DNA of 64,000 bases. Source: a virus. Lineage: Duplodnaviria; Heunggongvirae; Uroviricota; Caudoviricetes. The notes under the pieces are model-generated. The model saw only the letters and a program-made list of their open reading frames with translations. It made no database searches and was not told where the DNA came from. The translations under genes were made by a program, and so were the position numbers. Location of the stretch: positions 55,871 to 119,870 of the IMG/VR virus record IMGVR_UViG_3300011399_000002; one strand, given 5' to 3'. This document shows, in pieces, positions 1-64,000 of the stretch (the first letter of the stretch is position 1; the number at the start of each line of letters is the position of its first letter).

Positions 1-106
1 TGATAGGTGTTCCCCCTGAGTGGTATCCTGACCCGGTAGAAGCACAGAATTTCTGGCACAGGTTAGATAACCTTGTAGGAGTTGGCCTAGAGGAAGGACC
101 AGTGAA

Positions 107-346
107 TTGAAGATAAAATTTTGGGAGGAAAAACTCCCCAAGTTTTGTTATGTTCATGGCTGTGAGTTAATCATGAAAGAGGTTAAGTGGAGAAATCCAC
201 GCTTTGATAAAAATACAGGTCAGGGCTACGAAGAACGAGCAAACGTCCTATATTGTCCCATCTTAAAGAAGCATAACGAATACTATGACGAGGATATTCT
301 AGTAGGGAAGCCTTGGAAGGTCCCGGTAAAGGCGAATTGTGAATGA
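107..346 (+). CDS. hypothetical protein
   Basis: 79-aa ORF with CxxC..H spacing; no recognisable family. Confidence 0.35.
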   Translation: MKIKFWEEKLPKFCYVHGCELIMKEVKWRNPRFDKNTGQGYEERANVLYCPILKKHNEYYDEDILVGKPWKVPVKANCE

Positions 347-543
347 GAACACCTATAGCACACACAGAAACATACCCTGATGCTGCCACGTTAAAGGTAG
401 GACTGTCAGAGAAGTATCCAGATAAGGTATTTCAGGTACGTAAGCGCAAGAATGGTTTTACCATAGTTGAGCGTACATTTCCGGCAAACAAGCCAGAAGT
501 TACTGAACGTCGAAGGAGCAAAAAGCGTGGCATATCTTTCTAA
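343..543 (+). CDS. hypothetical basic protein
   Basis: 66-aa ORF, ATGA-type overlap with upstream ORF, Lys/Arg-rich C-terminus. Confidence 0.3.
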   Translation: MRTPIAHTETYPDAATLKVGLSEKYPDKVFQVRKRKNGFTIVERTFPANKPEVTERRRSKKRGISF

Positions 544-823
544 CACTACTTATAACCGTATTGCAAAGACCCCTGAGCGCGCTAAGTTAATTCTTATCAA
601 TAGCAAAGGTGAATCTTCCACCGCAGGGGCTTTGATTAAACTGACCAAGACCAAGGGCAAGATTCATACTCGTTGGGAAACACTAGAGTCCAAGAACATT
701 CATCCCTTCACTCATGTTGCTCTGGTCATTAACAATGTGAGCCAAGTTATCTCTGGCATCAAGCCGATCCAGAACGCTGAGTTTGGCTTCATTGATATTG
801 ATTACGAAGGTGACAATGAGTAG
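467..823 (+). CDS. hypothetical protein
   Basis: 118-aa ORF; 5-prime end overlaps previous ORF so true start uncertain. Confidence 0.3.
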   Translation: MSVHFRQTSQKLLNVEGAKSVAYLSNTTYNRIAKTPERAKLILINSKGESSTAGALIKLTKTKGKIHTRWETLESKNIHPFTHVALVINNVSQVISGIKPIQNAEFGFIDIDYEGDNE

Positions 824-1040
824 TAAATGGGGAGAAGAGCAGTACGAATTAGTACAGCTTGACTGGAAAGAAATACTCTGGCACGTTAACTTTTTAAAGG
901 ACTCTGCCATTAGATTTGAACCTAACAACACCGATGTTAGGACCTATGATGCATTATTAAAACAGGCATTAACAATAGTCAGTGTAATTATTCACGGCAA
1001 GGTTGATGCGGAGGTTTTACAATCGATTAGAAAGGCGTGA
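783..1040 (+). CDS. hypothetical protein
   Basis: 85-aa ORF in compact plus-strand run. Confidence 0.3.
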   Translation: MASLILITKVTMSSKWGEEQYELVQLDWKEILWHVNFLKDSAIRFEPNNTDVRTYDALLKQALTIVSVIIHGKVDAEVLQSIRKA

Positions 1041-1851
1041 TTATTTGATTAAGCATATCTCCTATAGTTATCTCCATCTTCTAGCCTGTCCCTTTGCTGC
1101 GTTCCTACGGTACGAAGCAGGGATCAAGGCTCCGATGAATGAGTACCTAGCACTAGGAAATGCTCTTCACAAGGCGTTAGAGGATGGACATAAGGCCGCT
1201 TCATTTGAGGGGTCTTATGTCCATTCTGTCTTTACGAAAGAGTTTAACAGGATCATCACAGATGACGAGGTATTTGTAGGCTACCCACAGAAAAAGAAAC
1301 TAGAGGCAGCGGGAGCAGCCATGCTTGCTCTCTATACTGGACAGATTAAATCAGGCTCTATCTCCTCTACTCCATACAAGATAGAGGAAGGGTTTAAGAT
1401 ACCCTATAAGAACATTGTAATTGTTGGCCGCATAGATAAGGTAGAGTTTGATCAGGCAAGAGGCTACGATATCATTGACTATAAGTCAGGTAGCAGAGAA
1501 CCTGATCCTTGGTTTCTACGTCACAACCTACAGTTAACAGCGTATGCATGGGCCTGTCAGGAATTATATGGGGAGTTACCCCGCAAGGTTATCTGGCATC
1601 ACCTACGAAATGGTAAGAGACTAGAGACAGACAGAACCCAACAAGATATCGATCAACTAAAGAAGATGATCGATGCTGCTCTAAAGATGGAGCAACATAA
1701 GATACGCTACCGTGTCTTCCATGAAAAGATATGCGAATGGTGTGACTATGCTGGCGAAGGTAAAGAATGCGAAGACTATGACATTGAAGAGAGAATACTA
1801 AATGCTAAGAAGCCAAGAGCAGTGGGAGTTGATTCCGATAGAAAGGATTGA
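1003..1851 (+). CDS. PD-(D/E)XK nuclease, Cas4/RecB-like exonuclease
   Basis: DIIDYKSG core with upstream acidic residue, QxxxY, and C-terminal CEWCDYAGEGKEC cysteine cluster typical of Cas4/AddB-type nucleases. Confidence 0.5.
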   Translation: MMRRFYNRLERRDYLIKHISYSYLHLLACPFAAFLRYEAGIKAPMNEYLALGNALHKALEDGHKAASFEGSYVHSVFTKEFNRIITDDEVFVGYPQKKKLEAAGAAMLALYTGQIKSGSISSTPYKIEEGFKIPYKNIVIVGRIDKVEFDQARGYDIIDYKSGSREPDPWFLRHNLQLTAYAWACQELYGELPRKVIWHHLRNGKRLETDRTQQDIDQLKKMIDAALKMEQHKIRYRVFHEKICEWCDYAGEGKECEDYDIEERILNAKKPRAVGVDSDRKD

Positions 1852-2314
1852 ACCCTACTATAAGATAGCCCTAAAGGCGGCTAAGGAATCACCTTGTACA
1901 CGTAGAAAGTATGGCGCGGTGATTGGATATGACTCTGATCCTATCATGGTTACTGGTACTAATGCTAGAGTTAGTGGGTGCTGCGATGGTTACTGTGTTC
2001 GTGATCGTGCTGGCGTCGTTAATGGTTCGCGTACTGAATTGGGCGCAGAAGTACACGCAGAACAAGCAGCCCTAATCAATGCCCCTAAGAGGGGAGAAGT
2101 ATTTGTACTTGCTGGATGGCAGGTACAGAATGGCTTTGAGTTAACAGAGTTGAAAGGCACGGCTGTATATCCTTGTCTTGTATGTGCCCGCATGATTAAG
2201 TATGCAGGATATAGATGGGTACACATGAAGAATTTTGCAGGTAATCTAGATGTTTTTCACATTGATGATATCATTACAGCAAGGGAAATGGAGTTAGGTC
2301 CCCACTATGAATAA
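1802..2314 (+). CDS. deoxycytidylate (dCMP) deaminase
   Basis: CDA-fold zinc motifs HAEQAAL ... PCLVCARMI, N-terminal CTRRKYGAVIG as in dCMP deaminases. Confidence 0.7.
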   Translation: MLRSQEQWELIPIERIEPYYKIALKAAKESPCTRRKYGAVIGYDSDPIMVTGTNARVSGCCDGYCVRDRAGVVNGSRTELGAEVHAEQAALINAPKRGEVFVLAGWQVQNGFELTELKGTAVYPCLVCARMIKYAGYRWVHMKNFAGNLDVFHIDDIITAREMELGPHYE

Positions 2315-2522
2315 CTTTGCAGACATTATCCCTGACCTTGGGATACAGTTAGGTATCTCTGACATTACCTATTTAGATGTAGCAATCAATCAATCGAGGT
2401 ACTATGGCTACGAAGAAACAGCGGAGTGGTTCGAATACTGGAAGGAAAGGTTTGCACGATCCATCAGGGAGGAGTGGTATGTCGTGGGCGATCCCGAAGC
2501 TACCTTCGATCCCAACGGGTAA
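2307..2522 (+). CDS. hypothetical protein
   Basis: 71-aa ORF, ATGA overlap with deaminase stop. Confidence 0.3.
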   Translation: MNNFADIIPDLGIQLGISDITYLDVAINQSRYYGYEETAEWFEYWKERFARSIREEWYVVGDPEATFDPNG

Positions 2523-3042
2523 TCGAATTGCTTTCTTTGGTCCAATGGCATCAGGTAAAACTTACTGCGCTGACTATCTTGAATCCCAGTATGGGTACCA
2601 CAAGTTTACACTAGCAAGTAAGTTAAAGTCTATATGCTACGAGTTATATGGGATTCAAAGCAAGGACGGCGATGGCAGGAGAATGTACCAAGAAGTAGGT
2701 GATGCGTTAAGATCATTTGATAACGACGTATTCACCAAGTACACTCTGTCCTCTATCAATCAACGTTACTCTACTGAGAAGGTTGTTATTGATGACCTAA
2801 GATTACCAGCAGAGGCTACTTTGCTCAAAGAAGCAGGGTTTATTCTGGTGGGTATAAATACACCGTTTGATGTACGGCAGGAGAGGATCGACCGGCTCTA
2901 TCCAAGCGTCCCACAAGGCCGACAGAGCCACGCTACGGAGGTTTCTTGGGAAGCGATACCGATGGACACCTCCGTCAATTCCTCTGGCCCAGCGGACCTC
3001 ACAGATTTAGATGATTTAATGGCGTTCTATGACACAGATTAA
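2479..3042 (+). CDS. P-loop kinase (dNMP kinase / polynucleotide kinase-like)
   Basis: Walker A FFGPMASGKTY; start placed at ATG 2479 after GGGAGGAG RBS; T4 gp1-like small kinase size. Confidence 0.55.
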   Translation: MSWAIPKLPSIPTGNRIAFFGPMASGKTYCADYLESQYGYHKFTLASKLKSICYELYGIQSKDGDGRRMYQEVGDALRSFDNDVFTKYTLSSINQRYSTEKVVIDDLRLPAEATLLKEAGFILVGINTPFDVRQERIDRLYPSVPQGRQSHATEVSWEAIPMDTSVNSSGPADLTDLDDLMAFYDTD

Positions 3043-3586
3043 GATTGTTTTAGTAGGCAGCAATTCCATTGCTCGTCAGCGTGTTGCACGCTACCTAATG
3101 TACGAGGGCTTCACTCGTATGCATATGCTAGAGGGAGCCAAGCGAGCATTCAAATTGTTCTATGGCCCATCGTTTAGAACTAACACAGTTGCACCACAGA
3201 AGAAGGTGGACCTCTATGATGCTGTGTACAAGGTACTACCCGATGCATTTTTAGAGTACCTAAATTACCGTGTAATAAGAAGCGGGAAGAATATTGTAGT
3301 ACCAGATGCACGGTACGTTGATGAGGTTACATACCTTCATGATGAGTTAGGTTTTTGTATCGTAAGAGTCACTAGTGACTACAAGATGGTACGTCCGGGT
3401 AATGCTGTACGTGATGCGGGACCGGGAACAACTGTTCTTTATGAATCCTTTCTTCCATCCTTTAATGCTGCTAGTTACATGTACACACCTTACTACAGTG
3501 TCCATTGGTACGGAGACAAGGAAAAGGACAGGACAAGGGCCGCAGTAAAGCAAATGATAGACACCTTGAACCTCGGCTGGAAGTAG
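3029..3586 (+). CDS. hypothetical protein
   Basis: 185-aa ORF, ATGA overlap with kinase; no clear motif. Confidence 0.4.
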   Translation: MTQIKIVLVGSNSIARQRVARYLMYEGFTRMHMLEGAKRAFKLFYGPSFRTNTVAPQKKVDLYDAVYKVLPDAFLEYLNYRVIRSGKNIVVPDARYVDEVTYLHDELGFCIVRVTSDYKMVRPGNAVRDAGPGTTVLYESFLPSFNAASYMYTPYYSVHWYGDKEKDRTRAAVKQMIDTLNLGWK

Positions 3587-3598
3587 CGTACAATATTT

Positions 3599-4096
3599 GT
3601 GAACCCCATTCATTGGAGGTTCATCATGAGTAAAAGAAGTGCACACCTAACAAGGTTAACGATAGAAGGGATCAGCAGCTTCTCAGCATATAAAGGCGGG
3701 AGGCTTAACTATATCAGGGACTATGATCCTGACCCGACAATCAACGTTGACCTAACAGCAAAGATGGACGTAGAGCGGGCCATAAAAATCCTCTATGAAA
3801 GAGGGGAGTTAACCAAACAAGAAGTACAGATGCTTTTCTATGTAATGCTAGATGGTCGTCTATCAAGGCGGGATATAAGCAAAATGATCCAAGACCATGA
3901 AGGCTACTACGTAGACCAAAGAACCATCAGTAGAAGACTTGACTCAGCATACGGCAAGATATCAAAGTTTCTTGGCTATGAATACTCTGATGGCAGGGTC
4001 TTTAAGATGGTAGCAAAAGCATGGGGCAGACCTCATCCCTATATACTATCTGATGAGGAGATTGATAAGGTACAGACAGTTATGGAGCGTGTGTAA
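3599..4096 (+). CDS. putative HTH / sigma-region-4-like regulatory protein
   Basis: C-terminal RTISRRLDSAYGKISKFLGY resembles sigma region 4 HTH; weak. Confidence 0.35.
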   Translation: MNPIHWRFIMSKRSAHLTRLTIEGISSFSAYKGGRLNYIRDYDPDPTINVDLTAKMDVERAIKILYERGELTKQEVQMLFYVMLDGRLSRRDISKMIQDHEGYYVDQRTISRRLDSAYGKISKFLGYEYSDGRVFKMVAKAWGRPHPYILSDEEIDKVQTVMERV

Positions 4097-4290
4097 TGCC
4101 TAGGGGACGGCCTAGAAAGTATCCTGTTGTAGAAGAGGAACAACCAAAGACAATTCAATGGCTCATAGCAGAGGTAGCGCACGAATACTGTGGCATACCC
4201 GGATGCACAACTAAGTTACACTTACAGGAAGCATCACAGATAATGGACACCCTAAAGGATAATGGGTTTCAGATAAAGGAGAATGGTTAA
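4096..4290 (+). CDS. hypothetical protein
   Basis: 64-aa ORF, TAATG overlap. Confidence 0.3.
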   Translation: MPRGRPRKYPVVEEEQPKTIQWLIAEVAHEYCGIPGCTTKLHLQEASQIMDTLKDNGFQIKENG

Positions 4291-4516
4291 TTTGGCACGC
4301 TGCGTAGTATGCGAGCGAGTTACTAGTGGTTCGCTAGAGTTTTGTAGAAAGCACTATAACGATTTCAAGGACGACATTGCTGATAAGAAGCCTTGGGTCC
4401 GTGTATTAAAGAATGAATCCCAAAGAGAGCGAAGACGAAACAATAAAGAGTACGATAACACATCATTAGATGCAATCATTGACGGAGAATATATGTCTTA
4501 CCGGGATCGCTATTAA
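4283..4516 (+). CDS. hypothetical zinc-ribbon protein
   Basis: CVVC...FCRKH motif, 77 aa. Confidence 0.3.
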   Translation: MVNLARCVVCERVTSGSLEFCRKHYNDFKDDIADKKPWVRVLKNESQRERRRNNKEYDNTSLDAIIDGEYMSYRDRY

Positions 4517-4533
4517 GAAGGGGAGATATTTAG

Positions 4534-5571
4534 TTGGAAGATTTCATACGTTGGAGCCAGTATCCAGAGATACTTAACCGACTACTAGAGTTAGATGCCT
4601 CGCGGTATACGCAAGGTGAAATGTCAAGCATTATTAGAAGTGAATATCCTGAGGAAGTCAAGAGACTACCAAGCAGGGACCAGATAAAGAATGCCCTAGC
4701 CTATGCACGGGGACGAGCAGAATACATTGGCAATCGCCCTCGCGCACAGATCATGCCTTACTATGACAAGTATAGATTAGAAATCGAGGGAGTGAATGTA
4801 GTTGAGAAGGATTATGCCCTTTTACAATCGATTCTTGAAAAGCCAAAGCGCAAGGTACTCGTACTATCAGACCTACACGTACCATTCACAAATGAATCGA
4901 AACTACAGAAGGCCATAGACCTTAACCGCTCCGCTGATATTGTTGTTATCGGTGGAGACTTTTTAGATATGTATGGGTGTTCAAGGCACCGAAAGAGGAC
5001 CAATGTTCCACATGAAATTGAAGTTGATAACGGCATTCGCGTACTTGAATATCTCTCAGATGTGTTTCCTTGGGTGCGCATCATACGAGGCAATCATGAT
5101 GCTCGCGCGATGAAGAAGGTACAAGATGTTGTACCCGCTGAGTTGCTATACCTATTTGATAACGAACCCCTAGACCTAATGGTCAAGCCATTCTCCAACG
5201 TGGAGTATCTTGGTAACTGGTGGACACAACTAGGTGATACAATCGTAGCACATGCAGAAAGAAGTAGCACAATAGAAGGTAGACCGGCAGTATTACTTGG
5301 TAATTATTTTGAAGAGAAGGGCTGGGCCAAGAGATTAAAGCTACCTGAGATACGTGTCTATGTACAGGCTCATACGCACCAAGTATCCGCTGTCTATAGA
5401 GAAGACAAAAAATACTTTGAGTGCGGAGCATTAGTAGACGACCAATCCACTGCCGCAGAATATGTGACAGACTCTACCGCTTTCATGCGACCACCCCTTC
5501 ATGGTTGCGTGTCCTTGACACAGGTTAATGGTAGGACGGACTTCAACCAGAGCAGGGAGTATATCTTATAG
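4534..5571 (+). CDS. calcineurin-like metallophosphoesterase
   Basis: DLHVP, GGDFLD, GNHD, AHTH motif series of the metallophosphatase fold. Confidence 0.65.
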   Translation: MEDFIRWSQYPEILNRLLELDASRYTQGEMSSIIRSEYPEEVKRLPSRDQIKNALAYARGRAEYIGNRPRAQIMPYYDKYRLEIEGVNVVEKDYALLQSILEKPKRKVLVLSDLHVPFTNESKLQKAIDLNRSADIVVIGGDFLDMYGCSRHRKRTNVPHEIEVDNGIRVLEYLSDVFPWVRIIRGNHDARAMKKVQDVVPAELLYLFDNEPLDLMVKPFSNVEYLGNWWTQLGDTIVAHAERSSTIEGRPAVLLGNYFEEKGWAKRLKLPEIRVYVQAHTHQVSAVYREDKKYFECGALVDDQSTAAEYVTDSTAFMRPPLHGCVSLTQVNGRTDFNQSREYIL

Positions 5572-5927
5572 TGGAGACATTCTTATTACTCATCGTGCTT
5601 GTGGGTGTAGTAATCCTATGGGCCTATGACAAGTACAAGTTAAGACAATACACCGACGAGTACAACCATTTCAGTGAAGTGTTTGAGCTGGTCATGGACG
5701 GACAGGAAGATGTGGTCAGGGTAGTGAACGTAAATGCGTCCTCCCTACGCAGCCTACAGGCCACCGTAGACAGGCAGGACAAGAACGTTGCGATCCTGAG
5801 TACCCTCGTAGAGTTACATGCTGAGACACTAAAGGTAGGGGCAGACTTACGAAGTAAGTTAGAGTCAACAGCAATTCTTGATCTGCCTGTAGAGGAATTA
5901 GTTGATGAAGATGTTAACGAAGATTGA
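5571..5927 (+). CDS. hypothetical membrane-anchored protein
   Basis: N-terminal hydrophobic segment FLLLIVLVGVVILWAY; ATGG overlap. Confidence 0.35.
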   Translation: METFLLLIVLVGVVILWAYDKYKLRQYTDEYNHFSEVFELVMDGQEDVVRVVNVNASSLRSLQATVDRQDKNVAILSTLVELHAETLKVGADLRSKLESTAILDLPVEELVDEDVNED

Positions 5928-6132
5928 AGACGAGAAGATACTTAAATTAGCACTACGATTAGGACAAAAAATAGCGCCTCTAGATGCAAACCTAGAGGCG
6001 CAGGTAATAGAGATCGTTGAGGTGCTTAGAGAAGCATTCGACATAGGCTACTGGTCAGGGTTTAATGAAGGTGATCGTGACGGATATGATCGTGGCTATA
6101 ATGATGGACACGAAGACGGGTCTAGACAGTAG
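5902..6132 (+). CDS. hypothetical protein
   Basis: 76-aa ORF ending immediately before terminator. Confidence 0.3.
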   Translation: MMKMLTKIEDEKILKLALRLGQKIAPLDANLEAQVIEIVEVLREAFDIGYWSGFNEGDRDGYDRGYNDGHEDGSRQ

Positions 6133-6135
6133 GAA

Positions 6136-6170
6136 GGGGAGCAATCAAACGATTGCTCCCCTCTTTTTTA
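6136..6170. terminator. bidirectional rho-independent terminator
   Basis: GGGGAGCAATC-aaac-GATTGCTCCCC stem followed by TCTTTTTTATTT; sits between convergent plus and minus gene blocks. Confidence 0.6.
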
Positions 6171-6171
6171 T

Positions 6172-6795
6172 TTACCCTGAGATTGCTAACGGGATTCCTG
6201 TTTCCCGTGAGGCAATTGCTACCTCAATAGTTTCATCGAAGAATGGCTCTAGGACTTCATAAGCCATCTTTGCTACGTCTTTATATGTTTCTAGTACATA
6301 GACAGGGACTTGGATTTCCTCACCATCAATCATCTTAGACTCGTACTTACGAGTACCATTCTCATTGACTGCTCGTAGGTCATTCCAAGCGATAATCACT
6401 TGGCCTATCCCCTCGCCCATGCGATCACCGGCAGGTCCCCGTAGCCAAGGACTATCAGGAGCCTCATCTTCAAGGTCAAACCTATTAAGTTGTGACTCTA
6501 GAGAATTGTAATCATCATAAGAGGTTCTATCGGCTACGTCACCATAGCCCGCATTATATAGGAAGTTGGTAATCAAACCATTGTTAGCGGCTACACCTAG
6601 ATTGAATGCAGTTTGTGCTAGGATACAACCAGCCTTTGGTTGAAACTTATCCTCGATGTAGACGTTCTCCCCGAACCAAGTTTCACGAAGATGCTCAAAA
6701 CCATTCTTCTCTAGAGCAGCATAGACCTCACGTAGGGTGATGGTCTTAGTCTCTAGTTTGATATCGTTCTCGGGATCAATAATAATCGAAGGCAT
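6172..6795 (-). CDS. hypothetical protein, paralog family A
   Basis: Shares REVYxALxxNGFxHLR...GCILAQxAxNL block with ORFs 7131-7727 and 26733-27083. Confidence 0.5.
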   Translation of the reverse strand: MPSIIIDPENDIKLETKTITLREVYAALEKNGFEHLRETWFGENVYIEDKFQPKAGCILAQTAFNLGVAANNGLITNFLYNAGYGDVADRTSYDDYNSLESQLNRFDLEDEAPDSPWLRGPAGDRMGEGIGQVIIAWNDLRAVNENGTRKYESKMIDGEEIQVPVYVLETYKDVAKMAYEVLEPFFDETIEVAIASRETGIPLAISG

Positions 6796-6873
6796 TTACT
6801 TATCTCCTTTAAATATTATAAGATACATTATCCACATGATCAAACCTAATATCAATATCTCCATACGATCATC

Positions 6874-7134
6874 CTAAAATTTTGGGGGAGGAATTTCTCC
6901 AACTTTTTCCAAAGACATTGCTGCATCTATTAGGGCAGCATACCAAACAACGCGGGTAGGAAATAGCCCACGTTCATACTTGCTAACAGTAGATAGAGAA
7001 ACACCAGCCATGTTAGCGAATTCTTGCTGGCTCATCCCATTTAAAAGGCGCGTACTCTTTAGTACGCTCATTGTATAGTTAAGGCTCTCTAATCCTGCGG
7101 CTTGGTGGTAGTTGGTTAGATCAAGTTTCCTCAA
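6874..7134 (-). CDS. XRE-family helix-turn-helix transcriptional regulator
   Basis: LLNGMSQQEFANMAGVSLSTVSKYERG HTH. Confidence 0.6.
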   Translation of the reverse strand: MRKLDLTNYHQAAGLESLNYTMSVLKSTRLLNGMSQQEFANMAGVSLSTVSKYERGLFPTRVVWYAALIDAAMSLEKVGEIPPPKF

Positions 7135-7727
7135 AAAGCACCAACCTCTGCTAGTTGCTCATCAATCTTCATGGAATCATACTCAGCAGATATGACGTAG
7201 ATTACCTTCTTAAAATGGGGCTTCAAAACATCATAGGCCATATCTAGTACGTCTTTGTAAGTAGGAAGGGCATAGTTTCCATTTTCATCCCCCTTATCAT
7301 TCCAATGAATGATAGTTTGAGCGCAGTTTCCAAACGTATGCCATTTACTGTCGGGAGGAACACCAAAGCGATTTAGCTGGTGGGATAGAGTATACTCATT
7401 AAGTCTTTCTATAAGCACATCGGAGTTATTGCTGGTACGGTAGATATGGGTGAGGACAGGGACTTCTTTGGCCTCAGTCTCTATATCCCACTCTGGTAGG
7501 AGATTGAGGTTGAGTGCTGCTTGCCCCAAAATACAAGCACCTACAATCTTACCCTTGGCTTTGCTACTATAATCCTGTAATAGCCACTCGCCCCGAAGGT
7601 GGGTGAAGCCATTCTCTTTAAGGGCTTCATAAACCTCCCTAACTGTTAGTTTGGTTAGGGAAGCCTCGTATACGTATACACCTTTACCATCGTAGCCGTA
7701 CTTGATCTTCTTAGTAACCGTTTCCAT
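7131..7727 (-). CDS. hypothetical protein, paralog family A
   Basis: Paralog of 6172-6795 (VREVYEALKENGFTHLRGEW...GACILGQAALNL). Confidence 0.5.
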   Translation of the reverse strand: METVTKKIKYGYDGKGVYVYEASLTKLTVREVYEALKENGFTHLRGEWLLQDYSSKAKGKIVGACILGQAALNLNLLPEWDIETEAKEVPVLTHIYRTSNNSDVLIERLNEYTLSHQLNRFGVPPDSKWHTFGNCAQTIIHWNDKGDENGNYALPTYKDVLDMAYDVLKPHFKKVIYVISAEYDSMKIDEQLAEVGAF

Positions 7728-7735
7728 ATCAACTC

Positions 7736-7996
7736 CTATTGTAGTAGACGGACTTTTTTATTATCCGTGACAAACACTTTGAAAAACTTTACCATGCCAT
7801 CTGTAACTTCACCAAAGCAAACAACATGGAATCTCCACGGTGGCATTGGATCAGGTGGCATGACAATTATATGTTCAGGATCATCGTAGATGCTAATATT
7901 GTCTTTACATTTTACACAGGTAACATAAGCCGGTGTAGTGATAAGTTGTATCTGAAACTGGTCATGTTCCCGAGTCATCAAATGTCCTAGTAGCAA
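7736..7996 (-). CDS. hypothetical protein
   Basis: 86-aa ORF, Cys pairs (CVKCKD ... VVCFGE). Confidence 0.3.
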   Translation of the reverse strand: MLLGHLMTREHDQFQIQLITTPAYVTCVKCKDNISIYDDPEHIIVMPPDPMPPWRFHVVCFGEVTDGMVKFFKVFVTDNKKVRLLQ

Positions 7997-8561
7997 GGCG
8001 CGTCTTATACGTTTCTGCGTTCTGGCGCTCTGCCTCTAGATCATTTTTGAGAAGGAGATTTTCTCGGTTTCTTTCCGTTAGTGCCTGTAATAATTGTATC
8101 GCCTCCTCGCCTAGGGGATTAGGTGTAAAGGACATAACCTCCTCTGGATTCATGTTGGCTTCCATAACAGCAGCCCTAGCCTTCTCGATTGCTAGACGCT
8201 GATTTATATACTCTAGTACATGGGGCACTGTCATAGACATTTTACGAGCATCCTGTGAAATCTTAGTTTCTACTAGGCGATCTTCATTACGGGCTGAAAT
8301 ACCAGAGATTGGTGCCATACGTAGTAGTTTTACACCTACTACCGGACTTCTCTGAGCAGATTCATCTTCTCTTATTAATTCAATTTCACCAAGACGCTCC
8401 AAACGATAGAGTGTCTGGTATACTTGTGAATAATTAAGACCCGTTTTACCTATTAGTTGATCAACTGTGATATTTACCTCTCTTTCCCCCGGAGACAGCA
8501 GAATTTCTCGTACCCTATCCTGCATTGCTCCCCGTAGAGAGTCCTTTGTAACCATAACCAT
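7962..8561 (-). CDS. hypothetical DNA-binding protein
   Basis: 199 aa, wHTH-like YQTLYRLERLGEIELI, coiled-coil C-terminus; translationally coupled to AAA+ ATPase. Confidence 0.4.
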   Translation of the reverse strand: MVMVTKDSLRGAMQDRVREILLSPGEREVNITVDQLIGKTGLNYSQVYQTLYRLERLGEIELIREDESAQRSPVVGVKLLRMAPISGISARNEDRLVETKISQDARKMSMTVPHVLEYINQRLAIEKARAAVMEANMNPEEVMSFTPNPLGEEAIQLLQALTERNRENLLLKNDLEAERQNAETYKTRLATRTFDDSGT

Positions 8562-9400
8562 TAGAGTTCCTTCAATTTGACTCTTCCTCTAGGCATTCGA
8601 TCAATCCGCCCTGTCTGTAGGAGATAGGGCTCAATTTCACTCTCAATTGTCTTGGCATCGATACCAGTGACAGATGAGAGATAGTGAATTCCTACTGGAC
8701 GATCAACTGGTAATGCTTCCATGTATTGATAATCACGGGTTGTAAATCCGTTTTTATCCACACCTAACGTATCAAATGCCTCCTGTGCTACTCTCATAGG
8801 CACGGTGGATAAACCACGCACTACTACGAAGTCAAAGACGAAGGCTAGATTGTTTAGTGCTACCCGTGGGTTAAGGCGGGAGCGTATCGCTAATTGGGTG
8901 ACAACGCTAGTATCAATGGCAACACCTTTACGTTGTGCTGCCATAATAATGATTTGTTTGATTTCTCCGATAGTGTAACGCTCTAGATTGATAGCCCTAA
9001 AGCGTGATCGGAATGGAGCAGGTAAAGCACCCGGATTAGTGGTACAAGCAATAATCTTTGCCTTACCTGCATCCATTATGATATTGAGTGAGTCTGCTAC
9101 CTGTGGGTCTAGGTTATGAGCCTCATCAATGATGATGGGCTTGTTAAAGTTAGGGAGGTTCTTGTTTATTGCCGCAGCATCATAAACGAGGGCTTTCTCT
9201 CCTGTTTCATAGCGTAGAATCTTTCCAAGAGAGGATTTACCTGTACCATACACACCACTGATGAGTATGTTTGGTAGCGAACGATTCTCGATGCGGGCAG
9301 CATTTACCATAACTAAGGCGATTTTCTTTGCCTTAGGTTGACCTATGTATTCGGAAAAATTTTGGGGACTGAAAATCTGCAAGTTTCCAGATGGAGACAC
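8561..9400 (-). CDS. RuvB-like AAA+ ATPase
   Basis: Walker A GVYGTGKSSLGK, Walker B IIIDEAH, sensor-1 TTNPGALPAPFRSRF, sensor-2 AIRSRLNPRVALNNL matching RuvB pattern. Confidence 0.6.
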   Translation of the reverse strand: MSPSGNLQIFSPQNFSEYIGQPKAKKIALVMVNAARIENRSLPNILISGVYGTGKSSLGKILRYETGEKALVYDAAAINKNLPNFNKPIIIDEAHNLDPQVADSLNIIMDAGKAKIIACTTNPGALPAPFRSRFRAINLERYTIGEIKQIIIMAAQRKGVAIDTSVVTQLAIRSRLNPRVALNNLAFVFDFVVVRGLSTVPMRVAQEAFDTLGVDKNGFTTRDYQYMEALPVDRPVGIHYLSSVTGIDAKTIESEIEPYLLQTGRIDRMPRGRVKLKEL

Positions 9401-9404
9401 GCAT

Positions 9405-9602
9405 CTACTCCTTTATAATGGAGATAATCGTATCCCCATGCTCCTCTCGTATACAAAGATCACGCACAGAAACATCTTCACCCGTTAGATGTACTTTGTA
9501 GCCACCATCCTTTTTACACTTCCCCATATAAAAGCCTAGTTTGTACCCTACAAAGTTATCTGGAGAAGATACCTTTACAGGGGTATTTTCTTTTATGTTC
9601 AA
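9405..9602 (-). CDS. hypothetical protein
   Basis: 65-aa ORF in tight minus-strand operon. Confidence 0.3.
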   Translation of the reverse strand: MNIKENTPVKVSSPDNFVGYKLGFYMGKCKKDGGYKVHLTGEDVSVRDLCIREEHGDTIISIIKE

Positions 9603-9868
9603 TTGATTGATGGGCTGATAACGTTTACTTCGATATGATGCACAATAGCCATAAATGACTTTATGTCAAAATCGAGTGTAGCCTCTGTAGGATCAACCTT
9701 ATTAACTTCCTTAACGAGCATAATTGCCCGTACATCAGTATCGTTGGTAAATATGCTAGACTCGATAACATTGATACCCGTAGGATCAACACTATCGGCT
9801 AGAGGATTTTTAGTCTTAGCAAGAAACTTTTGAAGGTCGGTTCCGTAAATTACGGCAGCGGATTCCAC
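9599..9868 (-). CDS. hypothetical protein
   Basis: 89-aa ORF, ATGA overlap. Confidence 0.3.
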   Translation of the reverse strand: MESAAVIYGTDLQKFLAKTKNPLADSVDPTGINVIESSIFTNDTDVRAIMLVKEVNKVDPTEATLDFDIKSFMAIVHHIEVNVISPSIN

Positions 9869-9917
9869 AGTTTAGTCTCCTTCGATGGAATGATGATAAC
9901 AGATTCGGGCGCAAAAG

Positions 9918-10109
9918 TCAACCGGAGATATTAACCTCTATAAGACGAAGTATATCCTCCTCTTCGGTACACTGGAATAGATCAACGTAGACCATTGTCT
10001 TTGCTAGAGCGATAACGTCCTCGACTCTCACATTGTTGAAAGCAGGATCGTCCTCGTTGATTTCATAGCGGAATTCTGGCGAGTTAAATTTCGCCGTAAT
10101 TGTCTTCAT
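9918..10109 (-). CDS. hypothetical protein
   Basis: 63-aa acidic ORF. Confidence 0.3.
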   Translation of the reverse strand: MKTITAKFNSPEFRYEINEDDPAFNNVRVEDVIALAKTMVYVDLFQCTEEEDILRLIEVNISG

Positions 10110-10473
10110 TATCCCTCCCCCGTAATACTATGACGGGTATATTTTGCTTTCTAGCGCGTGTAACCATATCTTTTGTTCCAACGCTTGACTCTAGATCAGG
10201 GTGGAACGCGATAACTACGTCAGGATGACCTTCATCGATCATTTGTTGATTTCTAATAGGTCCAGCACCCTTTCCGTAGATGTTCCATTTGGCAGGAAAT
10301 GACAAAAGAGAGACTTTGCGGGAAATAGCCCAATTACGAGCAAATGAATCCGCGCCTTTAGCCTCTCCCTCTATGATGACTGATATTAGCGAATTTTTGT
10401 GTAATTCGTCTAAAATTGACTCAATATACTTAAAATCTCGCCAATTCCTATCGCCAGAGACTAGGACCCTCAT
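10084..10473 (-). CDS. SLOG-superfamily (DUF2493/YspA-like) protein
   Basis: VLVSGDRNW ... VIIEGEAKGADSFARNWA ... WNIYGKGAGPIRNQQM ... VVIAFH, the GAD/Rossmann pattern of phage SLOG proteins. Confidence 0.5.
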   Translation of the reverse strand: MRVLVSGDRNWRDFKYIESILDELHKNSLISVIIEGEAKGADSFARNWAISRKVSLLSFPAKWNIYGKGAGPIRNQQMIDEGHPDVVIAFHPDLESSVGTKDMVTRARKQNIPVIVLRGRDNEDNYGEI

Positions 10474-10682
10474 TTAGCAATGCCAAGTGCTTTAATCTCT
10501 TCCTTATGAGGGGTACAGACTAGCCACGTAGTCCGTGTTTCAGTATCCTCTATCAGCCAAGAGAAGTCATTATCGCACCCGTCAGCCTTAAAATAAGGCA
10601 GAAGGCTACTATCTACCTCACAAGGAGTGGCCTCATCTTCATCCTCGTCCTGAAAGTAAATCCTTTTCATTTTATTCTCCAA
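10470..10682 (-). CDS. hypothetical acidic protein
   Basis: 70-aa ORF, ATGA overlap. Confidence 0.3.
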   Translation of the reverse strand: MENKMKRIYFQDEDEDEATPCEVDSSLLPYFKADGCDNDFSWLIEDTETRTTWLVCTPHKEEIKALGIAK

Positions 10683-11006
10683 CTAAATCTTTGGAGCCCA
10701 CTTAGCAGCTTCCTCAGGTAATCCTGCTTTTGTTAGGTCCCTATATAAATTTGCCTTCCATTTAGGATCGATATCTACTGCGAATGACGGAATGTCCACG
10801 CATACATCAGTATACCTACAATTTTCACATGGACCTTTACTTTTAAATGCTGCATATGCAAATTGCTTTTTATCTTTAATACAACCTTGACACACAAACA
10901 CAGAAAACTCCAATAGGGGAGAGCCGAAGCCCTCCCCTATCAATTGATACCTACTTGGACTTGCAACCAAGATAGGCGATATAGACGTTGATTGCCTCAC
11001 GCTCAA
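10683..11006 (-). CDS. hypothetical Cys-rich protein (start probably internal GTG near 10887)
   Basis: CQGC...CENCRYTDVC; annotated ATG start overlaps a GGGGAG...CTCCCC hairpin (10918-10940) and the upstream gene, GGAG-N6-GTG lies just after the hairpin. Confidence 0.35.
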   Translation of the reverse strand: MSVRQSTSISPILVASPSRYQLIGEGFGSPLLEFSVFVCQGCIKDKKQFAYAAFKSKGPCENCRYTDVCVDIPSFAVDIDPKWKANLYRDLTKAGLPEEAAKWAPKI

Positions 11007-11811
11007 AGTCAGAGAGTGTCATTCTCTCTTCTAGCATGATTGACAGGTCTTCCTGACCCGCTTCTGCTAGCATCTTTGATGCATTCTCCATCACTTGAAC
11101 CTTGTGGATCAGTTTAGTGATGAGGGGGAATTGCTTGATGGAAACCGCTAGGGAATCCTCCACAACAGCGGAGAACGGCTCAGGAGCGGCGATAACCTCA
11201 GGAGTGGACTCAACCACTACCTCAGGAATTTCCTTCTCCTTAACGACCATTGATGCTCCCTTGGCGAGTTTGATCCCATAAGGAATCTTGTCGTTGGTTG
11301 AGCCTGTGCTAAAGGTGATCCTATTCTCCCTCTTTAGCGAGTGGAGAACATGGGTGAGATTGTGTGTGTCAGTAGAAGGCCATCCATTAGCCTTTAGTGC
11401 ACGCGCAATGTCATTGGGAGATTGCCACACACTACCATCGGAAAGAAGAACCATAATCCTCTTCTTTAGCGATAGCTCTGCGATCATTCCCTTCTGATAC
11501 TCTACGAAGAGCCTCTGAGCATCGACTAGGGGAACCTTTAGCGTGTAGTAAGCAGTACGACCAATGACACCGTTCTCACGGTACTCAATGCGCCTCGATA
11601 GGATTCCCTTATCTTCAAGGATTCCGATGACCCTTGTAATAATGGAATAGGTAGTGTTTAGTTCATCTGCGAGTTTGTGTGCAGATGTAACAAACTCTAC
11701 GCCCTGAGGATACTTCTTGTAAAGACCCTCGATGATACGAGCCTGATTCTCTGCCGCATCAAAGAAGTTCTTCTTTGGAAGAAACTCATCCGTGTGGGCC
11801 ATAGCAACCAT
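10951..11811 (-). CDS. winged-helix DNA-binding protein
   Basis: Two MarR/wHTH-like segments (YSIITRVIGILEDKGILSRR; ARALKANGWPS). Confidence 0.45.
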   Translation of the reverse strand: MVAMAHTDEFLPKKNFFDAAENQARIIEGLYKKYPQGVEFVTSAHKLADELNTTYSIITRVIGILEDKGILSRRIEYRENGVIGRTAYYTLKVPLVDAQRLFVEYQKGMIAELSLKKRIMVLLSDGSVWQSPNDIARALKANGWPSTDTHNLTHVLHSLKRENRITFSTGSTNDKIPYGIKLAKGASMVVKEKEIPEVVVESTPEVIAAPEPFSAVVEDSLAVSIKQFPLITKLIHKVQVMENASKMLAEAGQEDLSIMLEERMTLSDFEREAINVYIAYLGCKSK

Positions 11812-12002
11812 TACTTCTTCTTCTCCACTATTAGGTGGTGCCCATTTCTACAGTAACTACAAAGGGTTGAAACACTAAACTTGGATAGCACCTCACTACA
11901 CTTAGGAACACATTTGTCACAAGGACATTTAGTTGTTGTTTGCTTAGCCCAAACACCCATCGTAATAAGTATCTTGTGCCTTTCCAGTGTAGAAAAAATC
12001 AA
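11811..12002 (-). CDS. hypothetical Cys-rich protein
   Basis: 63 aa, CPCDKCVPKC ... CSYC. Confidence 0.3.
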   Translation of the reverse strand: MIFSTLERHKILITMGVWAKQTTTKCPCDKCVPKCSEVLSKFSVSTLCSYCRNGHHLIVEKKK

Positions 12003-12225
12003 AAAGGTCGGGACTTGACTTCTCTAAATTGCCGCATACATTACATAGGGCAATACGATTAGTCAGGTCTACGACCGTTTTTGCATCGACTGGATTGATC
12101 TTGATACAGTTTGAGCATACAGGAATCTTTGCGCCGTCATCCTCCGTGTAAAGGGCATTTGATACATGCCCGCATTTCATGGTGGGTTTACTTACCCGAA
12201 AATATCCCGAGTCATGCGTCTGCAT
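11944..12225 (-). CDS. hypothetical Cys-rich protein, paralog family C
   Basis: MKCGHV ... PVCSNCI ... TYYDGCLG shared with ORF 24435-24824. Confidence 0.4.
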   Translation of the reverse strand: MQTHDSGYFRVSKPTMKCGHVSNALYTEDDGAKIPVCSNCIKINPVDAKTVVDLTNRIALCNVCGNLEKSSPDLFDFFYTGKAQDTYYDGCLG

Positions 12226-12249
12226 GGCGCAAGTGTACCACGGATGGGA

Positions 12250-12576
12250 CTACTCGTCAAGCGCAGAGTTTCTTAGACGACCCCGGATCGTCAAGATGAG
12301 CGTTTCTAGGCCCATTTCTTCGACGCCAGCCCGCTCCGCATCAAGGATAATTGATCTTAGCAGGGTATTAGGGATTTTAATTGCCTCCAATGAACCGTCA
12401 TAAGGTTTATTCTCAGCAATAGCTTCCACAAGTGCTGAAAATCCATGCGCCATAAGGCGCATAACTTGTCCTAGTTGCTGCTCACCGACTGGAATACTTT
12501 GGGTATTATTCCATCCGTATATATCAGCAAGGGCTTCTGCGGCAGCAATTTGTCTACGTGCTTCGCTTAAACTCAT
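12250..12576 (-). CDS. hypothetical protein
   Basis: 108-aa ORF with good RBS context. Confidence 0.4.
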   Translation of the reverse strand: MSLSEARRQIAAAEALADIYGWNNTQSIPVGEQQLGQVMRLMAHGFSALVEAIAENKPYDGSLEAIKIPNTLLRSIILDAERAGVEEMGLETLILTIRGRLRNSALDE

Positions 12577-12748
12577 AAAGCATATTCCTTACGATCTAGG
12601 CCATCATGCTTACCTGTCTCACAACGTAAGCATAAAGATGATTGCCTCTTTGTACCTCTAAAACATAAGCAAGTTTTACAGATACAATCTACAGCATGAA
12701 GTTTCAATTTCTTAGCCAATACTACCACTATTTTAGGTATCCTTTTAG

Positions 12749-12798
12749 CGAAATAAAAAAGGGACCACCCACCTCTCCCGTCACGCAAGAAGTGGATG
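12749..12798 (-). terminator. rho-independent terminator (minus strand)
   Basis: On minus strand GGGATCATCCAC...GTGGGTGGTCCC imperfect 12-bp stem followed by TTTTTTATTT, just downstream of CDS 12848-13474. Confidence 0.45.
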
Positions 12799-12847
12799 AT
12801 CCCTTAGGTTTAATCAACTGATATAGTTAAGAGAGAGGTTAATCTGG

Positions 12848-13474
12848 TTAAGCGGTAACTGCCGCCTCAGTATTAGGGGTTGCATCCTCGTTAGAGGTAC
12901 TACCCTCCCCGGTAGTATTCGCGGCAGAAGCCATTGCAGTCTCAATTGCACTCTTGAGTTTAGCAAGTTCCACCGGGTCAATACCGGATAGGGTTTCAGG
13001 GTTAATCTCAGAAAGATTATCCACACGGAAAATCTTCTTGCGGGGACCGCGCCGCTTCGCAAAGCCCTGATCCATCTTGTAAGATGCAGTAGCGTCACGA
13101 ACATACTTCGGAGTACGCGAAGAATTCTCCTCGACAGCACCACGAAGGAATTGCACGGCCCAAGCCGTAATCTGCTTGGCATCAGTATAAGGCTCTGGAG
13201 CCTGACCCTGAACCCAAGGATAAACGTCTAGGAAATCTAGACGCCGATTACGATGAGAAATGTCCTCAACGATCTGGTTAGGATCGTAGGGGGCAAGAAC
13301 AGAGAAATTCTCTGCAATTACACCTTCCGATGTAACTACAAAGTTAGCCTGTCCACCGAAGAGGTTATAAACCCCCTGCCAAGCGGCAAGTAGAGCGTTA
13401 CCACGCCCATCCTCAGTAGATACAGTAATTGACTCAGAACGCTCAGGAGCGGTCTGAACAGGAGTCTTAGCCAT
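12848..13474 (-). CDS. hypothetical protein (possible ssDNA-binding/annealing protein)
   Basis: 208 aa, strong AGGAAAGGAACC RBS, acidic disordered C-tail (EGSTSNEDATPNTEAAVTA) as in SSB/SSAP proteins; first gene of minus block. Confidence 0.45.
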   Translation of the reverse strand: MAKTPVQTAPERSESITVSTEDGRGNALLAAWQGVYNLFGGQANFVVTSEGVIAENFSVLAPYDPNQIVEDISHRNRRLDFLDVYPWVQGQAPEPYTDAKQITAWAVQFLRGAVEENSSRTPKYVRDATASYKMDQGFAKRRGPRKKIFRVDNLSEINPETLSGIDPVELAKLKSAIETAMASAANTTGEGSTSNEDATPNTEAAVTA

Positions 13475-13831
13475 TTAATAAGGTTCCTTTCCTTTAGGCT
13501 AGACTAACCTATCTCTCTCAATCTATATTCAGTTGTTAAGGTGCGGAGTGTTTTAGCCACTCCCCGCGTCCCGGTGTCAGATTTTGTGACTGATTACTCA
13601 ACCAATTCTCTGACCCGTGGTCCCTGTCCGCGAGGGGTCAGGGTTCGACCGCTAGGAGCATCCTAGGGCATAGGCGGCGAAGAGTCAACATCTATTTTCA
13701 AATCACGTTTATTGGTCAGCGTTTCTTTAAGGAATTTCATAACTCCAGATTTAGGTGCCATTGTTCACGCAATTCCTCCATCGAATTTCAATCGGGGCGC
13801 TGTTACCTAACGGCAATGGGGACAATATTAC

Positions 13832-13915
13832 CACGTAATATACATTCTTTTGCTGCGCCGCGTAAATCATCCTAATTCATCGCGTAATATGAGGTGCAAT
13901 GCACCGCGTAAGAAG
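13832..13915. repeat. iteron-like direct repeats C(G/A)CGTAA x4
   Basis: ccACGTAATAta, gcCGCGTAAAtc, atCGCGTAATAtga, acCGCGTAAGaa spaced 22-26 bp in the divergent intergenic region. Confidence 0.4.
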
Positions 13916-13955
13916 GGCGATTCTTGCAATCATTCTTGCTATTTCATCTTTTCGC

Positions 13956-13985
13956 TTGACAAGTCAGACGATCCGTGCTACGCGC
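13956..13985 (+). promoter_or_regulatory. promoter-like TTGACAAGT element, weak -10
   Basis: ttcgcTTGACAagtcagacgATCCGTGctacgcg; duplicate of the 14088 element but -10 is poor. Confidence 0.3.
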
Positions 13986-14087
13986 GGGGGCCTTATTAGG
14001 GGCTCACAGGGGCCATTTTATGCGGTAATATGCCCGAGCAATTTATGAGGCGTTTCTTACGATCTGCAAACCTGTGCCATTTTTTGC

Positions 14088-14117
14088 TTGACAAGTTACG
14101 GCGATCCGTGAGATAAT
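14088..14117 (+). promoter_or_regulatory. sigma70-type promoter for plus-strand small-ORF operon
   Basis: TTGACA-18 nt-GATAAT, 55 bp upstream of TTG-initiated ORF 14175 with GGAG RBS. Confidence 0.55.
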
Positions 14118-14174
14118 ACGAGTGTCGGAAACGCACGGGCAAATGACCCGGCAAAGAAAGAAATGGAGTAGAAA

Positions 14175-14720
14175 TTGAATTCTCTGATCATCAATAGCAA
14201 CCAGATCAAGTCCCGTCGCTATAATCTTGTTATTGATGGCAAGATTGTCGAGGAAATGCTGACGGCTAGGGAAGCCAATCTCTATCGGGATGAATATCGG
14301 GCAGAGGGATTTGCTGTAGATAAGGTCGAGGTCTTTAGCGTCACTAAGGGCATCGAAATTGTCGGTGAGAATGCGGTGGTCAATAGGGATGAGGTTGCTA
14401 CAAGGGCAATCGGAACCCCTGAGGCTACTCCTAACAAAATCAATTACGATAGGTCCCGGCAGCGGGCTAAGAATAACGGAGCCAATAAGAAGCGTCATAC
14501 CGATGGAATTCGGTACACCTCTTATGGTAGGGATAAGAATTCCACCCTCCATGCTGAATATCTTGCCAATCTTCGCAAGAATGGCTTTAGGGTCCACAAT
14601 CTCCTGACCGATGAGGTTTGGATTGGCCTCCAGAAAGAAATCGTCCCTCGTATCGTCAATTACGTGAAGTTTGGCGGCAAGGTTGACGATCTGAATATCA
14701 AGTTCCTTGGAGCAGAGTAA
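14175..14720 (+). CDS. hypothetical protein
   Basis: 181-aa ORF, TTG start 6 nt after GGAG. Confidence 0.45.
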   Translation: MNSLIINSNQIKSRRYNLVIDGKIVEEMLTAREANLYRDEYRAEGFAVDKVEVFSVTKGIEIVGENAVVNRDEVATRAIGTPEATPNKINYDRSRQRAKNNGANKKRHTDGIRYTSYGRDKNSTLHAEYLANLRKNGFRVHNLLTDEVWIGLQKEIVPRIVNYVKFGGKVDDLNIKFLGAE

Positions 14721-14928
14721 AATGGATGATCTGGATTTCTCCTATCTTACCGAAGAATTTCATCACTTTAGGGTTGGTCCCAGCAGCACTTGGATTGTTG
14801 AGGGATTGGTTGCAGATTGGTGCAAGAATAATCCAATCCCTGAGAATTTCGATGAGAATGACTCTTGGCATTGGTCCATTGCAGAGATGCATAACCTCCA
14901 CAATCAGTTGAAGGAAAGGAACAAGTAG
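14707..14928 (+). CDS. hypothetical protein
   Basis: 73-aa ORF, Trp-rich. Confidence 0.35.
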   Translation: MEQSKMDDLDFSYLTEEFHHFRVGPSSTWIVEGLVADWCKNNPIPENFDENDSWHWSIAEMHNLHNQLKERNK

Positions 14929-15119
14929 TGGAAGGGTTTTGGGTAAAGCAACTGAATATCAGAAACCTTCATCTGGCTATTGCTTGTAATGATAACGTTG
15001 CAGAAGCCATGATGAAGAGAAGCAAGAAGAAGTGGAGTATCAATTTCGATAGCCTTAGCGGTCAATTCTTCTTTACCCTTAGGATCAAGACAATTTTCAT
15101 CAATGTGGATTGGACGTAG
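14928..15119 (+). CDS. hypothetical protein
   Basis: 63-aa ORF. Confidence 0.25.
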   Translation: MEGFWVKQLNIRNLHLAIACNDNVAEAMMKRSKKKWSINFDSLSGQFFFTLRIKTIFINVDWT

Positions 15120-15496
15120 AAATGGCAACTCGTCGTGGTGATAATATTCCTGATGTGAGCGAATACGCTCATTGGAATGAAGAGGCTTATTCCATGTGGT
15201 ATGCGGAAAACCGCTACGATATGGAACACGCTGATGAAATCATTGAAGATGATTGGGATGATCAGGATCGTAATTACTACGAGCCTGAGCCCGATATCGA
15301 GATGGAGTTTGATACAGAAGAAGAAGCCCAAGCATTCTTTGATCGTCCTCAGGATTGGGGTTACTCAATTCCTGTGCATTCAATGTCAATGAGGTACTAC
15401 GAATACAAGAATAAGTGGGAAGTCGAAGGCTTTACCAAAGAACTTGGTGAGAAGGCAGTCGAAATCAATAGAAAGAGAAGGATGCGCGATGGATAA
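15110..15496 (+). CDS. hypothetical acidic protein
   Basis: 128 aa, Asp/Glu/Trp-rich. Confidence 0.4.
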   Translation: MDVEMATRRGDNIPDVSEYAHWNEEAYSMWYAENRYDMEHADEIIEDDWDDQDRNYYEPEPDIEMEFDTEEEAQAFFDRPQDWGYSIPVHSMSMRYYEYKNKWEVEGFTKELGEKAVEINRKRRMRDG

Positions 15497-15671
15497 TTGC
15501 AATGCCTATTTCGATGGCATGTTTGCTGGTTTCATGTGCATGAGAAAGAAAGAGCATGGTGGTAAGTTTCATCTTTGGTTTATCAAGGGGCAGGGAAACA
15601 ACAGCCACAATAGAATTTACTGGACTGACGAGAAAAACTCTTGGAAGTCAATGTACAGAAAGGCTAAGTAA
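15444..15671 (+). CDS. hypothetical protein
   Basis: 75-aa ORF. Confidence 0.35.
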   Translation: MVRRQSKSIEREGCAMDNCNAYFDGMFAGFMCMRKKEHGGKFHLWFIKGQGNNSHNRIYWTDEKNSWKSMYRKAK

Positions 15672-15672
15672 A

Positions 15673-15936
15673 ATGGCTACCATGCCGGAATACCTCAATG
15701 TTGAGAAGTACGTTGCAGAAATTCTCAACTATGAGCATGTTATCGAAGCAACCCGTGAATTGATCACGGTCATCAATCAAGATACGGAGGAAAATCTCCC
15801 CATCAAAGAAATTAAGTCCCTTCGTAATAAGTACGGAACTGGTTGGACAGTTTGGGCTATTATGGATAATGGCAATCCCTATAAGTATGCAATGTATATC
15901 ACCGAAGATGGTCAGATCATTGCGGATGGGTTTTAA
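15673..15936 (+). CDS. hypothetical protein
   Basis: Start moved to ATG 15673 (MATMPEYL) after stop of upstream ORF. Confidence 0.4.
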   Translation: MATMPEYLNVEKYVAEILNYEHVIEATRELITVINQDTEENLPIKEIKSLRNKYGTGWTVWAIMDNGNPYKYAMYITEDGQIIADGF

Positions 15937-15938
15937 AG

Positions 15939-16169
15939 ATGGATTTGGATACAGATCACAGAAGCACTTGGAGTCATCAAATTCAAGCAACTAGTTATGG
16001 AGCGGCTGTAGATACAGCAATTCTTGTACTAGGCAAGCAACTAAATAAGCATATTGTACCTGATGAGGTTTGTGCTGTTGGTCCTTTTCCTATCACAATG
16101 CGCGAGGGCGCAGTAAATCGCTATAACAATTTCGATGGTGTTTGGGACGTTACAATTAGGTGGTATTAG
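15939..16169 (+). CDS. hypothetical protein
   Basis: 76-aa ORF. Confidence 0.35.
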   Translation: MDLDTDHRSTWSHQIQATSYGAAVDTAILVLGKQLNKHIVPDEVCAVGPFPITMREGAVNRYNNFDGVWDVTIRWY

Positions 16170-16406
16170 ATGTTGGATAAGAAAGACGTTCTCACTACAA
16201 TCCATCGTACACTTAGGGATCACACCCCTCGTCCACAATTCCCTGAGTTTTCCCAACACTTTGCAGAGGGTTCTGAAAGTAGTTTCATCACAATTCTTTG
16301 TAATTGCAGCGATATGGAGGATATGCATCCAGACGTTTATCGTGAGCATCTAGCAGCAGAATTGTTCCGGGCAATGGATGAATTGGAGCAGGATACAAAT
16401 GAGTAA
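16170..16406 (+). CDS. hypothetical protein
   Basis: 78-aa ORF, TAGATG junction. Confidence 0.4.
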   Translation: MLDKKDVLTTIHRTLRDHTPRPQFPEFSQHFAEGSESSFITILCNCSDMEDMHPDVYREHLAAELFRAMDELEQDTNE

Positions 16407-16737
16407 CATTAGCCAAGAGCATTGGGAAGACGTTATCCCTGATCCTAATGAGGATGGGGTTGAGGCTTATCTGAGTTTTTACGATAGGCTCCATAAATTC
16501 ACCCCCGGTGAGCGTATCGATAGTAGATACGGTTCATATTATCAGTGCACATACACTCTACATAGAAGGGATGGAACGCCATACGTTTGTAATGGCTCTA
16601 GTCACGACTCAATGCATGAGCCTATGGATTGCTGTCATTGTAAGCATGGAGTTTATCTTCATACTTCTTATGATATTCCATGTGGAAGATGTGAAATGGA
16701 GTCGTCTTTTGACGGGCCTTGGGATGACGACGAGTAA
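16399..16737 (+). CDS. hypothetical Cys-rich protein
   Basis: CNGSSHDSMHEPMDCCHCKHG ... CGRCE; start set at internal ATG 16399. Confidence 0.4.
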   Translation: MSNISQEHWEDVIPDPNEDGVEAYLSFYDRLHKFTPGERIDSRYGSYYQCTYTLHRRDGTPYVCNGSSHDSMHEPMDCCHCKHGVYLHTSYDIPCGRCEMESSFDGPWDDDE

Positions 16738-16738
16738 T

Positions 16739-16879
16739 ATGCCCCAACTTATCAAAGAGTGGGAAAAGAAACTAAAGGGGTTAGATGAAGAAGAATTCCT
16801 AGCAGCCCTAGTTGCTTTTGAAGTCGAGAAAGCCCGCAGGATGCGGGAATTGATGGAGGAAACGAAAAATGCCGAGTAA
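16739..16879 (+). CDS. hypothetical small protein
   Basis: 46 aa MPQLIKEWEKK..., starts 2 nt after previous stop. Confidence 0.3.
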   Translation: MPQLIKEWEKKLKGLDEEEFLAALVAFEVEKARRMRELMEETKNAE

Positions 16880-17111
16880 TACGGTTGCTGATCTAGAGTT
16901 GGCTCTGTCTGGTAAGGGATATCACTGGATTAAAACATACGATCAAGAGAAGGGTATCTGTGTTGTAAAAGCAACGCGCGATATTGGGGGATCAACAATC
17001 GTTTCAAAGAATTCTTCTAGGTCAAGTCTTTGGTCCGCTTATAAGAGGGCTCTAGAGTTGACTTTGGAGCAACTAAATGACTACGAGAAAGCCGCAGGAA
17101 AGACCTTCTGA
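16869..17111 (+). CDS. hypothetical protein
   Basis: 80-aa ORF. Confidence 0.4.
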   Translation: MPSNTVADLELALSGKGYHWIKTYDQEKGICVVKATRDIGGSTIVSKNSSRSSLWSAYKRALELTLEQLNDYEKAAGKTF

Positions 17112-17489
17112 AATGGCTGGTGAAGATAGTCACCTAGAGTCTGATTACGAAGATAGGTTTATCGCTGATACAGATATTGACGAGGAGATTGATGAAGATA
17201 TCGACTGGGATGGTGGTCCAGTAGATTTCACCGAAGAGTGGTTTTAGTTAGTTCCTAAGTTCATCCATAGCACACTTCACAAATATTTGCTTTATCCTAG
17301 TGAAGTGTGCTAAAATGAGGCTAGGAACCTCAGGTGGAAAAAAAGAGAGCAGTGTGATATCGCACGTTTTTCCATCTAAGTAACATGATGATTGCGGCTA
17401 TAAAAGGGGCGATACTTTTATAGTACCTATATCGTCCATATCATGTTATCCTCCGTGACGGCTCCGGTTATCCGTCGCTAAAATTCTAT

Positions 17490-17565
17490 GGCCCCTTAGC
17501 TCAATGGTTAGAGCATTTGTCTTATACACAAACGGTTCTAGGTTCGAATCCTAGAGGGGCTACCA
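17490..17565 (+). tRNA. tRNA-Ile (anticodon UAU)
   Basis: Manual cloverleaf: acceptor GGCCCCT/AGGGGCT, D GCTC/GAGC, anticodon stem TTTGT/ACAAA loop CTTATAC, T-arm CTAGG-TTCGAAT-CCTAG, encoded CCA. Confidence 0.7.
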
Positions 17566-17675
17566 AATAAATTGGGACTGTGTATCGGTTATTGCTGGGG
17601 CAATAACCTTCGGGACCTCCCGTCCGCTCCAACAAAGAGTCACAGATAAGTTGTGAGCATCCGAAAGAAAATGGA

Positions 17676-17873
17676 GTGATAATCTTGGCAAACTTCAAGA
17701 GAAAGAAGAAGAAGCAATACTGGCATGTAACTTGTTGCCGTGGTGAAGCAACAAGAATGGGAGGAAACTCGCGGGATAGGTTCCCTGATAAGATGTACCG
17801 TCAACCTCAAATGTATGTTTACAATGAACGTGACCCTGAGAGATACATTCATCAGAAAGTGAAGTACGAATGA
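17676..17873 (+). CDS. hypothetical basic protein
   Basis: 65 aa, KRKKKKQY. Confidence 0.3.
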   Translation: MIILANFKRKKKKQYWHVTCCRGEATRMGGNSRDRFPDKMYRQPQMYVYNERDPERYIHQKVKYE

Positions 17874-18271
17874 AATTCAAAGTCTCTGATATCAATGATG
17901 ACGATCCTGAGATTTGGGTAAGTGTATTCGGGCGCAAGATAAAGACTGCTGCCGATGCATTTGAATTTCTCTATGAGCATCCAAACGCTTATGATCACGA
18001 TGATCAAAATGAATGGGATAAACTCACACTAAAGGATCGCTGGTCTGAGTCTCATGGTCAATTCATTGAACACATGACTCTTAGTGTAAGTAAAAAGGGT
18101 GTTTGGCTAGAGACTGGTCCTATCTATTGGGAAGATCAATTCCCTGATATGTACAAGCCTAGATGGCACACCAATATGCACGATATCCGTCTTGATGTTG
18201 GTGCAAAGACCTTTGAGAAGGCTCTCATTAAACTGGCAAAGAAAGTGAGAAAGTATTACGGTGACTATTAA
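17870..18271 (+). CDS. hypothetical protein
   Basis: 133-aa ORF, ATGA overlap. Confidence 0.45.
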   Translation: MKFKVSDINDDDPEIWVSVFGRKIKTAADAFEFLYEHPNAYDHDDQNEWDKLTLKDRWSESHGQFIEHMTLSVSKKGVWLETGPIYWEDQFPDMYKPRWHTNMHDIRLDVGAKTFEKALIKLAKKVRKYYGDY

Positions 18272-18962
18272 ATATTACAAAGTCGGTGGCGCAGTAAGAG
18301 ATGAAATCCTTGGTGTTAGGTCCAAGGATATTGATTTCGCAGTCGAGGCAGATAGTTACGAGGAAATGCGTGACGATCTTCTCAGTAAGGGCTCAATCAT
18401 TTGGCAGGAGCGCCCTGAATTCTTTGCAATCAGGGCTAAGCATCCAGATTTTGGCCCGGTAGATTTTACCCTATGCAGAAAGGAAGGGTTCTACTCCGAT
18501 AATAGGCATCCCGATAGCGTTGAGATTGGTACGATCTATGATGATCTTGCCCGTCGTGACTTTACAGTCAATGCTATTGCTCTGGATTTTACTGAGACTT
18601 CCTCAACAACATTGATTGATCCTCATGGTGGCGTAATCGACATTTCTAAGAATTTGCTTAGGTGTGTTGGTTCTCCTGAGGAAAGATTTACTGAGGACCC
18701 TCTAAGAATTCTACGTGCAGTTAGATTTCATATTGTGCGCGGGTTTGATCTGGACTTTGATCTAGAGGTAAGTCTTAGTTCTTTCCCTCTAATTGATGGC
18801 TTGAAGAAAATCCCTCTAGAGAGAATTTACGAGGAACTAAACAAGTGCTTTGCTCATGATACTTGGAACACGCTAATGTTCCTTGATAAGCATGAGTACC
18901 TGAAAGATGTAATCTTCCTAGAAATGGGTCTGAAACTGGCCCCAAGAATTAATGGTGACTAA
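18261..18962 (+). CDS. tRNA nucleotidyltransferase (CCA-adding enzyme) head-domain protein
   Basis: Class II polymerase-beta NTase signature GGAVRDEILGVRSKDIDFAV at N-terminus, RDFTVNA; 233 aa. Confidence 0.7.
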   Translation: MTIKYYKVGGAVRDEILGVRSKDIDFAVEADSYEEMRDDLLSKGSIIWQERPEFFAIRAKHPDFGPVDFTLCRKEGFYSDNRHPDSVEIGTIYDDLARRDFTVNAIALDFTETSSTTLIDPHGGVIDISKNLLRCVGSPEERFTEDPLRILRAVRFHIVRGFDLDFDLEVSLSSFPLIDGLKKIPLERIYEELNKCFAHDTWNTLMFLDKHEYLKDVIFLEMGLKLAPRINGD

Positions 18963-19162
18963 TGGTACACGTAGCATTTAGATCAGCAGAAACAGGTCGC
19001 TATCTATTCCATGTAAAATGGCCCGAAGATGAATGGGCTAAGATCGAAGCAGCAGCAGCAGTTATGGGTATCTCTGTTGAAGAGTTTGTCCATCAGGCTA
19101 TTGATGCGTATGCAAAGAAAGTTTTAGGTGACAGTTGGCAACTAGAAACTCCGTCTACCTAA
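18962..19162 (+). CDS. hypothetical protein
   Basis: 66-aa ORF, TAATG overlap. Confidence 0.35.
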   Translation: MVHVAFRSAETGRYLFHVKWPEDEWAKIEAAAAVMGISVEEFVHQAIDAYAKKVLGDSWQLETPST

Positions 19163-19566
19163 AGAACATCAAATCTGATATTGCTATACAGGCAAGAGTA
19201 AAAGCTACTCTGCCTAAAGCAGTAGCAGAGGCAACTGGTATCCCTGAACATAGTCCTGACTCCCATAAGGGTGTCAATATGACAGGGAGTGGTGCAAGAG
19301 CATTCACTGGTGGTATCTGTGATCGTTGCGGGTACCAGTCTAAGAAGTGGATCAAGAATGATCGTTGTATGTCCAAAGTGGATTGCATGTATCGTTCTAC
19401 CCATCCTGAGACTAATGTGCTACCTTACTGGTATCAGTACGGGGAACACATTCCGATGATGCTTGCAGAGAAGATGGAAGAGTCTAATAAATCTCAGGCT
19501 TGGACAGCCGAAGAGATTGACAATCAGATCGAGTACATCACAGAAAGGTTTGATCTAAATGGATGA
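19135..19566 (+). CDS. hypothetical Cys-containing protein
   Basis: CDRCGYQSKKW...CMSKVDC. Confidence 0.4.
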   Translation: MATRNSVYLKNIKSDIAIQARVKATLPKAVAEATGIPEHSPDSHKGVNMTGSGARAFTGGICDRCGYQSKKWIKNDRCMSKVDCMYRSTHPETNVLPYWYQYGEHIPMMLAEKMEESNKSQAWTAEEIDNQIEYITERFDLNG

Positions 19567-19707
19567 AGAAATCTGCACCCATGATGGTATCGAGGATGCA
19601 AGTGATTGTCCTCATGCAACACAAGTAGAGTTTGCATTGGAGGATGCTGATATTAGTAATCCTCCTGATGAGGTAACTTGGTATCCAATCAATGATCCTA
19701 GTGCTAG

Positions 19708-19920
19708 TTGGAACCTACCGAAATGAAAGAGAAATTTAAACTAGCCACCTATCAAATCTCAATTACTGCCCCTATCTCTTGGAATGATGAGCAAGCAGAG
19801 CATATTCTCAATCAACTAGAGGCTAGGGCCATAGATGAGCAAATCGAAAGTCTACTAGTAGCTACAATCAATGATCTTGATGGTGGCGATATGCTAGAAG
19901 TTATGTGGTCTGCTTCATGA
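19708..19920 (+). CDS. hypothetical protein
   Basis: 70-aa ORF. Confidence 0.35.
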   Translation: MEPTEMKEKFKLATYQISITAPISWNDEQAEHILNQLEARAIDEQIESLLVATINDLDGGDMLEVMWSAS

Positions 19921-20318
19921 GTAGGTACCGCGATCCGTTTGATGTTGCGAAGAAGATAGCGGGTAAGACTGATCCTCAGGTTACTCGTTATCTTCATAGC
20001 AGCGTTATTCTAGACAGAAATGGGAGAATTATTGGAACTGGTGTAAATCATTATGATGGCAAGGTAATCACAGCAGATGATACTGGCTTGCCCCTTGATA
20101 AAAGCATCCATAGTGAAGTCCATGCACTAACAAAGGTAGGTGTAAGGAAGCTACAGGGCGCAACAATCATCAACTATAGTAAGACAAACGTAGCAAGTAA
20201 TCTATCGTATCCTTGCCCAAACTGCTATGCAGTATTGAAGAAGTTGGGCTTTAGGAAACTATTCTATTCGATCCGTAGTGATCTAAACAACACAGTATGG
20301 AATGAGGAAAAATTCTAA
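19905..20318 (+). CDS. CDA-fold deaminase (second deaminase-like gene)
   Basis: HSEVHAL ... PCPNCYAVL zinc motifs, 137 aa. Confidence 0.55.
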   Translation: MVCFMSRYRDPFDVAKKIAGKTDPQVTRYLHSSVILDRNGRIIGTGVNHYDGKVITADDTGLPLDKSIHSEVHALTKVGVRKLQGATIINYSKTNVASNLSYPCPNCYAVLKKLGFRKLFYSIRSDLNNTVWNEEKF

Positions 20319-20457
20319 TGGCTAATCCGTGTGGTACGTCTTTCGGTCACGATGGTTGTGGCTTTACCTTTACTGATAGCAATAAGGGTAAGGAATTCCG
20401 CAAGGAAGTCCCCAACAGCAAGGATAAGAAGGAAGAGAAGAAGGAAGAGAAGAAGTA

Positions 20458-20664
20458 ATGACTGACACAGATGTAATGGACAGCCTAGAGGGTATGTCCA
20501 AGTATCTCGTAGTTTTGGATAATGGTCAGTCCAATATTTATTGGGCAGATCATTATATCCACGCTATGGAACAGTCAGATAATGCAAATCCAGATAACGC
20601 AGTAGTTGGAGTCTACGTTCTAACTCTGGTTTATCCCTACCCAGCAGCCGCAGGAAGGCAGTAA
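20458..20664 (+). CDS. hypothetical protein
   Basis: 68-aa ORF. Confidence 0.35.
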   Translation: MTDTDVMDSLEGMSKYLVVLDNGQSNIYWADHYIHAMEQSDNANPDNAVVGVYVLTLVYPYPAAAGRQ

Positions 20665-20666
20665 CA

Positions 20667-21203
20667 ATGGAAGACCTTCATATCGTTAGGTATTGCGCAG
20701 AGGAGTGCGTTAGGCAGGGAAAGTCTGATCCTATGTCTACGTATGATATGTGTAATGCTTGGGATTACGCTCAGAAGATTAGTCAGCATTGTGTGAATTG
20801 TCTGCCATTTGCAGAGCCGCATGATGTGAAGTACGAGAAGATTAATCTGGATTTTATCGAGCATCTTGGTTCTCTGGTTGAGCCTAAGATGAATAAGAAG
20901 GGATTTCGTACTATCCCAATTGGTATCCGTAGTGGATATGGTTGGATTGAGAAGGCCGCTTGGGAAAGGGTTCCTGAGTTGCTTACTGAACTTATTGCAG
21001 CATACTACGAGGACAGGCTGATGAATATGCAGACCAATCCTCTTAGTAAGAATGCTAATGATGAGTTCTATTTTCACTATGAGGAAATCCATCCATTTCG
21101 GGATGGAAATGGTAGAACTGGAAAGATTTTGTACAATTATCTGAATGGTACGCTAGACAATCCTATCATGCCTCCGAATTTTTGGGGAAGTAGTAATCCC
21201 TGA
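20667..21203 (+). CDS. Fic/Doc family protein
   Basis: Fic core HPFRDGNGRTGK. Confidence 0.7.
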   Translation: MEDLHIVRYCAEECVRQGKSDPMSTYDMCNAWDYAQKISQHCVNCLPFAEPHDVKYEKINLDFIEHLGSLVEPKMNKKGFRTIPIGIRSGYGWIEKAAWERVPELLTELIAAYYEDRLMNMQTNPLSKNANDEFYFHYEEIHPFRDGNGRTGKILYNYLNGTLDNPIMPPNFWGSSNP

Positions 21204-21215
21204 AAGGATAATCTA

Positions 21216-21620
21216 TTGACAATTTCACTACAACAGTTGATGAAACGTGATAAGCAAATATGTCACGTATGCGAGAAACGAGTAGAAAGACTATCCGAAG
21301 CCTCGCGTGATCATAAAACCCCAAAGAAGTATGGGGGCACCAATAATCCTGAAAATCTAGCACTAGCACATAAATGGTGTAACAAAGAAAAGGGTCATAA
21401 GATATTCCGTGCAGAACAGCATGGAACAGGATGGGTTGTAGTATCCCCTGATGGAGATATAGCATCAGATGAATATGAAACACACGTAGAAGCATTTGAA
21501 ATTGCACAAGCCATGAACGGAGATAAGATGTACATGGATGACAATTACGGAAGTAAGGGAGCCTATGAGCAGGGATCGGATATTATCATCATCCGTAGAG
21601 CATCGGATAATCCAATGTAG
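21216..21620 (+). CDS. HNH endonuclease
   Basis: CHVCEKR ... DHKTPKKYGGTNNPENLALAHKWCNKEKG HNH motif. Confidence 0.7.
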   Translation: MTISLQQLMKRDKQICHVCEKRVERLSEASRDHKTPKKYGGTNNPENLALAHKWCNKEKGHKIFRAEQHGTGWVVVSPDGDIASDEYETHVEAFEIAQAMNGDKMYMDDNYGSKGAYEQGSDIIIIRRASDNPM

Positions 21621-21845
21621 GAGCGTTTACGGTAAGAAAGAGGAGTGTAATCAGATAGATGGGTCCGCAAGAATAAAAGAGGCCCGTGGTCTACAAAAGA
21701 TGCACTTCAATAGCCACCTAGAAATGCTCTATCATCACGAAATGTATGAGTTGTGGAGTGAGTGGGAAGTCTTTGAGGATGAGTTTACCCTTCTTGGGTA
21801 TGATAGTGATCATAATATTATCTATAGTTACAAGGTAATTATGGA

Positions 21846-21971
21846 ATGAGTGCACTCACAATTGTACTCTTTGTAATTGCTATCACTCTTTCAGTATATC
21901 TAGCAGCCATATACTTTGATGGATACATGGAGAGAAGGCGCGCAAGAAAGAGGAACCCTAAAAGGTGGTAG
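21846..21971 (+). CDS. small transmembrane peptide
   Basis: 41 aa, one TM helix then RRRARKR. Confidence 0.3.
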   Translation: MSALTIVLFVIAITLSVYLAAIYFDGYMERRRARKRNPKRW

Positions 21972-22095
21972 ACAAACACGCAGACAGTAGAGATAAGAAG
22001 AAGCACAAAGAACGCTACGGTATGCAGGTAAGCAATCGTAGCATCAAAACAGTGATCCTAGTAGAGTTAGGCAAGAAGAAGAAAAGGAAGAAGAA

Positions 22096-22380
22096 GTGAA
22101 TTGTGCATCTTGTGGAACAGAATTGAAACTTGTATTCGATGCTCATATGCGTCGTAGGGATGATTATACAACGCAATATGAGAACGCTCTAGCCGTCCAA
22201 TTTACAGGCGGCTATGGAATGTTCGATGATCCGGTAGAAAAAATCTTTGGCGACCCGTTTTATGAACGGAATCAAACATTGATTCTGTGCCATGATTGTG
22301 CACACAATCTTGTGGAGAATAATCCTTGGATTCGTAAAGTTGTAAACGATAAGCAGAGTCATACTCATTTTGAGGATTGA
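22096..22380 (+). CDS. hypothetical zinc-ribbon protein
   Basis: GTG start; CASCG ... CHDCAHN. Confidence 0.4.
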   Translation: MNCASCGTELKLVFDAHMRRRDDYTTQYENALAVQFTGGYGMFDDPVEKIFGDPFYERNQTLILCHDCAHNLVENNPWIRKVVNDKQSHTHFED

Positions 22381-22452
22381 ATTACGATTTGATCGCAGTT
22401 ACATAAGCACCTAGTCAATTGTATCCTATTCAATAAAGGTAAGGAAATATAC

Positions 22453-23565
22453 ATGGGTACCAGTCACTACGCAGTCGCAGATCATTTTGCAAGGCGTTCC
22501 TCCTCTAATGATAAGAAGGGAAACAACGTCTATACTGGTCGTGAAAACACACACATTTATTCCTACGGTCCTCACTTTGTAATGGCCTACGCTGATGATG
22601 AGCGTAAACTGGTCATTGTGAATGGGGATCGGTACGGAGTTACTACGTCCCGTCATCAATCAATTACCCGCAGCGCACTTCGTACCTATCTCCCGAAGGA
22701 TTACCGTGAGATTACGGTACCGTATAGTGTCCTACGTTCAGCAGGAGTTGAGTATCAGTCTGTTGATCCTGTTGCAGTAGACGTTGATTTTGAGGATGCT
22801 CGTTGTATTAAGCATAATGAAGTCTTTTACTCTGATGAGTGGGATACTGCATATGTTCGTATGAATGAGCATATCCGTGAGAATGGCTACACTAATTGTG
22901 AAACCAAGTATGAGCATAGGCTTGGTGGTAGTGTATTCCGTGCCAAGATGCCTAAGTATCATGGGTCTATTCTTGGTACAGCGGATAAGAATGGTTGGGT
23001 GTATTTCCTGAGTGCATTCGATGACACTCATAACAGGAATACCGATGGCTATTTCGTATCTCAACTGCGTCGTCCAGTAAAGACTGTTGCAGAAGCATTT
23101 GATAGTCTAAAGCCTCTAGAGGTTCGTAAGGCTATTGCCGCTGGTCTAGATGTAAAGCGTCAGGGTGATGCATTCGCTATCCCTGTTGCTGATCTAAAGG
23201 TTCGCAAGATGGCCCGTAGTAAGGCTACTCTTGAAGATCATTATGCTAACGCATACTTTGATGAGAACGATAAGGTTGTAACTGGTCGTTATGCTTGGCA
23301 TGGTGGTACTTGGAAGTATGGTCTAGTAGGTAAGACTCTAGATGTTCCAATGTTTCCGAATTGGCCCAGTAATAGGCAGTCTCATGGTGCAAGTGAAATT
23401 GCTGTAGATAGGTTCAATAGGGTTTATGCAAGGGGTTCGATGTATCATCGCCCCCAGTTTAGGAACCCTGAGCATATCCGTATCTCTCTAGGCAAAGTTT
23501 GGCATAGAATTGTTCAGAATACAGCAGTTGCTTCTTGGCAAGCAACTACTGCGAGGGTTGACTAA
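22453..23565 (+). CDS. hypothetical protein (largest ORF of the small-gene region)
   Basis: 370 aa, good RBS AAGGTAAGGA; no recognised motif. Confidence 0.55.
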   Translation: MGTSHYAVADHFARRSSSNDKKGNNVYTGRENTHIYSYGPHFVMAYADDERKLVIVNGDRYGVTTSRHQSITRSALRTYLPKDYREITVPYSVLRSAGVEYQSVDPVAVDVDFEDARCIKHNEVFYSDEWDTAYVRMNEHIRENGYTNCETKYEHRLGGSVFRAKMPKYHGSILGTADKNGWVYFLSAFDDTHNRNTDGYFVSQLRRPVKTVAEAFDSLKPLEVRKAIAAGLDVKRQGDAFAIPVADLKVRKMARSKATLEDHYANAYFDENDKVVTGRYAWHGGTWKYGLVGKTLDVPMFPNWPSNRQSHGASEIAVDRFNRVYARGSMYHRPQFRNPEHIRISLGKVWHRIVQNTAVASWQATTARVD

Positions 23566-23594
23566 AAGAATCCCCATACTAAAGGTCCCAGCCT

Positions 23595-24257
23595 ATGAAC
23601 ACCCCAAACATTATCCAGTACGCACCACTATTTGATGCTGCTGGCGCAAAGATTAATCTCGTAACTTCTAATCTATCCTGTGAGATAGCAGAGTATCCAA
23701 AGAATAAGAAAACCGTTATTGACAATGCAGTATCAGATATATCGAGGTTTCTAGACACACGTACATATGTTGACGGTATGGCAATTTGGGCTATTGCTGA
23801 TAGCATCGATGGCATTGATAATCCTCTTAGTAGGGATAGTAGAAATGCTATCCTTACCGCACTAGGGTTAGTCAAAGAAGGTAAGTATATTTATCAGGTA
23901 CTAGCAACAGCTAAGATCAATAAATCTTGGCATACAAGCGAAGAACCCAATGAATGTACATACTTCGGTGAAATGTGTACACATAGAGGTAGCGTAGATG
24001 TGAAGGGTAAACGTGGTAGGAAGGCTACACGTTTACCTAACGAGTATCATCCAGAGAAGAGTAATGGCATAATAAATCGGGAGCAACTAACAACCCCGTC
24101 TATTGAGGCTCTATGGCATTCAATTCCAGATGGTACACTAGTTGCTGCATCTAAACCTAAGACTACATTTAGACTAGATGAGATTGCTTCTCTAAAGCCT
24201 GAGGAACTAGCAGAACTAATGGATCGTATCAATAAGGTGCAAGCAAGTGCAACTTGA
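23595..24257 (+). CDS. hypothetical protein
   Basis: 220-aa ORF. Confidence 0.5.
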   Translation: MNTPNIIQYAPLFDAAGAKINLVTSNLSCEIAEYPKNKKTVIDNAVSDISRFLDTRTYVDGMAIWAIADSIDGIDNPLSRDSRNAILTALGLVKEGKYIYQVLATAKINKSWHTSEEPNECTYFGEMCTHRGSVDVKGKRGRKATRLPNEYHPEKSNGIINREQLTTPSIEALWHSIPDGTLVAASKPKTTFRLDEIASLKPEELAELMDRINKVQASAT

Positions 24258-24438
24258 TCTTAGACTCACAGTCATTGAAATGGATAAACGTGGGAAAGAG
24301 ATAAAAGACTTTGACTCTGATAAATCTTTGGAAGATGATCTAACCTCTGATATCCTCTATTATTTGGAGGAATATCAAACAGAGGTTGATGGTCGTAAGT
24401 TTTGTATACTAGTTAGTTGGGAACAACCAGTAAAATGA
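24247..24438 (+). CDS. hypothetical protein
   Basis: 63-aa ORF. Confidence 0.35.
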   Translation: MQLDLRLTVIEMDKRGKEIKDFDSDKSLEDDLTSDILYYLEEYQTEVDGRKFCILVSWEQPVK

Positions 24439-24824
24439 TTACTCACCCGCTTATGAAATGTGGTCATGTTGCACAAGGGCATGATCAGGATAAAAACCCT
24501 GTCTGTGTAATCTGTATTGGTCTAACAACTGATGCAGAAATTGTAGCAGAGCAAATCTCACTAGATGGTAGATTTGCTAGATGTGCATATATACATGATG
24601 AAGAGCAGGTTGGTATTCCTTCCTCATATGATCTAGCATTCTTTGAGTATCGGGGACCGGGATCACCTTATGCTACTACTATGTGTACTTGTGGATATAC
24701 CGAAGGTGCACATATCAAAGTAGCATCAGGAGAGATTAGGAATATGAACGTGTGTGCAAATTTTACACCAAGAGGCCCAGCAGAATTCGACACCTACTAC
24801 GATGGTTGTCGGGGATGGGATTGA
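24435..24824 (+). CDS. hypothetical Cys-rich protein, paralog family C
   Basis: MKCGHV ... PVCVICI ... TYYDGCRG shared with minus-strand ORF 11944-12225. Confidence 0.45.
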   Translation: MITHPLMKCGHVAQGHDQDKNPVCVICIGLTTDAEIVAEQISLDGRFARCAYIHDEEQVGIPSSYDLAFFEYRGPGSPYATTMCTCGYTEGAHIKVASGEIRNMNVCANFTPRGPAEFDTYYDGCRGWD

Positions 24825-24828
24825 TGTA

Positions 24829-25035
24829 ATGGATAGTCTACCTAAGACCACATACTTTGTAACCTGTATCATCGAACTAGATGATGAGGTTGAGGCTATC
24901 TCAGAGCATGATGCAGGAGAGACTGCCATTAGATCATTCATCGATACAATCAATACACTAGATAATGCTGGTGATCTTCATAAGTACGTTCAGTGTATGG
25001 TAACAGAAGTAGAGCAGCCCTTTGACGAAATTTAA
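24829..25035 (+). CDS. hypothetical acidic protein
   Basis: Start moved to ATG 24829 just after upstream stop. Confidence 0.4.
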   Translation: MDSLPKTTYFVTCIIELDDEVEAISEHDAGETAIRSFIDTINTLDNAGDLHKYVQCMVTEVEQPFDEI

Positions 25036-25158
25036 GCACATTCTAGGAGTAATACTATATCTGGAGATTGTATTCCTTCTAGCACCACAACTATATAGTA
25101 TTCTATGGGACTTGTTCCCCATGATAATCGAAGCATATAGAATGAAAGGAATTCTACC

Positions 25159-25410
25159 GTGACTCAGGGTATCTTTCTAAAGGATTATACTCGCCCCAAG
25201 TTTGGTAAGACAGCAATTGAGGCAATCAAAGAGGACCCATCAACAGTTTATCTAGAGGCTACCTCATTCTTTGGTAATGAGTATGAGGGACCAGTTAGCG
25301 AGATGCCAGAGAATAAGACCGTCTATGTAGTTGGTCCTGATCCTGAGCGCAAGCGCAATTGGTATATCAATATTACAAGGATCGGAGATAAGTATGTCTT
25401 CAACAAGTGA
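25159..25410 (+). CDS. hypothetical protein
   Basis: 83-aa ORF. Confidence 0.4.
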   Translation: MTQGIFLKDYTRPKFGKTAIEAIKEDPSTVYLEATSFFGNEYEGPVSEMPENKTVYVVGPDPERKRNWYINITRIGDKYVFNK

Positions 25411-25411
25411 A

Positions 25412-25699
25412 ATGATCGATCTTGGGGACGATGGTATTACCACCTTCCATGAGGTCCCGCTAACCGATGTAGATATCACAACTATGGAGGTTTCGCATAA
25501 CCGTCCCATTTGGCTCCTGACCCGTGTAGGATCGATTGAGACAGGCGTTTATGCTGGAAGTGAGGTTTGGGTACCCGGTAAGGTAATTGCATTCGATATG
25601 TTCAAGGAAGGTGAGTTCATTGGTAGTGCTACTATTGAACTATCTGAACTAGTCAAGTTTGCACTTGCTGCAATTGAGAGGGCACCTAAGCATGAGTGA
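25412..25699 (+). CDS. hypothetical protein
   Basis: Start moved to ATG 25412 immediately after upstream TGA. Confidence 0.4.
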   Translation: MIDLGDDGITTFHEVPLTDVDITTMEVSHNRPIWLLTRVGSIETGVYAGSEVWVPGKVIAFDMFKEGEFIGSATIELSELVKFALAAIERAPKHE

Positions 25700-25916
25700 T
25701 AATATCGTCTTTAGTAAGTTGGATGAGACTGGTGGTGTCACAGAAGTTAGGGTACTAACTTTAGACACCATTAGTAAATGTCCTACTCTTGTATTTCTTC
25801 CCGATCATTATCGGGAAGATGGCACCTGTAGGCATGATGAACCTAATTGTGAAGAAGACAACTGCACAAATCTAAAGTATGAGGAAGAGATTTTCTGTGA
25901 GCAGCACTGCTATTGA
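25692..25916 (+). CDS. hypothetical Cys-rich protein
   Basis: ATGAGTGA overlap; CRHDEPNCEEDNC...CEQHC. Confidence 0.4.
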   Translation: MSDNIVFSKLDETGGVTEVRVLTLDTISKCPTLVFLPDHYREDGTCRHDEPNCEEDNCTNLKYEEEIFCEQHCY

Positions 25917-26481
25917 AACTGTAGGTAAGTATCCTACACAAGAACTACTGGACATTTTATCTACTGGTGTAGAGTGGTCAGCATCTAACTTTTGGGCGCA
26001 AATCGAAAAGTATAAGTGGTACTGGTGGTATGTATGTGATGAGAAGGGAGAGCCGCTTTATCCAGATAAAATTAATCCAGAACTAACTCCTGATACCGTA
26101 CTACTAAGGGTGCGGGAGCATGAGTACGATACTGGTAGAGATATCTATTTTCTACAGAAAGTAGATGATCAACTAGTAGCAATGCAGCATCGTAGTGAAG
26201 ATGGGTCTGTAACTACCATCTGTGGTCTAGATTGTAAGGGTGATGATTGGGACTACACTAGTTATAATGCAATTGCAGAGGAGTGTACTACCTGTATCAA
26301 GTGGGTTGATATCACTCTAGCCAACCTAGCAGATGCTACTGATTGGGCGCTAGAAAACTACAATCATCTATTTTCATATAGTGTAAATAACAAGGGTATC
26401 AGGGATGAGATTGATTATGATGTAATTGGTGCAGATGTAATCATTCAGAAGATTGTGCTTGGTGAAGTAACGTATGGATAA
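25879..26481 (+). CDS. hypothetical protein
   Basis: 200-aa ORF. Confidence 0.45.
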   Translation: MRKRFSVSSTAIETVGKYPTQELLDILSTGVEWSASNFWAQIEKYKWYWWYVCDEKGEPLYPDKINPELTPDTVLLRVREHEYDTGRDIYFLQKVDDQLVAMQHRSEDGSVTTICGLDCKGDDWDYTSYNAIAEECTTCIKWVDITLANLADATDWALENYNHLFSYSVNNKGIRDEIDYDVIGADVIIQKIVLGEVTYG

Positions 26482-26644
26482 ATACCTAGTACAAATCGGG
26501 CGCAACAAAAGCGCATACAAAACAAAATGGTCATTCGATAAAGAAGGCCAAGCCTATATGTGGTATACAGGACTAAACGTAGGTAATGGATATAAGAAGC
26601 GCCTAGTCCTTAATGGTAAGACACTAGCAAGAGAGATAACATAA
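26474..26644 (+). CDS. hypothetical small protein
   Basis: 57 aa MDKYLVQIGRNKSAYK..., below ORF-track cutoff, ATGGATAA overlap. Confidence 0.35.
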   Translation: MDKYLVQIGRNKSAYKTKWSFDKEGQAYMWYTGLNVGNGYKKRLVLNGKTLAREIT

Positions 26645-26732
26645 TGGATTACACAGTTATGATTGGTGTAGGGGTAGCATTTGTGCTACTTTGTCTAGCA
26701 ATATTTCTAATTGAGAGTGAGGTTCGGGACTA

Positions 26733-27083
26733 ATGCCTAGGTTCAAGACTCTAACTATGGATGACATTATCAAAGCCGCAGAGATGAATGGCTTTGAATG
26801 GACAAAGAAGAAATATTATAATGGTCGTGGCCCTATCACAGAAGCATGTGTACTAGGACAGATTGCACTAAATACAAAAATTAATCCTAATGACCTTCTA
26901 AGTGCGCTTAATATGGCTATAGGTTACGGTGACTCTGCCAAGATTTGGCACTACAATGACTTTGAGGCTACCTCTTACGAAGACTCTGTTGCTAATCTAA
27001 AGAAGGTTCTTAGTAGTCATCAGGGTAAAGAGATTACAGTAAAGACTCTAACCACAAAGCGCGAAATCATTCGCAAGGGTTGA
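26733..27083 (+). CDS. hypothetical protein, paralog family A (short form)
   Basis: DDIIKAAEMNGFEW ... EACVLGQIALN matches 6172-6795 and 7131-7727. Confidence 0.5.
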   Translation: MPRFKTLTMDDIIKAAEMNGFEWTKKKYYNGRGPITEACVLGQIALNTKINPNDLLSALNMAIGYGDSAKIWHYNDFEATSYEDSVANLKKVLSSHQGKEITVKTLTTKREIIRKG

Positions 27084-27099
27084 ACTTTAGACAGATGAA

Positions 27100-27315
27100 A
27101 TGGTACCTTTGATACCGACAGTCGGGACACCTGAAAAAGATATGACACTACTTGAATTTCTTACAGAGTTTGGAATTGGCTTTGATACTCAAAGTGATAA
27201 CATTGAGTATGAAGTGGTTGCTGAATGGTACGGTGAGGAACAACTAGTTGTAGTTGGTCTTAGATTTGATCATCAGGAAAAGAGGATTATCATTGAGGTA
27301 GAGGATGCTACGTAA
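27100..27315 (+). CDS. hypothetical acidic protein
   Basis: 71-aa ORF. Confidence 0.35.
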   Translation: MVPLIPTVGTPEKDMTLLEFLTEFGIGFDTQSDNIEYEVVAEWYGEEQLVVVGLRFDHQEKRIIIEVEDAT

Positions 27316-27559
27316 GAAATACACAATCACGTTTGATCCTTGGGTAGGTAGGAATTCTACTATTGTAGAGACTAGATCAATTCCTTGGATTATCTGGCTC
27401 ATTGATAAGTGGTTCCTTTGGGCGCATGAATGGCCTTGGTTAATCAATAAAGACTGGTTCATTAAGAGCCGTTGGGCTAAGGTATTCTGTACTCCATATA
27501 CATACGTTTCTAACTGGTCCTTTGGATTTGAGAGGATAGATAAGAGTGAAGTACATTAA
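27305..27559 (+). CDS. hypothetical Trp-rich protein
   Basis: 84 aa, unusually W-rich. Confidence 0.3.
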   Translation: MLRKKYTITFDPWVGRNSTIVETRSIPWIIWLIDKWFLWAHEWPWLINKDWFIKSRWAKVFCTPYTYVSNWSFGFERIDKSEVH

Positions 27560-27809
27560 TATTGAAGTTAGACCTGAGGATGCTGTAGGTGCTATTCCCT
27601 ATAACTCTCAGTATTGTCCTGTTGCTAGAGCATTGAAGCGTACATATCCTCTAGTATCTTTAGATGATATCCATGTGGGTACTAGGCAATTGGTACTCAA
27701 AGAGAGAAAGTATTTGCACTCTCATAAGTTGAGTGAGGTTATCGCAACATATGATGAGACTGGTGAATTTCACTATGCTACATATAGGGCATTTCTAATA
27801 GATGAGTAA
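27546..27809 (+). CDS. hypothetical protein
   Basis: 87-aa ORF. Confidence 0.4.
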   Translation: MKYINIEVRPEDAVGAIPYNSQYCPVARALKRTYPLVSLDDIHVGTRQLVLKERKYLHSHKLSEVIATYDETGEFHYATYRAFLIDE

Positions 27810-28005
27810 GAAGCAGTACAAGATATCCCAAGCAGAATATTGGGTACGTGATTACTTCATTATGGCAGAATCTAAAAAGGAAGCCCGTATTATCTATGAC
27901 AGATATCTAATTAATGGTAATATGGATAAGATCGATAGGGTTAGCGATCCTGATTTCCTAAACGATATTCAGGGTGACGTTGAGGTTACTGAACATGCAT
28001 CCTGA
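27802..28005 (+). CDS. hypothetical protein
   Basis: 67-aa ORF. Confidence 0.35.
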   Translation: MSKKQYKISQAEYWVRDYFIMAESKKEARIIYDRYLINGNMDKIDRVSDPDFLNDIQGDVEVTEHAS

Positions 28006-28228
28006 CGCTATTGAAGCCTATGCCATTGGTTATTACTACGGTAGAACCATTGGCTCTGATGAAGATGGCCGCATAGAACTAGAAACCAGATTCTCTAGTT
28101 TCACTACATATGAACAGATGAAATCTGGATTTAAACATGGTTATGAGCGTGGTGTATCAGACTACGTTGACTTTGATGAAATACATGAAGGAACCTTAAC
28201 AGATAAGATTAATAGGGAGTTTGGATGA
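27995..28228 (+). CDS. hypothetical protein
   Basis: Start at ATG 27995 (MHPDAIEAYAIGYYYG). Confidence 0.4.
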   Translation: MHPDAIEAYAIGYYYGRTIGSDEDGRIELETRFSSFTTYEQMKSGFKHGYERGVSDYVDFDEIHEGTLTDKINREFG

Positions 28229-28431
28229 GTGCATACTATGAACTCATTAGAACTGAGTTTATCAACTTTGAGTATTCAGGTGAGAGTATTCAAGTTTGTC
28301 TAAATTGTGGTATAGAGATACAGGATGGTGAACGTATTCTAAGAGAAGTATTTAGAGTTATGGGGCATGATGATCATCTAGTATCTCTATGGCATATTCC
28401 TTGTTGGTATAGTGTGGAGACTGTAGAGTGA
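28225..28431 (+). CDS. hypothetical protein
   Basis: 68 aa, ATGA overlap. Confidence 0.4.
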   Translation: MSAYYELIRTEFINFEYSGESIQVCLNCGIEIQDGERILREVFRVMGHDDHLVSLWHIPCWYSVETVE

Positions 28432-29090
28432 AAGAATATCACAAGATTGACTCAGTATATAAGAGAGATGAAAGAGGAAAGTTTCTACTTGGTGAATTCT
28501 CTCGTCCTGAGTTTGAGTATCTAAAAGACCTTCCTTGGCTATGGACAGAGAAGATTGATGGTACTAATATCAGGGTAATGTGGAAGCCTGATGCTGCTTT
28601 TCCTGATGAGCCCTATATTAGTTTTGGAGGTAAGACTGAAAATGCTCAAATTCCCACTAAACTATATAGCCATCTAGCAACAACGTTTGCTCCATTGATG
28701 AATCAACTAATTGATACATTTGGAGAGACAGAAGTTTGTCTTTATGGTGAGGGATATGGAGCAGGAATTCAGAAGGGTGGAGGAAACTACTCTCCTGATC
28801 AAAAATTCATTCTCTTTGATGTAAAGATCGGAGATTGGTGGTTGACTAGGGAGAACGTAGAGGATATTGGGCGTAAGTTAAATATTCCTGTTGTACAACT
28901 AGGTCCACGCTATACTCTTTCTGAGATGATTGAGTATGTTGAACAAACTGCTAGGCTTCTAGAAGGAGCCCCATTTTCTAATATTGGAACAGCAAAAATT
29001 GAGGGTTGGGTAGGAACACCTGCTATTCCTCTATTTGCACGTAATGGTGATCGTATTATTACCAAGGTTAAGTATAGGGACTTTAAGTAA
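28428..29090 (+). CDS. RNA ligase-like nucleotidyltransferase (Rnl2-type)
   Basis: Motif I WTEKIDGTNIRV (KxDGxN), downstream YGEGYGAGIQKGG; size of an Rnl2 adenylyltransferase domain. Confidence 0.55.
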   Translation: MKEYHKIDSVYKRDERGKFLLGEFSRPEFEYLKDLPWLWTEKIDGTNIRVMWKPDAAFPDEPYISFGGKTENAQIPTKLYSHLATTFAPLMNQLIDTFGETEVCLYGEGYGAGIQKGGGNYSPDQKFILFDVKIGDWWLTRENVEDIGRKLNIPVVQLGPRYTLSEMIEYVEQTARLLEGAPFSNIGTAKIEGWVGTPAIPLFARNGDRIITKVKYRDFK

Positions 29091-29332
29091 TGACTGAGTT
29101 TGATGAGAAGATGCTACCTGAAATCCTAGCAGACAGGATAGGTGAGCGCTTTGAGTGGACTAATGCCCATGTACTACGCTTTCTAGATAAGATGTTTGCA
29201 AAGGGCGCAGTAGAACTTCCTCAACTATGGAAAATATATCCACAGCAAATGACTGCACTCATGATGCACTATGGATGGAGTCTAAAGTCTATGGAAGATA
29301 CTATCTCTCATTGGAGTAGAAGTGGACGCTGA
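29090..29332 (+). CDS. hypothetical protein
   Basis: 80 aa. Confidence 0.4.
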   Translation: MTEFDEKMLPEILADRIGERFEWTNAHVLRFLDKMFAKGAVELPQLWKIYPQQMTALMMHYGWSLKSMEDTISHWSRSGR

Positions 29333-29666
29333 TGATATTGCTGAGTTTCTAGAGACTCTTGCACAGCGACTAACACCAACTGCTAATCACGTAGTTGAGT
29401 TAGTACAACGGCAACTACTCATTGAAGCAATACTAGGGGCAATTGTACTTGGTATTGCTCTCATAGCAATACTGATACTTTGGCTTCTAACTATCCGTTC
29501 ATATCGGGGTAGAGGACGTAACGCGGATACTATGTTCATTGTGTCTGCATTTGTATCAGGAACTACAGCATTTATAATGCTATTCTGTATTCCTGAGATT
29601 GCAACTCGTATCTTCAATCCTGAATGGGCAGTCATTCAGTATCTACTCAATCAGGTAGGTGGTTAG
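29322..29666 (+). CDS. hypothetical membrane protein
   Basis: Two predicted TM helices. Confidence 0.4.
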   Translation: MDADDIAEFLETLAQRLTPTANHVVELVQRQLLIEAILGAIVLGIALIAILILWLLTIRSYRGRGRNADTMFIVSAFVSGTTAFIMLFCIPEIATRIFNPEWAVIQYLLNQVGG

Positions 29667-29689
29667 TGAAATTAAAACCTCTAAGATGT

Positions 29690-29845
29690 ATGGTCTGTAA
29701 TAATGACATAGTTGTAGGACAATTCGCTAATATCGTGGTTGAGGATAATACTATTATTGGTGTTGTTCATACACGTAGAGGCGATAAGAGAGGAAAGACC
29801 TGCGCTGATGTAGTAATAGATCAGTATTCGGGGGCAAGTAAATAA
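29690..29845 (+). CDS. hypothetical small protein
   Basis: MVCNNDIVVGQF..., start after upstream stop. Confidence 0.3.
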   Translation: MVCNNDIVVGQFANIVVEDNTIIGVVHTRRGDKRGKTCADVVIDQYSGASK

Positions 29846-29867
29846 CTAATGGGTATGAATACATACT

Positions 29868-30314
29868 ATGGATACTAGATACTACTGGCATATCCACCAT
29901 GAAGAACTAGTAGAACCATTAATGGTTGGTCAGAATATAGATAAGCGGGTATACTACATAAATTGGGGCAAACCAGTAGACCAAAGACCATTAAGACTAC
30001 ATCTTATGAGGCCAGCATATATACCTGAGGATATACAAGGGAAGATAAGACGTAATGGTCTAGGTACCATTCTATATGACCCTGATTATAGTAGTGTGCG
30101 CACAGAGATAAATGATCTTCATGCCAAACAGTGTGATCCTCTTTGTCCTTTTGCTCTAGAAGATGAAAGATATCCAGATGATCCAGAAACGATATTCCAT
30201 TACCGTGATCTAGATGGTAATTGGTGTCTATCTGGTAGAGAGAACAGTAGAACATCAGACTGGGCGCAAGAGAATACATATAAAGAACCTATAAGAGAGA
30301 GTATAGAGACATAA
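29868..30314 (+). CDS. hypothetical protein
   Basis: 148-aa ORF, last gene before cassette array. Confidence 0.45.
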   Translation: MDTRYYWHIHHEELVEPLMVGQNIDKRVYYINWGKPVDQRPLRLHLMRPAYIPEDIQGKIRRNGLGTILYDPDYSSVRTEINDLHAKQCDPLCPFALEDERYPDDPETIFHYRDLDGNWCLSGRENSRTSDWAQENTYKEPIRESIET

Positions 30315-30520
30315 TAAGGGAGATAGGGGTAGTATCTGTATAGAAGGTACTGTCAGTGAAACTGTTGCCGATATAAAAAGCGCACAGTTACGCACAAAAT
30401 TAGCCAAATGAATAAAAACAAAGCCATTTATGACACAAAATCGTGCATAAATGGCTTTTTTATTGCATTATGTGTGCAATCCCTATTTCATTGTATATTC
30501 CCTTCCATATCCATATCCGT

Positions 30521-30540
30521 GAGCCAATGGAGCGTGGGTT
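30521..30540 (+). repeat. GAGCCAATGGAG cassette motif copy 1
   Basis: GAGCCAATGGAG-cgtgggtt-ATATAA-GGTACTA; downstream 8-bp hairpin ATATAAGG/CCTTATAT. Confidence 0.6.
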
Positions 30541-30591
30541 ATATAAGGTACTACCTTATATTCACCATATTTTGATCCATATCCTTATTTT

Positions 30592-30610
30592 GAGCCAATG
30601 GAGAGAGGGC
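30592..30610 (+). repeat. GAGCCAATGGAG cassette motif copy 2 (divergent 3-prime half)
   Basis: TGAGCCAATGGAG-agagggca-TTTAGC. Confidence 0.5.
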
Positions 30611-30837
30611 ATTTAGCAAGGGCTGGGTATAAATTCGTGCACAAATCTCATAAAAAGTGTCATTTTACTGTATATGCCGATACAAAATAAAAATCGAATT
30701 AGAATGGAGTCCAGTTACGTAGAGTATATACAAAAAAGAACCATATCCATATACTATGGTATATACCTGCACCTTCATCTGTTGAGATTAACCCTGGCCC
30801 ATTCTTGCTGACATTAGTGCTTTCAATAAAGAAGCAT

Positions 30838-30866
30838 TTGACACCATATTCGACCTGTGATATAAT
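30838..30866 (+). promoter_or_regulatory. consensus sigma70 promoter for cassette-1 gene
   Basis: TTGACA-17 nt-TATAAT, followed by ~100-nt leader with GTACCGC...GCGGTAC hairpin. Confidence 0.65.
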
Positions 30867-30971
30867 CAGGGTACCGCAGATGCGACAGGGCGGTACTTAA
30901 CAACTGAATAGGGTCAGGAATTAGTGGGACTGATTGAACCTGTGATTTCACAAAGAAAGGTTCAACCTGAA

Positions 30972-31268
30972 ATGACCACCTACACTATCGCCAAGATTCG
31001 CGTCGTTACTCCCACCGAAACCATGCGCGAGAAGCATCCAGATCGTGCATTCACTGTCTTCGGTCAATTCTTCAATGAGAAGGGTGACAAGTTGTCGATC
31101 ACTAATAAGGTGATCACAACGGAAGACATTCTGCATCCTGAATTCAACATCGATGTTGCAAAGGGATTGCTCACAATTCATTCTGGCGAAAGGGGACGCA
31201 AAGCAGCGGCTTCAATCACACAGAATGACGTTAACGACATTCTCACTGCAATCCGCAAGTCCAAGTAA
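30972..31268 (+). CDS. cassette-1 small protein, paralog family B
   Basis: Start at MTTYTIAK aligns with MALVTYFV of ORF 31756; shared GERGRKA and LTI blocks. Confidence 0.5.
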   Translation: MTTYTIAKIRVVTPTETMREKHPDRAFTVFGQFFNEKGDKLSITNKVITTEDILHPEFNIDVAKGLLTIHSGERGRKAAASITQNDVNDILTAIRKSK

Positions 31269-31378
31269 ATTCAATTAGTTTCACTTCTCCTGATCCTATT
31301 TAGTTGTTAATCATTCAGTTTCAATTAAGTAATTTAATAAAGTAAATTAAATTAAATTTCAATTTATTTACATAAGCC

Positions 31379-31398
31379 GAGCCAATGGAGTGGGTTCC
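31379..31398 (+). repeat. GAGCCAATGGAG cassette motif copy 3
   Basis: GAGCCAATGGAG-tgggttcc-ATATTG-GGATACTA. Confidence 0.6.
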
Positions 31399-31592
31399 AT
31401 ATTGGGATACTACATTGAAATTCATATCCTGTTCCATAAAATGAATTAGATTTGGTCGCGTTTACATAAACGAATTACAATTCGGATGCGGTTACATATC
31501 CATATCCATATCCATGCACCAATTGGTGAGTGCCAATCTTTCTCCGATTGATGATGCCGCGAAGGTTGCGAAGCCCTCCCAGCGGTGTAACC

Positions 31593-31629
31593 GAACCGCA
31601 ACCTTACCGCTACCCTACCGCAATTGACG
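31593..31629 (+). promoter_or_regulatory. ACCGCAA direct-repeat / TTGAC element (cassette 2)
   Basis: gaACCGCAACCttACCGCtaccctACCGCAATTGACg ~125 bp upstream of ORF 31756. Confidence 0.4.
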
Positions 31630-31755
31630 CGAGAGGCACAATCCGCGAAGATACACCTATCACCAACGAGGAACGCTCCTCCCGGTGAGAACCTTAACAA
31701 GAGAATAGGAACAGGGGACCTACCCGCCGAACAGGCAGAAAGGTAAGGTCCACCA

Positions 31756-32124
31756 ATGGCGCTCGTTACGTATTTCGTTGACAAGATGCGCGCGGTTCCC
31801 CCGACTGGTAAGGTCGCGGAGAATAACCCCGAGCGTGTCCTCACCGTCAATGGCGTTTTCTACAGCACCAAGATTGACGAGAACGGCAATCGGGTTCGCA
31901 ATGAGAAGATGTCCTACACTACCAAAGCCGTCGATATCGAAGATGTCCTCGCAGGGGCGGAAGTCGATCTAGACGCCGGTACGCTCACCATTCCCGCAGG
32001 GGAGCGGGGACGCAAAGCCGATCCGGGGCTGGACGCTAATAGCGTCACGTCGCTACTCAATTCCATCCGCAATCCAATTCCTGAGCCCGAGCCGACACCG
32101 GCACCGGCCACCAAGAGCAAGTAA
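31756..32124 (+). CDS. cassette-2 small protein, paralog family B (GC-rich copy)
   Basis: Paralog of 30972-31268; AGGTAAGG RBS; C-terminal PEPEPTPAPA tail. Confidence 0.5.
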   Translation: MALVTYFVDKMRAVPPTGKVAENNPERVLTVNGVFYSTKIDENGNRVRNEKMSYTTKAVDIEDVLAGAEVDLDAGTLTIPAGERGRKADPGLDANSVTSLLNSIRNPIPEPEPTPAPATKSK

Positions 32125-32250
32125 CTAATTGGTCCCCTGTTCCTATCTCTCACCTAATCCTATTCTGTAACGTAATTGTAACGTAATTGCAACCATTACA
32201 AATACATTACAATTTCATTACAAAATCGAATTAGAACAGGCGTTCGTTAC

Positions 32251-32270
32251 AGCCAATGGAGTGAGGACCC
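32251..32270 (+). repeat. GAGCCAATGGAG cassette motif copy 4
   Basis: cAGCCAATGGAG-tgaggacc-CTGTAA-GGGGACTA. Confidence 0.55.
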
Positions 32271-32325
32271 TGTAAGGGGACTATGATCATCAGAATGATG
32301 AGAATAGGCCAATCCTTCGGATAGT

Positions 32326-32370
32326 CCGCAACCTTATCGCAACCATATCGATACCGAACCGCAATTGACA
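32326..32370 (+). promoter_or_regulatory. ACCGCAA direct-repeat / TTGACA element (cassette 3)
   Basis: CCGCAACCttatCGCAACCatatcgatACCGaACCGCAATTGACA. Confidence 0.4.
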
Positions 32371-32439
32371 TAGGGAACAGGAACAGGCATAGTACGCATA
32401 TCAGGTAAGTCACCTGAGCCACGGAGAAAGTAACAGAAT

Positions 32440-32697
32440 ATGGCAAGATATACGGAACCTGAAATCTCTACCGATCGTATCCATGATGACGGACCGTCAT
32501 TCGATATCACCCGGACAGAGATTGTCGGAACGGTTCACCTCTCCACAATGGGGAAGGATAGTCCCGTTAGCGTAGCGTTCGGGATCATCGCATCCTATCT
32601 CAATGAGAACCTTCGTTGGGACGGCGATACCGAAATCTCATTCACGGTTCCTGAGGGTCATACCTTCACAATCAACGCTACTCCCGCTCGTCAATAG
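32440..32697 (+). CDS. cassette-3 small protein
   Basis: 85-aa ORF after AGGTAAGT...GGAGAAAG RBS region. Confidence 0.45.
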   Translation: MARYTEPEISTDRIHDDGPSFDITRTEIVGTVHLSTMGKDSPVSVAFGIIASYLNENLRWDGDTEISFTVPEGHTFTINATPARQ

Positions 32698-32802
32698 CCT
32701 GTAGGATCAACGTTCCTGCGCCTATCTCCCCGATGCAATCTACAAAGTAAATTGTTGATTGAAACGAGAGATTGCATCAAATGGGCGCAGGAATAAATCC
32801 TA
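32698..32802 (+). terminator. long imperfect hairpin (terminator-like) after cassette-3 ORF
   Basis: Nested inverted repeats TGTAGGAT/ATCCTACA, TTCCTGCGCC/GGCGCAGGAA, GATGCAATCT/AGATTGCATC. Confidence 0.35.
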
Positions 32803-32995
32803 CACAATGTCTTAAAGATAGACGAAAGGTAGGGTGATTAATATCCGACGATAGATATAGAGTACGCTAGGTAAATGTACTGGAAATGCGTACACTGGTA
32901 GTCAAAAACCTGATACTACCATCCGAATAAGTAAATGCATACTAATACAAATGAATAACTATTCATAAAAATGAATAAATATACATAATTGAATT

Positions 32996-33015
32996 GAGCC
33001 AATGGAGTAGGAACC
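32996..33015 (+). repeat. GAGCCAATGGAG cassette motif copy 5
   Basis: GAGCCAATGGAG-taggaacc-TATATG-AGGTACT, flanked by AATTGAGCC/GGCTCAATT inverted repeat. Confidence 0.6.
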
Positions 33016-33216
33016 TATATGAGGTACTGGCTCAATTGTTGAGCCTGAGATTGAAAGCGCTCAATTGAATTACAAATTGAATTGCGTTCAGGTTCGAATT
33101 CGAATTGAATTGCATTCTTGTTCTGTTCTATACGCACAGGCGCCACGCGCACGCACGCGCACGGACCTATAGGATGCGCCCCGGAGAAAGGTTGCGATAG
33201 GCGAAATCGTTAGCTA

Positions 33217-33256
33217 CCGAACCGCAACCATTTCGTAACCGTACCGCAATAGACAA
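33217..33256 (+). promoter_or_regulatory. ACCGCAA direct-repeat element (cassette 4)
   Basis: ACCGaACCGCAACCatttcgtAACCGtACCGCAATAGACA. Confidence 0.35.
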
Positions 33257-33343
33257 TCCTCTCGCAGAGGAGCATGATGTGCACATCAGATCGATACCCG
33301 ATCTGAGCCGGGAGGCAGGAAAGCCTCACAGTCAACAGAAAGG

Positions 33344-33649
33344 TTGGCACATAGGATGGGCGTCTTTCTCGATCAGGCGGTTCTGGTTCTGGAACTGGCA
33401 CCGGACGATACGCTGGCCGCGTGGACTGAGGACTACCTCAATCGCGCTCCGGCATTCTTCTCCCCCGACGCCGATCCGTCGCAGGTGATGGCAGACTCTC
33501 TGCTGGGCAACCTGTTGGAGAACGAGAACCGGCAGCGCGGGAACGCTGCTACGGCTCGCAAGGTCTTCGCCGTCGTGAATGACGCGATTGGCACCGGCTA
33601 CGCCTCCTATGAGGATTACCTCGCGTCGATCCTCGACAACGGCTTCTAG
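33344..33649 (+). CDS. cassette-4 small protein
   Basis: 101-aa ORF, GC-rich. Confidence 0.4.
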   Translation: MAHRMGVFLDQAVLVLELAPDDTLAAWTEDYLNRAPAFFSPDADPSQVMADSLLGNLLENENRQRGNAATARKVFAVVNDAIGTGYASYEDYLASILDNGF

Positions 33650-33657
33650 CCTAGCCT

Positions 33658-33688
33658 AGGGGAGAGGGATGCATAATCCCTCTCCCCT
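33658..33688 (+). terminator. strong hairpin terminator after cassette-4 ORF
   Basis: AGGGGAGAGGGAT-gcata-ATCCCTCTCCCCT, 13-bp perfect stem. Confidence 0.5.
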
Positions 33689-33781
33689 ATACAATGCATA
33701 TACAATGCATATGTATACTGTATAATCATACATGCATGAATATGCATGATGATGAATAATTATGCATCGAACATTTGTTCT

Positions 33782-33800
33782 GAGCCAATGGAATGAGAAC
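33782..33800 (+). repeat. GAGCCAATGGAG cassette motif copy 6
   Basis: GAGCCAATGGAa-tgagaacc-ATGATG-AGGGACTA. Confidence 0.55.
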
Positions 33801-33964
33801 CATGATGAGGGACTATGGATGAATTGAACAAGCGTTCGAATTCGAATTCGAATTGGATTTCGTTCTTGTTCCCGTTCTAGTGCATGGCTATGGATGGGTA
33901 GCATGGATTGGATGAGCATGGATGAGCCATGACCCCATGAGGGTAGGGCTCATCTATGAGAATG

Positions 33965-33998
33965 TAACCCAATCGCAACCTTTCTGCTACTTGACAAT
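33965..33998 (+). promoter_or_regulatory. CGCAACC / TTGACA element (cassette 5)
   Basis: aaCCCAATCGCAACCtttctgctacTTGACAatg. Confidence 0.35.
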
Positions 33999-34068
33999 GA
34001 CGCATGGTGCGGTACGATGGGCGTAGCCCATCGAGGTTCGATGGTAGATGGTAGAAAGGGTTAGATAG

Positions 34069-34401
34069 ATGATCTACTTTGAGAATGCGAAGCGTACAAT
34101 CGATGCGACAAACGTGCCGTTTCTCAACGGATCGAACGTCGGACCCGGCTTTATGATCGATGACGCCTATACGATGGAAAGTGAGCGCGCACGGTACAGC
34201 GAAGCGCACGATACCTTGACGCTTTGGGTCCAGCGCAAGGAATTCGCAGGATCGTACGCGAAGCGCAACATGCATGATCTGCTCTACGTGTTGGGTGACG
34301 AATTCGACCGCAACGAATTCGAAGCGTTCCTCGCCTATGAGAATGAGACAGATATGATGGTGACAGCCTACCGTCATGAGATGACAGTCGCGGGGTTCTA
34401 G
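34069..34401 (+). CDS. cassette-5 small protein
   Basis: 110-aa ORF, RBS GAAAGGGTTAGATAGATG; preferred over antisense ORF 33877-34407. Confidence 0.45.
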   Translation: MIYFENAKRTIDATNVPFLNGSNVGPGFMIDDAYTMESERARYSEAHDTLTLWVQRKEFAGSYAKRNMHDLLYVLGDEFDRNEFEAFLAYENETDMMVTAYRHEMTVAGF

Positions 34402-34439
34402 CCTCACCAGTCAAGGTGAGGGATGAGCAATCATCCCTC
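34402..34439 (+). terminator. tandem hairpins after cassette-5 ORF
   Basis: CCTCACC-agtcaa-GGTGAGG and GAGGGATGA-gcaa-TCATCCCTC. Confidence 0.4.
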
Positions 34440-34473
34440 ACCCATCCATCCTCACATGAAAGGTGAGAATAAG

Positions 34474-34560
34474 ATGATCGATTACACCATTCCGATCCTA
34501 TTGGTTGCGATGCTCGCGCTAGCCGCGCTATGGAGTAGCGCGCGAGCCTATCGCGGGTAA
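34474..34560 (+). CDS. small hydrophobic peptide
   Basis: 28 aa MIDYTIPILLVAMLALAALWSSARAYRG with GGTGAG RBS; below ORF-track cutoff. Confidence 0.3.
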   Translation: MIDYTIPILLVAMLALAALWSSARAYRG

Positions 34561-34570
34561 TCAGGAACAG

Positions 34571-34605
34571 CTAGGGGATTGTATATCTATACAGTCCCCT
34601 AGTAT
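34571..34605 (+). terminator. hairpin CTAGGGGA...TCCCCTAG
   Basis: 8-bp stem, 16-nt loop, ends the cassette array. Confidence 0.35.
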
Positions 34606-34609
34606 TCAA

Positions 34610-35440
34610 ATGAATACTTATGCATAATATGACTTTGCCCGACTGTTACAGTCTACAAATAGTGGAACCAAAATCTGCAACTTTTTAGATAACTCTATTC
34701 CCATCATAAATGATGGTAACGCTCTAAATTTACATGGTAATATCGACCAAGGCAAAAGAAAAGCCCTACTAGGGATCAAAAGAGTCCGGGGGGAAACTCT
34801 CAATCAACCTAGTAGGGCTTTCCTGTGTAGGGCTAAAAATTGATCAGCCGTGAGACAGAAGTCTTTAGCACTACACAGGATCAGCGTCACAATTGGACGC
34901 CCATATTAAGTTAGGTGACTGTCGTTTATGACAGCCGCTATCCGTTAGGATAGTTAGGTGGGGAGTGGGATTCAAGTTTACCCACATGACTCGACAGGAC
35001 TACTTTTCTCAAAGAAGTATTTACGAGTCAACCAACCGTTAGCCTTGACGCGAATTCATTCTCTTTGATGCTATCGTAAAGTTTGAATTCAGGCAACGCT
35101 TCGGCTCCGGTCAAAGAGCCTCCGTCATACTTTTACCTACTGCACTACTTGTTTAAGGTAATGTGTTTAGGTTTGACTAATCTCAGAAGTTTTACCCTTG
35201 ATTAGCCGACGTTATCTGCGTCCGATTGTACGTTACGCGACTGACCCTGTGGCAGTCACTTTCCGTCATCCCCCTGCAACCGCCGCTAAGCGGCTGCATT
35301 GGTTGTACTATAGGGCACCTGAGCGATCCCGTCAAGTTAAGGTTCCTTAACCGAGTTTCAGGAGCGTGTAAGTTTGAGTAAAATTGCGCTTGACCGCAGA
35401 ATAGACCCGTGGTAGGATAGTAGGACGTACCCGGTATGGG
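34610..35440. other. ORF-poor structured non-coding region
   Basis: No credible ORF; 14-bp hairpin AAAGCCCTACTAGG...CCTAGTAGGGCTTT (34762-34821), CCGCCGCTAAGCGGC palindrome, many shorter stems. Confidence 0.3.
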
Positions 35441-35659
35441 TTGAGAGGGGAGGAGGGGAACAGGGCCAAATTGTCGCATGAAAAACGCTGTTCTCGTTGT
35501 AGGAAAGACTTTCCCCAAACAGAATCCTTCTTCTACGTCAGCCGTCAAGGACGTAAAAAGGCTCCCGGCTTCCAGTCTTATTGTATCCCTTGCACTAAGA
35601 CTGTGAATGCGGAAAACAAACTCCGAAGAAAGATAGTACAGTACAAAAGAGGGGTTTAA
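35441..35659 (+). CDS. hypothetical basic zinc-ribbon protein
   Basis: CSRC...CIPC, Lys/Arg-rich, 72 aa. Confidence 0.35.
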   Translation: MRGEEGNRAKLSHEKRCSRCRKDFPQTESFFYVSRQGRKKAPGFQSYCIPCTKTVNAENKLRRKIVQYKRGV

Positions 35660-35735
35660 GCCGTGCAGACGGTTAAGTGTTCTGTTAGAACAGTTACTCG
35701 CGCCACTCCTCATCTTTGTAACTATAGAACGTCCC

Positions 35736-36062
35736 TTGCTTCCTGTGTCAGTTGTAGACAAGTGTTCTGCACTCGACACAGGAACAAGCACCGTGATTGA
35801 TGAAATCTTTGCCCTTCCCGGTATATCTTGGTATTACGAGAAGGGTGAGAAGGTAATCGTTAAGGCTCTTGATGATGATATGGAGCCAATCGGTGAAGCT
35901 CTTATGATCTATTCGGGCCAGAATGTAAACGTTGCTGTCAATGAACTAGAGCAAGTCACAATACCCTACTTCATTGATGTTAACGGCTCTCTTATGGGAA
36001 TTGACTATCCCTATCAGGAGATTATTCAGATATCTCGCCAACAGGAACACAACCCCACTTAG
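35736..36062 (+). CDS. hypothetical protein
   Basis: 108-aa ORF. Confidence 0.4.
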   Translation: MLPVSVVDKCSALDTGTSTVIDEIFALPGISWYYEKGEKVIVKALDDDMEPIGEALMIYSGQNVNVAVNELEQVTIPYFIDVNGSLMGIDYPYQEIIQISRQQEHNPT

Positions 36063-36282
36063 GGATATTAGATTTAGACAATGTAGCCACATGACCGATT
36101 TGTGGTGAATGATAGTCCGTTTCTACTACGCTGCTGACACTGGTATCACAGGTCTTGCAGTAACCAACTAAATAGATTTCATCGTGCAAGGGCATGAATG
36201 AGTACATCCAATTGTGCTTCATTTGTGCCCTTTCTTTTTGCCCTAAAGCATCTATTAATTCCTTTGGTAATTCTCCTTCCAT
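36022..36282 (-). CDS. hypothetical protein
   Basis: 86 aa, GGAGG RBS upstream on minus strand. Confidence 0.4.
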   Translation of the reverse strand: MEGELPKELIDALGQKERAQMKHNWMYSFMPLHDEIYLVGYCKTCDTSVSSVVETDYHSPQIGHVATLSKSNIPKWGCVPVGEISE

Positions 36283-36315
36283 ATTTCCTCCTAATATTTA
36301 GTCCTATCTAAGTGT

Positions 36316-36969
36316 TCAGATTTCATATTTCTCTGTCTCCCACACGATCACTCTCTGTGTAACATTGTGCCTTTCTTTGCCCTCGCCCTTTTCTACCCTG
36401 TCTTCTCCTTCCATGTAGTACCAAGTATTTAGTTTCCAAGGAAGTTTAGTGTTGTTGAAATGTTCTTGTAGGATGGCTGGGGTGAATCCTGTTTTGTGGT
36501 ACTCACCCTCATGCTTTTGATGACCATAAATGATCGCCATATCCCATTTGGTAGTCTGATGCTCCAGCCACCAACGACAGGCCCATTCCAGATCGGGCAC
36601 AACGACCTGCAAGCGGCCACCACGCCTCAGTAATCGGTGCCACTCCCTTAGGGTCGGCACGACTTCAAACCTGCCTACGTGTTCAAGGGCATTCGATGAG
36701 AAGATTGCTTCTACACTACCATCGGGTAGCGGAATATCCCACATCGTTGCTTTGATATCAGCGTTTGTGTGCAAGTCTACTGCTGTAAACTTATCATCAG
36801 AGGATAAGCCACCCGCACCTATATCAAGCATTAGTGGTTGCTTGAATTGAGATGGGTCTAATGTCTTGTGTACAGGTTCAGGGTTTCCATCACTTCCTAT
36901 ATGATAACCGGGGTTGTATTTTGGATCACAGCAATCCTCACAGGTTATGTATCTAGGCTTATCAGCCAT
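36316..36969 (-). CDS. class I SAM-dependent methyltransferase
   Basis: Motif I LMLDIGAGG, motif post-I AVDLHTN, LRRGGRLQVVVPD. Confidence 0.65.
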   Translation of the reverse strand: MADKPRYITCEDCCDPKYNPGYHIGSDGNPEPVHKTLDPSQFKQPLMLDIGAGGLSSDDKFTAVDLHTNADIKATMWDIPLPDGSVEAIFSSNALEHVGRFEVVPTLREWHRLLRRGGRLQVVVPDLEWACRWWLEHQTTKWDMAIIYGHQKHEGEYHKTGFTPAILQEHFNNTKLPWKLNTWYYMEGEDRVEKGEGKERHNVTQRVIVWETEKYEI

Positions 36970-37478
36970 GCCTCAAACTCCTTATTGAAGAGGACTTCTT
37001 CATGACGATTCTTGCGCAGTAAGTGTATGGCATCACGGGCAGTCATTCCCTGCTTCATCAGCGTTCGAACAACAACAAGTGAAGAGCGGTTCATCCCCGC
37101 CTGACAGTGTACCAAAACGTCAAGATTAAGGTCAAGTGCTGCCTTTACCATATCAGAGGCTTCTTCTACGGCTTCTACATTGACATTTGGGCCATCGTAT
37201 AGCCGATATTCCTGTAGGATTGTTCCTGCGGTCGTTTTATAGCGCCCCCAAGGGTAAAGTGACACTACAAGATCGAAGTTATCCCCAAGGTGCAGATTCT
37301 CCACGTATCCTCCATGCCAGAGATTTCCTCTTACATGGGTGATGATTGGAACCGTCGTTGATCGATCACTATTCTCATAATAGAACGTAATGTAGTGATT
37401 AAACGGGTCAGCACCATCTGGTGCGATCCATCCCTCCGTTTTATTGACTGTATTCTCGCCTTGATCTAGTTTAGGCAT
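36945..37478 (-). CDS. CX5R phosphatase (PTP/dual-specificity family)
   Basis: Signature VLVHCQAGMNRSSLVV (HCxxGxxRS P-loop). Confidence 0.6.
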   Translation of the reverse strand: MPKLDQGENTVNKTEGWIAPDGADPFNHYITFYYENSDRSTTVPIITHVRGNLWHGGYVENLHLGDNFDLVVSLYPWGRYKTTAGTILQEYRLYDGPNVNVEAVEEASDMVKAALDLNLDVLVHCQAGMNRSSLVVVRTLMKQGMTARDAIHLLRKNRHEEVLFNKEFEAWLISLDT

Positions 37479-38319
37479 GGGCTTTCTCCCTTATTGCATC
37501 CATCTTTGCTCTCCACTCCGTTGATCGGTCTGTTTTGATATCTTTTAATGGAACGATAACTAACTTTTCATAGCCCCGGTTATTGTCTATGATCGAGTCT
37601 GTTGTCATTACCCAATTGATGTACGTACTGCCTGAGAAAATCTTACCCTCAAATATTGTATTCTCACAGTGGGCGACAACCAGTACGATATTCCTAAAGC
37701 CTAGATCGTGCAGTTTCTCAGCGGCTAGAACGAACGTTCCACCCTTTGAACACAAGTCATCAACAATGATGACCGTATCGCTGGTCTTATTGCCTAGAAT
37801 CTCCAAACTAAGGATTCTACCTGTCGCAAAATCACGCTTTTTGAACCCAACTAGCGAATCAGGCGATTCTAGGCTTTCATAGCGCTTCTGTGCCCCAGCA
37901 TCGGGGAAAAATATCTGCGAACCCGGAAGATGCAGATATTCCTTGAAAAGATGCTCTGTTACGTTCACAACTTGGCATTTGTTGAGAAGGGCAGGAGTTA
38001 CGTCGGAATGAGGCTCGTAAACGACGACCTTGTTCCACTCCATCAAATTGATCAATTTCGTGATCGATTTGAGCGTGAAAATATACTCATCTGAATTACG
38101 ATCCATACGCGAGTAAGGAAAGTAAGTGATGTGTAAATCGGCTGGGAACCAAAGAGCCTTCCTGACTAGAAAAAGTCGGAGTAAATCTTCGTCCCCCTCG
38201 TACTTTAGCGTTACCTTATTTATTGCTTGTTTATGTTCAGAAAAGAAGGGTTTTGGTATATTTACCTCCCCATTGGGGAAATGACCGAATTTTATCTCTT
38301 GATCGTTGAATAGGATCAT
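37471..38319 (-). CDS. ribose-phosphate pyrophosphokinase (PRPP synthetase)-like protein
   Basis: PRTase-type motif VIIVDDLCSKGGTF and Prs N-domain; 282 aa. Confidence 0.75.
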   Translation of the reverse strand: MILFNDQEIKFGHFPNGEVNIPKPFFSEHKQAINKVTLKYEGDEDLLRLFLVRKALWFPADLHITYFPYSRMDRNSDEYIFTLKSITKLINLMEWNKVVVYEPHSDVTPALLNKCQVVNVTEHLFKEYLHLPGSQIFFPDAGAQKRYESLESPDSLVGFKKRDFATGRILSLEILGNKTSDTVIIVDDLCSKGGTFVLAAEKLHDLGFRNIVLVVAHCENTIFEGKIFSGSTYINWVMTTDSIIDNNRGYEKLVIVPLKDIKTDRSTEWRAKMDAIREKAHA

Positions 38320-39800
38320 ATCCGAGCCCTAATTTCCGCTAGTGTGTCTTCACGAACGAGTTTACCGTCAACAAAGAGGTCTTGTAGCAGATCATCCTCT
38401 ACTGCATCGCGCTCTACTTCGGTTAGCCCATCGCGGAAGCCAATTCCCCAAGGGGTCTTCCAAACAGTTACCATGCCTGTTTGGGACTTCTTGATGCCAT
38501 TGTCAGTGATAGGGTCTTTGAATAGGAATTTCTCTTCGCCCGCAATACGAGCGTATGTTGACTTTAGAGCAAAGGAGAAGGTATCGCGTGTGTTGTACTG
38601 ATAGGTGAAGCTACCAATACCGTATACCATGTTCGTTGATGCGAAGCCTTTTGTCTCTAATTGACGGCAAATCTCATCACAACGCTCTAGAGTAATGGCA
38701 TCACCGTAAATAACACCGATATGTGGGTCCAATTCCTTGTAACCCTTCTCATTGACCGTGCCGCCGAAGATATCCCAAAGGATTTCAACAACACCACGAA
38801 CAGCGTCAGGGTTGTCAGAAAGGGGATCGCCACAGATGATCTTGATAGGATCGCCTGAATCTGGTCGAATAACAACCTTACCATCGCGGGCAAGAATGTC
38901 AGGCTTTAGTGTGGCAATTACCCCATTTAGGACTTTCCACAGGTCCCAAGTGTCAGAAACGATGGAAACGTACCCGTTTGGATACACATTTGTTATAATG
39001 TTACGATAAGAGTCTAATTCGTTCTGTCCATATGCGCACATAACAGAATGCTCTGTGGCAGGGATGGAAGTACCGACTAACTCTTCTTCGATATTTGCCC
39101 CATAGAATTCCTCTAGGAACAGGATACCGGGAATAGAGTCGGTACCAACGAATGAGAGCAGGTGTCCTGCTGCACTGTACTTTGCAGTTTGCAGGGAACC
39201 CATTCCACGCATTGAGAAATCATGGCCTTGGAACGGGACAAAATCCTTTGATCCACCAGTCTTAAAAGCCCAGCCCAAAAGAAGGCTCTTAAAACGCTTT
39301 GCCAGTGTCGCACTTGTGCACATTTGCCAAAGCGAACACGACATAAGCGTTTCTATGTAGTTTGTAACCCAAAAGAATTCAGGAAGTGTGTTCTCAACAG
39401 TGAGAAGAGGAGTACGAATTTTAACGCTGGTTCCTTCGGGTACTGCCTTAATTCTGAGGGGCAGGTACCCTAACCTGTGGAGTGCTGCAATGTGATCAGA
39501 GTAAGGCTCTTCAACACCTAACGTTGATCGTATAACCCGCTCATACTCTTCAAGAACGTCCCTTTCAGGACGAGAGAAGAAGTTGTCATTAAAGTAGTCA
39601 ATTAGGTACTCTTTTACAAAGGCTTGGAAGCCGAAGGCAACAACAGAGTCTATATTGGGAATTCGTGAAGCCCTTGGTGTCCAAGTAGAGTATACCTTCT
39701 CTGTACCTTGCGGATATTGCTCCCTGTGTGAAACCTTGTAAAAATCACACAGCAAGGTTGCTGGGTATATATACTTCTCAGTTGTTCTTTGTAGCGTCAT
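38316..39800 (-). CDS. nicotinamide phosphoribosyltransferase (NAMPT/NadV)-like protein
   Basis: 494 aa, NAPRTase-family size and conserved blocks (GSKDFVPFQGHDFSMRGM, PDSGDP). Confidence 0.7.
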   Translation of the reverse strand: MTLQRTTEKYIYPATLLCDFYKVSHREQYPQGTEKVYSTWTPRASRIPNIDSVVAFGFQAFVKEYLIDYFNDNFFSRPERDVLEEYERVIRSTLGVEEPYSDHIAALHRLGYLPLRIKAVPEGTSVKIRTPLLTVENTLPEFFWVTNYIETLMSCSLWQMCTSATLAKRFKSLLLGWAFKTGGSKDFVPFQGHDFSMRGMGSLQTAKYSAAGHLLSFVGTDSIPGILFLEEFYGANIEEELVGTSIPATEHSVMCAYGQNELDSYRNIITNVYPNGYVSIVSDTWDLWKVLNGVIATLKPDILARDGKVVIRPDSGDPIKIICGDPLSDNPDAVRGVVEILWDIFGGTVNEKGYKELDPHIGVIYGDAITLERCDEICRQLETKGFASTNMVYGIGSFTYQYNTRDTFSFALKSTYARIAGEEKFLFKDPITDNGIKKSQTGMVTVWKTPWGIGFRDGLTEVERDAVEDDLLQDLFVDGKLVREDTLAEIRARI

Positions 39801-40126
39801 CGCTTCACCTTCCTTAGTGCTTCATCTGCTTGATTGATTACTGATTCTGATGTGGGGCCATAAAAAGCCAGACCCATTGCCCAAGGCCACTGTATATTGC
39901 TATCGTCTTCAAAATGCTCTAAGGCTGGAGTAGCCTCTAGGGAGTAACGTTCCTCAGGATTTGCAGTAGCAGCCCTGTAAAGGAATAGGTCAGTAAACTC
40001 AGGAAACCGGGGCGCAAGGTCATCAATAGTCAAAGATACTGACTCTTCACCCGTTATATACACCTTTATAACTTCATCACTCACAGTTTTAATTTCTCTA
40101 GTGTATCCATTACAGACTTTGCACAC
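39797..40126 (-). CDS. hypothetical protein
   Basis: 109 aa, ATGA overlap. Confidence 0.4.
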   Translation of the reverse strand: MCKVCNGYTREIKTVSDEVIKVYITGEESVSLTIDDLAPRFPEFTDLFLYRAATANPEERYSLEATPALEHFEDDSNIQWPWAMGLAFYGPTSESVINQADEALRKVKR

Positions 40127-40341
40127 TACTTTACCCCTACTTCGCTTAGACAGTAGACACCGACTTTTACTTCTGCCACCCCTGAACTTCTAACTTCGAT
40201 ACAATCGGGCGCAAAGGTCCAAGGATAGGCTACAACAGAAGTAGGGGGTGGTCTAAAAAACGTAAGTAGCGCAAGCACAATAAAAATAATAACCCCAACG
40301 AGTATAACTACTAGGCAACCCCACAGGCCATCGTCACTCAT
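40126..40341 (-). CDS. small membrane protein
   Basis: LWGCLVVILVGVIIFIVLALLTFF TM helix. Confidence 0.35.
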   Translation of the reverse strand: MSDDGLWGCLVVILVGVIIFIVLALLTFFRPPPTSVVAYPWTFAPDCIEVRSSGVAEVKVGVYCLSEVGVK

Positions 40342-41390
40342 ATATACTCATTTACTCTTGTATGATTCTCAGAGGCAGTTGATGGACTTATACGTATGAA
40401 CTCAGCCCTATCACGTAATTCGGATAAGTTTTCTGCTCCGACGTAAGACATTCCACTTCGTAAGCCTCCCATAAGTTGTTTAAGTACCGCCGATACTGGT
40501 CCTTTGTAATCCACGAATCCAGATATGCCCTCCCTAGTAAAGAGTGCATCATTTGTACCAAATATAGACTGTCCTTGATAACGCTTGACTCTTCGTCCAC
40601 GTCCAGTATCAATAACCTCTCCGGGGGCTTCGTCAGTCCCGGCCAAAAGACTACCTAGCATTACAAGGTCAGCACCGGCTGCTAATGCTTTTACGATATC
40701 TCCTGCGCTTCTTATGCCTCCATCCGCGATAATAGGTATATGGTACTTTCTAGACTCCTGATAGCATTCCGCAATAGCAGATAGTTGCGGTACTCCGATC
40801 CCTGTAACAATTCTTGTTGTGCAGACTGATCCCGGTCCAATTCCGATTTTAATAGCATCCGCTCCTGCTGCAATAAGGTCAACTGTGCCTTCTGCTGTTG
40901 CAACATTACCAGCAACCACTCTGGCTGATGGGAAAAGGTCTTTAACTCTTTTGACAAGATCAATTACCTTTCTATGGTGTCCATGTGCTACATCAACGCA
41001 GACAATATAGGGGGCAAGATTACAGGAACCATCTATATGCCTGATAAAGTCTAGGCTTTCTTTCTGATCCCTTGTACCAACAGAGAATGCTACAGGGTAG
41101 CCCTCTGAGTAAAGGGTCTTAATATCACCTATTTGATCTGCTGGGGGCATGAAACGATTTAATATTCCTAAACCCCCTGCGTTGTGCATGGCGATTGCCA
41201 TTTCACGGCCAGTAACAAAATCCATGTTAGCACTGATGACAGGAATGGACAGATTCAGTCCTAAAAAGTCCTGAGACAGATCGATATCCTGTCTTGACTC
41301 TATTTCTGAATATGCTGGACGTATGAGTACATCATCGAATGTGAAGTAATCTTTCAATTCTAAATCCCTTCTGTTTTTGCATCCATGCAA
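40338..41390 (-). CDS. GMP reductase / IMP dehydrogenase-family enzyme (no CBS insert)
   Basis: Catalytic loop [14 protein letters not shown], 350 aa like GuaC. Confidence 0.75.
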
Positions 41391-41652
41391 TCAAATTTGG
41401 CAAAGGTTGACCAACGAATTTCTTCGCTATTGGGGCAACCTCAATAATCTTACCTTGCTGTGTTGTTACCTCGATTGTCATCTTTTCTGAGGACAACCAC
41501 CATGCCATCGTTTCTGTCATACGTTAGAAATCTCCATAGAGCAGAAGGACGATCAGGACAATTTGCATTAGGCGGATCATGCTCCCCACACGCATTGCAA
41601 AATCGATGGTTGGTTTGTTGCTCAGTAAACCATGTATGTTTGTGGTCAACCA

Positions 41653-42219
41653 CTAATACCACCCCACCCTATTGTGAAACGTTAACGCTCTGCAAGCAGA
41701 GCCATATCTTGAATTCACGTAACGAATTCCCCACCTTACCTGTGTAACAGGGTTAGTACGCCAATCACTACCGGCACTTTTCATCTTGCTACCGGGGAGT
41801 GCCTGAGGAATTCCGTAGGCTCCACTACTCTTATTGTGTGCCCAATATCTCCAAGAACTCTCTCGCTCCCATAGCGCTTCAATACAAGAGAACTGTGAGG
41901 CTCCTAGACGGTCCAGAGCGTACCTTTTTGCTAGGGCCTTACTTCCACCCCCTTTTATAGTTACCGGGGCTCTCCGTGGCTCCTGTGGCGTCACAGAGGG
42001 TTGTGGCTTTGGTTGCTTGACCCGAATCTTAGGTCTGGTGGGTTCCGGTGTCTCTACGACCGTAATATACGGCTCCGTGTCTTCTGTTGTACGATTAATT
42101 TGTGTGAATGTAACACTTGGCAGAGGTTCCCACTTCTCTGTGGGTTGTTTACCGCTAGCCTCAGTACAGGCAACAAATAAAACTGCCAACGTGGCAGTTC
42201 CTAAGGTTCTTACTCTCAA
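41653..42219 (-). CDS. secreted lipoprotein with transglycosylase-like domain
   Basis: Signal peptide + LFVAC lipobox-like, Pro-rich linker, C-terminal ERESSW...SGAYGIPQALPGSKM. Confidence 0.5.
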   Translation of the reverse strand: MRVRTLGTATLAVLFVACTEASGKQPTEKWEPLPSVTFTQINRTTEDTEPYITVVETPEPTRPKIRVKQPKPQPSVTPQEPRRAPVTIKGGGSKALAKRYALDRLGASQFSCIEALWERESSWRYWAHNKSSGAYGIPQALPGSKMKSAGSDWRTNPVTQVRWGIRYVNSRYGSACRALTFHNRVGWY

Positions 42220-42284
42220 ATTTATCTCCTCCTCACAACGGAATCCGCTGCTAGGACCATTGTATCACAGTCAAGACCTGAGGG

Positions 42285-42476
42285 TCAACCCAAATCTGAA
42301 AAAGGACCCTTTCCGCGTTGAACTTCCGACCCGTCTTTTGGTACAATGTCTATATCCCGACCAGCACACTTCGTACAGACCCAAATGTTGATGGTCTTGT
42401 TCAGTTGCTTAATCTTCTTTCTTCCGAGTTTGATCGGAGCGAAACAGCACTTGCTTCGATAACCGTAGTCTAGCAA
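42285..42476 (-). CDS. hypothetical zinc-ribbon protein
   Basis: KCCFAP ... CTKCAGR, 63 aa. Confidence 0.35.
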   Translation of the reverse strand: MLDYGYRSKCCFAPIKLGRKKIKQLNKTINIWVCTKCAGRDIDIVPKDGSEVQRGKGPFSDLG

Positions 42477-42566
42477 ATTCTCCTCCTGTAGAGATAGCTA
42501 CGCTATCTCTATTTTTATTTCTATTTTTACTACTGAGTATACAGTAACTAATACAGCTAAGTATGG

Positions 42567-42580
42567 AGCTGTATACAGCT
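42567..42580. promoter_or_regulatory. perfect 14-bp palindrome AGCTGTATACAGCT (operator-like)
   Basis: In divergent intergenic region with two further GTATACAG half-sites. Confidence 0.4.
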
Positions 42581-42688
42581 CAGTATATATAGCTATTATA
42601 TATATCTCCCCCTCCTCCCTCAGTTCTTAGTCTAGCGTTTAAGGTATAGGAAGTTCAAGGGAAGGAATTAAAATTATCCATAACAAAG

Positions 42689-43198
42689 TTGATCCATGAG
42701 GCCCACATAACCCATGAGCAAGAGGTTTATAAACTATCCCCTATGAAAAAAGACAAAATTATTGACTATTACATATTGGTCTACAAGCCCAGCCATCCAG
42801 CAGTGGTAGGTGACGGATATGTACCAGAGCAGATATTAGTAGCAGAGAGCGAATTAGGACGCTTCCTCTATCCTGATGAATCAGTAAGGCATAAAAACGG
42901 CGATCCCCAAGATAACAGGCCCTCAAACTTAGAGGTTGTATCCGCTAGTCACGGATACAGGTTAGTTAACCTTGGTGACGAGCATATTGAGCCACGCAAG
43001 TCCGCTGGTAAAACTTTTATGCCTTGCAAATTTCAAAAACCGTGCTGGAAAGAAGTTAGAGCGCCTATAGCCCGTGAGCATAAGGTGTATCTTCCGTACA
43101 TATGCAGTTATCAGGAAGGTGGGGACGTTTACAAGTGTTCGCGCTTTTGGAGTTATGTAGATAAAACATTAGTAGAGCAAGGGAGCGATGAAAATTGA
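42689..43198 (+). CDS. HNH homing-endonuclease-like protein
   Basis: RHKNGDPQDNRPSNLEVVSASHG HNH motif; immediately upstream of RNR. Confidence 0.6.
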   Translation: MIHEAHITHEQEVYKLSPMKKDKIIDYYILVYKPSHPAVVGDGYVPEQILVAESELGRFLYPDESVRHKNGDPQDNRPSNLEVVSASHGYRLVNLGDEHIEPRKSAGKTFMPCKFQKPCWKEVRAPIAREHKVYLPYICSYQEGGDVYKCSRFWSYVDKTLVEQGSDEN

Positions 43199-45018
43199 CT
43201 TATAGACCAGAAGGATTAGCGGAGACTATCTTTAAGGAAAGATATACAATCCATCCAGAGGAAACATGGGATGGTGCTAGCCATCGATTAGCAAAACACG
43301 TAGCAAGTGCAGAATTGGACGGTGACAAGGAAAGATACGAAGAACATTTCTATGAAGAGATTGTAACCAACCGATTTATGCCCGGAGGGAGAATATGGTA
43401 TGGAAGTGGTCGTCCTCGCGCTCAGTTGCTTAATTGTTTTGTTGTTCCCACCTCCGATTCTAGAGAAGGCTGGGGAAAGACCATTCATGATGTTATTGTT
43501 GTGTCTGGTATGGGTGGTGGCGTCGGCATTAACTGCTCACCTATCAGACCCCGTGGTAGCCGCATCACTGGGACTGGTGGCGTGGCTACGGGCGCTGTAT
43601 CACTAATGGAAATGATCAATGCTGTGGGTGATGTTCTCGTTGCCGGTGGTGGCAGACGACTAGCACTCATGCTTGATCTAAATATCAGTCACCCTGATAT
43701 GCCAGAGTTTATTGATGCAAAGTTGAACAAGAATAAACTGACCAACGCTAACGTTTCTGTCATCATTGACAAGAAGATTAATTCAGACACTTTCGTTAAT
43801 GCAGTAAAGAATGGGAGCAATCTTCCGCTACAGTTTGGTGGATCAACTCACAAGAACGTAAATGCGAAGGAACTATGGGGTAATATTGTTAACAATGCAT
43901 GGGCATCAGGAGAACCGGGAGTATTAAACGGGGATTTAGCGAACAAAGAGTCTAATATCTGGTATCATAAGCCTCTTATTTCTACTAACCCTTGTGGTGA
44001 AATTTGGTTGGAAGAATACGGTAGTTGTGACCTTGGGGCATTAGTGCTTCCTAGATTTGTCAACGCTTTGGGGCAACTAGATTACGTAGCACTCGCTAAG
44101 ACAATACGTACAGCAGTAAGATTCCTCGATAACGTACTTTCAGTAAATGAGTACCCTCTTCCAGAGATTAGAGAGAACAACGTAAACGTGCGGCGAATCG
44201 GTCTAGGCATCATGGGACTGCATTCCATGTTGATCCAGATGGGATATCGCTACTCATCACAGGCATCTATTAATTTCGTTGATGACCTCATGAATTTCAT
44301 AAAGTATCAAGCCTATCTTGCTTCGATTGACCTAGCAAGAGAGAAGGGATCATTCCCAGCGTTCGACGCTGATCTATTCCTCCAGTCGGGCTTCGTAAAG
44401 CGTGCACTAAACGACGAGATAAAGAACAGCATCAAAGCATTTGGTATTCGTAACTGCGCTCTTCTTACTATTGCCCCAACAGGCACTACTGGAATGGTCA
44501 GTAACGTATCTACTGGTATTGAGCCCTTATTCTCTGCGGCATATTGGCGCAGATTCTACCGACCTACACCGGATGGTAGCAGACAACTAGATAAAGAGTT
44601 GGTTGTTGATCCACTGTGGGATCAAGTTACTGACAAGTCCCTATTGGAAGGTGCATATGATGTTGCTCCTGACTATCATTTTGATATGCAAGTCGCTTGC
44701 CAGAAGCACATCGATAACGCTACTTCAAAGACGATTAACCTGCCCCAATCTTACTCAGTTGAAGTTCTGTCAGACCTATGGCTAGAGTATCTTCCACAGG
44801 TCAAGGGCACGACGTTCTATCGAGCAGGATCAAGGGGAGAGGAACCTCTAGAGGCTATCCCTCTTGAAGAAGCAAAGAGACTTATGAGCGTTAAGAACGC
44901 AGCAAAGCAAGCAACGATTGCTGAACAGAACATGATGGACTGCGTTGGAGATTCTTGTGGCATTCCAGAAGATTTGAAGCCCAAGATAACTGAACAGGTG
45001 ATACAATTTATAAGTTAG
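43195..45018 (+). CDS. ribonucleotide reductase, large monomeric (class II-like) catalytic subunit
   Basis: 607 aa, active-site block STNPCGEIWL, no adjacent beta subunit. Confidence 0.8.
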   Translation: MTYRPEGLAETIFKERYTIHPEETWDGASHRLAKHVASAELDGDKERYEEHFYEEIVTNRFMPGGRIWYGSGRPRAQLLNCFVVPTSDSREGWGKTIHDVIVVSGMGGGVGINCSPIRPRGSRITGTGGVATGAVSLMEMINAVGDVLVAGGGRRLALMLDLNISHPDMPEFIDAKLNKNKLTNANVSVIIDKKINSDTFVNAVKNGSNLPLQFGGSTHKNVNAKELWGNIVNNAWASGEPGVLNGDLANKESNIWYHKPLISTNPCGEIWLEEYGSCDLGALVLPRFVNALGQLDYVALAKTIRTAVRFLDNVLSVNEYPLPEIRENNVNVRRIGLGIMGLHSMLIQMGYRYSSQASINFVDDLMNFIKYQAYLASIDLAREKGSFPAFDADLFLQSGFVKRALNDEIKNSIKAFGIRNCALLTIAPTGTTGMVSNVSTGIEPLFSAAYWRRFYRPTPDGSRQLDKELVVDPLWDQVTDKSLLEGAYDVAPDYHFDMQVACQKHIDNATSKTINLPQSYSVEVLSDLWLEYLPQVKGTTFYRAGSRGEEPLEAIPLEEAKRLMSVKNAAKQATIAEQNMMDCVGDSCGIPEDLKPKITEQVIQFIS

Positions 45019-45023
45019 TTTAG

Positions 45024-45236
45024 GTGATTTATGTGGATATATGGGAGAACGAAGGTGGAAGGGTGCTAGAAACAGAAGTCGGGGTAGAGGAACCTAAGCC
45101 TTTTATACTGCCAGAAGCGATTGAAATTGTCAGGATGCTCTATGATTACTTTGCCCCACTTTCTGATGCACAATCGCGCAGGGTTGATGCCCTATTAGAA
45201 AGGTACGAGAGGGAGTATGTCAAAAAGTCTACTTGA
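45024..45236 (+). CDS. hypothetical protein
   Basis: 70 aa. Confidence 0.35.
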   Translation: MIYVDIWENEGGRVLETEVGVEEPKPFILPEAIEIVRMLYDYFAPLSDAQSRRVDALLERYEREYVKKST

Positions 45237-46278
45237 AGTCTTGCCCGAACAGGGCATACAGATCATGGAGAGTAGCAATGGTAGGTGGGTTGCGGTTTGT
45301 CCGTTGCATGACGGCGACCACGACCCATCTTTTACCATTTATACTCACAATGATACATATTTCTGCTTCGGGTGTAGTGCTTGGGGCGATCCAGTCAAAT
45401 TCCTTTGTGACTACAAAGGATGGGACACAAAACAAGCCCAAGAGTACGTAGGAGTAGACTATGAGTACAAGAAAGCAGAAAAAGCACGAATCATCAAGAC
45501 CCGTGATGCTCTACGTACATGGGGATTTCTCAGTTATGTTACCGGAATCTATCATGATAACCTTTTACGAACAACTGGTGCGAGGGATTATCTCCGCAGG
45601 AGAGGACTCAGTGATGACACAATACGAATACAGAGAATGGGGTACACTGACGGAAGAGTTTTACGAATTGAATTCGCTAACGATTACAGTATCGCCCACG
45701 AATGCGGACTAATAAACGCGCAGGGTTACGAGGTAATGAGTCACAGAATCACAATTCCAAACTTCTGTGACCCCTTACGTGAGCGTGTAGACTTCATCAT
45801 GGGTAGAACGGTCACAAATGACCGCATTAAGTACCTTGGAACAAGGATGCCTAAGCCTATCTTTGGATTCTACGAGTTTGCAAAGTCTCCTATTCTGCTT
45901 ATAGCGGAAGGTCAGTTTGATTGGCTAATGTTGAAGCAATGGGGCTTTCCTGCTACGGTTTTATCTGGTACGAATCTTCCCAAGTACCATCATGCACTTC
46001 TTAGGGATAAATTCGTAGTAATTGTACCCGACAATGATGCTGCTGGCAAACTGTCTGCGGTAAAGTTGCACTCAGCACTGCGGAATAGTGTCATTCTTGA
46101 TTATTCCTCTCTTGGAGTCAAGGACGTTGGGGAGTTGGGGGCAAAAGAAGATGGACAAGAGAGTTTCTTACAAATCATACAGGAGCAAGAATGGTACAAG
46201 GATATACTTTTGTCGAAGGCTCATTGGATGAAGTGGTTGCCCACTTCTCTACAGATAACATCATTGGACTTGACCTAG
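45217..46278 (+). CDS. DnaG-type DNA primase
   Basis: CHC2 zinc finger CPLHDGDHDPSFTIY..CFGCSAWGD, TOPRIM LIAEGQFD ... PDNDAAG. Confidence 0.75.
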   Translation: MSKSLLEVLPEQGIQIMESSNGRWVAVCPLHDGDHDPSFTIYTHNDTYFCFGCSAWGDPVKFLCDYKGWDTKQAQEYVGVDYEYKKAEKARIIKTRDALRTWGFLSYVTGIYHDNLLRTTGARDYLRRRGLSDDTIRIQRMGYTDGRVLRIEFANDYSIAHECGLINAQGYEVMSHRITIPNFCDPLRERVDFIMGRTVTNDRIKYLGTRMPKPIFGFYEFAKSPILLIAEGQFDWLMLKQWGFPATVLSGTNLPKYHHALLRDKFVVIVPDNDAAGKLSAVKLHSALRNSVILDYSSLGVKDVGELGAKEDGQESFLQIIQEQEWYKDILLSKAHWMKWLPTSLQITSLDLT

Positions 46279-47984
46279 AGACTACGGGATTAAGCCCGAT
46301 TGATTCTAAGATCATTCTGTGTCAGATAGGATTCAGGGATCATACATACGTTATTGACACTAGCAAGGTAGACATTGCTCCCCTTCTACCTTTCTTTACA
46401 AGTAACAGGTGGAAGAAGATCATCCAGAGAAGCGAGTTTGAACGCAAGTTCATCAAAAAGCATCATGGAGTAAAGATCAACAACGTATTTGATACGTGGT
46501 TGGCAGAGAAACTGATTACAACGGATACCAAGGCTCCATCATCGCTTGCATTCTTAGCTAAGAAGTATGCGGATATGGACTTAAACAAGGCTGTACGTAT
46601 GGGCTTCACAGAGGCTAGAGCAGTCTCTATGTTCACAGAAGAGGAGTTACAATACGCAGCAGACGACGTTATCTGTTTGTTTCCCATCTATGATGGGCAG
46701 TCCAAGATCATTAGGGAGAAAAGCCTAGACTATATTGCAGAGGTTGAGTTTGAGTGTGCACAGGTTGTCGCTAACATGGAGTTGGTAGGAGTACCAATTC
46801 TCATAGACAAGTGGCATAGTATCATCGAGGAGACTCGTCGGGAGCATGAGGAATCTCGATTGAGGATGAACGGATATCTATTTGATAGTGGGGATAATCA
46901 GGAACAGATTGGAATGTTTGTTCGTGATAGTATAAATCTAAATTCACCTAAGCAGATAACAGCAGCATTTGCTAACCTAGGCATAAATGTCACAAGTACA
47001 GCAGAGCGAGAGATTGCACTAATTGATCATCCAGCAGCAAAGGAGTTATTGAAGTATCGTGGTTTACAAAAGATTCTATCCTCATACGGAGAGTCATTCC
47101 TTGGTCATATCCATCCCTTCACCGGAAGAATACACGCTGACTTTCTCCAACTTGGTACTGAAACTGGAAGATTTTCTTGCAAGGAACCCAACCTACAGCA
47201 AATGCCAGATAACTTCCGTCAATGTGTCGGAGGTTCCGGGTACTCGATCATCGCGGCAGATTATTCTCAAATTGAGTTACGAATCCTCGCAGAATTAAGT
47301 GGTGATCCTAACTTCCTAAAGGCTTTCACTTCTGGTGAAGACCTGCACAAGTCAACCGCTGCTACAATGTTCAACATCGACCTCGATAAGGTCACTAAGG
47401 AACAACGCTTCATTGCCAAGACCATTAACTTCGGTCTAGCGTATGGAATGGGCAGCAATAAACTCATGGATATCCTGAACGCAGAGGCAGAGAAGAACGG
47501 GAGCAAGAAATATACACAATTCCAGACCAAGGCACTTGTCTCCAAGTACAGAACAGCATATCGTAAGGTTATTGACTGGCTAGATGAGGCTGGACAAACT
47601 GCGATACGAAAGGGCTACTCTGAAACCATGCTGGGGCGCAAGAGATTCTTCTCCCGTCCTGCACAAGGTATATCAGAGGGAGAATTTGATATGCAGATGG
47701 CAGGGATCAGACGGCAGGGAGCAAATGCCCCAATTCAAGGAACAAACGCAGACATTACCAAACTGGCTATGATAGAGATAGACACAGAGTTAGCAAAGTA
47801 TGGATTTTCTGGTGATATCATTATTCAGGTTCATGATGAAATCGTTGTACTAGCCCGTAAAGACCAAGCAGAGAATATTAAGATAATTGTAGTGGATGCA
47901 ATGATTGCAGCCGGTGAGAAAGTGCTTAAAACGGTCCCCGTTAAGGTGGAAGCGTATATCTCTGATGTTTGGAAAAAAGGATGA
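46191..47984 (+). CDS. family A DNA polymerase (PolA-like, with 3-prime-5-prime exonuclease domain)
   Basis: Exo I IGLDLETTGL, motif A DYSQIELR, motif B KTINFGLAYGMG, motif C QVHDEIV. Confidence 0.8.
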   Translation: MVQGYTFVEGSLDEVVAHFSTDNIIGLDLETTGLSPIDSKIILCQIGFRDHTYVIDTSKVDIAPLLPFFTSNRWKKIIQRSEFERKFIKKHHGVKINNVFDTWLAEKLITTDTKAPSSLAFLAKKYADMDLNKAVRMGFTEARAVSMFTEEELQYAADDVICLFPIYDGQSKIIREKSLDYIAEVEFECAQVVANMELVGVPILIDKWHSIIEETRREHEESRLRMNGYLFDSGDNQEQIGMFVRDSINLNSPKQITAAFANLGINVTSTAEREIALIDHPAAKELLKYRGLQKILSSYGESFLGHIHPFTGRIHADFLQLGTETGRFSCKEPNLQQMPDNFRQCVGGSGYSIIAADYSQIELRILAELSGDPNFLKAFTSGEDLHKSTAATMFNIDLDKVTKEQRFIAKTINFGLAYGMGSNKLMDILNAEAEKNGSKKYTQFQTKALVSKYRTAYRKVIDWLDEAGQTAIRKGYSETMLGRKRFFSRPAQGISEGEFDMQMAGIRRQGANAPIQGTNADITKLAMIEIDTELAKYGFSGDIIIQVHDEIVVLARKDQAENIKIIVVDAMIAAGEKVLKTVPVKVEAYISDVWKKG

Positions 47985-47990
47985 TGTTAC

Positions 47991-48275
47991 ATGAGCAAAG
48001 AACCTAACTGGGACCATATGTTTCAAGGGATAGACTTCTCTGCCCTTGACGCTGCCCCCAAAGAACCTGCACTAGTCGAGCAGGGAATTAAAATCGAGGA
48101 TAAGGTGTTTGTTCAAAAACTTACAACCGAGACTTGGATATTTACTGATCTATCGAATAACACATTTGGACAAAGCGTTATCCAAGATGTAACTATCATC
48201 GGTGAAATGACCAAGGAAGCATACGCTAAGATGGTCCAGCAGCGGAAGACGCGCAGACGAAAGAAATCAGACTAG
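47991..48275 (+). CDS. hypothetical protein
   Basis: 94 aa, basic C-tail. Confidence 0.4.
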   Translation: MSKEPNWDHMFQGIDFSALDAAPKEPALVEQGIKIEDKVFVQKLTTETWIFTDLSNNTFGQSVIQDVTIIGEMTKEAYAKMVQQRKTRRRKKSD

Positions 48276-48305
48276 TTGAAGTTCACCTAGGTAAGGTGAT
48301 ATATT

Positions 48306-48390
48306 GGAAGGTATCCGAACGGTGAGGAAGCTGTTTGCTAAACAGTCGGGCAGAAATGTCTTGCGGGTTCGACCCCCGTGCCTTCCGCCA
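48306..48390 (+). tRNA. tRNA-Ser (anticodon GCU)
   Basis: Acceptor GGAAGGT/GCCTTCC, anticodon stem GCTGT/ACAGT loop TTGCTAA, long variable arm, T-loop TTCGACC, CCA encoded; D-region atypical. Confidence 0.6.
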
Positions 48391-48462
48391 TTTTATCAGA
48401 GGTGCGCCCAAGATAAAAAGAGTATAGTAGGTTAATTAATCTAGGCTTATAGAGAGGAAAAT

Positions 48463-49461
48463 GTGTTAGGGTTTCTAGCGTTTCTAGTCGTAGTGCTTAT
48501 TTTTGGAGCGATTACGGCATTTTTTATCCTCAGACGCTTAAACTATGAGCGTAAGTGGGCAACACTAAATGAATACGGTAATAAAGAAAAGGTAGAGCGT
48601 GATCCGCCTAGCATTGTACCTGCGATTGTTTTTGCAGTCGTTGGGTTTGTCCTAATCATAGGAACAGGCGGAATCAGAGAGATTCCAGCGGGCCACGTAG
48701 GGGTTATTACTTCATTCGGTAGAGTTACCGAAGGAACATTACCATCGGGTCTAACATACGTTATGCCCGTCGTTAATCAGGTTGTCATTCTTGACACCCG
48801 TGTCCAGTCTTACGAATTTACTGACCTACAGGGCGCAACAAGCGATACTCAGGCAGTTACGCTTTCAGGTTCAGTTAACTACCGAATCGATGGAGCAACG
48901 GCTTGGAAGTTGTATCGTGATGTTGGTGAAGACTTTGCAGTCAGAGTTTTCCAGCGTCCAGCAGATACGGCACTAAAGACAATTACACCTAGATATACTG
49001 CTACTGATATCATCGGTAAGCGTGACGAAATTGCTTCATTAGCAACGCAACTTCTCCGTCCATCCGTTGAGCAGTACGGTATCTCTGTAGAGGCATTCTA
49101 TGTCTCTAACATTGGCCTAAATCAAGCATTCCTAAATGCAGTTGAAGCGAAGCAGATTGCTAATCAGCAAGTGCTAACTCAGAAGCAGATTACCGCGCAA
49201 AAGGAAGAGCAGAAGAAGCAAGCAAAGATTGATGCAGAAGGACGAGCAGATGCCGCTAGAGCAGCAGCAAATGGTGAAGCCGATGCAATTCGATCACTAG
49301 CAGATGCACAGGCAGATGCAAACAAGTTGCTAAATAACTCACTAACACCTGAGTTAATTCAGTATACATTGATCAACAAGTTAAGTCCTACGATTAAGAC
49401 TATGATTCTTCCTGATGGACAGAATTTCATCCTTGATCCTAAGGCACTTCTTGGTCAGTAA
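48463..49461 (+). CDS. SPFH/band-7 (stomatin/prohibitin-like) membrane protein
   Basis: N-terminal TM helix then band-7 core and Ala/Gln-rich coiled coil. Confidence 0.7.
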   Translation: MLGFLAFLVVVLIFGAITAFFILRRLNYERKWATLNEYGNKEKVERDPPSIVPAIVFAVVGFVLIIGTGGIREIPAGHVGVITSFGRVTEGTLPSGLTYVMPVVNQVVILDTRVQSYEFTDLQGATSDTQAVTLSGSVNYRIDGATAWKLYRDVGEDFAVRVFQRPADTALKTITPRYTATDIIGKRDEIASLATQLLRPSVEQYGISVEAFYVSNIGLNQAFLNAVEAKQIANQQVLTQKQITAQKEEQKKQAKIDAEGRADAARAAANGEADAIRSLADAQADANKLLNNSLTPELIQYTLINKLSPTIKTMILPDGQNFILDPKALLGQ

Positions 49462-49464
49462 TAG

Positions 49465-49552
49465 GGAAGGTTGGCTGAGTCTGGCTTAAAGCGATAGTCT
49501 TGAAAACTATTGGTGTAACAACCCGTGGGTTCAAATCCCACACCTTCCTCCA
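49465..49552 (+). tRNA. tRNA-Ser (anticodon UGA)
   Basis: Perfect acceptor GGAAGGT/ACCTTCC, anticodon stem ATAGT/ACTAT loop CTTGAAA, long variable arm, T-arm GTGGG-TTCAAAT-CCCAC, CCA. Confidence 0.75.
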
Positions 49553-49820
49553 TTTATTATGAAAGGGAAAACAATGGCTAACGTAACTGCGGACGATTTG
49601 GTTCCCACATTCTGTGGAGTGTGTGGTACTCGTTTGGTAGAGTTTAGAATTGCTTCGGTTTCGGGTTATGACATTTATACTGGAACGCCCCTCAGCAATG
49701 AGAGTGTTTCTCGATCTTGTCCAAACCCAACGATCACAAAGAGTGGTCGATTTAGCGCACCGTCAACTACCCAGCATCGAACCTATCGGTTTGAAAAGGA
49801 TAGTTGGGTCTAATTACAGT

Positions 49821-49894
49821 GGGGTTATCGTTCAACGGGAGGACGACTGCTTTGCACGCAGTAAATCAGGGTTCAATTCCCTGTAGCTCCACCA
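49821..49894 (+). tRNA. tRNA-Ala (anticodon UGC)
   Basis: Anticodon stem ACTGC/GCAGT loop TTTGCAC, T-arm CAGGG-TTCAATT-CCCTG, acceptor with two G-U pairs, CCA. Confidence 0.55.
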
Positions 49895-49901
49895 ATAAGT
49901 T

Positions 49902-50099
49902 ATGAAGATTGAGTTAATCACAAGAGAAGAATACGAGAAGCGTACCAAGTATTGGATTCGTAAGTACGAGTGGTTCTGTGGTGTATGCGGTAGATTAGAG
50001 GGTAAAGAGTGGACGAGAGTCTATGATGAACCTAGACCTGATGCATGGCACGAACGTAACGAGATAGACGAAAACCATATTTGTTACGGTTGTTACTAA
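49902..50099 (+). CDS. hypothetical zinc-ribbon protein
   Basis: CGVCG ... CYGCY, 65 aa, between two tRNAs. Confidence 0.35.
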   Translation: MKIELITREEYEKRTKYWIRKYEWFCGVCGRLEGKEWTRVYDEPRPDAWHERNEIDENHICYGCY

Positions 50100-50174
50100 G
50101 GCTCCGAACCTAAACGGACAAGGGTCTGTCTGCAAAACAGATTTTAGTGGGTTCGACTCCCACCGGAGTCTCCA
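50100..50174 (+). tRNA. tRNA-Cys (anticodon GCA)
   Basis: 75 nt, acceptor GGCTCCG/CGGAGTC, anticodon stem TCTGT/ACAGA loop CTGCAAA, T-arm GTGGG-TTCGACT-CCCAC, discriminator U, CCA. Confidence 0.65.
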
Positions 50175-50206
50175 TTACTTGAACCTCCTAGAAGCAAGGG
50201 AGTACA

Positions 50207-50372
50207 ATGGGAAGACCAAGGAAACCTAAGGTACTTGAAGAGGAAGGAATTGTTCTTCCTCCTAGGCCCAAGCCTCAAATATTGGATGGCAATTTTGGCT
50301 ATCCACGACCAGCACCTAAACCAAGTCAGACGAAAAAGGTGCGGTATAAGAAGGAAGAGTCTGAAAATTAAT
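50207..50372 (+). CDS. small basic protein
   Basis: 55 aa MGRPRKPKVLEEEG...; below ORF-track cutoff. Confidence 0.3.
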
Positions 50373-50407
50373 GTGACCTAAAAGGTCTACTAAAGGAAGG
50401 GAAAATT

Positions 50408-51937
50408 ATGGCAAGATTAAACGCAACTAAGCGAACAAGGGTTACAGAAACATTAGCAGAGGAAACTACAACTAACCTAGCAGGTGGGAAGGCTTTTAAG
50501 TTAACTCCCCATGCAAAGTTAATTGAACAGGTTGTAGGTGCGTTCTGGAACGAGGATTTGTACTACGCTAAGGGCTCTAAGACTTCCGCACAGATTGTGC
50601 AGGGTGTTAAGGACGTAGCAAAGGATGATCCTAGATTCCCACTACAGCTAGCAGCATACGCTAGAAACGTTCTCTATCTGCGAACAACCCCACAGGTTTT
50701 GCTTGTGGAAGCATCACGTATTGAAGCGTGCAAGCCATTCGTTCGTGAATATACTTCAAAGATTGTAAAGCGAGCAGACGAATTAACTGATATCGTTGCT
50801 TACTACACTTCTACATCAGGCTCACACAAGGGCTTCCCTAACTCTCTAAAGAGAGGACTGGCTGATGCATTCGTGAAGTTTGATGAATACCAGTTAAATA
50901 AGTATGACTCTTCAAAGTCAGTTGTAACACTTGGTCAGGTAGCACAGTTAGTGCACCCAGCGTTGGGTAAGGCTATGTACAACTTCCTCACAAAGGATGA
51001 AGTTGATGCAGAGGCTCTTCCTAAGATTGGGGCTCTAAAGGCTCTATTGGCTAAGGATAAGATTGATGCAGAGGCTATCGAGTTAATCGGTAAGTCAAAT
51101 GTAACTTGGGAAACCCTTATCTCAAAGTTTGGGGCATCCAAGGAAACTTGGGAATTAGTAATTCCTAATATGGGTTATATGGCACTTCTTAGAAACCTAA
51201 GAAACTTCGAACAGAAGGGTGTCAATCTAACTCCTGTATTAGCACGGATTGCAAATCCTGAGGAAGTAAAGCGCTCAAAGCAACTTCCATATCGGTTCTA
51301 TTCTGCTTACCTACAGGTATCAGAACAGAAGGTGCAGCGTGCAATCGCTCAGGCGTTTGAACACAGCATTTCAAATGTCCGACTTGAAGGTCGTACAGCC
51401 GTTATGGTAGACTTGTCTGGAAGCATGGGATCAGCACTATCGGATAAGTCAGCAATGTCCTATCGAAACGTGGGTACCGTGCTTGGAGCCATCGTTGTAA
51501 AGAAGTCAGAGGAATCTGTAGCAATTGGTTTCGGTGATACCGCGCAGATTGCAAAGATCAACCCTGATGACACAATGATGACAAATATTGATAAGATTGA
51601 TAAGTTACCAGTGGGTCACTCAACTAATGCCTATCGAGGCTTCCAAGTCTTGGGCAACAGAGTAGTTGATCGTGTGGTAGTTATCTCTGATATGCAGTGC
51701 TACGGTGGTAACGAATACTACGGTAGTGGCCTATCAAACGCTTGGGATGAATACGTGAAGAACGTAAATCCAAATGCAAGACTCTACTCGCTAGATGTTA
51801 GCGCATATGGATCAAAGCAATTCCCAAGCAGAAAGAACAACGTTGTAACTCTTAACGGCTGGTCAGACAAGATCATCGATATGATTGGTGTCTACGAACG
51901 TGAAGGTGCAATGCTTGATGAGGTTAGAAAGTGGTAG
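50408..51937 (+). CDS. rsr: Ro60 ortholog Rsr (TROVE domain + vWA domain)
   Basis: N-terminal NLAGGKAFKL...VVGAFWNEDLYY matches the Rsr/Ro60 signature (NPAGG...GSxxGTYY), C-terminal vWA with MIDAS VMVDLSGSMGS; 509 aa. Confidence 0.75.
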   Translation: MARLNATKRTRVTETLAEETTTNLAGGKAFKLTPHAKLIEQVVGAFWNEDLYYAKGSKTSAQIVQGVKDVAKDDPRFPLQLAAYARNVLYLRTTPQVLLVEASRIEACKPFVREYTSKIVKRADELTDIVAYYTSTSGSHKGFPNSLKRGLADAFVKFDEYQLNKYDSSKSVVTLGQVAQLVHPALGKAMYNFLTKDEVDAEALPKIGALKALLAKDKIDAEAIELIGKSNVTWETLISKFGASKETWELVIPNMGYMALLRNLRNFEQKGVNLTPVLARIANPEEVKRSKQLPYRFYSAYLQVSEQKVQRAIAQAFEHSISNVRLEGRTAVMVDLSGSMGSALSDKSAMSYRNVGTVLGAIVVKKSEESVAIGFGDTAQIAKINPDDTMMTNIDKIDKLPVGHSTNAYRGFQVLGNRVVDRVVVISDMQCYGGNEYYGSGLSNAWDEYVKNVNPNARLYSLDVSAYGSKQFPSRKNNVVTLNGWSDKIIDMIGVYEREGAMLDEVRKW

Positions 51938-52075
51938 AAATCATAGTCCTTGTCCTGCTCTTCGGAATAGGAACGTTCTTGATCGGATTTGGGTTTGGTC
52001 GTTGGGGGTTGGAAACAACTATCGATGACCAACAGGCCCAAATCGAAGCACTTACTGGCGATCAAAATATATCTT

Positions 52076-52135
52076 AGTAGTGTAGTTTACGGTTACTTCT
52101 TTGCTTGAAACGAAATTAACACCGTACACGTTTTA
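52076..52135 (+). ncRNA. conserved-motif hairpin (element A of TAGTGTAG family)
   Basis: TAGTGTAGtttACGGTTACTTC...; TACGGTTA/TAACaCCGTA stem; 17 nt upstream of tRNA-Glu. Confidence 0.3.
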
Positions 52136-52151
52136 ATCTCTAGGATTTAAT

Positions 52152-52226
52152 GGCCCTATCGTCTATCGGATAGGACACCAGACTTTCAATCTGATAAGCG
52201 GGGTTCGACTCCCCGTAGGGCTACCA
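52152..52226 (+). tRNA. tRNA-Glu (anticodon UUC)
   Basis: Acceptor GGCCCTA/TAGGGCT, loop CTTTCAA, T-arm CGGGG-TTCGACT-CCCCG, CCA. Confidence 0.65.
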
Positions 52227-52237
52227 AAGACAACTTA

Positions 52238-52390
52238 ATAATAGTCTAGTGTCGGAAACGGTTACTTCTACAAACTTTTTGTTTCACTAACAAACCATCT
52301 AGTCCGGGTAATGCGGATCAGGTTGTGTGCGAAGCATGATTGACTCTAAGGAAAGGACTTAGTGACGAATCGGAAGTAAGACGATAAAGC
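52238..52390 (+). ncRNA. element B of TAGTGTAG family (candidate Y-RNA-like RNA)
   Basis: CTAGTGTCggaaACGGTTACTTC; GTTACTTC can pair with GGAAGTAAG ~110 nt downstream; no ORF. Confidence 0.3.
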
Positions 52391-52557
52391 CTCCGTTCCA
52401 TTTAATCTGACTATTACAATCTTTGCCCATTCAGTAGCAATGGACGCCAAACAAGCAGTCACCGGGCCATGTGGACTATACTGGTAGGGATATGGCTGTT
52501 GAGGTAGGAATGGTCCACCATGTTTATTGCTACCGAATGCGCAAAGCGCAGAATTTA

Positions 52558-52700
52558 GGATAGTGTAGATAACAGTTACTTCTCTTTGGGCGACGTGATG
52601 TGGGTTCGAATCCTACTCTCCCAACAAAATCGATGGGAGATAGCTTAATGGTAAAGCGCGAAAATTTCTGTAGTCGCTTTAATCTTCCTAAAATAGTCAT
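52558..52700 (+). ncRNA. element C: Y-RNA-like RNA with tRNA-like module
   Basis: TAGTGTAGataACAGTTACTTC, then T-arm GTGGG-TTCGAAT-CCTAC, 7-bp loop-capped helix TCTCCCA/TGGGAGA, then D-arm GCTT-AATGGTA-AAGC. Confidence 0.4.
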
Positions 52701-52795
52701 CGCTCACCCAGTAGACGAATTCATACAAGGCAGAACGTAAGGGTTGCAACCGCCCGCCTATGAAATGGTCTACCGGATGCGCGACGGCGCATCAA

Positions 52796-52915
52796 TCTTT
52801 AGTGTAGTGTTTGTTACGGTTCCTTCGATAAATGTATATCAATTGACTTCAAATCAATCTTTGTAGGTTCAAGTCCTACAGGAATAATGTCCGTAGCGCC
52901 TCTATCCTCACTAAT
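52796..52915 (+). ncRNA. element D: Y-RNA-like RNA enclosing a tRNA-like cloverleaf (anticodon-position UCA)
   Basis: TTAGTGTAG pairs with CTA(tcct)CACTAA ~95 nt downstream; enclosed 52818-52887 folds as acceptor GGTTCCT/AGGAATA, D GATA/TATC, ATTGA-CTTCAAA-TCAAT, T-arm GTAGG-TTCAAGT-CCTAC, no CCA. Confidence 0.4.
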
Positions 52916-52922
52916 ATATCGC

Positions 52923-52999
52923 TCTCCTATGGTGTAACTAGGTAAGCATACCTGTCTGTTAAACAGTTGGTATAGGTTCGAATCCTGTTGGGAGAGCCA
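52923..52999 (+). tRNA. tRNA-Asn (anticodon GUU), tentative
   Basis: Acceptor TCTCCTA/TGGGAGA, loop CTGTTAA, T-arm ATAGG-TTCGAAT-CCTGT, CCA; U1-A72 start unusual. Confidence 0.5.
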
Positions 53000-53004
53000 A
53001 CTTT

Positions 53005-53202
53005 TTGAGGTGTTATATGGCAAACTTCAAGCGCAAGCACCCTAAGCACAGAATCCTACGGGATTGCAATGCTCATTGTAAATACGATGGAAGTCACTAT
53101 ACTAGTATAAATGGTAGGGAAAGATACCTACCGATGTATTGGAAGAAGGTGGGTGGAAGACACGCTTGGAGATACCTACATAAGAACGTAGACATTCGCT
53201 GA
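53005..53202 (+). CDS. hypothetical basic protein
   Basis: 65 aa, His/Lys/Arg-rich, between two tRNAs. Confidence 0.3.
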   Translation: MRCYMANFKRKHPKHRILRDCNAHCKYDGSHYTSINGRERYLPMYWKKVGGRHAWRYLHKNVDIR

Positions 53203-53273
53203 GGATTGGTGTAACGGCAGCACCGGAGATTTTGGTCCTCCTAGAAAGGGTTCGAATCCCTTATCCTCTGCCA
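53200..53273 (+). tRNA. tRNA, probably Gln (anticodon UUG)
   Basis: D-arm GGTG-TAACGGCAG-CACC, T-arm AAGGG-TTCGAAT-CCCTT, acceptor TGAGGAT/ATCCTCT, CCA; anticodon arm imperfect. Confidence 0.5.
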
Positions 53274-53381
53274 ACTTAGGAGATTAAATGCAGCACCAGA
53301 TCATTCGTGTCCTCAATGTACTTGGACTATACCGTTGTACTTGTGGGGCAACAGGCGATCTATCATGGGTAGCAGAACACG

Positions 53382-53981
53382 TTGTTAAGAATCAGTACGA
53401 GGTTAAACCTAATGTCCCTAGAGGAGAGTAGATTTACACCAGCAAGAGATTGGTGTATGCATCCTGAATATTGGCATTCTCCTGACTCAGAGGCTACCGA
53501 AATGGAAGTCACTGGGTTTTTAGGTGCTTTAGTGACAATGATACAGCCAGAGTATGTTGTTGAAACAGGAACATATCACGGGCATACGGCAGCAGCAATA
53601 GGTGCGGCACTTTATGTAAACGGTCATGGACGCTTGGTAAGCATTGAGAATAATGGTGAGCATTATGAGGAAGCTTTACATACTTTGGATGGATGGAATT
53701 ATCCAGTCAAACTCGTTCATGGCAATACGATGGATTTTGTCCCCGAACAAAACATCGATTTTGCTTTCTTTGATTCTTGGCAGGAAGGACGTATAGAAGA
53801 GTATACACGATTCTATTCTCTAGGTTTTTTGAAACCCGGAGCAATCGTAGCCTTCCATGATACCGCACCACATCATCAGGTACGAAAGACTATTCTACCC
53901 TTAGAAGGAATTGGTGAGGGCGAGTTAAGGATCATTGATTTCCGAACACCGCGAGGACTAATTTTGGGGCAAGTAAGATGA
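53382..53981 (+). CDS. class I SAM-dependent O-methyltransferase (family 3-like)
   Basis: VVETGTYHGHTAAAIGAAL motif I, FFDSW motif like catechol-type O-MTases. Confidence 0.6.
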   Translation: MLRISTRLNLMSLEESRFTPARDWCMHPEYWHSPDSEATEMEVTGFLGALVTMIQPEYVVETGTYHGHTAAAIGAALYVNGHGRLVSIENNGEHYEEALHTLDGWNYPVKLVHGNTMDFVPEQNIDFAFFDSWQEGRIEEYTRFYSLGFLKPGAIVAFHDTAPHHQVRKTILPLEGIGEGELRIIDFRTPRGLILGQVR

Positions 53982-54658
53982 CACTTACAATAGCTGTCCT
54001 ATCATGGGGATCACATAAGACACTAATAAACACATTAAACAGTTATGAAGAATACGGACTGTATAATCTAGCAGATGAACGAATCATATGGTTTCAGGAA
54101 TTCACCAAGCCTGACCTAGAGATAGCAAGAAGATACGGGTATCATGCCTACGGATCACCTACTAACATAGGGATATCCGGGGGATATAAAGGGCTTGTCC
54201 AATTAGCGACAAGCGATCTTTTTTTATTTTTAGAGAATGACTGGCTCCTAACTGAGGACCCAACACAACAGATAAAAGATGCTAAGGCTCTCATAGGATC
54301 AGGCTACGCTGACGTTGCAAGACTACGGAGCAGGAATAATCCCGGTCATCCCCTGTGGACTAAGCAGTTTGAGGGGAATGAGTTAAGCCGACCAGAGCAT
54401 CTTCTTGATTCAATCCACTGGACTAACCCGTCTAGATTCTACCAGATCAAGCCTGTACTTGGTACATGGTTTGAGACTATAGCACCATTTGCAAATTGGA
54501 CCAACAATCCAACCATGTTTAGACGTGAGTGGTTAATTGAAAACATTCTCCCTCGATTAGATGGTGATATTGAAAGAAGTATCCAGTCTTGGTGGGAGGA
54601 GCAAAGTTTCAAGGTTGTTCAAGGTGAAGGACTTTTCACTCATTGGAGATTAGATTGA
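53978..54658 (+). CDS. hypothetical protein (possible sugar-transfer enzyme)
   Basis: 226 aa, ATGA overlap, inside methyl/glycosyl-transfer cluster. Confidence 0.45.
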   Translation: MTLTIAVLSWGSHKTLINTLNSYEEYGLYNLADERIIWFQEFTKPDLEIARRYGYHAYGSPTNIGISGGYKGLVQLATSDLFLFLENDWLLTEDPTQQIKDAKALIGSGYADVARLRSRNNPGHPLWTKQFEGNELSRPEHLLDSIHWTNPSRFYQIKPVLGTWFETIAPFANWTNNPTMFRREWLIENILPRLDGDIERSIQSWWEEQSFKVVQGEGLFTHWRLD

Positions 54659-54927
54659 TGTGGATAAGGGGGAACCATAAAAACCGTTATACCAAACCTT
54701 CGTCATGGCATCTGTTTAAAGAGGCAGGACTGACTCCTAAATTCGTTAGAAGTTATCATGAAGACGGAAATACAAAATCCGTCTATGTAGCAGCAGATAC
54801 CATGAAATCAATAGATGGTTATACGTGGTGGGAAACAGAAGTACAACGAAGCGAGGAGTTACCCAAGAAAGGTAAAATCTGTGCTAGTTGCTTACAGAGG
54901 TATTTAAGTGAGAGTAGGATTCCTTAA
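54643..54927 (+). CDS. hypothetical protein
   Basis: 94 aa. Confidence 0.35.
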   Translation: MEIRLMWIRGNHKNRYTKPSSWHLFKEAGLTPKFVRSYHEDGNTKSVYVAADTMKSIDGYTWWETEVQRSEELPKKGKICASCLQRYLSESRIP

Positions 54928-55852
54928 CAACCAGATAGACAATCGGGGCACAGGCAATGCTCTGTATGACTATGCTCATTACAACGAAACTATCCTAGGT
55001 AACGAGAGTGTCATATTCACCCTGACCCACCAGAATGCAGATCAGGGAATGCAGGATAGGCTAGTAGATAGGTTTGGAGACATTTGGTCTGTTTGGGCAT
55101 TAGTAGAAAGAGAGTTAAACATAGACTTTATCTATCATATCAAGTACGGAAATATGGACGGGTTCCATATGGGCGAAACTCCCTATGGTGTCCATGCTGT
55201 CTTTGATGGTAGTCAGCCTCATGGAGACAGGTATGCAACAATCTCTGAGTATATGGGTAGGAAGTATAAGATTCCTTACGTTCCCCATATTGTAAGTCTA
55301 GCAGAACCAACACAGGACTTTAGAGCAAAGTACGATATACCGCAAGATGCTTACATATATGGAAGGCACGGTGGAGCGGATACTTTCGATATCCCGTGGG
55401 CATGGGATGCTATCAACGAGGCTATGTACTATGACGATAGCCTTTATTTCATGTTCATGAATACGGAGATACCAAATGTCAAATTCTTCGATCCAAGTAG
55501 ACTTACCTTCATCGCTAATTCAGCGAATCCAGCATTTAAAAGTTCGTTTATACATTCGACAGATGCAATGCTCCATGCTCGATCTAGAGGTGAAACTTTT
55601 GGAATTGCAGTTGGCGAATTTGCAATTGCAGGAAAGCCTGTCATCACTTACGGAGGCAGCGGAGAAAGGGCGCACCTAGATTACCTAGGTAGAAACGCTA
55701 TCAAGTATTGGACTAAGACAGACCTATACATAGAGTTGCTAAGAAAGCCCAAGCCATACATGAACGACTTAACAGACTATGCAAACTTCACACCGGAGAA
55801 CGTGATGAAAAAGTTTAAGGAGGTATTTCTAGATGAGGCAAATTCACCTTAG
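54908..55852 (+). CDS. hypothetical protein (cluster member)
   Basis: 314 aa. Confidence 0.45.
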   Translation: MRVGFLNNQIDNRGTGNALYDYAHYNETILGNESVIFTLTHQNADQGMQDRLVDRFGDIWSVWALVERELNIDFIYHIKYGNMDGFHMGETPYGVHAVFDGSQPHGDRYATISEYMGRKYKIPYVPHIVSLAEPTQDFRAKYDIPQDAYIYGRHGGADTFDIPWAWDAINEAMYYDDSLYFMFMNTEIPNVKFFDPSRLTFIANSANPAFKSSFIHSTDAMLHARSRGETFGIAVGEFAIAGKPVITYGGSGERAHLDYLGRNAIKYWTKTDLYIELLRKPKPYMNDLTDYANFTPENVMKKFKEVFLDEANSP

Positions 55853-56459
55853 AGGTATCCCCTTTTATCTGCATGACAGCGGTGATTTATTATCTGGCGC
55901 AATAGAGAGAAATGGAGACTTTTGGGAAGCAGATATCCTAGACTACATACGGGATAATCATCCAGAGCATATGTCAATATTGGACATAGGTGCTAACATA
56001 GGTAATCATTCTGTCTACTTTGCAAACTTTCTAAAGTATGCATCTATCATGTGCTTTGAGCCCGAAACTCTAAACTACGATGTTCTAACAAACAACATGA
56101 GTGGCTATTCTAATATAGGATTGGCTAAGTTTGCTGTATCTGATAAAACCGGAACGGCAGCGTTCATACGAAATGGGGATAATTTTGGGGCACATAGAAT
56201 TAACGATCAAGGTGATGAAATAGTAAAAACTATCTCTATCGATAAAATAGCGTTGGGCCATGTTACGCTGATGAAGATTGACGTTGAGGGCCACGAACCA
56301 GCGGTTCTAGATGGAGCAACAGATACCATCATACGATGCAAGCCGCTTATCCTGATAGAAGACTGGGATTTAGAGTATCATAGAATCCTTAGTCCTCTTG
56401 GATACGAGATAGAGAAAGATTGGGAGCATCATAAGACTTACCTTTGGAGGCCAGTATGA
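55833..56459 (+). CDS. FkbM-family methyltransferase
   Basis: ILDIGANIGNHSVYFA motif. Confidence 0.6.
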   Translation: MRQIHLRGIPFYLHDSGDLLSGAIERNGDFWEADILDYIRDNHPEHMSILDIGANIGNHSVYFANFLKYASIMCFEPETLNYDVLTNNMSGYSNIGLAKFAVSDKTGTAAFIRNGDNFGAHRINDQGDEIVKTISIDKIALGHVTLMKIDVEGHEPAVLDGATDTIIRCKPLILIEDWDLEYHRILSPLGYEIEKDWEHHKTYLWRPV

Positions 56460-57100
56460 TATATTTCATAGCAGCCGTATATAACGAAGAGCAAGAGATA
56501 CACGAATTAGTTGATCATGTTAGTCATCTTGTAGGTGGCTATCGTTTTGTCGATGATGGGTCTACAGACAACACTCTAGCCCTTTTAGCGGAAAATGAGT
56601 ACGCATATGACGGTGCATATGACTTTGATTATAAATCAATTCCTCATACGGGACTACCCGAAACCGTTAAGCACGAAGCAAAGGAAATGGTTCCAGACGG
56701 CGCGTGGATACTGATGCTGGACGCTGATGAAAGGCTCTCAGACGACGCACAAGCGGGCATAGAGGGCTTCTTTGGCTCAGGTGAGGCGGATGCCTACGAC
56801 TACGTTTACTTTAACCAGTACGAGATAATAGATGGGGTTCATGTTCGTGGATTCCAAAAGTGTAAACTCTTCCGAAAGGAGAGTATACAGTTTCCATTGA
56901 ATAATATTCATGCCGATGATCAATTCACTGGAAGGGGAACCTTCAAAGAGGATTGGGTGGTATTCCACCGCAAGACAACGTACAAGCAGATTAATCGGGA
57001 ACAAGAGTACCTAGAAACCTACAAGAAACTACTTGAAGATGGTCACATCGACCAAGGCAGGTACGACTGGCTTCGCGGACTACATCATTTTATTAGGTAG
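56444..57100 (+). CDS. family 2 glycosyltransferase
   Basis: YNEEQEI ... DDGSTDNT ... LDADERL (DXD). Confidence 0.6.
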   Translation: MEASMIYFIAAVYNEEQEIHELVDHVSHLVGGYRFVDDGSTDNTLALLAENEYAYDGAYDFDYKSIPHTGLPETVKHEAKEMVPDGAWILMLDADERLSDDAQAGIEGFFGSGEADAYDYVYFNQYEIIDGVHVRGFQKCKLFRKESIQFPLNNIHADDQFTGRGTFKEDWVVFHRKTTYKQINREQEYLETYKKLLEDGHIDQGRYDWLRGLHHFIR

Positions 57101-57112
57101 GTTGAACTTCAT

Positions 57113-57730
57113 ATGAACAACAAGGTAGAATTAATAGACTGCTATGGCTCGGATGAACGACACGCCCTAGCAGCGTGGACAAGTACATCACGGGACCTTA
57201 CACCGGAGAAGAGGGAAAGAATACCGGGCCTTTTAAAGATGCTAGCAGAGAACGACCATACGACTCCTTTTGAAAAGAGTTTCATTGGTTTTCTTGTTAC
57301 GTGTGATACAGCAAGTCACATTCATATCTTGAAGCACAGGATAGGTGTGTCTGTCAATGGAGAGTCTGCACGGTACAAGGAGTTAAAGGACGATAAGTTT
57401 TACGTCCCCGAAGACTGGCCCGCTGAGTTAAAAAATGATTTAAATACTGATATTATGTATGCGTTTGATAAGTATCATAACGCTTTGCATCTCCTTGATA
57501 AGGAAGGAATTCCTAGAAAGCGCGCAAAGGAGACAGCAAGATTCTATCTCCCTTATGCTAATCAGGTAACACTAGATGTTACATTTAACTTTAACTCATT
57601 CAAGCACTTCCTAAAGAAGCGCTATGAGCCAGATGCACAGAAAGAAATATACGATATCGCTGATGAAATGCTAAGACTCGTTAGAGCAACAGGTCAATTT
57701 GAACATTCACTTAATGCATGGGGATTGTGA
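57113..57730 (+). CDS. thyX: flavin-dependent thymidylate synthase ThyX-like protein
   Basis: ThyX signature KHRIGVSVNGESARY (RHRx7-8S...RY), 205 aa. Confidence 0.65.
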   Translation: MNNKVELIDCYGSDERHALAAWTSTSRDLTPEKRERIPGLLKMLAENDHTTPFEKSFIGFLVTCDTASHIHILKHRIGVSVNGESARYKELKDDKFYVPEDWPAELKNDLNTDIMYAFDKYHNALHLLDKEGIPRKRAKETARFYLPYANQVTLDVTFNFNSFKHFLKKRYEPDAQKEIYDIADEMLRLVRATGQFEHSLNAWGL

Positions 57731-58035
57731 TGGACGTAAGGTTTGGACTTCAAGTAGCCACTATGAAAATGTTTAATAGCATAAGTGAGGAGCAGGGTAA
57801 GAGAGAGATAGAAAGTTATCTTGCTTGGCTAGACTGCACGCCTAAGGAAGAAGCAATTTTATTGGGGCTTCCTACTGAGGTATTTACTCAACTTGGTAAA
57901 GCCAAGTTTTCAAATGCAGCGTTTGGCGTCTTTGAAACCAACTTCCAAACATACATGGAAAAGATGCTGACTGCTCTAAGAAACGGGGTCATAGAAGGCT
58001 TAGACTTTGATTCAGGAAATACAATAAATGGATAA
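57718..58035 (+). CDS. hypothetical protein
   Basis: 105 aa, ATGA-type overlap with thyX. Confidence 0.4.
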   Translation: MGIVMDVRFGLQVATMKMFNSISEEQGKREIESYLAWLDCTPKEEAILLGLPTEVFTQLGKAKFSNAAFGVFETNFQTYMEKMLTALRNGVIEGLDFDSGNTING

Positions 58036-58088
58036 AGAAGATTGCGGTTGTTGTGGGCCAGATTGTGAAATGTGCTTCATGACCGAGA

Positions 58089-58307
58089 ATGATAATTTTG
58101 AGGAAGATGATCCAGATGCTCAGGAAGATAACAACGAGGGTTAGAAATATCGCCCGAAAGGCTTTTATGTTGCCCGGTAGTATAGTGGTATCTAGATTAG
58201 AAGGTCGTATTGTGTCCATAAACGATGGACCAGAGTTAGGAGAATATAAAGAAGCTAAAGCAGATCAGGAGTATCCAGAGATATTCTATGATCCGCACCT
58301 AATGTAA
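58089..58307 (+). CDS. hypothetical protein
   Basis: 72 aa, ends 1 nt before tRNA. Confidence 0.3.
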   Translation: MIILRKMIQMLRKITTRVRNIARKAFMLPGSIVVSRLEGRIVSINDGPELGEYKEAKADQEYPEIFYDPHLM

Positions 58308-58382
58308 GCCCGATTCGTATAATGGCGATTATGCTTCCGTTACATGAAAGCGACGGCAGTTCGATTCTGTCATCGGGTACCA
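58308..58382 (+). tRNA. tRNA (tentatively Val, anticodon UAC)
   Basis: Acceptor GCCCGAT/ATCGGGT, T-arm GGCAG-TTCGATT-CTGTC, CCA; anticodon arm imperfect so isotype uncertain. Confidence 0.5.
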
Positions 58383-58395
58383 AGAATTAAATAAT

Positions 58396-58472
58396 GGCCC
58401 ACGATTCATCTGGTCGAGGAAGACGTTCTTATAAAGCGTTTGAGCAGAGTCCGATTCTCTGGTGGGCTACCA
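58396..58472 (+). tRNA. tRNA-Ile (anticodon UAU), second copy of this anticodon
   Basis: Acceptor GGCCCAC/GTGGGCT, anticodon stem ACGTT/AGCGT loop CTTATAA, T-arm CAGAG-TCCGATT-CTCTG, CCA. Confidence 0.55.
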
Positions 58473-58474
58473 TC

Positions 58475-58550
58475 GCCGCTGTAGTATAATGGCTCATTAC
58501 AAGTGTTTTGTACTCACTAAATGGGGGTTCGATTCCTCTCAGCGGCTCCA
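58475..58550 (+). tRNA. tRNA-Thr (anticodon UGU)
   Basis: Perfect acceptor GCCGCTG/CAGCGGC, anticodon loop TTTGTAC, T-arm GGGGG-TTCGATT-CCTCT, CCA. Confidence 0.6.
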
Positions 58551-58568
58551 ATAACTTGTCAGGAAATA

Positions 58569-58590
58569 GGACCCGAAAGGGTCTTTTTTT
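58569..58590 (+). terminator. rho-independent terminator after tRNA trio
   Basis: GGACCC-gaaa-GGGTC followed by TTTTTTT. Confidence 0.7.
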
Positions 58591-58659
58591 ATGTCCTAAG
58601 GAAGTAATACAATACTGCAAGGAGAATATTATCGAATAAAATACAAGGGAGGTCATTAA

Positions 58660-59250
58660 ATGCCAGCAACATTCTCATGGGTACAGTACACAGGTTCCTC
58701 AGGTAACTCAACAACACCAGCCGGTTCAGGTGTAACTGCAACATCATCATCTAACTCAATGTCTTGGGACTTTGAAGTAGCAGACAGCACAGGTACAGTA
58801 ACATATACAGCTAACCCAGTTAGTGCCGGTAGTGCTTCTTATCCACTATGGATAAAGGGTCTATGGACTAACTCAGTTGCCTATACTGTTTCTAACCTAA
58901 AGTTTTGGCAGTTCAACCCAGCAGCATCTTCTGCTAACACAGCATCATTTACAATCTTTGGTGCTACACAAACTGCCTATTCAATTGCTACAGGAACAGC
59001 AACAGGAGCAGTCTATGCTTCTAACGTAGCAGTACCAACAAGTACGTCAAGTACAGGATCACCGGGCGCTCCAGTTACAGGTCTAGGTTCTTACGCTACA
59101 TCAGGCGCAGGATCGGGAGTAAATGGAACAGGAGCATCAGGTATCGCAACTCCGGGCGGATGGCTTGGACTACAGTTAAGTGCCGCAGCAGCAGCACCGG
59201 CTGGAACAACAGGCTACTTTGGATTTACACTACAGTACGACGAACAATAA
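58660..59250 (+). CDS. Ser/Thr/Gly/Ala-rich protein (putative virion/surface protein)
   Basis: Strong RBS GGGAGG; 196 aa low-complexity S/T/G/A composition, aromatic C-terminus GYFGFTLQYDEQ. Confidence 0.5.
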   Translation: MPATFSWVQYTGSSGNSTTPAGSGVTATSSSNSMSWDFEVADSTGTVTYTANPVSAGSASYPLWIKGLWTNSVAYTVSNLKFWQFNPAASSANTASFTIFGATQTAYSIATGTATGAVYASNVAVPTSTSSTGSPGAPVTGLGSYATSGAGSGVNGTGASGIATPGGWLGLQLSAAAAAPAGTTGYFGFTLQYDEQ

Positions 59251-59306
59251 AGAGGTTGAACCTCTAGAGGGTGATCTGATATGATTAGATATCAGGTAGG
59301 GAGGAT

Positions 59307-59627
59307 ATGCGTATGGAAGTAATTTTAGCATTCATTGCCGCTGTATTTGCTCCCTTGTCATCCACATTAATCTTAGCCGTTATAATCGGCGGTTTATTTC
59401 ATGGTGCCTTATATAACTGGAAGTTAAATATTCCAAAGTCTTTCGTATCCCACCAATTAACAGCAGGTATAGCTTTCCTCTCAACCCTATTCATCTTTAG
59501 AAGTTTGACTGCGGTGTTTGAAGGTACTGCACTGGTTAGTCCTGCTGGATGGATAGGAATAGCTATACTGTGGTCTATATTCTGTTTATTTATATGGGTA
59601 GGGCACTCAGCAAGAAGAAGAAAATAG
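59307..59627 (+). CDS. integral membrane protein
   Basis: Three to four TM helices, basic C-end RRRK. Confidence 0.45.
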   Translation: MRMEVILAFIAAVFAPLSSTLILAVIIGGLFHGALYNWKLNIPKSFVSHQLTAGIAFLSTLFIFRSLTAVFEGTALVSPAGWIGIAILWSIFCLFIWVGHSARRRK

Positions 59628-59738
59628 GTCTACCAGATTAAATGTCTCACACCTATAAAGTCTGTATGAAGGAGTAGATAGTACAGGCATCATTGAAACG
59701 TTTGCTAGAATGCAATCTAGCGTAGTAAGGAGTAATAA

Positions 59739-61223
59739 ATGGGTAAGGTTCAGGGCGTAAATGTCGTTGTTGGTATTCCATCATTCGGCATGGTAAGTAC
59801 ATATTTTATGCAATCCCACTCAGCAATGGCATTCCCTCTTGTATCAAGTAAGATTGACAAGATCGTGTTAAACAAACCCATTGCAGAAGCGCGCAACGAA
59901 ATCGTTGAATTCGCACTCTCACAAGGAGCGCAGTATATATTTTGGTTGGATGATGATGTAGTATCACCGCCAGATAGTTTCATGAAGTTATATAGACATA
60001 ATAAGGACATTATCAATGGCGTTTATTGGTCAAAGTCTAACCCTCCCATGCCCCTTCTGTTCAGAGGGCACCTTGAAGGTCCCTATTGGAATTGGCACAT
60101 CGGGGACCTCATCGAAATCGATGCGGCTGGTTCTGGACTTACGCTCGTCAAAACTGATGTGTACAGAAAGATGCAGCAAGAATTGGGAGGCCCTTGGTAC
60201 TCAACTGAGTACGTATCCTTTGCTGGAATAGAAACTTCTGATAGTCCTCCTAATAATACGGAGGACTTGTATTTCTATGCTAAGGCCAAGAAAGCTGGCT
60301 ACAAGGTTTGGGCAGATACTAGTGTTCAGGCTTGGCATTATGATAAGCACTCACAAGCAATGTTTGGTATAACACCAAACTCTCCGCAAGCATTTCCTAG
60401 ATGGGCAGAGGTTAAGCCTGAGGGCAGTCTGCTCATTGCAGACCTTGGTAGCGGTCCTACAACACCCTACATGCGCGATGAAGGCGTCACAGTATCCTTT
60501 GATATACGTGAGGAAGTTAAGCCTGACGTAGTATGCGATCTTCGCTATATTCCTGTACCCGATCAAACATTTGATATCGTCTTTTCTTCCCACACACTTG
60601 AACACTTCGGCTGGACCGGAGTGGATAAGGTGCTAAAGGAATGGGCTAGAATATTGAAGGTTGGAGGGGAATTAAGAATTGTTGTTCCTAATATTCGCTG
60701 GTCAGCAAAGAGGCTCTATGAGGATAGAGCAACAGCACTAGACCTACAAGTATTATACGGGGAGCAAGACTACCCTAAAAACTTTCATGGTGTAGGATTT
60801 ACACCAAACATGCTAAAGGCTCTAGTAGAGTCCTTAGGAATCTTTGAGAATATCGAGACTCATGAGGGTGATCTAGAAGGTAATCCGGGTCCTGATAGTT
60901 GGAATCTTCTCTTGAAGGCAACTAAGAAAGAACACCCAATGATCGAGAACATCACACCAGATTACGTCGATCCTGCCCCAACAGCAGAGAATTGGTGGCC
61001 GATCATGCAGGATCAAGCATATGAAGTACGACCCATAACCGATGAAGAGATTGAAGCCGATTTTAAGGCTCAACTTCCAGCACCAAAGACACTAGAAACT
61101 AGAGCATTAAAGAAGGACATAATCGAACAAATTAAAACTAAGGGAGCATTTGACTTCTCAGTCTTTAATGCAACTACAGTAGCGGAACAGGAGAAGGCAG
61201 ATGGGCTGGATAGCGATAACTAA
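59739..61223 (+). CDS. bifunctional glycosyltransferase / SAM-methyltransferase fusion
   Basis: N-terminal GT-like region (VVGIPSFGM ... WLDDDV), C-terminal MTase motif I LIADLGSGPTTP and SHTLEHF. Confidence 0.55.
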   Translation: MGKVQGVNVVVGIPSFGMVSTYFMQSHSAMAFPLVSSKIDKIVLNKPIAEARNEIVEFALSQGAQYIFWLDDDVVSPPDSFMKLYRHNKDIINGVYWSKSNPPMPLLFRGHLEGPYWNWHIGDLIEIDAAGSGLTLVKTDVYRKMQQELGGPWYSTEYVSFAGIETSDSPPNNTEDLYFYAKAKKAGYKVWADTSVQAWHYDKHSQAMFGITPNSPQAFPRWAEVKPEGSLLIADLGSGPTTPYMRDEGVTVSFDIREEVKPDVVCDLRYIPVPDQTFDIVFSSHTLEHFGWTGVDKVLKEWARILKVGGELRIVVPNIRWSAKRLYEDRATALDLQVLYGEQDYPKNFHGVGFTPNMLKALVESLGIFENIETHEGDLEGNPGPDSWNLLLKATKKEHPMIENITPDYVDPAPTAENWWPIMQDQAYEVRPITDEEIEADFKAQLPAPKTLETRALKKDIIEQIKTKGAFDFSVFNATTVAEQEKADGLDSDN

Positions 61224-61722
61224 AGATTACGAGATACTACGAGAAGATGAAGGTATTCATGGTCGTCCTGTAGCAGCGGGTGAGGAGGGAAATCTCCTTG
61301 TCATCGCTCAGGAAGACTTCGGACATAATGTTGCTGTTGATTTAGTTAATGGTATCATTGCAATAGACTATAAAAGTCTAGGTGTTCAAAACAACACGAT
61401 TGAACTCGATGGTGGAGTCCTAAGATTTCTAATCTGCGATGAAACAAATATCGTAGGCCAGTTTAGACACCTAGAACAAAAACTTGAATACCTACGTGAC
61501 GATAATGGAAGAAGGATTATCGGGGAAGATGGGCGGTTCCAACAGGTTAGAACAGACATTCTTCACCCCTTGATCTGGCGTCCAATCTGGTTTACGAGAT
61601 TAACAAATGGTGTTCCCACGAAGGTTATCGGGGCGCAGGTAACATTGCCCCGTGATCAAGGTGGAAAGAACGTTAAGAAGATGGTAAGCCTATTTGTCGA
61701 TGGGCAAATAGGCATAGATTAA
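61201..61722 (+). CDS. hypothetical protein
   Basis: 173 aa, overlaps upstream stop. Confidence 0.45.
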   Translation: MGWIAITKDYEILREDEGIHGRPVAAGEEGNLLVIAQEDFGHNVAVDLVNGIIAIDYKSLGVQNNTIELDGGVLRFLICDETNIVGQFRHLEQKLEYLRDDNGRRIIGEDGRFQQVRTDILHPLIWRPIWFTRLTNGVPTKVIGAQVTLPRDQGGKNVKKMVSLFVDGQIGID

Positions 61723-61736
61723 AGGGGATGGAATGA

Positions 61737-63101
61737 TTGAGGTTTTTAGTAATATTACTAGCATTTCTAATACTAGTACCAGTAGGTGCAACAGCGTTTG
61801 CTGCTCCTCCTAATCCATGTATAAAGAATCCTAGTCATCCAAAGTGTCCTAAACCAACACCTACGGCAACAATTAGACCAACACCTACTGCAACTCCCGT
61901 AGTAACACCAACACCTGTTCCTACGATAGCACCAACGCCAACTCCGACACCAATTGCTACATCAACCCCAACAATTACTCCTACACCTACTGTGGCACCG
62001 ACTCCAACTCCTACAGTAACCCCTACGCCAATACCAACTATTGCACCAACACCAAGTCCTACAGCAACTCCAATACCGGCTGGTCCTTTTGCACCACCAG
62101 TAACAACTGGAACATTTACGCTTCCAGCAACGGCTGATACTGCATCAGAGATTAACTCATTTATTGCAGGTATTCCAAATGGTTCGATTGTTGAGTTTAG
62201 ACCTGAGGTTGCTTATTCCCTTGATACGGGACTGCTACTAGCAGGACGAAATAATCTTGTTCTTGATGGTAATAGCGCAACACTCACCATGAATGGTACA
62301 ACAGGTAATGATGAGGCTGACTCAACATTCCTGCTGCGTGGATCATCACATATTAGGATCGTTGATTTCACGGTTCATGGAGATTACGCAACCTTTCCCG
62401 GTCAGGCTGGAGAAGTAGCACACCTAATTGGATTATCTGGATGGTACGGAGGGGGACCTTCCAGTTATATAGAAATGTCTAATGTAACCGGGGATGGATT
62501 CTTTGGTGACTTTGCTTACCTAGAAGGCGAGAATGTAGGCACACAGCGCCCATCAACAAACGTTTGGATTCATCACAATAATCTAACCACCGTAGGTAGA
62601 AATGGTGTATCGCTGATTAACGTAACTGATGTTCTCATCGAGAACAATACGATGACTAGAGCAGCGTACCACATGATTGATTTTGAGCCTAACTTTGATG
62701 CAGAGGAAGTACGTAGAGTAGTTATTAGAGATAACACCTTTGGCTCTTACGCTCATAGATCAGGTTTAATCGGATTCTTTGTTTCATTCTATTCACCTAA
62801 CAACCCACAGGGCTCAGACTTCACCATCGAAAACAACACGGTGGCTGGAATTGCCGCAAATGGGTATGACGGAACAGCAAGATCGCTTAATTCATCCTTT
62901 GTAGGAAAGAGCGCAAACAAATTAGTCAATGTAGTATTCAAGAATAACAGTACATCACGTACCGTATCAGGCTATGGTATTCTCTACTTCAATTGGATAA
63001 CTGGAGTTACTGTAACTGGAAATACTCAACCAGTACAGTCAGGAAGTACCCTAGTAGTAGTGAGTAATTCAACGAATGTAGTATCATCACCAAACCCCTA
63101 G
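61737..63101 (+). CDS. secreted PT-linker / right-handed beta-helix protein (tailspike or depolymerase-like)
   Basis: Signal peptide, ~80-aa (P-T-P-T-x)n linker, then NxT/NN-rich beta-helix-like repeats ([27 protein letters not shown]). Confidence 0.55.
61845..62085 (+). repeat. PT-repeat coding microsatellite-like region
   Basis: Reiterated CCAACACCTACT / ACTCCTACA codons encoding TPTPT(V/I)APTPTP. Confidence 0.5.
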
Positions 63102-63112
63102 GGGAGATAGAT

Positions 63113-63736
63113 TTGAAAAGTATTTTCATTAGGTCGTTATTTATACTGTTAGCAATGCTTGCATTGGCTTTACCAATAAGCGCTGCCAAGCCGATAGGTT
63201 CTGGTGGCGACCCACTTACTATTGAGACAGATCGTAGATCAATTTCATGTAATGTTGAACAACAAACTATTCGTTGGTACGGATCATTTGATCCAATTGC
63301 TCCTTGTCCGGGTCCAAATGTTGTTAACAACTCTACTGGGTGTGGATGGGATATTGATGATAGTTGGTCTATGCGAGGTTCAGGACGAGCCAGCGATATT
63401 CATACTGCAAGTCTGTGCGTCGTGTCTGACGGGACACACAGAGCCCCTGTTGATGTTTCGGTTAGGGCTAAGAACGATCAACTTCTCGTAAGGCTTGATG
63501 CCTCTGATGGAAGATCGTGGTCTGCATCACCTATTCGTGATGGTAACGAATATCAGTATGTTGCTTGTGGAGATAATTTCATTAGTGCCCCGCACCCTGA
63601 AATTCTTGGGACTAATGGCGGGCACGGAACAATTGTAACCTATACCTTGACTATCGATGCTTCGGCGCGAGCCAGTAATGTGACTGCACTACTAAAGTAT
63701 GGAAACGGTATTTGGGTTGTCGAGGAATGTGAATAA
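63113..63736 (+). CDS. secreted hypothetical protein
   Basis: Signal peptide MKSIFIRSLFILLAMLALALPISAAKP, 4 Cys. Confidence 0.45.
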   Translation: MKSIFIRSLFILLAMLALALPISAAKPIGSGGDPLTIETDRRSISCNVEQQTIRWYGSFDPIAPCPGPNVVNNSTGCGWDIDDSWSMRGSGRASDIHTASLCVVSDGTHRAPVDVSVRAKNDQLLVRLDASDGRSWSASPIRDGNEYQYVACGDNFISAPHPEILGTNGGHGTIVTYTLTIDASARASNVTALLKYGNGIWVVEECE

Positions 63737-63813
63737 TAGAAAATAATACTTCTCAATACAATGAGAGATAGCCTAATTCAATAGGAGCGTGGTTTTAAAT
63801 GAACCTAATAGAA

Positions 63814-63861
63814 GCCAGAGCAAAGCCAGAAATGGTACTGCTCTGGCTTCTTTTTGCTTTT
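63814..63861 (+). terminator. rho-independent terminator
   Basis: GCCAGAGCA...TGCTCTGGC 9-bp stem followed by TTCTTTTTGCTTTT. Confidence 0.6.
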
Positions 63862-63881
63862 CACCTTGGGGGTGAGAAGTA

Positions 63882-64000
63882 ATGGCTACACAAGGACCGA
63901 ACTATCCCGCATCCGGCGCTACCCTAGCGAACGCCGGTACAAGTGAAAACGCCGAAGCATGGGTAAGCCCCGGTAACATCACGTCCGATAACGGCACGTC
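63882..64000 (+). CDS. hypothetical protein (3-prime truncated by window end)
   Basis: GGGGGTGAG RBS then ATG; MATQGPNYPASGATLANAGTSEN... Confidence 0.3.
   Translation, partial: MATQGPNYPASGATLANAGTSENAEAWVSPGNITSDNGT

What the first reader, a model, noticed from the sequence alone, without database searches (positions are those of the whole stretch)
53382..61223. Methyltransferase and glycosyltransferase cluster with ThyX, next to a strongly expressed Ser/Thr-rich protein
An O-methyltransferase, FkbM-type MTase, GT2 glycosyltransferase, two unknown enzymes and a ThyX-like protein are co-directional (53382-57730). After the tRNA trio come an S/T/G/A-rich protein behind a GGGAGG RBS and a GT-MTase fusion. 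Two readings are plausible. One is glycosylation or methylation of the S/T-rich virion or surface protein. The other is DNA base hypermodification, since ThyX homologs and sugar transferases co-occur in such pathways and dCMP deaminase and kinase are also encoded. Either would be a notable trait.
Basis: inference. Interest (0 to 1): 0.55.

Follow-up and report, generated by a model that had tools for sequence, protein, structure and literature searches.

The report
Phage glycan-coat module with carrier protein
An uncultivated ~120-kb phage carries a conserved set of four sugar-transferases and three methyl-transferases linked to a small, highly expressed Ser/Thr-rich protein of a previously undescribed head-associated family; it most likely coats the virion with methylated sugars rather than modifying the DNA.

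Summary
Window 53382-61223 encodes a tightly packed operon: a TylF/catechol-type O-methyltransferase, a divergent GT-A, a GT4-like GT-B, an FkbM methyltransferase, a GT2 and ThyX. Three tRNAs and a strong terminator follow. Next come a 196-aa protein (J, 30% Ser+Thr) behind an AAGGGAGG ribosome-binding site, a GT-methyltransferase fusion (L) and a coupled 173-aa beta protein (M).

New evidence:
- The block is syntenic in at least 8 related viral contigs.
- J belongs to a small family with no Pfam, PHROG, PDB or cultured-phage match. Only 24 clusters were found among 1.84 billion representatives.
- In distant relatives the J gene lies 0.5-4.7 kb downstream of the major capsid gene.
- In at least five further lineages J is again adjacent to L-like GT/MT genes or to large GT/MT clusters.
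- J has the best codon match to the phage's own tRNAs of 27 genes tested.

ThyX keeps nearly all catalytic residues. Relatives carry a distant ThyX subtype at the same locus, so it behaves as an ordinary dTMP synthase. I found no ThyA-type hydroxymethylase or hydroxylase and no C5-methyltransferase motif.

Verdict: probable virion-protein glycosylation and sugar-methylation system with a dedicated carrier protein, a new variant of a known kind. DNA hypermodification is unlikely. No glycan has been shown.

The parts
53382..53981 (+). A: class I SAM O-methyltransferase (TylF / catechol-OMT type)
   Evidence: Pfam Methyltransf_24 at 1.5e-10 and Methyltransf_3 at 9e-8, both above cut-off. Present in relatives L003 and L006, absent in L002, L004 and L005. 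The gene caller starts it at 53412.
53978..54658 (+). B: probable divergent GT-A glycosyltransferase
   Evidence: No Pfam hit for the window copy. Three of 6 orthologues hit Glycos_transf_2 weakly (E 0.07). About 12 of 120 homologues carry PF00535. FLFLENDW and a C-terminal His are invariant. No PDB sequence hit. Conserved in 5 relatives.
54643..54927 (+). C: small basic ORF, not conserved
   Evidence: No Pfam or PHROG hit and no tblastn match in relatives.
54908..55852 (+). D: probable GT-B (GT4-like) glycosyltransferase
   Evidence: Weak Glycos_transf_1 hit (E 0.009). PHROG 2170 glycosyltransferase at 1e-4. Invariant E229-x7-E237 in GETFGIAVGE. Weak PDB profile hits to glycosyltransferases.
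55833..56459 (+). E: FkbM-family methyltransferase
   Evidence: Pfam Methyltransf_21 at 1.1e-12. PHROG 8156 at 2e-30.
56444..57100 (+). F: GT2 (GT-A) glycosyltransferase
   Evidence: Pfam Glycos_transf_2 at 1.1e-7 and Glyco_tranf_2_4. Invariant DDGSTD and LDADE (DxD) motifs. The most widely kept upstream gene, present in all 6 relatives.
57113..57730 (+). G: ThyX flavin-dependent thymidylate synthase, embedded in the operon and probably a bystander
   Evidence: Pfam Thy1 at 1.3e-32. Full-length alignment to T. maritima ThyX. The equivalents of H53, H79, R80, S88, R90, Y91, R147 and R174 are kept, while R78 and H59 are replaced by Lys. Sister phages carry a 30%-identical canonical subtype at the same locus.
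57718..58307 (+). H and I: small ORFs of unknown function
   Evidence: No family hits. Poorly conserved.
58308..58550 (+). tRNA-Val(TAC, relaxed call), tRNA-Ile(TAT), tRNA-Thr(TGT)
   Evidence: ARAGORN calls. Rfam confirms Thr. ACA makes up 79% of J's Thr codons and GTA 7 of 12 Val codons.
58568..58592 (+). Intrinsic terminator separating the upstream operon and tRNAs from J
   Evidence: A 7-bp GC-rich stem, GAAA loop and T7 run.
58660..59250 (+). J: Ser/Thr-rich all-beta protein, proposed glycan-carrier virion protein (new family)
   Evidence: AAGGGAGG ribosome-binding site. 30% Ser+Thr; 41 of 59 S/T positions are S or T in at least 90% of 32 orthologues. 167 homologues, none named. Only 24 clusters among 1.84e9 representatives. 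No Pfam, PHROG, PDB or INPHARED hit. Highest match to phage tRNAs, 37.8% against 13-26%. Remote relatives sit next to MCP genes and GT/MT genes.
59307..59627 (+). K: small predicted membrane protein, optional
   Evidence: Hydrophobic 106-aa ORF behind GGGAGG. No family hit. Absent between J and L in L002 and L006.
59739..61223 (+). L: GT-A (Anp1/GT62-GT2-like) + Methyltransf_11 fusion, proposed J-specific glycosyl- and methyl-transferase
   Evidence: Pfam Anp1 at 1e-9, Methyltransf_11 at 3e-11 and Methyltransf_8. Invariant WLDDDV and IADxGxG/SSHTLEHF motifs. PDB hits only for the MT domain. Follows J in every relative and in the remote lineages L014, L015 and L022/23; split into separate genes in L020/21.
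61201..61722 (+). M: 173-aa all-beta protein translationally coupled to L, function unknown
61737..63101 (+). N: signal-like N-terminus + Pro/Thr linker + right-handed beta-helix (variable cassette; possible spike/depolymerase and possible alternative glycan acceptor)
   Evidence: Pfam Beta_helix at 6e-7 and PHROG tail spike at 8e-8. Not conserved in sequence, but relative L008 has an fn3 + beta-helix protein in the same slot.

Best explanation
The region encodes a phage-borne protein-glycosylation system with a dedicated acceptor protein.

J is a small, very highly expressed, all-beta, Ser/Thr-rich protein of a new family. Its relatives are encoded in head-morphogenesis modules just downstream of the major capsid protein. 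It is therefore most likely an accessory virion-surface protein: a capsid decoration is most probable, and a tail-tube or fibre role is not excluded.

J has no signal peptide, so the reaction would take place in the cytoplasm. There, the GT-A domain of L would attach sugar to hydroxyl groups of J's Ser/Thr-rich loops, drawing on host NDP-sugar pools, and L's C-terminal SAM-methyltransferase domain would O-methylate the sugar. The upstream operon (GT-A B, GT4-like D, GT2 F, O-methyltransferases A and E) would extend and further methylate the glycan. Its gene content varies between sister phages, which would diversify the glycan. M, coupled to L, is an unknown beta-sandwich partner, possibly carbohydrate-binding or an adaptor. 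ThyX sits in the operon but simply makes dTMP.

Shown:
- domain identities and catalytic motifs;
- synteny of the block;
- the J-L-M linkage;
- adjacency of J-family genes to capsid genes;
- expression signals for J.

Inferred:
- that J is in the virion;
- that J is the acceptor;
- O-linkage and the order of the enzymes;
- the benefit to the phage. By analogy with mycobacteriophages this would be shielding or altered surface properties of the virion.
For: (1) Enzymology. There are four GT-type and three MT-type domains of families that typically act on sugars, with catalytic motifs invariant across relatives. None is a membrane or polyprenol-linked GT.

(2) Synteny. Ro60 ... B, D, (E), F, ThyX, J, L, M is conserved in at least 8 related viral contigs. 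J (62-89% identity) and L (60-72%) are the best conserved.

(3) J is a real family. hhalign of the J clade against the remote group gives probability 99.6% and E 7e-24, end to end.

(4) The J-L linkage survives deep divergence.
- L015: J-like (34% identity) is followed by an L-like fusion (43% identity) and an M-like gene.
- L014 shows the same start of the arrangement.
- L022/23: three J paralogues, then an L-like gene (39% identity).
- L020/21: at least 7 GT and 4 MT genes abut a J-like gene, followed by 2 MT11 genes and an L-GT-like gene.
- L044-46 and L050: MCP, then GT2, then J. L040: GT2, MCP, J, J, GT2. L068: L-like genes upstream of J.

(5) Head association. A J-like gene lies 0.5-4.7 kb downstream of a recognised major head protein in L019 (phrog_752, 2e-29), in L024 and its near-identical copies L025 and L066 (phrog_2522, 1e-59), and in 9 more IMG/VR loci.

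(6) Expression. J has its own terminator-bounded unit and a strong Shine-Dalgarno site. It has the highest share of codons read by phage tRNAs among 27 genes, and tRNA-Thr(TGT) and tRNA-Val(TAC) lie just upstream.

(7) Surface-protein traits. Ser/Thr richness (17-34%) and Lys/Arg paucity are family-wide. 41 of 59 S/T positions are conserved. One loop (residues ~140-170) is hypervariable with indels. One relative has an inserted lectin-like domain.

(8) Precedents.
- Cluster O mycobacteriophages have an O-methyltransferase followed by three GT genes that modify capsid and tail-tube proteins (Freeman 2023, as cited in PMC11600133).
- PBCV-1 A064R is a GT-GT-methyltransferase fusion that builds methylated capsid glycans (PMC7826918).
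Against: - There is no direct evidence that J is a virion component or is glycosylated.
- In this clade J is not near a capsid gene. No structural gene was recognised among the roughly 30 larger ORFs profile-scanned in the 58 kb upstream (about 23 smaller ORFs were not scanned), and none was recognised within about 22 kb downstream in relative L013.
- Several J-family lineages show no GT within the available flanks (L019, L024/25). Ser/Thr content does not differ clearly between GT-linked and GT-less members.
- The upstream operon is separated from J by ThyX, small ORFs, tRNAs and a terminator.
- No NDP-sugar biosynthesis gene lies in the window's cluster.
- GT/MT detection in the 31 extra loci used only my own HMMs, so counts are lower bounds and not a controlled enrichment test.
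Confidence: 0.5

Rival explanations
1. The GT/MT enzymes build a glycan on a different acceptor, and J is merely an unmodified, abundant structural protein encoded nearby. Candidate acceptors are other virion proteins (the giant Ser/Thr-rich fibre-like proteins, or the Pro/Thr linker of beta-helix protein N) or host envelope polysaccharide (superinfection exclusion or receptor masking).
For: - N carries a ~75-aa Pro/Thr linker of the kind that is O-glycosylated in some bacteria, according to general knowledge.
- The giant proteins downstream are 17-22% Ser+Thr.
- F has a weak hit to GtrB-like O-antigen conversion proteins.
- A small membrane protein, K, sits between J and L.
- Remote GT-only relatives of L occur without a J-like gene (L038, L039).
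Against: - N and K are not conserved, whereas J-L-M is.
- No GT here has membrane segments or polyprenol-phosphate GT signatures, and there is no flippase or polymerase.
- J-L adjacency recurs in lineages that lack the N/K/giant arrangement.
Confidence: 0.25
2. DNA base hypermodification. A thymidylate-synthase-like enzyme supplies a reactive base, which the glycosyltransferases decorate and the methyltransferases further modify, protecting the genome from restriction.
For: - GT-A and GT-B enzymes related to LPS and teichoic-acid enzymes are known to glycosylate phage DNA, and thymidylate-synthase homologues next to GTs are used as a marker of such pathways (bioRxiv 10.1101/2023.12.21.572611; PMC13326640).
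- ThyX lies inside the operon.
- The window's ThyX is an atypical subtype (KHR for RHR, FEK for FEH).
- dCMP deaminase and dNMP kinase are encoded.
- About 56 kb of the genome was not seen.
Against: - The known precursor enzymes belong to the ThyA family or are C5-MT + TET. A ThyA probe found nothing (best E 0.35) and no C5-MT motif IV was found in the window.
- ThyX is an unrelated fold and keeps the H53, H79, R80, S88, R90, Y91, R147 and R174 equivalents.
- Sister phages with the same GT/MT genes carry a canonical ThyX only 30% identical, as expected for a housekeeping enzyme.
- The MTs are of the TylF, FkbM and Methyltransf_11 types, not DNA MTs.
- The GT-MT fusion tracks J, not ThyX, in remote lineages.
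- dCMP deaminase + ThyX is the canonical dTMP route.
Confidence: 0.06
3. The cluster makes a free methylated oligosaccharide, glycolipid or small-molecule glycoside during infection (an auxiliary metabolic or host-takeover function) that is unrelated to virion structure.
For: - FkbM, TylF and Methyltransf_11 families are common in natural-product and glycolipid pathways, according to general knowledge of those families.
- The phage carries many metabolic genes: NAMPT, PRPP synthetase, IMPDH.
Against: - No aglycone or lipid-carrier biosynthesis genes were found.
- Linkage to J and M is persistent, and in relatives extends to head modules.
Confidence: 0.05

Closest known systems
Mycobacteriophage virion glycosylation (clusters O, F, C2; Freeman et al. 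2023, Cell Host Microbe 31:1216, as cited in PMC11600133)
   Same: A phage-encoded O-methyltransferase gene followed by tandem glycosyltransferase genes. The targets are abundant virion surface proteins. The reaction is cytoplasmic and uses host sugar donors.
   Different: - There the acceptors are the major capsid and tail-tube proteins themselves. Here the candidate is a separate small protein of a new family.
- Here there is an additional dedicated GT-MT fusion plus a coupled partner (M).
- The host is not known to be an actinobacterium.
- Homology of the enzymes to the mycobacteriophage ones was not tested.
- No glycan has been demonstrated.
Chlorovirus PBCV-1 A064R (GT-GT-methyltransferase) and capsid Vp54 glycosylation (PMC7826918; Speciale 2020 PNAS)
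   Same: A virus-encoded multidomain protein that fuses glycosyltransferase and sugar O-methyltransferase activities and acts on a capsid protein independently of host glycosylation machinery.
   Different: - It is a eukaryotic giant virus with N-linked glycans on the major capsid protein.
- It has three domains rather than two.
- No sequence relationship was shown here.
Phage DNA sugar hypermodification clusters (T4 glucosyl-hmC; arabinosyl-5hoC in RB69/DLP3, PMC13326640; MT/5mYOX-dependent GTs, bioRxiv 10.1101/2023.12.21.572611)
   Same: GT-A and GT-B enzymes clustered in a phage genome near a thymidylate-synthase-type gene and nucleotide-metabolism genes.
   Different: - Those pathways need a ThyA-family hydroxymethylase or hydroxylase, or C5-MT + TET. 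Here the enzyme is a near-canonical ThyX and none of those was found.
- Three sugar-type O-methyltransferases and the J/M partners have no counterpart in DNA pathways.
Phage head decoration / auxiliary capsid proteins (for example lambda gpD, T4 Hoc/Soc, phage L Dec)
   Same: Small, abundant beta-rich proteins, often encoded next to the capsid gene and tolerant of inserted display domains.
   Different: - No sequence or reliable fold similarity of J to any of them.
- In this clade J is encoded far from any capsid gene.

Membership tests
Phage-encoded virion protein glycosylation system (mycobacteriophage type) | Clustered phage-encoded glycosyltransferases, with an O-methyltransferase | tested here: met
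   Four GT-type and three MT-type domains lie in 53382-61223.
Phage-encoded virion protein glycosylation system (mycobacteriophage type) | The acceptor is a virion structural protein | tested here: inconclusive
   J-family genes lie next to MCP genes in remote relatives. In this clade no structural gene was recognised near J in the sequence examined. No proteomics is available.
Phage-encoded virion protein glycosylation system (mycobacteriophage type) | Glycans are physically attached to the protein | not testable with these tools
   Needs mass spectrometry or glycan staining.
Phage-encoded virion protein glycosylation system (mycobacteriophage type) | Enzymes homologous to the characterised mycobacteriophage GTs/OMT | not tested
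   No mycobacteriophage appeared among tblastn hits of L in INPHARED. A-F were not compared directly.
DNA sugar-hypermodification gene cluster | An enzyme that creates a reactive base: ThyA-family dNMP hydroxymethylase/hydroxylase, or C5-cytosine MT + TET/JBP dioxygenase | tested here: not met
No PCxxFS/ENV motif was found. No such Pfam or PHROG hit appeared among about 45 ORFs scanned. Caveats: about 23 small ORFs were not profile-scanned, and about 56 kb of the genome was not seen.
DNA sugar-hypermodification gene cluster | Non-canonical nucleoside in virion DNA | not testable with these tools
   Needs LC-MS, restriction profiling or modification-aware long reads.
ThyX (Pfam Thy1) flavin-dependent thymidylate synthase | Full-length Thy1 domain above Pfam cut-off | tested here: met
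   113.6 bits against a cut-off of 24.8, covering profile positions 1-187 of 191.
ThyX (Pfam Thy1) flavin-dependent thymidylate synthase | ThyX motif RHRxxSxxxxSxRY and other substrate-binding Arg/His residues | tested here: inconclusive
   KHRIGVSVNGESARY: the first Arg is replaced by Lys and there is a one-residue insertion. The H53, H79, R80, S88, R90, Y91, R147 and R174 equivalents are kept, and H59 is replaced by Lys. The same variant occurs in L012.
GT2 (GT-A) glycosyltransferases | Pfam Glycos_transf_2 above cut-off and a DxD motif | tested here: met
   F scores 32.3 bits against a cut-off of 23.3 and has an invariant LDADE motif. B reaches only sub-threshold hits.
GT4-like GT-B glycosyltransferases | Glycos_transf_1 domain and E-x7-E motif | tested here: inconclusive
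   D scores 15.9 bits, below the cut-off of 26.4. The E-x7-E motif is invariant.
FkbM methyltransferases | Pfam Methyltransf_21 above cut-off | tested here: met
   E scores 48.9 bits against a cut-off of 22.7.
Head decoration proteins | Sequence or fold similarity to a known decoration protein | tested here: not met

The most novel reading that the evidence does not exclude
J defines a previously unrecognised, widespread family of phage head-associated 'glycan carrier' proteins. Together with a dedicated GT-methyltransferase (L) and partner M, plus an exchangeable cassette of further GTs and MTs, it forms a modular system that gives uncultivated phages well outside the Actinobacteria a methylated glycan coat. 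The cassette is diversified between sister phages much as O-antigen loci are.
Probability: 0.4. Interest if true: 0.7.

Novelty: new variant of a known kind. Interest (0 to 1): 0.56.

Why it matters
Glycosylated phage virions have been shown experimentally almost only in mycobacteriophages, where the glycans blunt antibody recognition. A conserved, portable carrier-protein-plus-enzyme module in environmental phages would have three consequences:
- Virion glycan coats would be more widespread than known, and genetically modular.
- It would offer a compact system (J + L, with or without M) that can be tested by co-expression and possibly used to glyco-engineer phage particles.
- It would assign a role to a protein family that is currently invisible to Pfam, PHROGs and the PDB.

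The analysis also cautions against reading every 'thymidylate synthase next to GT' arrangement as DNA hypermodification.

Tried and rejected
- DNA search against cultured phages found only tRNA matches. tblastn of J and of two remote J relatives against INPHARED found nothing. L matched only weak GT or MT pieces in cyanophages and metagenomic phages.
- PDB sequence and profile searches for J (both profiles), B and M found nothing meaningful; D gave only weak GT-B hits.
- hhalign of B against F and L showed no relationship.
- M folded well but has no informative structural neighbour in the PDB or BFVD. AFDB50 was unavailable.
- Walking downstream in a relative to find the capsid module found two giant proteins and then methyltransferases, with no structural module within about 22 kb. 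I stopped walking.
- The 'dehydrogenase' at 40338-41390 was checked as a possible NDP-sugar enzyme. It is an IMP dehydrogenase.
- Host assignment from MAG labels is contradictory: Flavobacteriaceae versus Coriobacteriia.
- One script failed on a wrong file name.
- The Freeman 2023 paper is not held in the library, so it is cited through PMC11600133.

Full report
**Setting**

The window is part of a large phage-like genome.
- It encodes exonuclease, dCMP deaminase, dNMP kinase and clamp loader; NAMPT and PRPP synthetase; IMP dehydrogenase; class II RNR, primase, PolA, an SPFH protein and a Ro60/TROVE protein.
- It encodes at least 11 tRNAs.
- The same sequence occurs on a 119,888-bp ENA contig.
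- No cultured phage is related at the DNA level. PolA is under 31% identical to any INPHARED record.

**Check of the observation**

- Genes A to H (53382-58035) overlap or abut, so they form one operon.
- A is a Methyltransf_24/Methyltransf_3 O-methyltransferase, E is FkbM and F is GT2.
- G is a full-length Thy1/ThyX (E 1.3e-32).
- The two 'unknown enzymes' are probably further glycosyltransferases.
  - B has an invariant FLFLENDW motif. Sub-threshold Glycos_transf_2 hits occur in 3 of 6 orthologues, and PF00535 is recorded for about a tenth of 120 homologues.
  - D has a weak Glycos_transf_1 hit, a PHROG glycosyltransferase hit and an invariant E-x7-E motif.
- After ThyX come small ORFs and three tRNAs: Val(TAC) at a relaxed threshold only, Ile(TAT) and Thr(TGT).
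- A strong intrinsic terminator follows at 58568-58585. J starts 8 nt after AAGGGAGG.
- J is 30% Ser+Thr and 59% S/T/G/A, with only 1% Lys+Arg.
- L is a two-domain protein. The GT-A domain (Anp1/GT2-like) has an invariant WLDDDV motif. The Methyltransf_11 domain has invariant IADxGxG and SSHTLEHF motifs.
- M overlaps the end of L by 23 nt.

**Conservation**

- Searches with J and L in IMG/VR, and one GTDB hit, gave at least 8 distinct related contigs of 24-120 kb.
- All share the order Ro60 ... (A), B, D, (E), F, ThyX, J, (K), L, M.
- J (62-89% identity) and L (60-72%) are the best-conserved members.
- A and E are missing in some relatives. L005 has a different upstream set that includes a sugar-nucleotidyltransferase-like gene.
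- The slot after M holds unrelated beta-helix proteins in different phages. One or two giant proteins of 1,569-1,727 aa follow, with no family match.

**What J is**

- J has 167 homologues in the 5.8-billion-protein set, all unnamed.
- It matches only 24 clusters at E < 1e-3 among 1.84 billion representatives.
- It has no Pfam, PHROG, PDB or cultured-phage match.
- Members are stand-alone proteins of 160-215 aa. They share an N-terminal MAATFxW strand, NPIxAGxNSY(P/E)VWL, KFW and LQL motifs, and a C-terminal QYDE(S/Q) at the very end.
- Profile-profile comparison of the close clade with the remote group gives 99.6% probability, end to end.
- Ser/Thr richness (17-34%) and Lys/Arg paucity are family traits. 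41 of J's 59 Ser/Thr positions stay Ser or Thr in at least 90% of orthologues. One loop (~140-170) is hypervariable with indels.

**Genomic company of J-family genes**

This is the main new evidence.

(a) Capsid genes.
- L019 has the order major head protein (SU10_MCP; phrog_752 at 2e-29), a 103-aa gene, then J-like.
- L024, with near-identical copies L025 and L066, has MuF-like, head protease, major head protein (phrog_2522 at 1e-59), a 224-aa gene, then J-like.
- Among 31 further IMG/VR loci, 10 have a homologue of one of these two capsid proteins 0.5-4.7 kb upstream on the same strand. Only these two MCP types could be probed, so this is a lower bound.

(b) Sugar enzymes.
- L015: a J-like gene (34% identity) is directly followed by an L-like GT-MT fusion (43% identity, E 9e-122). 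After an HNH insertion comes an M-like gene.
- L014 shows the same start of the arrangement.
- L022/23 has three tandem J paralogues followed by an L-like gene.
- L020/21 has a run of at least 7 GT and 4 MT genes abutting a J-like gene that carries an inserted lectin-like domain. Two Methyltransf_11 genes and a separate L-GT-like gene follow.
- L044-46 and L050 have a GT2 between the capsid gene and J. L040 has GT2, MCP, J, J, GT2. L068 has L-like genes upstream of J.

Some lineages (L019, L024/25) show no GT in the flanks available. J therefore seems primarily a structural head-module protein that has repeatedly acquired, or kept, dedicated sugar enzymes.

**Expression**

- J is its own terminator-bounded unit with a consensus Shine-Dalgarno site.
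- 37.8% of its codons are read by exact-match phage tRNAs, against 13-26% for 26 other genes.
- Its Thr codons are 79% ACA, and tRNA-Thr(TGT) lies immediately upstream.

**ThyX and the DNA reading**

- G aligns over its full length with T. maritima ThyX. It keeps the equivalents of H53, H79, R80, S88, R90, Y91, R147 and R174. R78 and H59 are replaced by Lys.
- Four sister phages with the same GT/MT genes carry a canonical RHR ThyX at the same locus. It is only 30% identical to G, while the flanking genes are 50-70% identical. L012 shares the window's subtype. That is the behaviour of an exchangeable housekeeping gene, not of a co-evolving pathway member.
- The known sugar hypermodifications start from ThyA-family enzymes (5hm-pyrimidines; 5-hydroxy-dCMP, PMC13326640) or from C5-MT + 5mYOX (bioRxiv 10.1101/2023.12.21.572611).
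- A ThyA probe and a C5-MT motif search were negative in the window and relatives.
- The three MT domains are of small-molecule or sugar types.
- dCMP deaminase + ThyX + dNMP kinase + RNR is the ordinary dTTP route.
- Limits: about 23 small ORFs were not profile-scanned, and about 56 kb of the genome was not available.

**M**

- M has 286 homologues, confined to these phages.
- It gives a confident all-beta model (pLDDT 91).
- Its role is open. Carbohydrate binding or an adaptor function are guesses.

**Mechanism proposed**

The proposed steps:
- J is made in large amounts late in infection.
- In the cytoplasm the GT-A domain of L glycosylates Ser/Thr-rich loops of J, and its MT domain methylates the sugar.
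- B, D and F extend the glycan. A and E add further O-methyl groups.
- The variable enzyme set diversifies the glycan between phages.
- The modified J is displayed on the virion, most probably on the head.

Status of the claims:
- The domain identities, motifs, synteny, gene linkages and expression signals are shown.
- The acceptor identity, the linkage type, the enzyme order and the virion location are inferred.
- Confidence is about 0.5.

Rivals:
- another acceptor, either other virion proteins such as the Pro/Thr-linker beta-helix protein or the giant proteins, or host envelope glycans (0.25);
- DNA hypermodification (0.06);
- a free glycoconjugate (0.05).

**Comparison with known systems**

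- It works most like mycobacteriophage virion glycosylation, where an O-methyltransferase and tandem GTs modify capsid and tail-tube proteins (Freeman 2023, via PMC11600133).
- In the GT-MT fusion it resembles PBCV-1 A064R (PMC7826918).
- It differs in having a separate dedicated carrier-protein family, a conserved J-L-M core and no demonstrated glycan.
- Membership in the 'virion glycosylation' kind is met for the enzyme features, inconclusive for the virion acceptor and untestable for the glycan.
- Membership in 'DNA hypermodification clusters' fails on the defining precursor enzyme.

**Verdict**

- The feature is real, conserved and non-random.
The second is unlikely.
- It is a new variant of a known kind.
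- Interest is moderate (0.56): it is not revolutionary, but it provides a compact hypothesis that is directly testable, and it defines a new protein family.

Noticed in passing
window 50408-51937 and 52596-52657: A Ro60/TROVE + vWA protein (Pfam TROVE 1.5e-35) is followed by a tRNA array and a weak YrlA (Y RNA-like) Rfam hit (27 bits, below the gathering score of 69, E 0.025). This may be a phage-encoded Ro60/Y-RNA pair. The Ro60 gene is conserved at this position in all relatives.
   Followed up: partly
window 52818-52887: A 70-nt tRNA with anticodon TCA. ARAGORN labels it 'SeC'; Rfam calls it a plain tRNA at 49 bits. It could be an opal-suppressor tRNA, although the ORFs in the window read normally in table 11.
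   Followed up: no
window 57113-57730; L003 8754-9419, L006 8746-9423, L012 6605-7240: The ThyX gene at the same locus comes in two distant subtypes among sister phages. One is short, with KHR/FEK (window and L012, 62% identical to each other). The other is canonical RHR (30% identical to the window). Neighbouring genes are 50-70% identical, so this looks like an in-situ xenologous replacement.
   Followed up: partly
window 61737-63101 and 63113-63736: N has a signal-peptide-like N-terminus, a ~75-aa Pro/Thr linker and a right-handed beta-helix. O also starts with a signal-like segment. Neither is conserved, but relative L008 (11870-14002) has an unrelated fn3 + beta-helix protein in the same slot, so this is a variable spike or depolymerase cassette. 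Signal-like N-termini are unusual for virion spikes.
   Followed up: partly
L010 15223-20406 (just beyond window end, starts at about window 63882); L006 12703-17760; L013 6245-15831: One or two giant proteins (1,569-1,727 aa, 17-22% Ser+Thr) contain repeated 'AQAQ.IK' segments between beta-rich domains. They have no Pfam or PHROG match. In L013 they are followed by methyltransferases, including DNA MTases, rather than by a classical structural module.
   Followed up: partly
window 50100-50171 and 58308-58382: Two tRNAs are missed by default ARAGORN. One is found by Rfam at 50.5 bits, and relaxed ARAGORN calls it Cys(GCA). The other is tRNA-Val(TAC), found only at a relaxed ARAGORN threshold. 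Conversely, ARAGORN's tRNA-Ile(TAT) at 58396-58472 was not reported by Rfam at E <= 0.1.
   Followed up: partly
window 37471-41390 (- strand): An auxiliary metabolic block: IMP dehydrogenase/GMP-reductase-like protein without CBS domains (40338-41390, E 1.6e-84 to PDB IMPDHs), NAMPT (38316-39800), PRPP synthetase (37471-38319), a dual-specificity phosphatase (36945-37478) and a Methyltransf_11-like MT (36316-36969, the same PHROG as the MT domain of L).
   Followed up: partly
L022 1877-5128; L040 9436-10498; L020 10001-11125: J-family genes occur as tandem paralogue arrays: three in L022/23 and two in L040. In one case (P0262) an L-type-lectin-like domain is inserted after the N-terminal strand. 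This is the behaviour expected of a surface display scaffold.
   Followed up: partly
L012 (CAZRNW010000003.1) and P0364: MAG labels for relatives disagree: 'uncultured Flavobacteriaceae' versus 'Coriobacteriia'. The host is therefore unknown. Strong Shine-Dalgarno sites throughout the window argue against a Bacteroidota host.
   Followed up: no
window 42689-43198: An HNH homing-type endonuclease gene lies immediately upstream of, and overlapping, the class II ribonucleotide reductase gene. Another HNH gene interrupts the L-M pair in remote relative L015 (2894-3349).
   Followed up: no
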